From Pseudomonadota bacterium (GTDB taxonomy: Bacteria > Pseudomonadota > Gammaproteobacteria > Enterobacterales > JBCCZV01): a DNA stretch of 58,831 nucleotides. Made by a program: the position numbers and the translations under genes. Within the stretch, counting starts at the first letter, position 1, and every line of letters starts with the position of its first letter. Below the pieces are notes generated by a model that worked only from the letters and a program-made list of their open reading frames with translations, ran no database searches and was not told the origin of the DNA. Location of the stretch: assembly GCA_039187085.1 (NCBI GenBank), contig JBCCZV010000006.1:1-58831 (forward strand), in the 5' to 3' direction. Below are positions 1 to 58,831 of the stretch, piece after piece.

Positions 1-7
1 GAGTTAT

Positions 8-36
8 TTGAGAGGTAAGACAGATAGGGTTATAAT
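8..36 (+). promoter_or_regulatory. sigma70-type promoter of purL
   Basis: TTGAGA (8-13), 17-bp spacer, TATAAT (31-36), then a GC-rich stretch just upstream of purL. Confidence 0.7.
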
Positions 37-78
37 CAACGCCCTCGCCGTTCAACCGCCGTTTAATGAGTGAAAAAC

Positions 79-3000
79 ATGCTAATCTTTTTCGGTAATT
101 CTGCACTTTCGCCTTTTCGTATTAAAAAAAAATGCTCTGCTTTAAAACTACAAGATATTCATCTTGTAGAAAAAGACGTCAACATCCAAACTGTCTATTT
201 AGTAGACACAATTTCAGTTCTTAATCAACAATCTAAGGAAAAGCTTGCACAGCTTTTAAACGCTAAGCAGCAACAAGCCTTAACGTTGACTAAAGAGCAG
301 CTATTTATTACACCGCGTATTGGAACGATTTCACCATGGTCAAGCAAAGCGACGGATATAGCTAGGCGTTGTGACCTCAATCTTGTACACCGAATTGAAC
401 ATGGTCGTTTGCTTAACATCAAAGGTTTGGCTTCTTTCTCGGTTGAAGAGCGGCAAAAGATTTTAGATGTTTTCTATGATCGCATGACAGAGTCAGTGAT
501 TGCTCAACCAGAAGAGCTTCAGCAGATTTTTGCTAATAGCGAGCCTAAGAAATTTCTATCAATTGATATTCTCCAAGGTGGAAAAATCGCGTTAGAGGAT
601 GCCAATAAAACATTGGGACTCGCCTTAGCAGATGATGAAATGGATTACTTGGTAGAGCAATTTTCTCAGCTAGGTAGAAATCCAACAGATGTTGAATTGA
701 TGATGTTTGCGCAAGCTAACTCGGAACATTGTCGACACAAAATTTTTAATGCTTCTTGGACTATTGATGGTACTACCCAAGAAAAAAGTCTTTTTAAAAT
801 GATAAAAAATACGCACGAAAAAAACAGTGAAGGTGTTTTGAGTGCGTACAAAGATAATGCCGCAGTTATCTCCGGCCATGACGCTCCACGTTTTTTTGTT
901 CAGCCAGAAACCCATCAGTATGGTTATCAGCAAGAAGCTATACATATCTTGATGAAAGTGGAAACACATAATCACCCTACAGCTATTGCTCCACACGCTG
1001 GGGCAGCAACGGGTTCGGGTGGTGAAATACGCGATGAAGGCGCAACAGGGCGGGGAGCTAAGCCGAAAGCTGGCCTTGTGGGTTTTTCCGTGTCTGACTT
1101 GGAAATTCCTGAGCTAATGCAACCTTGGGAAAACTCTGTAGGTAAACCTCAAAGAATTGTGTCGGCATTAGATATTATGCTGGAAGCGCCTATCGGTTCT
1201 GCTTCTTTTAATAATGAATTTGGTCGGCCCAACATTTTAGGGTATTTCCGAACTTTCTCTATGCCGCAACATAACAATGTTTACAAAATATCCACCGAGA
1301 AAAATGCTGAGCATCATTGGGGATATCATAAGCCCATCATGATAGCAGGTGGCATGGGCAACATCCGGGAGTCTCATGTTAAGAAAGGTGAAATAAAACC
1401 GGGTTACAAAGTAATTGTGTTGGGTGGCCCTGCCATGCTAATCGGTTTGGGTGGTGGAGCAGCTTCATCGGTATCAGCAGGAAGTAGCTCAGCAGAATTG
1501 GATTTCGCTTCTGTGCAAAGAGATAACCCTGAAATGGAAAGGCGTTGTCAAGAAGTGATTGATGCTTGTTGGTCGCGTGGAGATAACAACCCTATTGCAT
1601 TTATTCACGATGTAGGGGCTGGTGGCCTTTCTAATGCTATACCTGAATTAGTTCACGATGGTGAGCGAGGTGGGAATTTTGAGTTGCGTCGCGTGTTGAG
1701 TGACGAGCCTGGAATGTCGCCGGTTGAAATTTGGTGTAATGAATCACAAGAACGTTACGTTTTGGCTGTCGCTCCAGAAAACTTAGGGACATTTGAAGCT
1801 ATCTGTTCGCGAGAACGTTGTCCATTTGCCGTAGTGGGTGAAGCGACTGAATCATTACATCTGACACTATCCGATGAAGAGTTTACCAATAAACCTATCG
1901 ATATTCCGATGGATCTGCTGTTTGGCAAGCCGCCTAAAATGCATCGTGAAGTAAGCAGTCATGTGCAGCAAGGAGAAATAATCAAATGGGATATTGGCCT
2001 TAAAGAACTGGCCTATCGCGTTTTACAAGAACCCACTGTGGGCGATAAAAGTTTCCTTATAACCATTGGAGATCGTACGATAACTGGCTTGATTAATCGT
2101 GATCCTATGGTTGGTCCATGGCAAGTACCGGTTGCTGACTGTGGGGTAACTGCAGCGAGTTATGAAAGTCTTGAAGGTGAAGCTATGTCGATGGGAGAAC
2201 GAACACCTTTAGCGACATTAAACGCAGCGGCAGCGGCACGCATGGCAGTTGCTGAAGCTGTTTTAAATATTGCTTCTGCCGACGTTGCAGCTTTAAAGGA
2301 TATTCGTTTATCGGCGAACTGGATGGCAGCAGCTGGCGAAGAAGGCCAAGATGCTAATCTTTATCAAGCTGTCAAAGCCGTCGGTGAAGAGTTATGTCCA
2401 GCTTTGGGCATCACCATTCCGGTGGGAAAAGATTCAATGTCTATGAGCACCACTTGGCAAGCAAACGGAGTTGATAAAAAAGTGATTGCGCCGGTTTCTT
2501 TGATCATTTCTGCGTTTGCTCCCGTAAAAAACATTCGTCATTCTTTAACACCTCAGTTGCAACAAAAGAACAGTCAGCTGTGGTTGTTCGACTTGGGTCG
2601 TGGACAAGCACGAATGGCGGGCTCCATTGCCGCTCAAGTGACGAATCAATTAGGTCAAATTGTTCCAGATATCGATGCACCTGAATTGGTAAAACGTTTT
2701 TTCAAAGCAATAAAAGCCATGAAAGCAGCTGGGCTCATTAGTGCTTATCATGACCGCTCTGATGGAGGATTATGGGCAACATTGTGTGAAATGGCTTTTG
2801 CCGGAAATACGGGCCTCACTGTTGCTTTGCCGGAAGAAGCCGCTGCTATCGAGTGGCTCTTCAATGAAGAGTTGGGTGTTGTCGTGCAAATTATCGATGA
2901 GCATGTCGAAGCTTTTTTGGCGCTCGCAGCCGAGTTACAAGTCTCAGATTTGATGACTCAGGTAGGAGAAGTTCCAGGGCAACAGACCCACGCCATACAT

Positions 3001-3993
3001 GTTTTGCAAGCTAACCACGAACTTTTAAATGAATCATTAGTCGATCTGAAGAGGAGCTGGTCAGCCGTTAGCTACCATATGCAGAAATTGCGTGATAATC
3101 CAGCTTGTGCAGACCAAGAGCGTGAGAGCAAACTCGATGTGAATAATCCAGGTTTGTCGCCAAACCTGACCTTCGATATTGACGAAGCTTTACCAGATAC
3201 ATTTACCAAGCAAGATACCAGTCCAAAAGTCGCTATTTTGCGAGAGCAAGGTGTTAACGGTCATGTTGAGATGGCCGCAGCATTTACCAAAGCTGGTTTT
3301 ACTGCCTGCGACATTCATATGAGTGATTTGGTGGAAGGTAAAGTAGACTTATCTGATTTCAGAGGTTTAGTGGCCTGTGGAGGTTTCTCCTACGGTGATG
3401 TGTTAGGCGCAGGACAAGGTTGGGCTAAAGCCATTTTGCTTGACGCAAATCTCAAAGAATCCTTTAAAATTTTCTTTGAGCGTAAAGACGTTTTTGTTCT
3501 TGGGGTTTGCAACGGATGTCAGATGTTATCGCGTTTGGCATCGATCATACCTGGTAGTGAACACTGGCCAAGTTTTGAGCGTAACCTCTCCGAGCAATTT
3601 GAAGCTCGATTATCTATGGTCAAAATAGCTGAGTCGCCATCGATATTTTTTAAGGGTATGGAAGGCTCTGCTATACCTATAGCGGTCGCACATGGTGAGG
3701 GGCGAGCGCAATTTGCATCCGAACAAGATTTCGTAAAAGCAAATGAAAAACAGTTAGTTGCTTCGAATTATGTTGACAATCGTCTACAACTCACTGAACA
3801 TTATCCGGAGAATCCGAATGGTTCCAAAGGTGGGGTCGCTGCTGTAACGAATGCCGATGGACGAATCACTTTAATGATGCCGCACCCAGAACGGGTCTAC
3901 CGAGCCGCACAATATTCTTGGTGCCCTCAAGAGTGGCAAGATCGAGGTCCTTGGCTTCGAATGTTTGAAAATGCACGTCGTTGGGTGGGGTGA
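79..3993 (+). CDS. purL: Phosphoribosylformylglycinamidine synthase (large-type PurL)
   Basis: ~1300 aa; motifs [33 protein letters not shown] and glutaminase-domain GVCNGCQ and MMPHPER; start is ATG 79 or GTG 70. Confidence 0.98.
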
Positions 3994-4012
3994 AGCTCCC
4001 ATCTTAATTGCT

Positions 4013-4045
4013 AAAACGATCTCATTGAGATCGTTTTTTCTTTCC
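4013..4045 (+). terminator. Rho-independent terminator after purL
   Basis: AAAACGATCTC-att-GAGATCGTTTT hairpin followed by a T-rich tract. Confidence 0.75.
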
Positions 4046-4097
4046 AAAAGTTTGAGGTGTATTTTCTTTGTTAGAAATGAGATAACAGGAAAAGTCA

Positions 4098-5687
4098 TTG
4101 AGTCAATCTATCGAATCCCTCGCTCGCTATCTTGCACAGGAAGAGCGCTATCTATCACTCAATAAAATTCAACGAGGGATAGAAAAAGAGTGTTTGCGAA
4201 TTAAAACTTCAGGTTATTTATCCCAAGAGCCGCATCCAAAAGCTTTAGGCTCTGCTTTGACACATAAATTTATCACCACAGACTACTCTGAAGCTCTTCT
4301 TGAATTTATTACACCAGCTTCAGATAGTATTGATGCACCTTTTGAGTGGCTTAAGCATATTCATCAGTTTGTGTACAACAATATTGGGGAAGAATTACTG
4401 TGGGGCTTGAGTATGCCGTGTGTTATGGCCTCTGAAGCTGCCATTCCCATAGCACAATATGGTCATTCCAACTCGGGTAAAATGAAACATATTTACCGAG
4501 TGGGGTTAGGTCATCGATACGGTAAAGTGATGCAAACCATTGCGGGTGTCCACTATAATATTTCTTTTCCAACAAGATTTTGGGCAAATTATGCGGCATA
4601 TTCCGGCGTACAGCAGGTAGACTCGGGCTTCATTTCTTCAGAGTACTTTAAAATTATTCGTAATTTTCATCGTTTTGGCTGGTTAGTCACTTATCTTTTT
4701 GGCGCATCTCCTGCGCTTTGTCAGAGCTTTGTAAAATCAGCACGTACTCACAAATCAAGCCTTGAAGCTATGGAAAATGGCACGTTATACGGCAAGTTTG
4801 CAACATCGCTACGCATGAGTGATATTGGGTATTCAAACAATGCTCAATCAACACTCAATATTAGTTACAACTCCTTAGAGAAATATATTGAAGGGCTGGA
4901 AAAAGCTATCCGCACAGAGGAGCCATTTTATAAAGATATTGGTGTGAAGGTGGATGATGCCTACAAGCAACTTAATAGCAATTTATTGCAGATTGAAAAT
5001 GAATATTATGGCCATATTCGGCCTAAACAAACCAGCAAAATGGGTGAGAGACCTACTAAGGCTTTAGCTAATCGTGGTGTTGAATATATTGAAGTTAGGG
5101 CTTTGGATCTGAATCCTTTCAGTCCGTTGGGCGTTGATATTTATCAAGCGGCTTTCTTAGATTGTTTTTTGCTTTACTGTTTATTTGAAGATAGTCCTTT
5201 TATCACCTTACGTGAAAATGCGGAAATTAAAGAAAATTTACGACGGGTTGTTGAGTTGGGCCGTCGTCGAGGTTTGACGTTACGTTTCAGAAATCGTGAT
5301 ATCTCTTTAAAGGATTTTGCTCATCAAATTTTAGAAGGTATGGCATTAATTGCACATTTGCTGGATAAAGCCAACCAAACTCGCCGTTTTAGTATGGCTG
5401 TTGAATCTGCAAAGGTAAAAATAGAGCATCCAGAACAAACTTTATCGGGTCTCATTATTGCCGCTTTGCGAGATTCTCGTTCGCCTTATTATTCACCTGG
5501 AGGCTTTTACGAATTTGCTTTTAAAACTTCAGAGCAACATAAAGATGTGATGACCAAAGCCGCTATGGATAAAGAAGTGCAGCAGCATTTTAATGTAGAA
5601 GCTGAAAAATCTCATCAAAGACAGTCAGAATTAGAAGCAGATAATAGTGTGACTTTTGAAAACTACTTAGCCGCATACTTTGAATAA
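4098..5687 (+). CDS. gshA: Glutamate--cysteine ligase
   Basis: RGIEKECLR, HPKALGSALTH, ITTDYSEALLEFIT, LLQIENEYY, GVEYIEVRALDLNPF; TTG start with AGGA RBS. Confidence 0.97.
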   Translation: MSQSIESLARYLAQEERYLSLNKIQRGIEKECLRIKTSGYLSQEPHPKALGSALTHKFITTDYSEALLEFITPASDSIDAPFEWLKHIHQFVYNNIGEELLWGLSMPCVMASEAAIPIAQYGHSNSGKMKHIYRVGLGHRYGKVMQTIAGVHYNISFPTRFWANYAAYSGVQQVDSGFISSEYFKIIRNFHRFGWLVTYLFGASPALCQSFVKSARTHKSSLEAMENGTLYGKFATSLRMSDIGYSNNAQSTLNISYNSLEKYIEGLEKAIRTEEPFYKDIGVKVDDAYKQLNSNLLQIENEYYGHIRPKQTSKMGERPTKALANRGVEYIEVRALDLNPFSPLGVDIYQAAFLDCFLLYCLFEDSPFITLRENAEIKENLRRVVELGRRRGLTLRFRNRDISLKDFAHQILEGMALIAHLLDKANQTRRFSMAVESAKVKIEHPEQTLSGLIIAALRDSRSPYYSPGGFYEFAFKTSEQHKDVMTKAAMDKEVQQHFNVEAEKSHQRQSELEADNSVTFENYLAAYFE

Positions 5688-5688
5688 C

Positions 5689-6189
5689 ATGAATAAGAAA
5701 ACACCGCTATCGATTCGAAAAGCTTCAGATAAAGATGCACAACAAGTTCTCAACTTTATTGTGGCTTTAGCTGAGTACGAACGTCTTGCTGATCAGGTTA
5801 CAGCAACACTTGAAGACATCCAGCAAAGTCTTTTTGTGCGCAAAGAAGCTGAGGTTTTAATCGCAGAGTGGCAAGGAGAGCCTGCTGGGTTTGCTTTGTT
5901 CTTTCATAATTACTCAACTTTCTTAGGCAAGAAAGGTATTCACTTAGAAGACTTATTCGTCCTACCGGAATTTCGCGGTAAAGGTATAGGCAAGCATTTA
6001 TTAAAGTCCTTAGCAAAAATCGCTGTTGAACGAGATTGTGGGCGTCTGGAATGGTGTGTTTTGGATTGGAATCAACCTGCCATTGACTTTTATAAAAGTT
6101 TAGGGGCTGAAACCTTAAATGAATGGCTTATCAACCGAGTGACGAGTGAATCTCTCCTCCATCTTGCTAAACTATCAGACGCTGATTGA
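5689..6189 (+). CDS. GNAT family N-acetyltransferase (SSAT/diamine acetyltransferase-like)
   Basis: LEDLFVLPEFRGKGIGK acetyl-CoA motif; RLEWCVLDWNQPAIDFY. Confidence 0.9.
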   Translation: MNKKTPLSIRKASDKDAQQVLNFIVALAEYERLADQVTATLEDIQQSLFVRKEAEVLIAEWQGEPAGFALFFHNYSTFLGKKGIHLEDLFVLPEFRGKGIGKHLLKSLAKIAVERDCGRLEWCVLDWNQPAIDFYKSLGAETLNEWLINRVTSESLLHLAKLSDAD

Positions 6190-6321
6190 TCACATCGGCG
6201 CTAATCATCTTATCATGCTATCTTTCAAAATGATTTGATTCGTCAAAGCAGGTCGGTAAAATCCGCATAACGAAATCTTTCGTTGATATTGAGTTTTTGC
6301 TCAGTTTTATAAAAACAGAAT

Positions 6322-6358
6322 TGCTTATCTTTTAAGCATTTTGTTGTAATGCTTTTGT
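6322..6358. repeat. 37-bp direct repeat, copy 1 (copy 2 at 7357-7393)
   Basis: TGCTTATCTTTTAAGCATTTTGTTGTAATGCTTTTGT present identically twice; contains an AAGCATT/AATGCTT inverted repeat. Confidence 0.9.
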
Positions 6359-6774
6359 TCTTATTCGATAAATAGTTTTAATTATAGGCAGCATTTTTTG
6401 CTATAAAAAACTCTCAACAATTTGATGCAGAGCCTATCAAGAGTCGAAGGCAAGTTAAAAAATGCTTGTATTAGTAGAAGGGATTCGAGGTGCATTTAAA
6501 ACTTTTCAACAAGTGATCGTTTGTTTTAAAGTTGAGGAATGTCAATTCAAATCTTCAGGTTTATTTTAACTTTGTACATTGTTTTCATCTGTACATTTAA
6601 TTTTTTATCAAGAGAGCTTATCTATTTGCGTCTTTTTTTTCTTAACATTATGTTATTTATAATAAAAAAATTGACGGGATTTTAGATGCGTTGTGATAAG
6701 AGATCTCTTTAGAATGCTGATTGTTATCCCCTGGGATATCATCTGAAATTCATATAAACTTCGAAGGACTTCAA

Positions 6775-7125
6775 ATGATGAAAAATACTTTTTTTATAAT
6801 GTTTATGTTCTTGGTAACGCCTGTACTCGCTGGCTATGAAACGGTTTGCGATTACCGAACAGAAACGATTAAAACCTACCACTCATCTTGTACTTATTTT
6901 ACATATGAAAATTTAAATATTGAAGATTTTACTAGTTCTTATAGCGAACAATCTGGTTATCGGAAATGCGAAGCAACGACAACGAGATATGGCTATGAAT
7001 TTACTTTAATTGGTGAAAGATACTCCACCACAACTGAAACTAAACAAGTGGCATACAACTGTCGAACTGAATGGGTCGATGAAGATGACGATTTTATTTG
7101 TGACGGCACTATAATTTGTCCGTAA
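6775..7125 (+). CDS. Small secreted cysteine-containing hypothetical protein
   Basis: AAGGA RBS before ATG 6775; signal-peptide-like N-terminus (MKNTFFIMFMFLVTPVLA); 6 Cys; acidic C-terminus. Confidence 0.7.
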   Translation: MMKNTFFIMFMFLVTPVLAGYETVCDYRTETIKTYHSSCTYFTYENLNIEDFTSSYSEQSGYRKCEATTTRYGYEFTLIGERYSTTTETKQVAYNCRTEWVDEDDDFICDGTIICP

Positions 7126-7356
7126 TACTTGCATTCCTTTAAATCCATAGGGTTTGAGGTGCAGCTGTCTATTTGAGTCTAAGCTGCTCCTCTACAAATT
7201 ATATCAAACATACTGCTAATCATTATCCGTCATTCCTTTTCCGTTGCCTTGAAAAATTTATACTTAGCCGTTGCTTGAATTGTCGTACCAGATCATTAAA
7301 ATCTTTTTAACAATTTGTTGCCATTGAATGATTGCTCATTTTTGAAATAATTGGAC

Positions 7357-7393
7357 TGCTTATCTTTTAAGCATTTTGTTGTAATGCTTTTGT
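7357..7393. repeat. 37-bp direct repeat, copy 2
   Basis: Identical to 6322-6358. Confidence 0.9.
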
Positions 7394-7503
7394 CATAAGA
7401 CTGTTGTATAAACATCAACAGATTTATTCACAGAAATTGGGGAAAAATCAATACGAGCAGCAAGCAATATTCTTGATGTGAATAAAAGTAGGTATAGTGT
7501 TTT

Positions 7504-7974
7504 ATGATAAAAATTTTGTATATATGTACCCATAATCGTTGTCGAAGCATTTTAAGTGAAGCTATCACCAATGCTCACGGTCAAGGTAAAATAACCGCTT
7601 GGAGTGCAGGCAGCCATCCTGCTGGGGAAGTACATCCCTTGACGTTAAAATATTTACAAGAAACAAACTTTCCAGTCGATGGTTTAAGAAGTCAATCATG
7701 GGATGAGTTTGCATCGTTACAGCCCGATATAGTAATAACCGTCTGTGATAGTGCCGCTAACGAGATGTGCCCTGTTTGGATGGGAAGCGCGATAAAAATC
7801 CATTGGGGGTTACCCGATCCATCAAAAATCAACGATGATGCTGAAAAATGTAAAAATGCTTTTTACGATGTTATTCAAACCATAGAAGAGCGCGTCAAAA
7901 AATTGCTATCCATAAAATGGCATGACATTGATAATGAAACACGTCAACTTCTCTTGCATCAATTATCAAGGTAG
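7504..7974 (+). CDS. arsC: Arsenate reductase, LMW-PTP/thioredoxin-type
   Basis: CTHNRCRS P-loop (CX5R), ITVCD, CP and HWGLPDP motifs; adjacent to acr3. Confidence 0.92.
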   Translation: MIKILYICTHNRCRSILSEAITNAHGQGKITAWSAGSHPAGEVHPLTLKYLQETNFPVDGLRSQSWDEFASLQPDIVITVCDSAANEMCPVWMGSAIKIHWGLPDPSKINDDAEKCKNAFYDVIQTIEERVKKLLSIKWHDIDNETRQLLLHQLSR

Positions 7975-7983
7975 AAAGCAGCA

Positions 7984-9000
7984 ATGGGAATTTTTGAACG
8001 CTATCTGACATTATGGGTAGCTTTATGTATCATTGCAGGTACGCTGTTAGGCAACGTTATACCTGGACTCTTTCATGTTTTTGCTACGTTGGAAGTGGCT
8101 CATGTTAACATTCCCGTAGCATTACTCATTTGGATCATGATTTATCCTATGATGATTCAAGTGGATTTTTCGTCAATTAAAGATGTTGGTAAAAAGCCGA
8201 AAGGATTGCTTCTGACATTGATCATAAACTGGTTGCTCAAGCCTTTCACCATGGCATTGTTGGGTTGGTTATTTTTTAGAGTGTTATTTGTTGATTGGGT
8301 AGATCCGCAAACCGCAACCGAATACATTGCGGGGATGATTTTGTTGGGTGTTGCACCTTGTACTGCCATGGTCTTTGTGTGGAGCCACTTAACAAAAGGT
8401 GATGCCAATTATACGTTAGTGCAAGTGTCGATCAATGATGTGATTATGATTTTTGCATTTGCACCAATTGCAGGGTTTTTGTTGGGTATGAGTGATGTCA
8501 CCGTACCTTGGAATACACTGGTTTTATCCGTAGTGCTTTATGTTTTGATTCCTCTCATTGCTGGAATGGTCACGCGCAAAGCTTACGATAAAAAAAATGA
8601 CTACTCCAAACTAGGTGATTTGATCAAAACATTAAAACCATTTTCAATGTTTGGATTGTTAGCAACGATTGTTTTACTGTTTGGTTTTCAAGCGGAAACT
8701 ATCTTAGCGCAGCCACTAGCTATCTTATTCATTGCTATTCCTTTATTGCTACAAACCTACGGGATTTTTGTCATCGCTTATGCTGCTGCAAAACTGATGA
8801 AATTGCCGCATAACATTGCTGCTCCTGCTTGCATGATTGGTACGTCAAACTTTTTTGAATTAGCTGTTGCTGTGGCTATTTCCCTATTTGGATTGCACTC
8901 GGGTGCTGCTTTAGCGACAGTCGTTGGTGTATTGGTAGAAGTCCCTGTCATGTTAACCTTAGTGGCATTTGCTAATCGTACGCGACACTGGTTTGATTAA
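7984..9000 (+). CDS. acr3: ACR3-family arsenite efflux transporter
   Basis: [59 protein letters not shown]. Confidence 0.96.
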
Positions 9001-9036
9001 ATCTCGGCGACTTCAAAAACACATAATCTTTTATAC

Positions 9037-9071
9037 ACCTTCAAATACCTGTTAATACAGGGTTTGAAGGT
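9037..9071 (+). terminator. Hairpin/terminator after acr3
   Basis: ACCTTCAAA...TTTGAAGGT inverted repeat with an inner CCTG/CAGG stem. Confidence 0.55.
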
Positions 9072-9375
9072 TTCTGTATCAAAACCTATCTGTTTCACAT
9101 AATTCACCATAAATGTATCACAGCTGTGAGTGCTAGCTACACATTGTCTTTAGTGATGTAGACATGAGTCTCAGTTGGATTGGATGATTATTATTCAAAT
9201 TTCAAAGTATAAGAACAACTTGTGAACGAATGGTCAAGTTGTCTGTGGTTCTCCTCAACTGTAAAAAAAACCCCCTGTGCTATCGTTACCCTACAACGTA
9301 AAAGATTTAGCAAATTCTTAATTAAAAATTGTATTTTAAAAGTGTTTGAACATTTAATTTTTTAGGGTGAAAAAA

Positions 9376-11418
9376 ATGAAATTTCGAAATCACTTAGTCA
9401 CAGTCGCAATGATGCTTGCACTGTCGGGGTGTGGTAGTAGTACTACTGAAAGTACCAATCCTTTATCTGATAATTCGAGCGATAACGAGAATATCGATAA
9501 TAGTAATAATGGCGGTAACCAAGGTAATTCGGATGAGAGTAATAACGGTGTGGCTGATGGCTCACCTGATAATGGAAATTCTCCATCACCAGAGCCTGGA
9601 GAAGCTATTGATAACACACCAATAACTTTAGGTTTTGCTGAAGCTGAGTCCAATGTATCCGAAGATGCGTTAACGCATGATGTGATGTTAAGCATATCAC
9701 GTGTTTCTCCAACACCTATTACATTGAGTTTCACTGTTACTCCAGAAACGGCTGAGCCAAAAAAAGATTTTGATTTAGTTGATGGGACTATTACTATCGA
9801 GCCAGGTATCGCTGAAGCTAAGTTAACTTTACCGCTAGTTAATGATAAATTTTACGAAGATAACGAATCTTTAATGTTATCGATTGAATCATTGCAAGGT
9901 GCTGAAATGGCTCAAGTCTTAACGCACAAAGTCATGATTCTTAACGATGATATTCCTACTGAAGAAGATGCTTTACACGGTGTGCCTCGCGGTGCTGAAA
10001 TGTTGAAAATAGTGTGTGATCGTATGACAGCACAAGGCGTCATTAACAAGGTCACAGAAACCTTTTGTGGTGACGAACTCCCTGTTATCAATAATATTAA
10101 AGATTTTCAAAGAGCATTAGGTTTTGAATTCGACCCAAATGCACAAGGTCGAAATGACAATGGTGCTAATGGTAACCCTGGATTTGCCATCACTGGACAC
10201 TCAAGTTCGTTAGTGATGCAGTTTACCAATGCTATCAATCCGAGAGCGATAATTTTTACGCCACCGAATGGCAGAAATCCACTCAATGAAAGCTTTACCG
10301 CGATAGGCTTTGTACGCGGAGAGCAATTTGTTGAAGTGATTTCGGCACACTTTAATCCTAACGATCCTAATGATCCCAAAAATGGTGATTTAGAATTCTA
10401 TCTTTTCAATTTTGAACAAGTTTGTAATGAAGATCACTCTTGTACTCTAGGTGATTTGCTAACCGATAAAATTGAAAGTAACTGGACAGGCTGGACGTTA
10501 TTGCACGAAGAAGAATTGAAAAACACCATCCTAGATTGTCGTCAATGTCATCAGCCGGAAGGTATCAACGCTCAGAAAAATCTGTTGATGCAAGAACTTA
10601 ATAACCCATGGACACATTGGTTCCGAAACAATCGTGATGCAGGACAAGCATTGATCGCAGATTACGTTGCAGCACATGGCGAAGATGAAGAATATGCAGG
10701 TATTCCTGGTGCTTTCGTGGTATCGGGTTCAGATCCTGCTAACTTGGAAGACTTAATCCGTGGTAATGGTTTCGGTAACGGTTTTGATGCAACCACACAG
10801 CAAGGTCGATTTGATGGTGGTGATATCGAAGATGAAGTCGTAGCTACATCACCACAACAACCAGAAGATAATACTGTGCCAGGTGTCAGTCAGACATGGC
10901 AGAATCTTTATGAGCAAAATGTTCGCGGAGAAATTATTCAAATCCCTTATCATGATGCGAAAGTGACTGACCCCGTAAAATTGCAGCAAATGACTGATGC
11001 TTATGTGGCTTATAAAGCGGGTGATATCACAGAGTTACCTGATATTAGAAAAGCGTTCAAAGATGGGGATGAGTTAAGAGATATTGGTTTTAAAGTTCAA
11101 GCGGGCCTTGATGGCGAAGGTATTATGATTCAAGCCTGTACGCAGTGTCATAATGACCAGTTAGATCAAAGCATTTCAAGAGCTAAGTTCAATGTGGATT
11201 TAACGGATATGAGTGTTGCTCAGTTAAAAATAACGCAAGATCGTGTGAACCTGCCTACCGAGCACCTTTTAGTGATGCCTCCTACACGTTTCAGAACGTT
11301 AGATGCTGATGAAAGAAAACTGTTAACCGATTACTTGCAAACAGTGATTGATCAAAAGCTTGCAGCAGAAGCCGCAGCTAACGTGAAAACTGCGAAGGCA
11401 AAAAAGAAAACGCAATAA
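9376..11418 (+). CDS. Lipoprotein with Calx-beta domain and two c-type heme motifs
   Basis: Lipobox LSGC; N/S/G-rich linker; Calx-beta-like segment (TAEPKKDF...VNDKFYEDNESL); CRQCH and CTQCH; alternative GTG start at 9367. Confidence 0.8.
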   Translation: MKFRNHLVTVAMMLALSGCGSSTTESTNPLSDNSSDNENIDNSNNGGNQGNSDESNNGVADGSPDNGNSPSPEPGEAIDNTPITLGFAEAESNVSEDALTHDVMLSISRVSPTPITLSFTVTPETAEPKKDFDLVDGTITIEPGIAEAKLTLPLVNDKFYEDNESLMLSIESLQGAEMAQVLTHKVMILNDDIPTEEDALHGVPRGAEMLKIVCDRMTAQGVINKVTETFCGDELPVINNIKDFQRALGFEFDPNAQGRNDNGANGNPGFAITGHSSSLVMQFTNAINPRAIIFTPPNGRNPLNESFTAIGFVRGEQFVEVISAHFNPNDPNDPKNGDLEFYLFNFEQVCNEDHSCTLGDLLTDKIESNWTGWTLLHEEELKNTILDCRQCHQPEGINAQKNLLMQELNNPWTHWFRNNRDAGQALIADYVAAHGEDEEYAGIPGAFVVSGSDPANLEDLIRGNGFGNGFDATTQQGRFDGGDIEDEVVATSPQQPEDNTVPGVSQTWQNLYEQNVRGEIIQIPYHDAKVTDPVKLQQMTDAYVAYKAGDITELPDIRKAFKDGDELRDIGFKVQAGLDGEGIMIQACTQCHNDQLDQSISRAKFNVDLTDMSVAQLKITQDRVNLPTEHLLVMPPTRFRTLDADERKLLTDYLQTVIDQKLAAEAAANVKTAKAKKKTQ

Positions 11419-11446
11419 TTTTTTCTTACTTGTCTAAATTTGATAC

Positions 11447-11480
11447 AAGCCACCGACTCTGTTCGGTGGCTTTGTTTATT
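11447..11480 (+). terminator. Rho-independent terminator
   Basis: AAGCCACCGA-ctctgt-TCGGTGGCTT followed by TGTTTATT. Confidence 0.7.
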
Positions 11481-11526
11481 ATAAGCACAATAATGTTTTT
11501 AAACCCAGAGAGAGAAAATAGCGACT

Positions 11527-14500
11527 ATGAATTCATTACCAATAAAACGTATGACTGTCATAGCTGTTTTGGCTATAGCTATCACATTGTTTTTTTGGAT
11601 GGGTTCACGCTATCCGGATTTAAATACCAAGGCGCTAATGGCCAATTCTGGATCAGTTCAAGATACCTTAACCGTGTGGCCTATTTTATCGATCCATGAG
11701 AGCATGCCCCTGGCGCAAAAAATTCTTTTTTCGACTATTAACTGGATTCATAACAATTTAAAAGGAATGACCTTTGGAGTGATCATCGGAGGCTGCGCTT
11801 TCGCTTTTCTACCTTTATTGCAATTGAAAGCGGGTGGGGGGCGATGGACGAATGCCTTTTATGGCATGTTGATTGGTACACCTCTCGGCGTTTGCGTCAA
11901 TTGCGCTGCTCCTGTTTTCAAAGGAATATTACAAAGTAAACGACTGGAATTGGCATTTGCCATGATGATGAGTTCACCCACTCTAAATATTGTCGTGTTA
12001 ACCATGGTCTTTTCACTCTTTCCTTGGCACCTTGCGCTAATTAAAGTAACCTTTACCCTAGTCATGGTTTTAGTCTTGGTTCCTTTCTTATCATGGCTGT
12101 TACGCAATCACTCCATAGTCAATGATTGGTCTAAACTAGAAGCTTTCACGCAGAATCCATCAAAAAGTGAAAATGCTTGTGTGTTGCCAAATGAGTCTTG
12201 GATAAATGCTATTAAAAATGGTCTGATGGATTCTGCGAAGGGCGTTGCTCATATTGGCATTCGAACCATTCCTTTAATGTTGTTGGCTGGATTTTTAGGT
12301 GCCACGCTTTCTCAAATGATTCCTTTTTCTTTATACACACAACAGCCTGATTTTTTGAGTCTTTCTTTAATTGTTGCTGTCACCACATTACTACCGGTGC
12401 CTGTTGCTTTCGATGTTATCTTAGCGAATGCGATGTATGCGCAAGGTCTATCTGTCGCTGTTGTTATTACTCTGTTATGTGGATTAGGTATATTTAGCAT
12501 TTATTCTTTTTTTATTGTCTGGAGTAGTGTTTCACGATTATGGGCGTGTACTCTCATATTCGCTTGTTATTGTGTTTTATTTACTGTCGCATTGATAGCC
12601 CCTCAGTTACACCGTTTCTTTTTTGTTGAGCCTAACCTCACAGAATATCAAAAGCAAAATGCCTTATTTGAAAGTGCCAGTACCAGTGTTGTCGATAGAG
12701 AAGTCTTATCACCTTTTGCACCATTAGAAAAACAAGCAGCACGCTCCTATCAATTCGTTAAAGGCCATACATCCTTACAATTGTTAGAAAAACGTTTAAA
12801 TATCGATTATTCTGAAGTGCTCCCTGAAGGTGAATTAAAATTTAAAAAATTTGAAGGTTTTGAATTAGGAATTACACGAGGTTTTCGTTATGGAATACGT
12901 GATTATACGGATCCTTTCTGGGTAGGACGTGGTACAGGAACGGGGGATCTTGATAAAAATGGTTGGCCAGATTTAGTCTTAGGAAGTAGTCATGGCCCAC
13001 AAGTTTATTTAAATCAAGGAGGCTGGTTTGAACGTGTCAGCTTAAAGAACTTCAAGCTTCAACAGTTCAATACTTATGTGGTTGCATTTATTGATCTTAA
13101 TAATGATAGTTGGTTAGATCTTTTTTTCACCACCTATGAACATGGCAATTTTGTGATATACAGTGAGCAAGGACATTTAAAAGAAGAAACCTTAACAACA
13201 ATTCCCAATAATCAAGGGCTGCTCACAATAAGCCCAGGTTTTTATGATTTTGATGGTAATGGCTATCTCGATGTTCTCAATGGTAATATGGCATTGGGTG
13301 TCATTACTGCTTCCCATCAACTAGACGGCTATCGCCAAAATGCTATTACGTTTATTGAAAATAAAAAATTTAAAGAAGCGCCATTAAGCTTAACCAATGT
13401 CACTGGCGAAACTATGTCAACACTGATTGCTGATATCAATAACGACAATCAGGTTGACCTCTACATTGGTAATGATTTTATTGTTCCTGACCGTATTTTA
13501 TTAAGTTCTGGAGGTGGGTTTAAAGAAGTCTTGGAGCAGCAATTGATTGGTCAAACACCGACATTTTCCATGAGTGCGGATGTCGGTGATTTCAATAATG
13601 ATTTGCGTCCCGATCTGTTATCGATGGGAACGATTATGCGTGAACCTTGGGTTGGCCAAGAGCCTATTAATAAAGTCAAACCAGAAGTCTATGCTAAAGA
13701 CAGATGGACTGTGGAAACGTGTAAGAGCATTGCCAACCCGATACATCATGATAATTGTATGGTGAATCGCTCTCATCAACACATTCTGGATGTCAAACAA
13801 CACCGTAATTGGAAAGCTATAAATTGTAATCAACTGCCAACGCGTTTGCTGCAACAGCAGTGTTTAATCACCACTATGTGGTTTTTAGTGACGAATAACC
13901 TTGAATATTTCACATGTGATGAGGAATTCAGCTTTGATGAAAAACTGCTAAAGGTGTGTCGTATACTTAAGTCTCGAGGAGATCGCTACGAGCAACAGCA
14001 ACTCATTGGCGCTATACCGCAAAAAAATGGCAATTGGTTATACAAAAATACAGGAGATGGTTTGCAAGCGGTTTCAGAAAATACTTTTCGACATCCCGGT
14101 GGATGGACATGGAATGGTAAGTTTATTGATATTGACAATGATGGTTGGCAAGATATTTTTAATGCGGAGTCTGCAATACGCGAAAATGACTATGGCTGGA
14201 ATGTCGCGATGAAAAATTATCAAGGTACACGCTTTGAACCTATGCAGTTTTCATGGAACTTAACAGATAATTTTGGTTTGTTTTCCTTTGTCGCTATGGA
14301 TTATGATCTGGATGGCGACTTAGATATTATAGGAAATTCAGCAGAAGGTCCGATTCAAGTTTATCAAAACCCTTTTTCACAGCAATCTTACAGTGTCACC
14401 GTTTCATTGCGTGATCACTTAGGGAATGCCTTCGGTGTTGGTGCAAAAATCATTGTAAAAGCTCAGGAGCTATCTCAAGTTCGATGGATAAAGGCTTCGG

Positions 14501-14676
14501 GTGGATATCAAAGCTTTGATGGTTTAGATGCTCATTTTGGTTTGGGTAAACAAAAAGCCATTGAAAGTATAACGGTAATGTGGCCGGATCAATCTACATC
14601 TATTATTAACGGGCCTTTAGAAGCTGGTCGTCATTATTTAATAGAACGTTTTAATAAAAAGGTTCAAGAACTTTAA
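11527..14676 (+). CDS. ArsP/DUF318-like permease fused to FG-GAP repeats and ASPIC/UnbV (CRTAC1-like) domain
   Basis: N-terminal multi-TM region with GTPLGVCVNCAAP; about 7 DxDxDGxxD repeats; C-terminal GAKIIV...GGYQS...AHFGLG...VMWPD typical of ASPIC/UnbV. Confidence 0.8.
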   Translation: MNSLPIKRMTVIAVLAIAITLFFWMGSRYPDLNTKALMANSGSVQDTLTVWPILSIHESMPLAQKILFSTINWIHNNLKGMTFGVIIGGCAFAFLPLLQLKAGGGRWTNAFYGMLIGTPLGVCVNCAAPVFKGILQSKRLELAFAMMMSSPTLNIVVLTMVFSLFPWHLALIKVTFTLVMVLVLVPFLSWLLRNHSIVNDWSKLEAFTQNPSKSENACVLPNESWINAIKNGLMDSAKGVAHIGIRTIPLMLLAGFLGATLSQMIPFSLYTQQPDFLSLSLIVAVTTLLPVPVAFDVILANAMYAQGLSVAVVITLLCGLGIFSIYSFFIVWSSVSRLWACTLIFACYCVLFTVALIAPQLHRFFFVEPNLTEYQKQNALFESASTSVVDREVLSPFAPLEKQAARSYQFVKGHTSLQLLEKRLNIDYSEVLPEGELKFKKFEGFELGITRGFRYGIRDYTDPFWVGRGTGTGDLDKNGWPDLVLGSSHGPQVYLNQGGWFERVSLKNFKLQQFNTYVVAFIDLNNDSWLDLFFTTYEHGNFVIYSEQGHLKEETLTTIPNNQGLLTISPGFYDFDGNGYLDVLNGNMALGVITASHQLDGYRQNAITFIENKKFKEAPLSLTNVTGETMSTLIADINNDNQVDLYIGNDFIVPDRILLSSGGGFKEVLEQQLIGQTPTFSMSADVGDFNNDLRPDLLSMGTIMREPWVGQEPINKVKPEVYAKDRWTVETCKSIANPIHHDNCMVNRSHQHILDVKQHRNWKAINCNQLPTRLLQQQCLITTMWFLVTNNLEYFTCDEEFSFDEKLLKVCRILKSRGDRYEQQQLIGAIPQKNGNWLYKNTGDGLQAVSENTFRHPGGWTWNGKFIDIDNDGWQDIFNAESAIRENDYGWNVAMKNYQGTRFEPMQFSWNLTDNFGLFSFVAMDYDLDGDLDIIGNSAEGPIQVYQNPFSQQSYSVTVSLRDHLGNAFGVGAKIIVKAQELSQVRWIKASGGYQSFDGLDAHFGLGKQKAIESITVMWPDQSTSIINGPLEAGRHYLIERFNKKVQEL

Positions 14677-14744
14677 CAAAAACTTTTTGTTCATCCTCAT
14701 AAAATGGCATAGACTCAAAGGGTATTTAAGTGATCGGTGCCCTT

Positions 14745-14879
14745 ATGTCAGAAAAGATCAAGCCCCTCACTGCAAAACAAGAAGGTATCGTAACCACAGT
14801 GATCGAAGAATTTAATCATCACCGGATTCCTATCTTACTGAAAATTAAAGTACCTAATATTATCTTTTTCTATAATTAG
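14745..14879 (+). pseudogene. Possible truncated remnant of a small hypothetical gene (44 aa)
   Basis: ATG ORF MSEKIKPLTAKQEGIVTTVIEEFNHHRIPILLKIK... ending at the convergent kelch gene stop; family resemblance is from recall only. Confidence 0.3.
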
Positions 14880-15934
14880 TCTAGATTGAGTAGATCAAAC
14901 TTTAACACCTGATCGCTTACTGCTTGTCGTTCTAGCATCCCACCCAAAATATATCCATCATCACCATCAATAATCAAACCCCGGTGATCCATAGAGTTCG
15001 TGGTAACTTTGAGATGTTTTTGCCATTTTTGTTTTTTCATGTCCCAGGACAATATACTGCCTAAAGGTGAACTAGGCTTGCCATTATACCCAATACCATT
15101 AAAGTTATAAGGATTATCACTGCCACCAATAAAAACAATTTTATTGTTATAAGCTGCTGCCGCGCTACGATAACGTGCTGGGCCAGGATGAGATGGGATT
15201 TTTTTCCAAGTAATTTTTTTTATGTCTTTCAAGTCAATAGTGCCATGCCAAGCTTCGTTTGATATTTTAAATTGGCGTTTACCATCAACGACTGCAGCCA
15301 CCTTGACCCCATCAACCACTAATAATTCATTCTTTATGATGCCTCCGGCATGACCGAAGACTGGAGTTCCTGGAAATGTCGTCGCTTTATGCCACTCAAA
15401 GGTTTGCGTATCAAAAATTTGTACATCTTTAACGTTGCCCGTGTCGTGCCAACCAGAAACAAGATAAATGTAACGATCTTGATAGACAAGAGCGATAGAA
15501 TCATCCACCGGTATAGGCATGTCAGATATTTTTTTTATGGTGTTGGTTGAGGGGATCAGTTGATGTACATCAGGCATTGATTTTTCTTCATGATTTTCTG
15601 CAACGGTATAGCCGCCAAAAATATAAATATTGCCACCAGCGGTTGCTGCGATACTGGCTAATCTGCCTTCTTTCCATGGTACATGAGATAAAGTCTGGCT
15701 TTTTTGTTGTTTTATCGAAAAGCTCATCACAAGGTTACTGACCGCTTTCCAATCTTTTGCACTTTTTAATCCATTAAAGGAATAAAGAATGAGATCATCT
15801 TGCGTTTTGATATGGGCAACGGCGTTATTAGCAATAGGATGATTGAGCTTACCAATGAGCTCTATATCCTCGCTATAACCCGTTAGACTAAAAAGAAAAA
15901 AGAAAAATACGGCAAATGTTTGAAAAATATTCAT
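14876..15934 (-). CDS. Secreted kelch-repeat beta-propeller protein (NanM/galactose oxidase-like)
   Basis: Signal peptide; repeated IYIFGG, IYLVSGW, LLVVDG, IVFIGG, YILGG kelch motifs. Confidence 0.85.
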   Translation of the reverse strand: MNIFQTFAVFFFFLFSLTGYSEDIELIGKLNHPIANNAVAHIKTQDDLILYSFNGLKSAKDWKAVSNLVMSFSIKQQKSQTLSHVPWKEGRLASIAATAGGNIYIFGGYTVAENHEEKSMPDVHQLIPSTNTIKKISDMPIPVDDSIALVYQDRYIYLVSGWHDTGNVKDVQIFDTQTFEWHKATTFPGTPVFGHAGGIIKNELLVVDGVKVAAVVDGKRQFKISNEAWHGTIDLKDIKKITWKKIPSHPGPARYRSAAAAYNNKIVFIGGSDNPYNFNGIGYNGKPSSPLGSILSWDMKKQKWQKHLKVTTNSMDHRGLIIDGDDGYILGGMLERQAVSDQVLKFDLLNLD

Positions 15935-16053
15935 TGTGAATGACCTAAAAAGTTATTTTCACAATGTTATACCGTATTTTGACCAAAAATCCTATTAATG
16001 ATAATTATTGACCTTAAATGATTGTACTTATTACTTGAAACGAAGATCTCTAT

Positions 16054-17220
16054 TTAGAGAAAACGCTTTAAAATTGATTGTGTTGTCGTAATCGTGAGCT
16101 CTACCTGAGCATGACTCTGTTTAAACCCTCTCCCTATGCCTTGTATTCGGTTTCTAGAAATCCCTTTTTTCACGAACCATTCGATTACGCGTTGGGTTCG
16201 TTTTGATGACTGAGTGAGGTCTCTCATCGAATTAACTTCCTGTTGATTGGCATAACCTTCAACGATCAGTATACCTTCTTTATCATTGGTTAATATAGAG
16301 TGGAAAATTTGTAGTTGTTCAAGCTGTTGTTGCGAAAATTGATTTAACAGAAGTGTTTGTTGTTGAGACAGTTGTAGTGATTTTTTGAATACTATGATTT
16401 CATCTCTATCATAAATTTCACAGCCATGACTATTGACAATGACATTTTTATGAGTAGAAGGGCATTTGTCTATGGTATTTGATATACCATCATTATCATT
16501 ATCGTAGTGTGACTGCTCTGGAGCAACGGGTTTGGGAGGTAAAGAAGAATCCGTGCCTTTCTGATGGGTCAATGAAGAATTAATCATAGTCTGAGGTTGG
16601 TTGTTTTTGTGAACAAGTAGTTGATTTTTAGAGGAATGAGAAGGTATTTTCTTTATTGCTGTTTTAAATGGTTTTGTATTTTTTTCAAAAAAATATTCAA
16701 AGCCTGCATAAATAGAATAGTCCATAAAAGACTCTTCTAAATGATAATCTGCAATGGCATTAAGGTTAAGGTGCCAGCGAGTGCTAATAGGTAGGTTAAC
16801 TCCAGGACCAAATCTTAATAAAGTATCTCCCTGAGTACCCTCGGTTAATGGGTTTATTTCCTCATGAAAAACGCCAAATTTCCATGAAGGTATTAAATTG
16901 GAAGGTTCATCCGATACTATCGGATGAAAAAAGTCATACAGTCGATAGTGAAAATTAATACCAAAACGCGAATAATCGATGTGTTCTCCCGAAGATAGCT
17001 TATTATCCTCTTCATAAGCCATTTCTAGAGACCAGGAGTCGCTAAGCTCCATACCTAAATGAAATCCCTCACCAAACCGACTTTCTAATTTTTGTTCAGT
17101 ATCATGTTCTGTTAATACTTTAAATACACTCATTGAGTAATCTGCGAATAGATTACTAGAAACACAGAACAAAAAAATTAACATAAATAGTGTGTTATAA
17201 TAGTTAAATCGTTTTTTCAT
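16054..17220 (-). CDS. OmpA-family outer-membrane protein (beta-barrel, TSP3-like linker, divergent OmpA C-domain)
   Basis: Signal peptide; barrel ending YAGFEYFF; DNDNDGISNTIDKCPST...GC; C-terminal VEGYAN...SKRTQRV...GISRNRIQGIGRG; 20 bp downstream of the HlyD gene. Confidence 0.78.
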   Translation of the reverse strand: MKKRFNYYNTLFMLIFLFCVSSNLFADYSMSVFKVLTEHDTEQKLESRFGEGFHLGMELSDSWSLEMAYEEDNKLSSGEHIDYSRFGINFHYRLYDFFHPIVSDEPSNLIPSWKFGVFHEEINPLTEGTQGDTLLRFGPGVNLPISTRWHLNLNAIADYHLEESFMDYSIYAGFEYFFEKNTKPFKTAIKKIPSHSSKNQLLVHKNNQPQTMINSSLTHQKGTDSSLPPKPVAPEQSHYDNDNDGISNTIDKCPSTHKNVIVNSHGCEIYDRDEIIVFKKSLQLSQQQTLLLNQFSQQQLEQLQIFHSILTNDKEGILIVEGYANQQEVNSMRDLTQSSKRTQRVIEWFVKKGISRNRIQGIGRGFKQSHAQVELTITTTQSILKRFL

Positions 17221-17239
17221 AATAAAAAGCTATCTTCCA

Positions 17240-18670
17240 TTAACGTTCTTTAATACTTTCTTGTTGGTATTTCAATAAAGGAGCGAGAAAATATTCTATG
17301 ACTCGTCGTTGCCCAGTTTTAATTTCTGCTGATACTGACATACCAGGGAGCAATTCAACGGTTTTGTTATTGACACGAATATGATTCTTTTTGAGTTTAA
17401 ATCGTAAAGGATAGACTAAGCCAAACTGTTCGTGCTCTACAGCGTCCTGGCTAATAATGATGAGTTCACTATCGACAGTACCATATTTGGTGAAAGGAAA
17501 TGTATGGACTTTTATTGCTGCAAAATCTTTCAGTTTAATGTAGCCAATATCCTTATTAGGAAGTAATGCTTCGACGATTAAAATGTCATTCTTGGGTACG
17601 ATATGCATAAGCTCTTGTGCTGGCGTCACAACTTCATTGATACTGGTTAAAGATAACTGTTTCACATAACCAGACACAGGTGCTCTCAATTCGTAGAAAT
17701 CATTTTGTTCTTTGAGCTTACTTCTCTCTTTAGTTAAGGTGTTTTTCTTTACACGTAATTCTTCGATTAGCTGTATTGAATTAGAGCGATATTCACTTAA
17801 ATTAGCATATAATTGATGTTTAGATTTGTTAAGGTTGGCTTCTAATTCATTTTGTCTTGCCATTGCTAAGGTTAAGTTTTGTTTGGCATCAAGGTATGCT
17901 TTTTCGGCATCGAGTAGTTGAATATGAGAAGTGATTTGTTGTTGTGCAAGTTTCCGATAAGCGTCTCTTTGTTGCGCAATTAATGGCAACGTTTGTGATA
18001 ATGACTTGATAGATTCATGATTAGTCACAATAGCCGAACGTTGCTCATTAATTTGGCTGAAGAGAACACGGATTTTGTTTTGATATTCTTGCCAGCGTTC
18101 AGAAAGTATTAACCATTGAAAGTTTTTTTGTTCCGTATTGATGCTCGATAAATTTTTGATGAAATCGTTTTTCAGTGAATTGTCATTTAGTAAAAAGTCA
18201 TGATGAAAATGGTCGCTGTTTGTATTGATACGTTTTTGCAACTTCAAAAAAAACGTTTCTCTCAACCATGCATTTTCTACGCTACCTAATTCTTCAGAGA
18301 GGCGTGCAAAATCTGTTTGTATAATTGTGTTATCGAAGCTGACAAGCTTTTCACCTTTTTCTACAAACTGTCCCTCAGTAACCCAAATGGTTTTGACCAT
18401 GCCCTGTATAAAGGGTTGAATTTTTTTAACTTTTGATGTCGGGATGATTTTACCTTCGGCAACGGCAACAATATCAATTTTCCCCCAAAATGCCCAGCCG
18501 ATAGCACCGACGAACAACAGGAGTAATGTCCACGCTAAAACTCTACCAACAGGGGACGGGGGTTTATCTTGCACCTCAAGAACACCAGGTACGAAATCGT
18601 ACATATCTCTTGAGACTTCAACAGGATCATTGTCTGAACCTAAAGGTTGGTTATGATTAGAGGTTGTCAA
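17240..18670 (-). CDS. hlyD: Type I secretion membrane fusion protein, HlyD family
   Basis: DIVAVAEGKIIP, LRAPVSGYV, FPFTKYG, LLPGMSVSAEIKTGQRRVIEYFLAPL; 4-bp overlap with the ABC gene. Confidence 0.93.
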   Translation of the reverse strand: MTTSNHNQPLGSDNDPVEVSRDMYDFVPGVLEVQDKPPSPVGRVLAWTLLLLFVGAIGWAFWGKIDIVAVAEGKIIPTSKVKKIQPFIQGMVKTIWVTEGQFVEKGEKLVSFDNTIIQTDFARLSEELGSVENAWLRETFFLKLQKRINTNSDHFHHDFLLNDNSLKNDFIKNLSSINTEQKNFQWLILSERWQEYQNKIRVLFSQINEQRSAIVTNHESIKSLSQTLPLIAQQRDAYRKLAQQQITSHIQLLDAEKAYLDAKQNLTLAMARQNELEANLNKSKHQLYANLSEYRSNSIQLIEELRVKKNTLTKERSKLKEQNDFYELRAPVSGYVKQLSLTSINEVVTPAQELMHIVPKNDILIVEALLPNKDIGYIKLKDFAAIKVHTFPFTKYGTVDSELIIISQDAVEHEQFGLVYPLRFKLKKNHIRVNNKTVELLPGMSVSAEIKTGQRRVIEYFLAPLLKYQQESIKER

Positions 18671-20934
18671 GACTGTGAGCTCTTTTGTGGAGGCGTATTG
18701 GGTTTAATAATGACTCTTCGTGGAGGATGCTCTCCATAGACATTGCCATTTTGTAGGGCATAAAGTCTCGCATAGTGACCTTGCTTTTTTAATAATGCAT
18801 TATGAGGACCACTTTCTACAATTTTTCCTTTTTCCATAACAATAATACGATGACATCGCCTCACAGTACTTAAACGATGAGCGATAATAAAAACACTTCT
18901 ACCACGACATATTTCTTCCATATTATTTTGTATGATGCGTTCTGACTCATAATCCAGCGCACTGGTTGCTTCATCAAATATTAAAATTTTAGGATTGGTT
19001 AAAAGAGCGCGGGCAATAGCAATACGTTGACGCTGTCCTCCGGATAATTGACAACCACTTTCCCCCACAGTTGTGTCATAACCTGCATCGAGTTCAGAAA
19101 TGAAATCATGTGCACCAGCCAATTTAGCAACATTGATAATTTCATCCATGCTTGCACTAGGTGCTGTCATAGCAATATTATCTCTAACGGAGCGATTGAA
19201 TAGAAAGTTTTCTTGAAGAACCACGCCCACATGTTGACGTAACCACCCAGTATCAACGCTTGCTAAATCAACGCCATCAATTAAAATACGTCCTGATTCC
19301 GGCGTGTAAAGTCTTTGAATAAGTTTTGTTAGTGTACTCTTTCCGGAACCGGAACGTCCAACAATACCGGTAACTTCACCGGCTTTAACCGCTAAAGATA
19401 CATGGTTGAGTATCGGCTGTGCATCGGGACGGTAACGAAATACCACATCATCCAAAGTTACATCACCTTTTATCTCTGATAAAGTTGTGCGGTTAGGATC
19501 GTAGGTTTGTTCTGTCGGTGTATTGAGAATGTCACCAAGCCTTGCTACTGAAATGGCCGCTTGTTGAAAATCTTGCCAAAGCTGTACTAACTTTAAAATA
19601 GGGTTACTGACTCGTCCTGCAATCATATTAAAAGCAATAAGCTGACCCACACTAAGTTCACCTGACATGACTAATTGCGCACCAAAATAAATAATTAAAA
19701 TCGTGGTGAGTTTATTAATAAAAGCGGCTATTTGACTGGCTATATTGCCGAGGTGTTGTGTTTTAAAAGAAGACTTGACGTAATCCGCTAATTGATTCTC
19801 CCATGTCCTGCGCATATTCGGTTCAAGTGCAAGAGCTTTAACGGTTTGTACGCCTGTGACTGATTCCACTAAAAAAGCTTGGTTTTGTGCGCCGTACTTA
19901 AATTTTTCATCTAAACGCTTGCGAAGAATAGGCGTGATGACTATTGATAAAACAATGTAAAAAGGAATGGTGAGTAAAACAATCACTGTTAAGTAAGGAC
20001 TGTAAAACCACATAACGGAAAAAAACACCAAGGTAAATAACAAGTCAATGACTAAAGTGAGAGCACTTCCTGTAATAAAGTTACGGATACTATCCAACTC
20101 TTTAACACGAGCAACACTATGTCCAACGGGCCGATTCTCAAAATAAGCGAGAGGCAGACCTAACAGATGAGTAAAGAGTTTCGTTCCCAGTTCCACATCA
20201 ACGCGATTGGTGGTATGGCTAAATAAATAGGTACGAAACCCTTCAAGAAACACATCAAATAAAATAATGCTCACAAAAGCAATGGTTAACACATCTAATG
20301 TGGTTAAGCCATTATGGAGTAACACCTTATCCATAACCACTTGAAAGAATAAGGGAAGGACTAAAGCAAAAATTTGCAAAAAAAACGAAGCAATAAAAAC
20401 TTCATAAAATTGTTTTTTATATTTTTTAAAAACAGGAATAAACCAGCTAATATCAAACTTAGCAGCTTTACTTTTAAAATAGCCTTGCTTGTTACTAAAC
20501 AGCAATAATTTCCCTGTCCATTTTTTAAGCAGTTCTTCTTGGTTGACTATTTGTGGTTTTTGTTGACGCGGATCTTGTAACAAATAATGAGTCGAAGATT
20601 TATTCGTTTCTTGATGGTTTGCATCTTCATTTTCTTGAAAAATGTTTTTGCCAATAATGACAAAACTACCATCGTTTAATTCGGCAATGGCTGGTAATAA
20701 ATGTTGGTTTAAGTCATCAGTTTTACAGTGAAAACGTTTTGCTTTTAATGAAAGAGATTTGGCTGCTCGTAAAATATCAACATCACTGAAATGTTGGTTG
20801 GGTTGAGAAAATTCACGTTGTAAAGATTCAAGAGAAGCCGGTGTGTCTAATATTTGAGCAAGTATAACTAAACAATGCAAGCCTGTGTCTAAGGTGTTTT
20901 CCACAGAGGAGGGAGGAGTGATACTTCCAGTCAT
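18667..20934 (-). CDS. hlyB: Type I secretion ABC transporter, HlyB family, with C39-like domain
   Basis: PLFFQVVMDKVL, Walker A GRSGSGKST, LSGGQRQR, ILIFDEATSALD; N-terminal DTGLHCL in place of the C39 DCG motif. Confidence 0.95.
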   Translation of the reverse strand: MTGSITPPSSVENTLDTGLHCLVILAQILDTPASLESLQREFSQPNQHFSDVDILRAAKSLSLKAKRFHCKTDDLNQHLLPAIAELNDGSFVIIGKNIFQENEDANHQETNKSSTHYLLQDPRQQKPQIVNQEELLKKWTGKLLLFSNKQGYFKSKAAKFDISWFIPVFKKYKKQFYEVFIASFFLQIFALVLPLFFQVVMDKVLLHNGLTTLDVLTIAFVSIILFDVFLEGFRTYLFSHTTNRVDVELGTKLFTHLLGLPLAYFENRPVGHSVARVKELDSIRNFITGSALTLVIDLLFTLVFFSVMWFYSPYLTVIVLLTIPFYIVLSIVITPILRKRLDEKFKYGAQNQAFLVESVTGVQTVKALALEPNMRRTWENQLADYVKSSFKTQHLGNIASQIAAFINKLTTILIIYFGAQLVMSGELSVGQLIAFNMIAGRVSNPILKLVQLWQDFQQAAISVARLGDILNTPTEQTYDPNRTTLSEIKGDVTLDDVVFRYRPDAQPILNHVSLAVKAGEVTGIVGRSGSGKSTLTKLIQRLYTPESGRILIDGVDLASVDTGWLRQHVGVVLQENFLFNRSVRDNIAMTAPSASMDEIINVAKLAGAHDFISELDAGYDTTVGESGCQLSGGQRQRIAIARALLTNPKILIFDEATSALDYESERIIQNNMEEICRGRSVFIIAHRLSTVRRCHRIIVMEKGKIVESGPHNALLKKQGHYARLYALQNGNVYGEHPPRRVIIKPNTPPQKSSQS

Positions 20935-21567
20935 TATGAAACAAAAGTCCTTTTTTGAACTAGGGTAAAAATTTTGGCCATTCTAGAAGGCTTCTTGATA
21001 AACGTCAATGAATTTGTTGTTATTACAAAATAGGTCTTTTCAAGATTACACCGTTGATAAAAACTGAGTGCATTGAATATAAAGAACAAGAATTTTAGAA
21101 GAGGATAGGTTTATTTTGTGAATGGTTAGGTTTACGTGATAACAATAATGATTGCTATAAATCAAAAGAAATAAAGTTGAGAAAAATGAATCGTCAGCAC
21201 GACAGCAAGCAATGTCATTTACAATAAACAAAGTATATAGGGTTTTTAGCATAACCGAATATGAAAAAAATATTAGGTTTTGGAAAGACGTTACAACGGA
21301 GTTTCCATCATCCTATATAGAGTTTCAATGAACCACGTGATCATGATTTTATTACAGGTGCGTTAGAGTTTTTCTAAAAAACACCTGAACACTTGACAGT
21401 CAAAATGAATTCAATAAACATGGTCGAAGGCATTAATCAATGACGTTCATATTTTTAAATTTCCTTTTTTTAAAAAATTAATGCAAAACAATAAAGAGCA
21501 TATTGGGATGAATGATATTTTCTGGCTAAATCAATTTTTATCATATGTTGCTACATAGGAAAATACC

Positions 21568-21975
21568 ATGAGTTACGTGTTTGAAAACATCACGCAAGAT
21601 GATGTGGAAAAAATTTTGAAAGATGTCAGCGCTTATCGACGGTTAGAAGGACTGATAAAACGTCGTGATTATTTTGAAGATATCCAAAGTATCTATTGGT
21701 CTATTAACCGTGAGATAGATTGCTATTTTATGTATGCACCGAAAATAGATGTGCGTTCACCCAATGAAAATTTTATGTTTTTCTTTGCTGGGCAGATGCA
21801 TCGACTGGTTTTAACTCGTAAGCCAAGATTTTTGAAATTTGATCGTAAAGTGCCTGAGACGCATCAGCAAGCGGCTATCGTCGAATTGAATAAAGCCTAT
21901 AAGGCTTTTGGGGTGATAGGTCAGGGTGAAAACTCTAAGCAGTGGATGGATTTTAACGTGGAGTTCGCATCATGA
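21568..21975 (+). CDS. Putative cytoplasmic immunity/partner protein of RTX1, copy 1 (orphan)
   Basis: AGGA RBS; paralog of 23929 and 24838; ATGA overlap with a toxin stub; no signal peptide. Confidence 0.7.
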   Translation: MSYVFENITQDDVEKILKDVSAYRRLEGLIKRRDYFEDIQSIYWSINREIDCYFMYAPKIDVRSPNENFMFFFAGQMHRLVLTRKPRFLKFDRKVPETHQQAAIVELNKAYKAFGVIGQGENSKQWMDFNVEFAS

Positions 21976-22064
21976 TAGAAAGAACTTACAGAAGTGCTCT
22001 TGAAGAACTACGCAGCCGTGATCTTCTTACCAACATGCCATGTTGGCTTGAATCCTCTTTTTGA
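21972..22064 (+). pseudogene. RTX1 N-terminal stub (MIERTYRSALEELRSRD...), 30 aa
   Basis: First 17 codons nearly identical to the start of the 25254 ORF, then divergence and a stop. Confidence 0.85.
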
Positions 22065-22086
22065 TTTAGTCAAATAACGACAACAT

Positions 22087-22215
22087 TGTCAAAAATGAAT
22101 GACTCACTAAAAAATTTTTAAAAGCTCCCTTGACATCATCAAGTCATCACATAGTATAACGTTTAATCGTTTAGGAAAGCCATCTCATAAAAGGATGCAT
22201 CTCATACTTTATTCC
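22087..22215 (+). promoter_or_regulatory. Conserved cassette promoter/leader, copy 1
   Basis: TGTCA-N8-TGAC; TTGACA (22130)-16 bp-TAGTAT; two AGGA motifs; repeated at 24460 and 31409. Confidence 0.75.
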
Positions 22216-22298
22216 TGTTTTTTATATCATATGGACTGGCTTTAAGAGGTTAAAGAGTTTTTTTGCTGTCTGTTTTAAAAAAATTAGGACCATCATCT

Positions 22299-23054
22299 AT
22301 GCCAATTTTTCGCACCAATGAATTATGCCTGATATTTGGAGTATCTTTATTCATTACAATATTAATTATTTTATCGTTATCATTCGATTGGTTTCGAGAA
22401 GGCAAAAAAGAATGGCCAGAACGAAAGCATCCGCGTTTACCGTATAATTATGAACGTTATGGCATTGTACCGGGTGAGCGCAGTCAGATAACTATTCATG
22501 GTATTGTGCTTTGGACGCCGGAGGAGCACCGCTATGAGTTATCACCTTCGTGGTGGTTGAGCGGTCCCAAAGAGGCTTCTGTTATGGAAATCTACCCGGA
22601 GTTCACGCATTGGTTACCTCGGGAAAATAAAGCGGATAAAAATGCAGGCGAGGTGAGGATCAAGCTGTGGTACAAAGGCGATGAGGTAGATTATTCTCTG
22701 TTGGATTTTCAATGGCAGGATGAAGATTGGATTGCGGTTATAGCTCGGCCAGAATTAGGTTTAACGGAATATCGCAGAGCCCATAGAGGCTGGGGGTATG
22801 TCACCTTTCAATCACAGGATAATGTTTTACTTACGCCTAATGCTCCGCAACTTACCATCAAATGTTCTGAAGGATTGAGTGGTATTGCGTTTGATTATGA
22901 GCAGTGTTGGAGCGGCTATCGTTTGCCTAATGGTTTGCGGGTGTGGTTCTTTTTTCATAAGGCGTTGTTGCCACATTGGAAGGCACTGTATCAATTCACG
23001 GACAAAAAGGTGCAGTCTTTGTTAGTGGCACCCAATAACGAGGTGTTCTCATGA
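22299..23054 (+). CDS. Membrane-anchored hypothetical protein, putative orphan immunity A
   Basis: AGGA RBS; one N-terminal TM helix; paralog of the next gene (GWGYVTFQ, QCWSGY, WFFFHKALLPHW). Confidence 0.7.
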   Translation: MPIFRTNELCLIFGVSLFITILIILSLSFDWFREGKKEWPERKHPRLPYNYERYGIVPGERSQITIHGIVLWTPEEHRYELSPSWWLSGPKEASVMEIYPEFTHWLPRENKADKNAGEVRIKLWYKGDEVDYSLLDFQWQDEDWIAVIARPELGLTEYRRAHRGWGYVTFQSQDNVLLTPNAPQLTIKCSEGLSGIAFDYEQCWSGYRLPNGLRVWFFFHKALLPHWKALYQFTDKKVQSLLVAPNNEVFS

Positions 23055-23767
23055 TATGGATGATTTTACGGTGTTTGGTGCTGATCCCATTAACGGTTGT
23101 AGGCATGTTGGCGTTGTTTCTTTGGGTGTATCCGGGCGGTCCAGCCACACCGTATGTTGGTACGCCAGAGTACTATGCGGCTTATGGCTTTGTGCCAGGG
23201 CAAAGCAACACCCTGTTGCTGGGGAAAACTTTACTCACGTTACCGCCTGGGCCACGCTATACCTTTGAGTCGTCCACCAAAACTATAGAAAAAGGTAAAG
23301 CCTCGAAAGTGTTATTTCGCATGGACTTTAGTCATCTGCTCGGTATTGCTGAGGATGCTTTGCCACATCAACGTAAATATGTACGTGTGCGGCTCTTTTA
23401 TGCTGGTCCGATTAATCGTAATGAACATGATTTGCGGTTGTCGCCTGAGCAATGGCATCGAGTAATTGATCGTGAAGACTGGGGGTTGTGGGAATTTCAC
23501 CGAGCAGGTTTTAGAACAGGCTGGGGCTACCTTAGTTTTCAAGCAAAAGATGGGCAGGTGGAAATACCGGTCAATGGTGCTTTGCATTTTAGATGTGCGG
23601 GAATGGAGGATAATAGACACGATTACAGTCAATGTTGGGGAGGTATGCAAATGCAGCATAATCTGCGTTTTTGGTTTTTTGTACCCAAAGCATTAATGCC
23701 GCATTGGCAAGTGGTGTATGAGACGATTCTCAAAAACATTCAAGGGTTTGTGGTGCAGATTCATTAA
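23051..23767 (+). CDS. Membrane-anchored hypothetical protein, putative orphan immunity B
   Basis: ATGA-coupled to the previous gene; N-terminal TM; GWGYLSFQ, QCWGGM, WFFVPKALMPHW. Confidence 0.7.
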   Translation: MIWMILRCLVLIPLTVVGMLALFLWVYPGGPATPYVGTPEYYAAYGFVPGQSNTLLLGKTLLTLPPGPRYTFESSTKTIEKGKASKVLFRMDFSHLLGIAEDALPHQRKYVRVRLFYAGPINRNEHDLRLSPEQWHRVIDREDWGLWEFHRAGFRTGWGYLSFQAKDGQVEIPVNGALHFRCAGMEDNRHDYSQCWGGMQMQHNLRFWFFVPKALMPHWQVVYETILKNIQGFVVQIH

Positions 23768-24131
23768 TTGATTTTAACGTGGAGTTTGAATAATCATAGC
23801 AAAATTTAGAGTGAAGGATGAAAACCATCAGGAGGTGGACAATTAAAAGATAGAGAAAGAGTGAAGATAAATACGTTCATGTCATTGAATACCATAACGA
23901 AATGATAACAACACAAAAGGAAAATACCATGAGTTACGTGTTTGAAAACATTACACAAGATTATGTGGAAAAAATTTTGAAAGATGCTAAAACAAATTCA
24001 AGTGTTGAACTGAGTTTGAAGCACCGTAAATATTTTGAAAATAAACGAGAGACGGAGCAAGAAACACCGTGGGCGATTAATCGTGAAATCGATTGCTACT
24101 TTATGAAAACGCCAAAAATTGATATTCGTTC
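23755..24131 (+). repeat. Direct repeat of 24664-25040 (spacer plus 5' half of the partner gene)
   Basis: Near-identical from GCAGATTCATTAATTGATTTTAACGTGGAGTTTGAATAATC through ...GATATTCGTTC. Confidence 0.9.
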
Positions 24132-24348
24132 ACCCAATGAAAATTTTATGTTTTTCTTTGCTGGGCAGATGTATCGACTAGTTTTAACTCGTAAACCAAG
24201 AGCTTTGAAATTTGATCGTAAAGTGCCTGAAGCGCATCAGCAAGCAGCTATCGTCGAATTGAATAAAGCCTATAAAGCTTTTGGGGTGATAGGTCAAGGT
24301 GAAAACTCTAAGCAATGGATGGATTTTAATGTGGAGTTTGCATCATGA
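23929..24348 (+). CDS. Putative cytoplasmic immunity/partner protein, copy 2 (chimeric, orphan)
   Basis: N-half matches copy 3, C-half matches copy 1; RBS AAGGA. Confidence 0.72.
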   Translation: MSYVFENITQDYVEKILKDAKTNSSVELSLKHRKYFENKRETEQETPWAINREIDCYFMKTPKIDIRSPNENFMFFFAGQMYRLVLTRKPRALKFDRKVPEAHQQAAIVELNKAYKAFGVIGQGENSKQWMDFNVEFAS

Positions 24349-24425
24349 TGGAAAGAACTTACAGAAGCGCTCTTGAAGAACTACGTAGCCGTGATCCTAT
24401 TACCAATATGCCAGTATTGGTTTGA
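24345..24425 (+). pseudogene. RTX1 N-terminal stub (MMERTYRSALEELRSRDP...), 26 aa
   Basis: First 18 codons match the RTX1 start, then divergence and a stop. Confidence 0.85.
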
Positions 24426-24459
24426 ATCCCGTTTTGATTTAGCGAAATAACAACACAAT

Positions 24460-24588
24460 TGTCAAAAATGAATAGCGCACTAAAAATTTTTTAAAAAGCT
24501 CCCTTGACATCATCAAGTCATCACATAGTATAACGTTTAATCGTTTAGGAAAGCCATCTCATAAAAGGATGCATCTCATACTTTATTC
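24460..24588 (+). promoter_or_regulatory. Conserved cassette promoter/leader, copy 2
   Basis: TTGACA (24504)-16 bp-TAGTAT; near-identical to 22087-22215. Confidence 0.75.
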
Positions 24589-24837
24589 TTATTGTTTATA
24601 CCACTTGAATTTTTTTAAATTAAGGAATTTTTTCCATTAACAAAAATTATATTTTTTTGCGGCGCAGATTCATTAATTGATTTTAACGTGGAGTTTGAAT
24701 AATCATAGCAAAATTTAGAGTGAGGGATGAAAACCATCAGGAGGTGGACAATTAAAAGATAAAGATAGAGTGAAGATAAATACGTTTATGTCATTGAGCA
24801 TCATAACGAAATGATAACAACACAAAAGGAAAATACC

Positions 24838-25257
24838 ATGAGTTACGTGTTTGAAAACATCACGCAAGATGATGTAGAAAAAATTTTGAAAGATGCTAAA
24901 ACAAATTCAAGTATCGATCTGAGTTTGAAGCACCGTAAATATTTTGAAAATAAACGAGAGACGGAGCAAGAAACACCGTGGGCTATTAATCGTGAAATCG
25001 ATTGCTATTTTATGAAAACGCCAAAAATTGATATTCGTTCGCCTTTTGAAAACTACATGTTTTTCTTTTCTGGGCAAATGTACCGATTGGTTTTAACTGA
25101 GATACCAAGGAAATTAACTTTTGATTGCAAAATTCCTAAACTTCAAAAACAAGAAGCGATTACTGAATTGAATAAAGCATACAAAACTTTTGGGCTTTTT
25201 GGAGAAGGTGAAAGATCGCACCAATGGATAGATTTTGACGTGGAGTTTGTATCATGA
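24838..25257 (+). CDS. Putative cognate immunity/partner protein of RTX1, copy 3
   Basis: ATGA translational coupling to RTX1; paralog of copies 1 and 2. Confidence 0.75.
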   Translation: MSYVFENITQDDVEKILKDAKTNSSIDLSLKHRKYFENKRETEQETPWAINREIDCYFMKTPKIDIRSPFENYMFFFSGQMYRLVLTEIPRKLTFDCKIPKLQKQEAITELNKAYKTFGLFGEGERSHQWIDFDVEFVS

Positions 25258-28200
25258 TGGAAAGAACTTACAGAAGCGCTCTTGAAGAGCTACGCAGCCG
25301 TGATCCTGCAACTGGTGCGTTGAAAACTTTTAGTTTGGATGAACTGCTACAGCTGGTGGATGATGTATCAGGTAAGGTATTAAGTAGTCAGCCAGGAGAT
25401 ACCTATTTATTATTCAGTGGAGTAACTCCGAATGGAGTTTCTGGTTCTGAAATTACGGGTAAGCTGGCGACTTTTGCCAATGCAGATATCTACGATATTG
25501 GTAGCAGTGAAATTGGTAAGCTACTCACTGATGATAATTTTTTAAATGCATTGAATCGGACTATTGCTCAAGAAGAATTGGGTATTAATTTCACTGATGC
25601 AACTCAGAATCAATTAAATCAGATTAGCGATATAGCAGAAAAAATATTATTTGGAAAAGATACCAATGGAAACCGTGTGGATTCTGCCTCTTTTTGGGAT
25701 CTGGCCTCAGAAAAATATGTGTCTGCGGCTGAAGGTAATTTTAAATTAGTCTTACCCGATGCCTTAAGCGATACCAGTGTGTTTGTGCAAAGTGAACTAC
25801 CTGCCTTATTGAATAATACTAACATTGATGAAATTGATGGTGTTTCCCCGAGCGGAACTCAAAGCCTTAGTGGATTCACAAGGCATTGATGCAGTAAAAC
25901 AAGTGCTCGTGGCTAACTCATTTACACAACTGGTGTTATCCGGCCTTAATGTGGAAACGGCTGATGATATTTCACAAGCCGCCATTGATCGTTTTGTAGA
26001 TTTTGATATTAATCGTTTAAATGCCGAAGGTCTAAGTCCCGAACAAATTAATCTAATGCAAGAAGCGTTGGGACAAGTTGATAGTGACTTAAGAAGCTAT
26101 CTTAAAAATGGTAGCGATATCGCTCTCGATTTTGGTAAATCTCTCGGTGATAAATTGTTAAGAGCTTTAGGGCCGATTGGTATTACGCTCAGCTTTATGA
26201 TTGCCAGTGAAGAAGCGAGTGCCTTAGAGGCTGCAGGCAACTCCGAAGCGGCCAAAGAGCGCATGGAGTTATGGGCTGTAGAGTCGGCCTCTTCAGAAGC
26301 CGCAGGTGTGGCTTCGGGAACTATCGCAGGCATTGGTGCTGCTGCATTGGTTGCTGCGGGTATCATCTCTGCTCCAGTTGCTATTGTTACTGTGATAGGT
26401 GCGAGCTTGGCGGGTGGCTATTTCGGTGCCGAAGGGGGCAATGCTTTTTACGATTGGTTAAAAGCAGGTAGTCCTGAAAAACGAGAACAACTGATTGCGG
26501 ATTTGAGCCGGTTATTCTTTGGTGATGAAATCAATCTACCTGAAGATATCCGCGATGGTAACTTTAATTTCTCTAACTTGGATTATGTCATTCGTAGTAT
26601 TCGTGAAACACCGGCTGAAATTGTTGATAATGCGCGGAGTGATCAAGCGTGGGCTTATGCTATTCGAGAGTTAAACAGTTTCGTGGTAGAAGGAGCCAAC
26701 TATGCTCAACACAATACCGATGGCTCTTTGGATTTGAGTAACCTGAGTGATGAATATTTAACATCACGTGCACAAATGATCGTTATCAAGGGTTTGTTTG
26801 ATCGTTTAGGTTTTGATTACGATGATCGGTTAAATACATTTTTGGGTTTATTGCCAGCCCCGATTGACGGTGATTATATATACACAGACATGACATCGGG
26901 TTTGACTTTAGACGTTGACGGTTTTAATCCTTTAACATTAGAAAGCCATCGCATCACCTTTGGTAGTCAAAATGGTGAGCGGATAGAAGGCGGTAGTATT
27001 GAAGACGAACTTTATGGTATGTCGGGTGATGATGTTCTAGTTGGACAAGCTGGAAATGATTATTTAGAAGGCGGCGAAGGCAACGATACTTACATTTTTA
27101 ATACAGGAGATGGTCAAGACATCATTCGTGATCAACAAGGATTGAATCAGTTGGTGATCAATGGCAATACCATTCGTCAACTGCAAGCGGTTATCGGTAA
27201 CTTAGGCGTGTATCAAGCGGTTGATAACAGTGGTAATCTTCTGGATGAAAACACCTTGTATATTATTAATGGTAATCGCTTAATCATTACTGTGGGTGGT
27301 GTAAATAGTGGTGATTTTATCACCGTAGAAAACTTCGATTTAGCCAACAACGCTTTTGGTATTAATCAAGAAGCTCTAGAACCTGAAGAGCCAATCACCG
27401 ATAACGCATTTGTTTGGAATGCTGAAAATTTAGAAGCGCGTTATGGTGCTAATTTCTTGAATAATGCCGGTTATTTTTTAGCGTATGAGCGTATTACTAA
27501 AGGAGGATGGGATCATTCACAATCGATGGTTTATGATGCGATTAACGATCCTTATTTGATTGAGCAAGATGGGCGTACGCTAGGACGTTTTGAAGGTTCA
27601 GGCATTAATGACAACCTGGTTGGTGGGGATAATGTTTTTAATGACCTGAGTGGTCTGGCAGGCGATGATAACATTACAGCGGGCAATATTGGCGGGTTTT
27701 ATATCGGTGGACAAGGCTCCGATGTGCTCACCGGTGGTTTAGGGAATGATTTTATTTGGGGGGGCGATAACTGGCAAAACCGTCAAAATTTCTTGAATCA
27801 AAGCCAAAGTCTTTTTGATTTTTACAATGAAAATTTGCAGGAAACGGTGGGTGATAGTAATCGCATTGTGGGCGGTGCCGGTAATGATGTGATTTCCGCA
27901 GGTGCTTTCGATGATTTTGTTCGCGGTGGCGAAGATAATGATATTGTTTTTGGCGAAACCGGTAGCGATATTCTCTATGGTGAAGCGGGTAACGATACCG
28001 TATTGGGCGATTCGCGCAGTGCGTTTAGCATCAATGTTGCCAATGGTGAAGTGATACGTAGTGCGTATTTTGAATTCTTTAATGACATTGATAATAGTGT
28101 TGTCGCCTCTACCGATTTCGATGATGTCATCAATGGAGGCGCGGGTAATGACAGCCTATACGGTGAGCGAGGCAATGATTTTATTCTTGCTGAAACGGGT

Positions 28201-30792
28201 AACGATGTGATTCAAGGTGATCGGGTTTACACCTATTCTTCCGCCAACCTTATCACTAACTTAAGCGAAAACGCCACTCAAGCGGCATTCACATTATCAG
28301 GACAGTTTCACGGTGATGATGTCATTTATGCGGGGGTCGGTAATGATACTGTGTTAGGTAACGGCGGCAATGATACCATTTATGCCGGTGCTGATAACGA
28401 TTTTGTTTTGGGTGACGACCATGTTACTGATGAACAATATCACGGTAATGATATCCTGTATGGTGAAGGTGGTGATGATACATTGATAGGTGGCATGGGT
28501 AATGATCAACTCTATGGTGGTGCCGATAATGATACGCTGTTAGGTGATGGCGAAGTGATTGAGGAACAAGGTGGACCGAACCAGAGCTTATTTCGTTTTC
28601 GAGATAACCCACAATTTACTGAAGGTGGGGATGATGTTATCGATGGTGGTAGTGGTAACGATACGCTGTTTGGTGGTGCAGGTGATGATCTATTGTTGGG
28701 AGGTAGTGGTAACGACGCACTTTTGGGTGGTCGTGACAATGATTATCTCAATGGTGGTGCAGGTGATGATGAACTGCAGGGCAATCAAGGCGATGACATT
28801 CTCAATGGTGGCAATGGTAATGATGTTTATGTTTACGAACAAAATGCGGGCTTAGACCGTATCGAGCAAGCGGGCGATGGTACGGATACGTTATTTTTCA
28901 ATCAAATCACATTAGATCGTTTATCGTTCTCGCAAGAGGGTAACGATTTATTGATTCTTGTCGATGGTAACGCGGATCAAGGCATACGTGTCGTCAATCA
29001 CTTTTTAGGTGGTGATGCTGCGATTGAACAAATTCAAGCTCAAGGTGCTAATACACTCTTTATAAGAGATATTGAGCGTCTTGTTGCCAGTGATATCGCC
29101 AAAGGTGATTTTGATCAAGTCTTTACAGGCACAGCAACAGATGATGAGCAATTAGTAGGTAACACAGGTAATGATCGTGTGAGAGGGCTTGCAGGTAAGG
29201 ATATCTTGTTTGGGTTACAGGGGGATGATCTATTAGAAGGTGGCTCTGATAATGATAGACTGATCGGTGGTGATGGTAGCAGCACTAATTCAGGGGCTGA
29301 CACCTTAGTGGGTGGAGAAGGTAACGATTATTTACGCGGTCAAGATGGTAATGATACTTACATTGGTGGTAGTGGGAATGATAGTTTTATTTATGAAGCG
29401 ATGAATGGGACTAAAGTGATTGATGATCAAGGTGGTGGTATTGATACCTTGTATTTGCAAGATTTTGCCATCGAAGATTTTGCCATCGAAGAGATTGCAT
29501 TTTATCGTGATGGCGATGACCTTATTATTTTACCTGAGAATGATGTGTCTCAAAAAATTGAAGTGTTGAAACATTTTACCGATGTGAATAATACATTAGA
29601 GTTTATTCTCTATGGCGAAGATGCGCTGCAAGCCAGTGTGTTTGACCTCACTCAAAACATAGAAGCCTATCCCGGTGATGATGCCTTGGGCGGCAGTACG
29701 CCACCTGATACCGGAAATCCGGATGGTGGAACGACTCCTGGTGCAGGTAGTCCTGGTGGTTGGGATGGTGATGATACGGTTATTGGTACAACCAATGATG
29801 ATCTGCTGGTGGGTGGTCTGGGTGATGATAGCTTAGAAGGTCAAGCGGGTAATGACTTCTTAATGGGTGGTGTAGGTGATGATACCTATATCATTGACGG
29901 TGCAAGTAATGATGTGATCGTTGATACTGATGGCGTTAATCGTGTGCAGTTTGCACAAGGTATTGGGATTAATGATGTCACTTCCGGTTTGACTCGCGCT
30001 AATGACGATTTAGTGATCACGATTGCATCTACTGGTAATCAATTGCGCATTAGTGATTTTTTTAGTGTGACCAACACGATAGCCACCTTTGAATTTGCCG
30101 ATGGAGCACGAATCCAGGCCGAACAAATCTATGGGGCTAATGCGCCTGTTAATAGTGTTTCCAGTGGAGAGTTACTGTTTGCAACGGATACACAACCTAA
30201 TGTATTAGGCACTGATTTGAGCGAAGTGATTATGGGTAATGATGCCGATAATGAGCTCAATGGTGCTGGAGGTGATGATTATCTTGCCGGTGGTGAAGGC
30301 AATGATATTTACCAAATTACAGCGAATCATGGTGTTGATACCATTATCGATCGTGATGGTAGTAACACATTACTTTTTAGCGCTGAAACAAATGTCACTG
30401 CCAGTAATTTCTTTGAGAAGCTTTCGGTGTTTAGTAATCTTGATGAGCTTTATATCGACACAGGGAGTGGACAAGTCATTGTTGAAGACTTCTTCTCTCT
30501 AGCCAATACGGTTTCAACCTTTACGTTTGCGGATGGTAGCCAATTGACATCTGAGGAGATTATCACTGCTTATGGAAGAACGCCTCCTTCACAAGAGGGT
30601 GATATTGTATTACCTGAATCAAGAGTGACTGAAACGTCTTTAGCAAGTATGGATGCTTCGCTGAGCTTGATAAAACAAACGGATTTATTGATCGATGCCT
30701 TGTCGAGTTTATCTCACAATGCTGACAACGAAGAGGTTGCTATCATTCAACCCAGGGAAAGTACGTTTATCACGGCGAGCACCAGTCTTTAG
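25254..30792 (+). pseudogene. RTX1: RTX/hemolysin-type Ca-binding T1SS substrate (~1845 aa) split by a +1 frameshift near 25845
   Basis: ORFs 25254-25889 and 25825-30792 join as ...IDEIDGV-PRAELKAL if one base of GTTTCCCC is removed; hydrophobic G/A-rich helices; many GGxGxDxLx nonapeptides; C-terminal QTDLLIDALSSL. Confidence 0.85.
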
Positions 30793-30801
30793 TGAGAAGT
30801 C

Positions 30802-30831
30802 ATTGCTGGATTGATGTTTCAATCCAGCAAT
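30802..30831 (+). terminator. Perfect 13-bp hairpin after RTX1
   Basis: ATTGCTGGATTGA-tgtt-TCAATCCAGCAAT; no U-tract. Confidence 0.55.
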
Positions 30832-30850
30832 CATAGTCGTTAAAAGCCTA

Positions 30851-31250
30851 CATGATCTGAAAAACTTTGATTGTGGAAAATCACCTATGATTGAATTTCT
30901 TTCTCGGTTTGGCATAAAGCACGGTAAGTTGGGATTAAGTAAAACGTACATACAAAAAAACTGATATTCCTGTGACAAAAAGTCTACTGAATTATCCTGT
31001 TCCAGTCGTGGTACTTGATACTCGCCCGCCTTGCCGCGAGTAAGCAGTACCATGCTAAAGGGTTGGGGAGTAAGTCATTAGTGTATGCACTTCGTCAAGG
31101 AGCTAATTTAAGCAAGGTTGGATTACCTACTTATTTGAGGTGTTAGATGATGAGGCATTGGCTTTTTGTCAGAAGTTCGATCTGTTTATGCCTTTTACCA
31201 AAGATCCGATGCGCCTTTTCGTGCCTATGAGTACACTTGAGCAAATTTGA
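30851..31250 (+). pseudogene. Degenerate GNAT toxin (TacT/AtaT/KacT-like) remnant
   Basis: Fragments in different frames: HDLKNFDCGKSPMIEFL...HGKLGLSKTY, YPVPVVVL, AKGLGSKSLVYAL, LDDEALAFCQKF...PMRLFVPMSTLEQI*. Confidence 0.75.
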
Positions 31251-31408
31251 GATTTGGACGTTCAACAAACAACATCCTTTCTTTTTAAAGAAGTAAACTT
31301 ACTGAAGTCTAATACGACGCTTGTAAATTTCAATTCTCGTTACCGACACAACACAAGTTTTTTAGAGTAATTTTTAAAAATCCAAATCCCATCATTTAAT
31401 AACACCAT

Positions 31409-31536
31409 TGTCAAAAACAAATGACAGCCTAAAAAAATTTAGAATGCTCTATTGACATCATGGAGTCATTACTTACTATACCCTTGACTTCTTAAGGAAA
31501 GTCATTGCATAAAAGGAACGACCTAATACTTTATTC
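31409..31536 (+). promoter_or_regulatory. Conserved cassette promoter/leader, copy 3 (diverged)
   Basis: TGTCA-N8-TGACA; TTGACA (31452)-16 bp-TACTAT; AGGAAAG..CATAAAAGGA..ATACTTTATTC conserved. Confidence 0.72.
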
Positions 31537-31570
31537 TTATTTTTCCCTTCATCTTTTTTTAGGAAAAGCG

Positions 31571-32557
31571 ATGTTACGACTTTTTATGGTGTTGTTTTAT
31601 TGGTTGATGAATCCATTAAATGCGGCAAGTTTTGATTGCAGCAAAGCCAGTCGCCCTTTGGATAAAACCATTTGTCAACATGCCCCGTTAAGCGAACTGG
31701 ATGAAAAAATGGCAAAGATGTATTTTGAGTTAAGAGAGTCGCTGCCGAGCCAGCAGGTCGAATCTTTGTTAAAAGCGCAACGACAGTGGTTAAAGGAGCG
31801 GAGTCAATCGTGCAAGACAACGGATGCTGATTGTCTAATTTCGATGTATCAAAAACGCTTGGAAGCCTTACAACAGCGTCTACAAACCCATTCAGCATTT
31901 TTAGCACAACGTGCTCAACAGGCGAAAGGCTGGCAATTACAATCCGGACAAGATAAACCGCTTTGTCAGGATGTATTAGCGACGCTACAGGCTAACTATC
32001 CCACGAGTTCACCACGCTTTTGGTTTTCACCCGAAGGGAAACCCTTTAAAGCATTGGATTGGGAGGTGCTTAATTACATGCCCTACAATATTTTATTGCA
32101 AGAAGCCCTATATGAAAAAAAATTATCCCCTGAAGGTTGGCTAAAGGAAATCGACCGCCTTGAGGCCCTGAGCCAACAAGATTTTTTGTCAGGGCGAGCA
32201 GTTTTACCCTGGGATTACGATGGTAATGGGACAAAAGAGGGGTTATTGCAAGTGTCTTGGTTGCAAGATGATGGGCGTTATCATGTGCAAAACTTTATCA
32301 TAGATTCAAGTCAAAAATACTCTAAATATCAGCATTCAGCCCATGTTCGACTCTTTACGCGTGGTAAACCGCCGGTGTTATCGGGTGAAGCGGTGTTATA
32401 TCAAGACCAGCTCTATGGGTTCGTTAAGCAAGGAAAATTTTGGCAATTGCGTCAGTATTTCAGTGAGATGTATCAAAAAGATCAAGGTGTGCCCGTTTCG
32501 CCAACTCTCTGTACCTTAGCACTGACATCGGTGAGTTTAGGAGGAGAGTCATCATGA
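31571..32557 (+). CDS. Exported LprI (DUF1311) lysozyme-inhibitor-domain protein, putative immunity for RTX2
   Basis: AGGA RBS, signal peptide, ASFDCSKA...TIC...LSELD...QRQWLKER...C...CL...Y..R LprI pattern; C-domain paralogous to the next gene. Confidence 0.85.
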   Translation: MLRLFMVLFYWLMNPLNAASFDCSKASRPLDKTICQHAPLSELDEKMAKMYFELRESLPSQQVESLLKAQRQWLKERSQSCKTTDADCLISMYQKRLEALQQRLQTHSAFLAQRAQQAKGWQLQSGQDKPLCQDVLATLQANYPTSSPRFWFSPEGKPFKALDWEVLNYMPYNILLQEALYEKKLSPEGWLKEIDRLEALSQQDFLSGRAVLPWDYDGNGTKEGLLQVSWLQDDGRYHVQNFIIDSSQKYSKYQHSAHVRLFTRGKPPVLSGEAVLYQDQLYGFVKQGKFWQLRQYFSEMYQKDQGVPVSPTLCTLALTSVSLGGESS

Positions 32558-42218: not shown

Positions 42219-45041
42219 ATGAACGTTTTGAGTCAAAAAATTCAAAGTAACTATGTAGTAGTGGGTTTGTGGTTCCTTTTACTATTGAGTCAATCCTTAT
42301 TTTTATCGGGGTGCACTTCTACTGATGAAACACCTGAGCCAATAACTCTTGATGATGCCAGCGATGTTGCTGTGGTTTACACGGAGCGCCGGCCTGAAAG
42401 TGTCAGTAATCCTATCGATGGCACTGTTTTTGCGCCAGGTGGTGATTTATATCTCATTAGTATTAACTCTCCTGAACGCACCAGAAAAAATTTAACCCTT
42501 GAAGCCACGCAAGGACTTGGTGATGTTGCTGACCCGGATGTTTCTTTTGACGGACAAAAAGTCGTTTTTTCCATGCGTAGACCTCAAGATGTTTCTTGGA
42601 ATATCTGGGAATATCTTATACAAACCGATGAGTTGCGCGCTATTTTGATTGATGATACTGCGGATGATTTGGAGCCCGCTTATTTGCCGGATGGCAGAAT
42701 TGTATTTACATCAAACCGTCAAGCGCGTACTCAAGCTGTGCAACTAGCTGAAGGTAAGGTCCCTTATCGATTTGTCGATGAGTATGAACGTGAGACGGTT
42801 TTAAATTTGCACGTGATGAGTGCTAATGGCTCGAATATCGAACAAATTTCTTTTAACCAAAGTCATGATCGTAACCCCAGTATTTTATCAAACGGCAAAA
42901 TTTTATTCAGTCGTTGGGAGCATGTAGGCGGAGTTAATCGTATGGCTTTGTTTACGATTGATCCTGATGGCAGTGATCTTTTTGTGCTTTACGGTTCTCA
43001 TAGCCCAGGTGAAGCTTATTATAATGCGCACGAAGCAGAAGACGGCTCTATTGTCTCCTTGTTAATGCCATTGTCGGACACCTTTGAAGGCGGCGCTTTA
43101 ATTCGTATCGACAGTAATCGTTTCAGTGAGTTTGAGCAGCCTGATAATAGTTTTGCAGCAGAATTGGATGAAAATAGTCGCGGACACCGCCAAATTATCG
43201 CCAATCCCAGTATTGAACGTGGTATCTCTCTTGATGGACGCTATGCCACACCTTTCCCACTATGGGATGGGACATCACGTATTTTAGCTGCTTGGACTCC
43301 TAATAACACCGAGCTTATTATAAATCCAGAAACTGGGGACGAAGAAGAGCGTTTAGGCGATCCTAATTATGGCTTGTATCTCATTGATACACTCACAGGC
43401 ACTAGTCGCCCGATTATAACGTCCAATCAAATACCTGGCCAAGATTTGGTGGATATCGAAAGCGCTATTATTACAGGGGCCGTTGCTCTTATTGAAAGAG
43501 AAGTCCCTATCATTAAGCCGCCTTTATTTTCAGCTCCGGAATTATCGACTACTGATAGTTTACCAACGGGACTTCTCAATGTCTTTTCTGTCTATGACAC
43601 GGATGAATTAGAGCGCATGGGAGCTGCGGTACTTGCAAGCTCAGAAACCATTCCTACCCAAGTCGCTAGCGAAGGGGATAGTCGAGCGAGTATCGCTAAT
43701 TTGAACCTTTTGAAAGATCCGATGCAGACTTCTGCTGCTGAGCGACCCGCACGATTTTTTAGAGTAACACGAGCCATAGAAACGCCAGCGAATTTTTCAT
43801 CGAATGCAATAGGTGATACGTCTTGGGAAATGCAACAAATTCTGGGCTATGGTGTTGTAGAACCGGATGGTTCATTACAAGTGGATGTTCCAGCAGATGT
43901 TGCCATTGCCATCTCGGTATTAGATGAAAAAGGGCGTGCTTTTTATCCTCACACGAGTTGGTTACAAGTGAGAGCAGGGGAAACCCGTTCGTGTAACGGT
44001 TGCCATTCACCACGACGCGGTAACGCGATTAACGATGCTTCTGTGCGAGCGTCGCATCCCAATGTTGTGGCAGAAAGGGCCGTTCTACCGCCTGGTGAGA
44101 CTATGGCGCAAACGGCTTCACGAGTGGTGAGTAATTATAGAGAGCTACAAGCTGATATGATTTTTGTCGACGGTTGGACAGATCCCGCACAAAGAGCCCC
44201 CGATCCTGATATTCGTATTACTTATGACGAGCTAACAACCCCCGTTCCTGAAAATGGCATTATCAATTACATCGAACATATTCAGCCTTTATGGGGCAAA
44301 GAACGTGGAGAAGGGGGAGAAAACACCTGTACCGCTTGCCATAATAACTCCGATGTTAACAGTCTTGGTGAAAATGGCTCTCAGGGTTTGGACTTACGCA
44401 ATACTGACGATCCTTCCGGCTTCGTGACATCCTACGTTTCACTCCTGCAAAAGCTGGGTACGTCAGTTGAGGCAACTGATGGTGATTTAGCAAGAAAATA
44501 CGTACAACCTGGCTTCTCCCGTGTCAGTTTCTTAGTTGAGAAACTGGATGAAGAAGAATTGTTAGCGCCGCGAAATTTGCTGGATGCAGCAACAAGGTTA
44601 AAAGATCACAACCTATTGCTGAATGCATCTGAAAAACGTTTGCTCTATGAATGGATCGATCTAGGGGCACAATATAGCAATGGTGGAACTTCTGCTATCC
44701 AGAAGCAAATTAATAGCGCCATACTTCCAGATAATTTACACCAACAATTACTCTCGCAATGCGGGGAGTGCCACAGACCGCATAGTGATGCAGAGAGAGA
44801 TAAGCAGCGGCGCTTTGTGCTGACTGGAAAAACATCGGGAGATTTAAATAATATTTTGGCCTTTGTTGATACCGTTAATCCAGAGTTGAGCACGCTCATC
44901 TACTATCCATCTTATGAGGGATTCGAGAGTGTTCAGCCACTACATCCTCAACCAGAAGGCGTACTCTACGAACATTATTTGATGCCTGACTCCAGTTTAT
45001 ATCATCAATTACTCACGTGGATTCAGGGGCTTGCACAGTAA
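42219..45041 (+). CDS. HzsA-like beta-propeller (PD40) lipoprotein with three c-type heme motifs
   Basis: Lipobox LSGC; DPDVSFDGQKVVFS, EPAYLPDGRIVFTSNR, QISFNQSHD; CNGCH, CTACH, CGECH. Confidence 0.82.
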   Translation: MNVLSQKIQSNYVVVGLWFLLLLSQSLFLSGCTSTDETPEPITLDDASDVAVVYTERRPESVSNPIDGTVFAPGGDLYLISINSPERTRKNLTLEATQGLGDVADPDVSFDGQKVVFSMRRPQDVSWNIWEYLIQTDELRAILIDDTADDLEPAYLPDGRIVFTSNRQARTQAVQLAEGKVPYRFVDEYERETVLNLHVMSANGSNIEQISFNQSHDRNPSILSNGKILFSRWEHVGGVNRMALFTIDPDGSDLFVLYGSHSPGEAYYNAHEAEDGSIVSLLMPLSDTFEGGALIRIDSNRFSEFEQPDNSFAAELDENSRGHRQIIANPSIERGISLDGRYATPFPLWDGTSRILAAWTPNNTELIINPETGDEEERLGDPNYGLYLIDTLTGTSRPIITSNQIPGQDLVDIESAIITGAVALIEREVPIIKPPLFSAPELSTTDSLPTGLLNVFSVYDTDELERMGAAVLASSETIPTQVASEGDSRASIANLNLLKDPMQTSAAERPARFFRVTRAIETPANFSSNAIGDTSWEMQQILGYGVVEPDGSLQVDVPADVAIAISVLDEKGRAFYPHTSWLQVRAGETRSCNGCHSPRRGNAINDASVRASHPNVVAERAVLPPGETMAQTASRVVSNYRELQADMIFVDGWTDPAQRAPDPDIRITYDELTTPVPENGIINYIEHIQPLWGKERGEGGENTCTACHNNSDVNSLGENGSQGLDLRNTDDPSGFVTSYVSLLQKLGTSVEATDGDLARKYVQPGFSRVSFLVEKLDEEELLAPRNLLDAATRLKDHNLLLNASEKRLLYEWIDLGAQYSNGGTSAIQKQINSAILPDNLHQQLLSQCGECHRPHSDAERDKQRRFVLTGKTSGDLNNILAFVDTVNPELSTLIYYPSYEGFESVQPLHPQPEGVLYEHYLMPDSSLYHQLLTWIQGLAQ

Positions 45042-45125
45042 AATTGCCTCTATCCGTTGAGCAGCCTGTTCGCTAGAATAACCGTCAGCTAAAATTAATG
45101 ATAAAATCTTAAGTTTGGAGAAAGA

Positions 45126-45623
45126 ATGGTCTTAAAAGCAGCTTATCGCAAACCATCACACGCCATTAAGTTTGTGAACGCTACATTTTCTTTCTGGCGA
45201 ACGATTCTCATCGTTGGTTTGTTAGCAACTTGGGGGTGTAGTGATGTAGACGTCGAGTCGGTGAATGAAGAGTTGGTTTTGGATTTTGAAACCTACAAAC
45301 AGCAAGTGAACCCGATTTTTAACCAAGTGATTAATAATGCAACATGTGCAGCCAGTGGTTGCCATCGAGTGAATGATGGAACAGGAGGAAGTTTTCGAAT
45401 CATTCCAGGAAATAACGTATCTGAAGCAGATTTGATGATAAACTACTTATCAACAAGTGCCTTCGTGATACTTGATGACCCTGAAAACAGTCCGCTTTTG
45501 CTCGAACCCTTGCCGGGTTCTAGTGCGAGTGTAGGTGGGCATGCGGGAGGAGATTTTTTTGAAGTGGGCGATGAAAATTACACCGCTATACTCACCTGGA
45601 TTCAAAACCCAGTAGCACCATGA
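45126..45623 (+). CDS. Small lipoprotein, probable atypical (CX4CH) cytochrome c
   Basis: TWGC lipobox; CAASGCH; PENSPLLL...HAGG...Y..ILTWI pattern. Confidence 0.65.
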   Translation: MVLKAAYRKPSHAIKFVNATFSFWRTILIVGLLATWGCSDVDVESVNEELVLDFETYKQQVNPIFNQVINNATCAASGCHRVNDGTGGSFRIIPGNNVSEADLMINYLSTSAFVILDDPENSPLLLEPLPGSSASVGGHAGGDFFEVGDENYTAILTWIQNPVAP

Positions 45624-46972
45624 TGTTGATAATGATTAAATCTACCAATCTAAGAACAATATATCCCCTTTTTCTTAAGCTATTTTTTATGATGTTGGTG
45701 GCTCCCAAAGCTTTTGCAATAAGCAATTGGTTGGGTGACCTCGAATCATCGATGATCGTGACCATCGATGATAATTATATTGATGTCCATTCCGGCCCAG
45801 GGCGAGGTTTCCCCAAGGTTTATGTGATTGAAAAAGGGGAAAGTATCTTACTCATTGAAGCAAAAACCGATTGGGTAAAAATTAAAACCCATCCGGATAA
45901 AGAAGCGGGCCGCGTGGGGTGGATACGCAGAGACTTTTTAGCGGGAGCTAAAATTACTCTAGCTGATAGTGAATCCACTTTAACTTGGGCAGATGAGAAC
46001 TTTCTCAATCAACGCTTTGAGTTAGGGTATTTTGCTGGCGATTTCTCAGATGAACCTTTAGTTGCTGTTCGAGGCGCTTGGCGAATTAATAATTTTTTTT
46101 CATGGGAAACCTCTCTATCTCAAATTACTTCAGATGTTGATAGTTTATTTCTCTACCATACCAATATTGTATCTCATCCACTTTATCGTTTACGTTTTTC
46201 TCCTTACTTCACTTTGGGGGCGGGTTACTTCCGTCAAGAACCTAAGGAAACCATCATTGATGTTGAAACAGAAGAAGGAAGTACAGTCAATGTCGGTATT
46301 GGATTGCGTGCTTACATAACACGCCGGTTTATGGTGCGAGCTGAATTTAGAAATCATATTTTGTTTTTGGCTGATGATAATCATGATTCTCAGCAAGAAT
46401 ACTCATTAGGATTTTCTTTTTTCTTTGGCGAAACGATTCAACCTAAAGATCCGGAGTTTGTCGTTCCAACTTTACCTGACAATGACTTTGAATTTGGCTT
46501 ATTTACTGGCATTTATCATTTAGATGATTTCGGGTCTCAACCCACGGTTGGTATACATTTAAGCTACCATGCAACCGAAGATTTTTTTGTAGAGGCGAGT
46601 TACGCTGAGTCATCAGCGAATGATGAAAACTTTCGTAGCGAGGGTTTACCACTTTTCACTGATGAAGGTGGTGAAACAGAGATTGTTTATTACGATTTTG
46701 CGGTGGGTTATAAGATGCTACCTGGCGAAGTCGTGATATCGGCGCAGGAAGCTTGGCCGCATTATTTTTATGTTATCGCTGGCGTTGGTAGTACAGAGAT
46801 TGTTGATGACCATAATCACACGACATTCTATGGAGCCGGCTATCGAATTTACCCTGACGATAAATTGAGCCTGCAATTTGGGTTTAGGCAGCATAGTTTT
46901 GATCTTAATATTTTAGGTGCGAAGAGGGTTGAAAATACCAGCTTTGAAATTGGAGCCGCCATTTCATTTTAG
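45620..46972 (+). CDS. SH3-like domain plus tandem outer-membrane beta-barrel protein
   Basis: YIDVHSGPGRGFP...DWVKI...GWI SH3b-like segment; two barrel units ending GFSFFF and GAAISF. Confidence 0.72.
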   Translation: MMLIMIKSTNLRTIYPLFLKLFFMMLVAPKAFAISNWLGDLESSMIVTIDDNYIDVHSGPGRGFPKVYVIEKGESILLIEAKTDWVKIKTHPDKEAGRVGWIRRDFLAGAKITLADSESTLTWADENFLNQRFELGYFAGDFSDEPLVAVRGAWRINNFFSWETSLSQITSDVDSLFLYHTNIVSHPLYRLRFSPYFTLGAGYFRQEPKETIIDVETEEGSTVNVGIGLRAYITRRFMVRAEFRNHILFLADDNHDSQQEYSLGFSFFFGETIQPKDPEFVVPTLPDNDFEFGLFTGIYHLDDFGSQPTVGIHLSYHATEDFFVEASYAESSANDENFRSEGLPLFTDEGGETEIVYYDFAVGYKMLPGEVVISAQEAWPHYFYVIAGVGSTEIVDDHNHTTFYGAGYRIYPDDKLSLQFGFRQHSFDLNILGAKRVENTSFEIGAAISF

Positions 46973-46982
46973 GAGTAATACG

Positions 46983-47483
46983 ATGAAGTCCCTGATCATT
47001 TTTGGGAGCCTACTTTGTTTACTAGTTTGTGAGATTTCTGTTGAAGCTGAAACACTGAAAACGCCGAAGAAAGCACCTGACTTCACCCTAAAGAATGTTG
47101 AGGGTGAAAATATTCGGTTGTCCGAACAAATTGGTAATGTAGTGATCGTGCATTTTTGGGCAACTTGGTGTGGTCCTTGCCGTGAAGAAGTTTCGCTGTT
47201 GAAAAGTTTTTATGATAAGTATCACTTACTAGGTTTCAAAGTGATGGGCGTTATGATGAATAAAGAGCCCAGAAAAGCCGTAAATTTTGTCAAAAAATTA
47301 GAATTAGGTTATTTCAATATGCTCGATGTTGAGCATGCTACAGCCAGAATCTATGATGTTGAAAAGCTACCAACAACTTTTATTTTAGATAGAGACGGCA
47401 TGATACGCTATAAGCACATCGACTTTAAGAGCGCTTATAAAGATATTTATGAAAATGAAATCCGACAATTACTGAAAGAGTAA
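46983..47483 (+). CDS. TlpA-family thiol-disulfide oxidoreductase
   Basis: APDFTL...FWATWCGPCREE; AGGAG RBS. Confidence 0.9.
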   Translation: MKSLIIFGSLLCLLVCEISVEAETLKTPKKAPDFTLKNVEGENIRLSEQIGNVVIVHFWATWCGPCREEVSLLKSFYDKYHLLGFKVMGVMMNKEPRKAVNFVKKLELGYFNMLDVEHATARIYDVEKLPTTFILDRDGMIRYKHIDFKSAYKDIYENEIRQLLKE

Positions 47484-47500
47484 AATGGGTGAAAGGTCGT

Positions 47501-47737
47501 ATGAAGCAGATTTTCAAGTTCATTAAAACAATGTGGGCAGCATTTATTTTGATTTTTTTGAGTGGGTGCGCCACTCAACCTTGGGTCAAACCTTTTGATC
47601 GTGAATATATTAATCACCCTCTAATGCAAGTGATAAAAAATCCAGCTGATACGCGGTTTACTCATCATGTTCGAGAAACTCGAGAAGCAGCCCGTGGTGC
47701 TGTACCACTGACTGGGGGTAGCTGTGGCTGTTATTAG
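47501..47737 (+). CDS. DUF4266-family small lipoprotein
   Basis: LSGC lipobox, VKPFDRE, REAARG, terminal GGSCGC. Confidence 0.85.
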   Translation: MKQIFKFIKTMWAAFILIFLSGCATQPWVKPFDREYINHPLMQVIKNPADTRFTHHVRETREAARGAVPLTGGSCGCY

Positions 47738-48845
47738 CGAAAAAAAGCTATTATTTGGGGTATTTATTAGTTTTTTCACAGTGAGTAGCGCTAATGCTAT
47801 TCAGTTACCCGAAGAGCGCGCCGACGCTTCCTATCATTCCTACTCGGGTGGTGGTGTTGATGTCAGCGGACCTGCTTTACTTGTGCGTAAAAATATTGAG
47901 CAAACTTATTCTATCACAGCGGGCTTTCATATTGATGATATTACCAATGCTTCGGTAGATGCTGTTACGCAAGCCAGTGCTTACACCGAGCAGCGAACCG
48001 AAATCAATACAGGGTTCGATTATCAAATTGATGATGCCATTATTTCATTGAGTTGGATTGCGAGTGACGAAAATGATTATGAATCCAGCCTTTACGGTTT
48101 TTCCATAGCGCAAGAAGTTTTTGGTGGTATGACCGTTATCAGCTTGGGCTATGCTCGTGGATTTGACAATGTTGGCCGCATTGATACAGAGTTTGACGAA
48201 GAAATTGATCGGCATCAATTCAAAGCTTCTTGGAAGCAAATTCTGAGTCCGCGTTGGGTGTTGAATACACAGTATGAGCTTATGGATGATCAAGGCTATC
48301 TGGCTAATCCTTATCGTGCCGCTTTGCAAAACTGCGCTTTTGGTGATCAAATCGTTTGTGCTGCTGTACCAGAAGTTTATCCAGAAACGCGAACTAGCCA
48401 TGCAATAAGTTTCACCAACTTGTATTACTTAGGCAACGACAGTGTTTTTCGCAGCGATTATCGTTTTTTTACCGATACCTGGGCCATAGACGCGCATGAG
48501 TTTGAGGCCAGTTTGTCGACGCAAATGATTAATAATTTTACGTTGGAAGCCAGCTACCGGTTTTACACACAGAGTGCTGCGAACTTCTACTTCGATAATG
48601 CGACTCAGGATACTAATTTTATATCCCGTGACAAAGAGTTAAGTCAGTTTATTGGGCATTCTATTGGATTTGACATCGAATATGAGCTTTTAGCGCCTGA
48701 AGAATATGATATTGATTCGTTGACTTTAGGTGTGAGTTACGATTTTGTGTTTCATGATTATGATAACTTTACTGATATTCGAACAGGCGTACTTTACACA
48801 CTAGAAGCCACAGTTTTACAAGTTTTTCTATCAGCGGTATTTTAA
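47724..48845 (+). CDS. DUF3570-family outer-membrane beta-barrel
   Basis: GTG start overlapping DUF4266; YHSYSGGGV, ASVD..T.AS, ENDYES, GYLANPYR, SRDKELS. Confidence 0.85.
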   Translation: MAVISEKKLLFGVFISFFTVSSANAIQLPEERADASYHSYSGGGVDVSGPALLVRKNIEQTYSITAGFHIDDITNASVDAVTQASAYTEQRTEINTGFDYQIDDAIISLSWIASDENDYESSLYGFSIAQEVFGGMTVISLGYARGFDNVGRIDTEFDEEIDRHQFKASWKQILSPRWVLNTQYELMDDQGYLANPYRAALQNCAFGDQIVCAAVPEVYPETRTSHAISFTNLYYLGNDSVFRSDYRFFTDTWAIDAHEFEASLSTQMINNFTLEASYRFYTQSAANFYFDNATQDTNFISRDKELSQFIGHSIGFDIEYELLAPEEYDIDSLTLGVSYDFVFHDYDNFTDIRTGVLYTLEATVLQVFLSAVF

Positions 48846-48847
48846 GC

Positions 48848-49276
48848 ATGCACTTGCAACGATTTTATTACAGTCAAATTTTATGGTGGGGACTATGGGG
48901 TTGTCTGGTGAGCTTTTCATCCAATGCAACGACGAGCCTTGATTGGCTGGAACCCAGTAAGATTTCATATTTATCGAAGGATGATTGGCAAGCCTATATC
49001 AACGATCCCATGTTATGGCTCAAAGATATCCAGTTGATTCCTCGTTATTTAGAAGATGATGCAATGCATTGGGAAGTTATACGTGTGTTACCAACTTCTC
49101 CTATGGCGCAGCTTGGCTTTCAAGCTGGCGATAAGGTTAGCAGTATAAACGCTATTTCTGTAAAAGAACGATTACTAATTATTAATTTGTTACAGGAATG
49201 GTCTTCAGGAGGTATTCTCGAAATAGCCATTCTACGAGATAATCAACCACTCATGTTGAGTGTAGCGATTGAATAG
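48848..49276 (+). CDS. Exported PDZ-domain protein (GspC-PDZ-like)
   Basis: Signal peptide; VLPTSPMAQLGFQAGDKVSSIN...ILRDNQ. Confidence 0.65.
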   Translation: MHLQRFYYSQILWWGLWGCLVSFSSNATTSLDWLEPSKISYLSKDDWQAYINDPMLWLKDIQLIPRYLEDDAMHWEVIRVLPTSPMAQLGFQAGDKVSSINAISVKERLLIINLLQEWSSGGILEIAILRDNQPLMLSVAIE

Positions 49277-49308
49277 TACATTCATCGTTTGATAAAGGTT
49301 GAAAATTA

Positions 49309-49752
49309 ATGATTACTATCCAAGAAGAGGATTTTGACGTAGCAGATTTGCTTGACCAACTGACATCTCAATCGGCGGGAGCTTGCGTCAACTTTATTGG
49401 TCGTGTACGTAATCATAATCAGGGACAGTCGGTTACCGGATTATTCATTGAGCATTATCCAGCAATGACACAATCGGCTATTGAGGCGATTGTAGAAAAA
49501 GCTCGTGAACGATGGCAAATTGAAAGAGTAGTCGTGGTGCACAGAATAGGGCATCTAGAGTTAGGTAATAACATTGTATTTGTAGGGATTGCCAGCGCAC
49601 ACCGCCATGATGCTTTTCATGCCTGCGAATTCATTATGGACTTTTTAAAAAATCGCGCCCCCTTTTGGAAAAAAGAAACCACTGAAATAGGTGAGCGTTG
49701 GGTTGAATTTAATGAAAAAGATCGTGAGGCACTAGAGCATTGGCTAAAATAA
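49309..49752 (+). CDS. moaE: Molybdopterin synthase catalytic subunit
   Basis: FIGRVRN, IEHYPAMT, HRIGHL, SAHR..AF.ACEFIMDFLK..APFWKKE. Confidence 0.96.
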   Translation: MITIQEEDFDVADLLDQLTSQSAGACVNFIGRVRNHNQGQSVTGLFIEHYPAMTQSAIEAIVEKARERWQIERVVVVHRIGHLELGNNIVFVGIASAHRHDAFHACEFIMDFLKNRAPFWKKETTEIGERWVEFNEKDREALEHWLK

Positions 49753-50540
49753 TCGTTGGTGCTATCAAGAATACACTACTGATATTTTTTACCGTAGCAA
49801 CGGTGACTGCACAAACGCATAGCCCTAAAGAAAAAAGTACCCAAGCTCAATCTGAGCCATTATTAATTGCTACAGCCGCTAATTTTAGACAGCCTCTGCA
49901 AAAGTTGATTCATTTTATGGCTTCTTCACAGTCACATGATAAAGAGATTCGAGTGACGAGTGGCTCAACCGGTGCTATTTATCAAAAAATTTTAAAAGGG
50001 GCTCCTTATCATCTTTTCTTTGCTGCAGATGAAAAGCATCCACGCTTATTGGAAAGAGCCAAGAAAATAGTCCCTGGCTCCCGAAAAACCTACGCAGAGG
50101 GCAAGCTAGTTCTTTGGTCATCGCCCAATATTCAAGGCGGTTTATCAAAACGTTTAGGTCAGTGTAAAAAACTGGTTTTTGCGCATCCCCAACTCGCCCC
50201 CTACGGTAAAGCAGCCCAAAGAGTACTCGACTTATCTTTACCCACAGAAGCTTACCCCCGTTTGATTAGAGCTAACAATGTTGGGCAAGCCATGCAAATG
50301 ATACACACACGTAATGTCGATTGCGGTTTTGTCGCTTGGTCACAAGTGTTAACAAGAGCTTATGATGAAAAAAGCTACGTAAAAATTCCACAAGATAAAT
50401 ATCCCGCTATTCGCCAACAAATGGTAATTATTAAACATCGGCAAGATAACCCATCTGCAAAAGCCTTTGCCGAATTTGTCATGTCGAAAGTGGGCCAAGC
50501 CTTAATCGCTAAGGCTGGTTATCAATCACGCTCGAAATAG
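49740..50540 (+). CDS. modA: Molybdate ABC transporter substrate-binding protein
   Basis: IATAANF, GSTG, GAPYHLFFAAD, APYGKAA, NVGQA. Confidence 0.92.
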   Translation: MAKIIVGAIKNTLLIFFTVATVTAQTHSPKEKSTQAQSEPLLIATAANFRQPLQKLIHFMASSQSHDKEIRVTSGSTGAIYQKILKGAPYHLFFAADEKHPRLLERAKKIVPGSRKTYAEGKLVLWSSPNIQGGLSKRLGQCKKLVFAHPQLAPYGKAAQRVLDLSLPTEAYPRLIRANNVGQAMQMIHTRNVDCGFVAWSQVLTRAYDEKSYVKIPQDKYPAIRQQMVIIKHRQDNPSAKAFAEFVMSKVGQALIAKAGYQSRSK

Positions 50541-50553
50541 GTTGAATTTGAAA

Positions 50554-51237
50554 ATGTTTGGCTTGTCGCCCGTTGATTGGTCCTCAATAAGCTTGTCTTT
50601 GCAATTAGCGGCGATCACAGCCTTGCTCTTGATGGTATTGTTATTGCCACTTGCGTGGTGGATTAGCCGCCGTACCAATGTTTGGACACAATCCACTGAA
50701 GCCATACTCACCTTGCCTTTGGTTCTTCCTCCAACTGTTCTGGGGTTTTATTTGTTGATTGCTTTTAGTCAGGATCATTGGTTTGGTCAAACTTGGCAGG
50801 CAATATTTGGTGATACCTTAGTTTTTTCATTTTCGGGTTTAGTTCTGGCATCGATGCTTTACTCCTTGCCTTTTGTTTTACGTCCATTAGTGAGTGCTTT
50901 TCAATGGATTTCTCCCGAGTTGATTCAAACATTACAATCACTCAATATTTCATGGTGGGAGCGAAAAAAAATTCTGTTGCTCGATATGAATCGACGGGCT
51001 TTATTAGCCGCTTTTATTTTAGGTTTTGCTCATACATTGGGTGAGTTTGGTGTTATTTTAATGATTGGTGGCAATATTCCAGGGGAAACGCAAGTGGCCT
51101 CCATGTTGATGTTTGAATACGTTGAAACACTGCAAATGGAAAAAGCGCACCGTCTGGCCTGGGTGCTATTGCTTATTTCAATTACGTTACTACTTCTTAC
51201 TTATCGTCTGACAGCTAATGCTCGATATCGCCATTAA
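50554..51237 (+). CDS. modB: Molybdate ABC transporter permease
   Basis: LPLVLPPTVLGFYLL, FAHTLGEFGVILMIGGNIPGET. Confidence 0.95.
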   Translation: MFGLSPVDWSSISLSLQLAAITALLLMVLLLPLAWWISRRTNVWTQSTEAILTLPLVLPPTVLGFYLLIAFSQDHWFGQTWQAIFGDTLVFSFSGLVLASMLYSLPFVLRPLVSAFQWISPELIQTLQSLNISWWERKKILLLDMNRRALLAAFILGFAHTLGEFGVILMIGGNIPGETQVASMLMFEYVETLQMEKAHRLAWVLLLISITLLLLTYRLTANARYRH

Positions 51238-52297
51238 AAAACGTTATAACGCCAATTTTGCACTGTCAATTGACTTGAATTTAAAAATTGGCAAGATTCA
51301 TGGCTTAAGTGGCGTTTCTGGTGCCGGTAAATCATCGCTGTTGCGTTTAATTTCTGGTTTTGAAAAGCCCGACAGTGGAAAAATTGGTTTTCAAAATACG
51401 TTATGGTCAGGTGAAAAAACATTGTTGGTTGCTCCAGAAAAACGGCAGATCAGTTATCTTGCTCAAACGGCTCAATGTTTACCGCATTTAACGGTTAAAC
51501 AAAACATCTTGTTAGCGAAAAATAGACACAATAAAAAAGCTTTGTTGATTGACTTTCAACCGTTATCTATAGAACTGGGTATTACGCATTTAACTGAGCA
51601 TTTTCCCCATCAACTTTCTGGTGGTGAATTACAACGCGTTGCTATAGCTAGAGCGATTTTAGCACAACCACAACTCTTATTACTCGACGAGCCATTTGCA
51701 CATTTAGATGATGATAACAGTGGACGTTTGTGCCGCTTATTAAAGCGCTTGCAACAAGAAGCTAAACTCACCATTTTAATCGTTTCTCACGAAATGCAGC
51801 CGCTTGCTACAATAGCCGATACGATGACTTGGTTAAAAGCAGGTGAAGTAGTGCAACATGGTGACGCACTTTCCGTGCTTAATCGAGCTTATTGTCGTGA
51901 TGATGTTTTATCAAAACCAAAAACATTTTTAGCATGCCAAATTCTTCAATCAATACCTGAGCAAGGTTTAACCTTACTGACATTTGGGTCTAGCCACCTA
52001 ACTGTTCAGCATTTTAATGGTGATGTTGGTTCGATAGTTCGCATCCAGATTGAAGCACAAGATGTCAGTATCGGTTTGGAAAAAATACCGCATTTTAGCG
52101 TGATCAATCAAATTGCTTGTATATTGGTTGATTTTGAGAAAAATGAGAACGCCCATCATAGAATACTGATTCTGCGCCATGATGAGCAGGAATGGCATGC
52201 ACTTATTTCTGAATATTCTTTCCAACAGCTTGATTTACGCAAAGGAATGAAGTTAGTCGCTTTCATTAAAGCGACTGGAATTAGAGTGCTATTCTAA
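51218..52297 (+). CDS. modC: Molybdate ABC transporter ATPase
   Basis: GVSGAGKS, LSGGELQR, LLLLDEP, C-terminal TOBE/Mop-like region (AFIKA). Confidence 0.92.
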   Translation: MLDIAIKKRYNANFALSIDLNLKIGKIHGLSGVSGAGKSSLLRLISGFEKPDSGKIGFQNTLWSGEKTLLVAPEKRQISYLAQTAQCLPHLTVKQNILLAKNRHNKKALLIDFQPLSIELGITHLTEHFPHQLSGGELQRVAIARAILAQPQLLLLDEPFAHLDDDNSGRLCRLLKRLQQEAKLTILIVSHEMQPLATIADTMTWLKAGEVVQHGDALSVLNRAYCRDDVLSKPKTFLACQILQSIPEQGLTLLTFGSSHLTVQHFNGDVGSIVRIQIEAQDVSIGLEKIPHFSVINQIACILVDFEKNENAHHRILILRHDEQEWHALISEYSFQQLDLRKGMKLVAFIKATGIRVLF

Positions 52298-52337
52298 CAC
52301 CTAGTAAAATGAGGTGATCTTTATTCAATGTTGCACA

Positions 52338-58831: not shown

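Follow-up and report, generated by a model that had tools for sequence, protein, structure and literature searches.

The window, the whole stretch of 58,831 nt analyzed here, carries an array of small genes next to an RTX toxin gene, RTX1. Divergent from the array, on the reverse strand at 17240..20934, are type I secretion genes encoding an ABC exporter with a C39-like N-domain (18667-20934; ABC_membrane 6.3e-57, ABC_tran 1.8e-37, Peptidase_C39 1.4e-14) and an HlyD-family membrane-fusion protein (17240-18670; HlyD_3 2.5e-15). All features described below are on the forward strand. Three paralogous partner genes, which are candidate immunity genes, form the core of the array: copy 1 (135 aa, 21568..21975, A4 HMM E 5.2e-41), copy 2 (139 aa, 23929..24348, with a longer ORF possible from 23902), and copy 3 (139 aa, 24838..25257), which is coupled to RTX1. 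The protein identity to copy 1 is 81% for copy 2 and 65% for copy 3. The stop of every partner copy (3/3) shares an ATGA with the ATG of an RTX1-type start, and M[I/M]ERTYRSALEELRSRD opens at 21972, 24345, and 25254. The 35-nt pattern of this start matched three times, as compared to 0.00 matches expected from 100 shuffles.

Following copies 1 and 2 are 5' stubs of RTX1, with stub 1 consisting of 30 codons (21972..22064), the first 17 of which match RTX1, and stub 2 of 26 codons (24345..24425). The first 17-18 codons are common to RTX1 and both stubs, and neither stub contains a toxin domain. A first-pass annotation of this DNA had described the three coupled paralogs and the two short continuations; all three genes are present at the positions claimed and the ORF coordinates confirm the stub lengths. 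The same annotation had copy 3 leading into a full-length RTX1. Copy 3 does lead into RTX1, but the toxin gene is split over two frames.

Both stubs have a common junction and run on into a 150-nt promoter-like element (D6, TTGACA-16-TAGTAT), which occurs at 22070..22222, at 24444..24596 (93% identical to the first copy), and at 31392..31544 (76% identical), upstream of a second RTX cassette. Near-identical islands flank the partner genes and comprise the RBS with the first 19 partner codons and the first 17-40 toxin codons. Two overlapping paralogs occupy 22263..23767; they encode proteins of 263 and 238 aa that are 32% identical, each bearing a hydrophobic segment at the N-terminus, and are the only two of their kind in the genome. 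The pair has no Pfam, NCBIfam, or PADLOC match, a word-index search found no relatives of the 238-aa protein, and the two genes are candidates for an orphaned immunity pair whose toxin would have been lost. Partner-gene 3'-end remnants (DFNVEFE*) are located at 23770..23793 and at 24679..24702, the latter within a duplicated segment (24656-24955). The 17-nt motif encoding DFNVEF occurs five times (0.00 expected), in the three partner genes and at 23770 and 24679. Both remnants noted in the first pass are thus present, but they are not independent, since a 909-bp duplication (repeat family D4) copied a single remnant and made the second.

The array resides in a 217-contig draft genome. In Logan contigs of one marine-metagenome run, the unique portions of all three copies are recovered, each listed piece with 0 gaps and 0-3 letter differences; this run is the only one that contains the stretch and may be the source of the window itself. 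No contig in the independent Logan assembly bridges the repeats, and the order of the units is thus unbridged. The draft state of the genome, the single metagenomic run, and the unbridged repeats are each what would be seen if alleles of coexisting metagenome strains had been strung together in tandem by the assembler. Alleles of a mixed population, however, would split the sequencing depth, whereas the unique copy parts have depths of 8.6-10.9 as compared to 10.3 and 9.9 in the single-copy flanks. In addition, the partner copies differ by 19-35% in protein sequence and analogous arrays are found in other genomes. We consider such a chimera highly improbable. An assembly artifact is unlikely, and we argue that the layout is real because the same layout occurs in other genomes.

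RTX1, RTX2, and the N-terminal ARC domain

The first frame of RTX1 (25254..25889) encodes 211 aa and includes an ARC (ADP-ribosyl cyclase/CD38-like) toxin domain at residues ~40-197. The second frame (25825..30792, 1655 aa) encodes a glycine-rich hydrophobic stretch, RTX repeats (Pfam HemolysinCabind 1.1e-84), and a C-terminal region in common with RTX2. A frameshift near 25,845 (within 25813-25889) separates the two frames, and the toxin may therefore not be exported in this genome. RTX1 has the features of an RTX type I substrate, namely Ca-binding nonapeptide repeats together with an adjacent ABC/C39 exporter and membrane-fusion gene.

As a single sequence, the N-domain of RTX1 has marginal matches to Pfam Rib_hydrolayse (E 0.0045, below the cut-off) and to the PDB entry 9ro8, an "ADP-ribosylcyclase toxin" (E 0.0081), all of which point to one fold. 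A profile of six N-domains (A8) matched 9ro8 (E 1.9e-9), 9ouf (E 1.7e-9), and the Aplysia ADP-ribosyl cyclase (E 0.03). For the first ORF, the structure in the ESM Atlas matched clusters of RTX/SPM proteins (TM 0.71, 164 residues), T4SS X-Tfe (TM 0.64), and eukaryotic ARC (TM 0.56). In the alignment with 9ro8, RTX1 residues W148 and E181 fall on a Trp and a Glu separated by 33 residues. According to passages in PMC12605009, the catalytic set of a Pantoea toxin consists of W273, E299, W323, and E356, and the spacing of the aligned 9ro8 pair is equal to that of W323-E356. It is probable that 9ro8 is this Pantoea toxin. RTX1 E86 is conserved with the relative G029 and may be equivalent to E299. 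In the 9ouf alignment, the position of the first catalytic Trp is Phe54 in RTX1, and because of this replacement the activity of RTX1 is uncertain. By these comparisons, the first ~200 aa of RTX1 are assigned as an ARC-type toxin domain and a putative NADase.

The second cassette (31505..41915) encodes an LprI-domain protein (350 aa), a 218-aa protein, and RTX2 (2890 aa). The gene preceding RTX2 has a lysozyme-inhibitor LprI domain (8.9e-9), and the N-terminus of RTX2 weakly resembles Phage_lysozyme (0.0024, below the cut-off). Local alignments between RTX1 and RTX2 cover the repeats and the C-terminus, starting at residue 387 of the RTX1 second frame, and the N-domains of the two proteins do not align. 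The two proteins thus appear to be one conserved delivery part joined to different toxin domains. The RTX2 cassette may parallel the pairing of the partner with RTX1 inside the same locus, which we count in favor of an immunity role for the partner.

The partner family and its pairing with ARC genes

The partner is a member of an unnamed family of ~135 aa that no Pfam or NCBIfam model matches. An alignment of 48 members revealed nearly invariant columns at M1, Y3, I16, W48, Y57, P62, A114, and G122, with none of the conserved columns occupied by His, Asp, Cys, or Ser, and by this alignment the family appears to carry no catalytic signature. Neither of the known ARC immunity families that were compared matches the partner family. 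None of the 48 members matched Imm74 (PF15603) at E ≤ 0.01, and a six-frame search of the genome found no Imm74 at E ≤ 1. Inspection by eye did not reveal a signal peptide or lipobox in the partner copies. The structure model of the partner (pLDDT 89.8) gave a best Foldseek E of 0.3 and a best VIA-align Z of 4.6 (rmsd 3.9 Å, 92 aligned), and a predicted complex of copy 3 with RTX1 residues 1-197 was weakly supported.

The upstream "C" genes of RTX operons are usually activating acyltransferases, and the partner could be an analog with the role of HlyC or CyaC. GNAT acyltransferases are indeed frequent in both fold lists, although every match is below the meaningful level of the tool. The C-terminal half of the GNAT fold is also missing from the partner, since the protein ends soon after a long helix. 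With HlyC (PF02794) matched by 0 of the 48 members and the conserved columns listed above lacking His, Asp, Cys, and Ser, an acyltransferase role has next to no likelihood.

Purifying selection acts on the copies, with dN/dS values of 0.21-0.24 (about 0.2) between copies; for the two segments shared most recently, the values are 0.13-0.14 but are based on few substitutions. Copy 2 is a mosaic that is copy 3-like to ~24120 and copy 1-like beyond.

The locus was compared among relatives in a sample of 401 genomes of the same order. RTX1 N-domain matches at E ≤ 0.01 were found in ten of these, G000 included. In five of the nine other genomes (G029, G560, G623, G776, and G789), the ARC-like domain is N-terminal, and its gene is immediately preceded by a gene or pseudogene of the partner family. 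The A4 HMM, which was built without the loci of these five relatives, finds their partners at E 2.6e-9 to 4.7e-3 (in a small ORF set), and hhalign of A4 with A6 gave a probability of 95.5% (E 1.5e-8). T1SS genes adjoin at least three of the five loci (G560, G776, and G789). Four loci with closer, A4-type members in other genomes have no ARC-like gene within 14-19 kb (tblastn E ≤ 1); their neighbors are solute-binding-protein genes (two loci), a lipase-like gene (one), and an array of small paralogs (one). These four loci count against an immunity role.

Copy number varies among the relatives. G623 has four tandem units of 945-974 bp, consisting of three 40-codon stubs followed by a full toxin, and G776 has three partners together with an orphan 190-aa gene for a whole ARC domain (Rib_hydrolayse E 0.0019). 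In G789, an RTX toxin of 1333 aa is intact but has Tyr and Asp in the W148 and E181 columns, and its partner has become a pseudogene (at least five stops). In G560 and G029, the partners are intact and the neighboring ARC genes have no RTX part at all. The partner of G029 is intact though the toxin is dead, and so the decay of a toxin is not in every case followed by that of its partner.

These cases bear on whether the partner is an export helper, a holdase or chaperone that keeps the N-domain secretion-competent and has no protective role. Type I substrates need to stay unfolded, the N-domain is translated first, and the tight ATGA coupling to the toxin start would suit a helper of this kind. 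Partners have, however, persisted intact next to ARC genes that lost the RTX and secretion part (G560 and G029), and in G789 the partner decayed even though the RTX toxin with altered catalytic columns is intact. Each case is n = 1, but both fit immunity better than export help, and we give the helper role only a slim chance.

Origin of the array

Our current hypothesis, to which we assign a probability of roughly 0.65, is that the partners are immunity genes against a type I-secreted NADase toxin and that unequal recombination, together with loss of the toxin, multiplied and orphaned them. The partners would be cytoplasmic self-protection proteins that bind RTX1 and neutralize its N-terminal domain, a putative NAD(P)+-glycohydrolase of the ARC type. 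The type I secretion signal is C-terminal, and as a result the toxic N-domain would be made first and be exposed in the cytoplasm of the producer while the RTX part is translated. The upstream, ATGA-coupled partner gene would supply the inhibitor before the toxin domain. The first pass had regarded the copies as variant immunity alleles. Immunity is the best reading given the ARC N-domain and the upstream pairing in five genomes, with protection itself being what we infer.

The toxin loss that it had proposed is plausible, since beyond codon ~18 the stubs continue into D6, the counterpart of which is ~600 nt past the RTX1 stop. Because the stubs run into D6, unit 1 looks like an imm-RTX1-D6-(two genes)-RTX2 layout minus the toxin genes. 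The array could have formed in three steps. First, the toxin gene of an imm-RTX unit would have been deleted between codon ~18 and a point shortly upstream of the D6 of the next cassette, giving copy 1 and stub 1. Copy 3 (contributing the 5' part) and copy 1 (contributing the 3' part) would then have undergone unequal crossover, which gave rise to the chimeric copy 2 and duplicated the stub and D6. Finally, a deletion would have taken out the additional 263/238-aa gene pair. The orphans, which remain intact under purifying selection, would add to the dose of inhibitor or guard against variant ARC toxins of neighbors.

An alternative account is tandem amplification for dosage alone, in which all copies neutralize the same RTX1 domain and supply more inhibitor against a potent NADase that is produced well ahead of export. 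The stubs would then be end-points of duplication within the toxin gene, with neither variant specificity nor prior toxin loss. Plain tandem duplication gives simple head-to-tail repeats with a single junction, as seen for the three G623 stubs, and the window stubs likewise have one junction. Dose alone, however, would not lead one to expect copies as strongly diverged as these (65-81% identity here and 69-79% in G623, with dS of 0.5-1.2 between the window copies), and the stubs run into D6, which otherwise lies beyond RTX1, so that toxin loss is a better fit than a duplication boundary. We regard amplification for dosage as unlikely.

Returning to immunity with toxin loss, the suggestion that the stubs provide homology for cassette exchange held only in part. 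Recombination among the units is real, but the sole visible crossover is in the partner gene and not in a stub. The window contains no alternative toxin cassette, and only 17-18 codons of the stubs are conserved. Toxin switching from the window and G623 stubs is impossible because they hold no toxin domain. More tentatively, the locus may represent an undescribed polymorphic toxin class of type I RTX toxins with a variable N-terminal toxic domain and a new, tandem-accumulating family of upstream immunity genes; as part of this same tentative reading, in which the toxic domain here would be an ARC NADase, selection or gene conversion may maintain the islands as handles for the recombination through which units are gained, lost, and shuffled.

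Relation to known toxin-immunity systems

To our knowledge, the characterization of ARC NADase toxins dates only from 2025, and T6SS, T7SS, and CDI are the sole delivery routes that it covers. Zhang et al. 2012 gave T2SS, T5SS, T6SS, and T7SS as Tox-ARC delivery. Known ARC NADase toxin-immunity pairs are Tac1-Tci1 (T7SS, PMC12356396) and the Pantoea PAAR ARCtox-ARCimm (T6SS, PMC12605009). The present system is like these in the toxin fold by profile, in the small adjacent gene for a presumed inhibitor, and in the use of several delivery systems by the fold. According to passages in the two papers, their toxin domain is C-terminal with the immunity gene downstream, whereas that of RTX1 is N-terminal with the partner upstream. 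The terms "RTX," "T1SS," and "type I secretion" have 0 occurrences in the main text of either. The known toxins, as these passages describe them, use T6SS, T7SS, or CDI, and Imm74 or some other small protein neutralizes them; the route here would be type I RTX and the inhibitor a member of a different, unnamed family.

Loci of the cdi/rhs type carry orphan toxin-immunity modules, and T6SS clusters carry orphan immunity genes. The likeness to cdi/rhs orphans drawn in the first pass stood for the tandem extra immunity genes, the truncated toxin pieces homologous to the main gene, and the recombination between units. The polarity, however, is mirrored, with the toxin domain N-terminal, the immunity gene upstream, and the pieces being 5' stubs of 17-40 codons. 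An orphan unit with an alternative toxin domain, as in cdi/rhs loci, is absent from the window and present only in G776. General descriptions of orphan modules are found in portions of PMC3482391 and PMC5472700.

The overall plan of RTX1 is like that of a well-studied RTX toxin. Bordetella CyaA consists of an N-terminal enzyme domain, a hydrophobic segment, RTX repeats, and a C-terminal type I signal. Its accessory protein CyaC is an acyltransferase, whereas we read the partner here as an inhibitor. In Neisseria meningitidis, FrpD binds the N-terminal part of FrpC and is encoded in the same operon (PMC5472700, in part). FrpC is similarly an RTX protein, the N-terminal few hundred residues of which form a variable domain. 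As described in that portion of the source, FrpD is a surface lipoprotein thought to have a role in adhesion; the partner, in contrast, has no signal peptide or lipobox, and the N-domain that it accompanies has an enzyme-toxin fold.

If the immunity reading is true, a type I/RTX route with a reversed domain order would be added to the delivery of ARC toxins, and the partner would represent a new ~135-aa immunity family without a database model. Orphan-immunity arrays would also arise where the toxic domain sits at the 5' end of its gene, and it could be explained in a simple way why immunity genes of type I toxins lie upstream and are translationally coupled. The natural variants, which include a four-unit array, an orphan domain, and a dead toxin with a dead partner, would allow specificity and recombination to be tested.

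Organization and assembly of the array

The array is built on three copies of a small gene, referred to here as the partner, which belongs to an unnamed family of ∼135 aa proteins and is a candidate immunity gene. From the ORF listing and direct reading, the copies lie at 21568-21975 (copy 1, 135 aa), 23929-24348 (copy 2, 139 aa), and 24838-25257 (copy 3, 139 aa); protein identity to copy 1 is 81% for copy 2 and 65% for copy 3. The stop codon of every copy overlaps, as ATGA, the ATG that opens the motif M[I/M]ERTYRSALEELRSRD. The frame from that ATG closes after 30 codons downstream of copy 1 and 26 codons downstream of copy 2, leaving two stubs, and continues into the large RTX toxin gene RTX1 downstream of copy 3. 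The start motif is found three times and the 3'-end motif five times in the window, against 0.00 expected for each from shuffled sequence. The three paralogous genes, their ATGA coupling, and the 30- and 26-codon stubs proposed in the first-pass annotation are thus borne out by the ORF listing, direct reading, and motif counts. The same annotation had reported a DFNVEFE* remnant at two places. Both are present; however, they are parts of one duplicated segment with a spacing of 909 bp (23747-24046 and 24656-24955, 95% identical), and so represent one remnant that was copied.

A single junction is common to stubs 1 and 2, and beyond it both pass into a 150-nt promoter-like element, D6. Copy 1 of this element (22070-22222) is 93% identical to copy 2 (24444-24596), which continues from stub 2. 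Copy 3 (31392-31544, 76% identical) is located ∼600 nt past the RTX1 stop, directly before the genes that precede a second RTX toxin gene, RTX2. The genome has only these three copies, and the best promoter-like sites of the region fall inside them (10 of 12 consensus positions; strong sigma-70-like). A search of 20900-33300 against Rfam at E ≤ 0.1 returned no family, D6 included.

Copy 3 had been described as leading into full-length RTX1. The frame does run into RTX1, but the toxin gene is split over two frames, the first at 25254-25889 (211 aa) and the second, which contains the RTX repeats, at 25825-30792 (1655 aa). The shift falls within 25813-25889, where both frames are open, just after the ADP-ribosyl cyclase (ARC) domain described below. 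Intact homologues run colinearly through the shift point.

The possibility that the repeats are an assembly artefact was checked against an independent assembly. The genome is available as a draft of 217 contigs with 90.9% completeness, and 88% of sampled words were found in one marine-metagenome run. Logan contigs of that run reproduced the sequence unique to each copy without gaps, differing by 0 to 3 letters per listed piece, and one record (25259-26100, 0 differences) reproduced the RTX1 frameshift region exactly. The depth of the copy-specific pieces (8.6-10.9) equals that of the flanks (10.3 and 9.9), which counts against strain alleles having been strung together. However, the repeats are not spanned by any Logan contig and the window's sequence may itself come from that run, so the order of the units is that of the original assembly alone.

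The RTX1 head and the partner family

The first frame of RTX1 was compared to known toxin domains. The 211 aa frame matched the Pfam ADP-ribosyl cyclase family below the cut-off (E 0.0045) and, marginally, the PDB entries 9ro8, an "ADP-ribosylcyclase toxin" (E 0.0081), and 9ouf (E 0.0095); weak as they are, these matches are consistent with one another. A profile of six N-domains gave E values of 1.9e-9 for 9ro8, 1.7e-9 for 9ouf, and 0.03 for the Aplysia cyclase. Residues W148 and E181 of RTX1 align with a Trp and a Glu of 9ro8 separated by 33 residues, and the catalytic W323 and E356 of the Pantoea toxin have the same spacing (PMC12605009). The position of the first catalytic Trp is Phe54 in RTX1. 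The ESM Atlas model of the 211 aa ORF (pTM 0.77) resembles several clusters: RTX proteins that carry a self-processing module (TM 0.71 over 164 aligned residues), T4SS X-Tfe effectors (TM 0.64), eukaryotic ADP-ribosyl cyclases (0.56), and RHS proteins (0.46). Of 4061 candidates in a word-index search of longer proteins, none scored against the N-domain. We conclude that the RTX1 head is an ARC-fold toxin domain; by profile it belongs to the ARC toxin superfamily, and its activity is putative. Published ARC toxins of bacteria act by depleting NAD(P)+, and immunity proteins encoded next to them neutralise them by sitting in the active-site cleft; the delivery systems described for these toxins are T6SS, T7SS, and CDI, and not type I secretion (PMC12356396, PMC12605009).

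The partner proteins match no Pfam or NCBIfam model, and PADLOC assigned none of seven locus proteins. A profile of the three copies, scanned with HMMER against the full set of 1.84 billion representative proteins, retrieved 67 proteins at E ≤ 0.001, two of them at ≤ 1e-10 and one at ≤ 1e-30. Nearly all 67 are 127 to 164 aa long and align end to end. For the family alignment, 46 of the 67 were combined with the two other window copies to give 48 rows, after exclusion of the 19 weakest matches and of two long proteins with two domains. In genome searches, the partner profile found the window's own genome only among 61 relatives' genomes, and that genome and one other (G375) among 401 genomes of the class. 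A related-locus search with a 7-row subset of the alignment (W-A-I-D-R-E motif) gave two loci. With copy 3 as the query, a word-index protein search yielded three matches among ten candidates, all of them the window's own proteins, and an ESM Atlas feature search gave no usable match.

AlphaFold on the 48-row alignment returned a confident alpha/beta model (pLDDT 89.8, pTM 0.84), which supersedes a poor model from the three copies alone (pLDDT 49.3). Fold searches with the confident model identified no clear fold (best Foldseek hit to the PDB, E 0.3; highest Z in a wide VIA-align search, 4.6). Their weak rows often name GNAT acyltransferases, and an alternative explanation for the partner is that it is an acyltransferase. 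This reading is disfavoured because the family lacks conserved catalytic residues and a match to HlyC: the nearly invariant columns are M1, Y3, I16, W48, Y57, P62, A114, and G122, with no typical catalytic residue among them, and none of the 48 sequences matched HlyC or any Pfam immunity family. The partner is not Imm74, and no signal peptide was seen by eye.

Copy 3 (48-row alignment) was also modelled in complex with RTX1 residues 1-197. The score of 0.53 (runs of 0.58, 0.50, and 0.53), against 0.00 for the best of three controls, offers weak support for binding; the pass mark admits 116 of 157 solved complexes and, among 215 mismatched pairs, 2, and scores of ≤ 0.60 include only 18 of the 157 solved complexes and both passing mismatches. 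The runs share at least 57% of contacts, with a partner pLDDT of at least 80. We regard the predicted complex as a lead only and give it little weight.

Pairing of partner and ARC genes in other genomes

A search of 401 genomes of the order with the RTX1 head matched ten at E ≤ 0.01, the window's own included, and the nine others were inspected to different depths. G623 (locus L030, 1382-5300) has four tandem units of 945 to 974 bp, each consisting of a 163 to 169 aa partner and the first 40 toxin codons. Three of the units end as stubs with one shared junction, and the fourth leads into a toxin of >876 aa with an ARC-like domain at residues ∼31-182. The stubs are 98 to 100% identical to each other, and the partner genes differ by 21 to 31% in protein. 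In G776 (locus L032, 7281-9376, minus strand), three partner genes are accompanied by an orphan 190 aa ORF with a complete ARC domain (Pfam 0.0019). The order is partner, orphan, partner, partner, and a 1366 aa RTX toxin, followed by two more genes, of which the first encodes an ABC exporter with a C39-like domain. The 3' part of the orphan is 86% identical to that of the full toxin, and the locus holds a genuine orphan module of toxin and immunity genes whose polarity is 5'.

Three further loci bear on the proposal that the partner is an export helper for the toxin. In G560, a partner of 150 aa follows ABC, HlyD, and ABC genes and a 210 aa gene, and overlaps by 4 nt the gene for a 230 aa ARC-only protein; an IS4 fragment is nearby. 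In G029, a 165 aa partner precedes a frameshifted, truncated ARC-like gene, and the locus also has an IS3 gene. In both, the partner is kept without an RTX part. Conversely, G789 (L031, 4501-8930) contains a partner pseudogene with at least five in-frame stops before an intact 1333 aa RTX toxin and an ABC exporter; here the partner is lost, the RTX part is intact, and the catalytic columns are changed, with Tyr in the W148 column and Asp in the E181 column. Although each of these genomes is a single case, they argue against an export helper, which is disfavoured relative to immunity. In the remaining matching genomes, the G493 match was discarded as it sits in an unrelated 269 aa protein, an HMM scan of the G471 and G478 matches found no partner, and one further genome has no partner-family ORF in its 3.2-kb locus.

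The upstream partners of G029, G560, G623, G776, and G789 are, on profile evidence, of the same superfamily as the window's gene. An HMM of the 48-row alignment, built without those five loci, retrieved their partners at E 2.6e-9 to 4.7e-3 against a small ORF set, and a profile-profile comparison with the G029/Zoogloeaceae subgroup gave a probability of 95.5% (E 1.5e-8). Four loci outside the window's genome carry closer members of the family, and the 14 to 19 kb fetched around them contain no ARC-like gene. Two adjoin solute-binding-protein genes, one has a partial second copy and an adjacent lipase-like gene, and one has a run of small tandem paralogous genes that is poly-immunity-like. Stray immunity genes often look like this, and such contexts equally fit a family with another role. 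A Zoogloeaceae MAG locus (L021, 5866-13990) holds tandem paralogues, with 143/144 aa proteins of the partner superfamily and a 138 aa member, along with 161/170 aa lipoprotein-like proteins and three ∼470 aa proteins with signal peptides (both by eye). It resembles a heterogeneous poly-immunity locus.

Proposed history of the array and a possible second cassette

Sliding-window identity across the three aligned units revealed that unit 2 is a mosaic. It is unit 3-like (86-100%) from the upstream region to about 24120 and unit 1-like (90-100%) from there to about 24590. Two islands are nearly identical in all three units, the first spanning the ribosome-binding site and the first 19 partner codons and the second spanning the last ∼10 partner codons and the first ∼18 RTX1 codons. 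The partner genes diverge strongly between them. A less probable alternative is pure dosage, in which extra copies only add inhibitor. Whole-gene dN/dS (Nei-Gojobori) is 0.21 to 0.24. In the two segments shared most recently, values of 0.13 for the 3' part of copies 1 and 2 (9.5 synonymous and 5.5 non-synonymous changes) and 0.14 for the 5' part of copies 2 and 3 (3 and 2 changes, respectively) come from small counts. None of the three copies shows decay.

RTX1 and RTX2 have a common repeat body and C-terminal region but differ in their N-domains, and the genome encodes no third protein of this kind. RTX2 (2890 aa, region 31505-41915) has a weakly phage-lysozyme-like N-terminus (Pfam 0.0024, below the cut-off), and the gene two places upstream encodes a lysozyme-inhibitor LprI domain (8.9e-9). 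RTX2 and its preceding genes may form another cassette of toxin and immunity genes within this type I system. The 218 aa gene before RTX2 has a signal peptide by eye. Between RTX1 and D6 copy 3, 30800-31250 contains short broken ORFs; these were read by eye as an acetyltransferase C-terminal remnant, which was rejected as Pfam returned nothing at E ≤ 1. Directly downstream of RTX2 (42219-45041) is the gene for a 940 aa protein whose middle domain is of the hydrazine-synthase-alpha type (7.3e-18); the protein also has a PD40 repeat, and its multi-haem motifs are weak. The minus strand at 14876-17220, following the type I secretion genes, encodes two proteins, one of 352 aa with Kelch repeats and one of 388 aa resembling OmpA/OprF. 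The part of the window that was scanned showed no TolC-type outer-membrane gene.

As RTX1 and RTX2 are each preceded by candidate protective genes, both appear to have immunity upstream, with each cassette behind D6. Behind D6 copy 1, at 22263-23767, are two overlapping paralogous genes of 263 and 238 aa; their products are 32% identical, and both have a hydrophobic segment at the N-terminus. Neither protein matches a family model or has a detectable relative, and a word-index search with the 238 aa protein returned only itself. Given the arrangement of the two toxins, we infer that this pair are orphan protective genes of a toxin now gone. A short stretch at 24656 would be the last ∼12 bases of a duplicated copy of the pair.

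The simplest history fitted to these observations has three steps, in a probable order. Unit 1 would have lost its toxin gene, copies 3 and 1 would then have recombined by unequal crossing-over to give the chimeric copy 2 along with the second stub and second D6, and the duplicated 263/238 aa gene pair would finally have been deleted. The likeness to orphan cdi/rhs modules drawn in the first-pass annotation holds in that the array works like an orphan-immunity array of the cdi/rhs and T6SS kind. However, the toxin domain is not C-terminal as in those systems, and the orphans in the window carry no toxin domain. The main texts of the open-access papers searched contained no type I or RTX-borne ARC toxins, no member of this partner family, no 5'-stub arrays, and no upstream immunity arrays.

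In the mechanism that we propose, the head of a type I toxin would be made first, and an immunity gene placed before the toxin in the operon would keep that head from acting until the C-terminal signal emerges. Unequal recombination and toxin loss would build up extra immunity genes. Should the frameshift in RTX1 be genuine, the ARC domain would be synthesised with no secretion signal attached.
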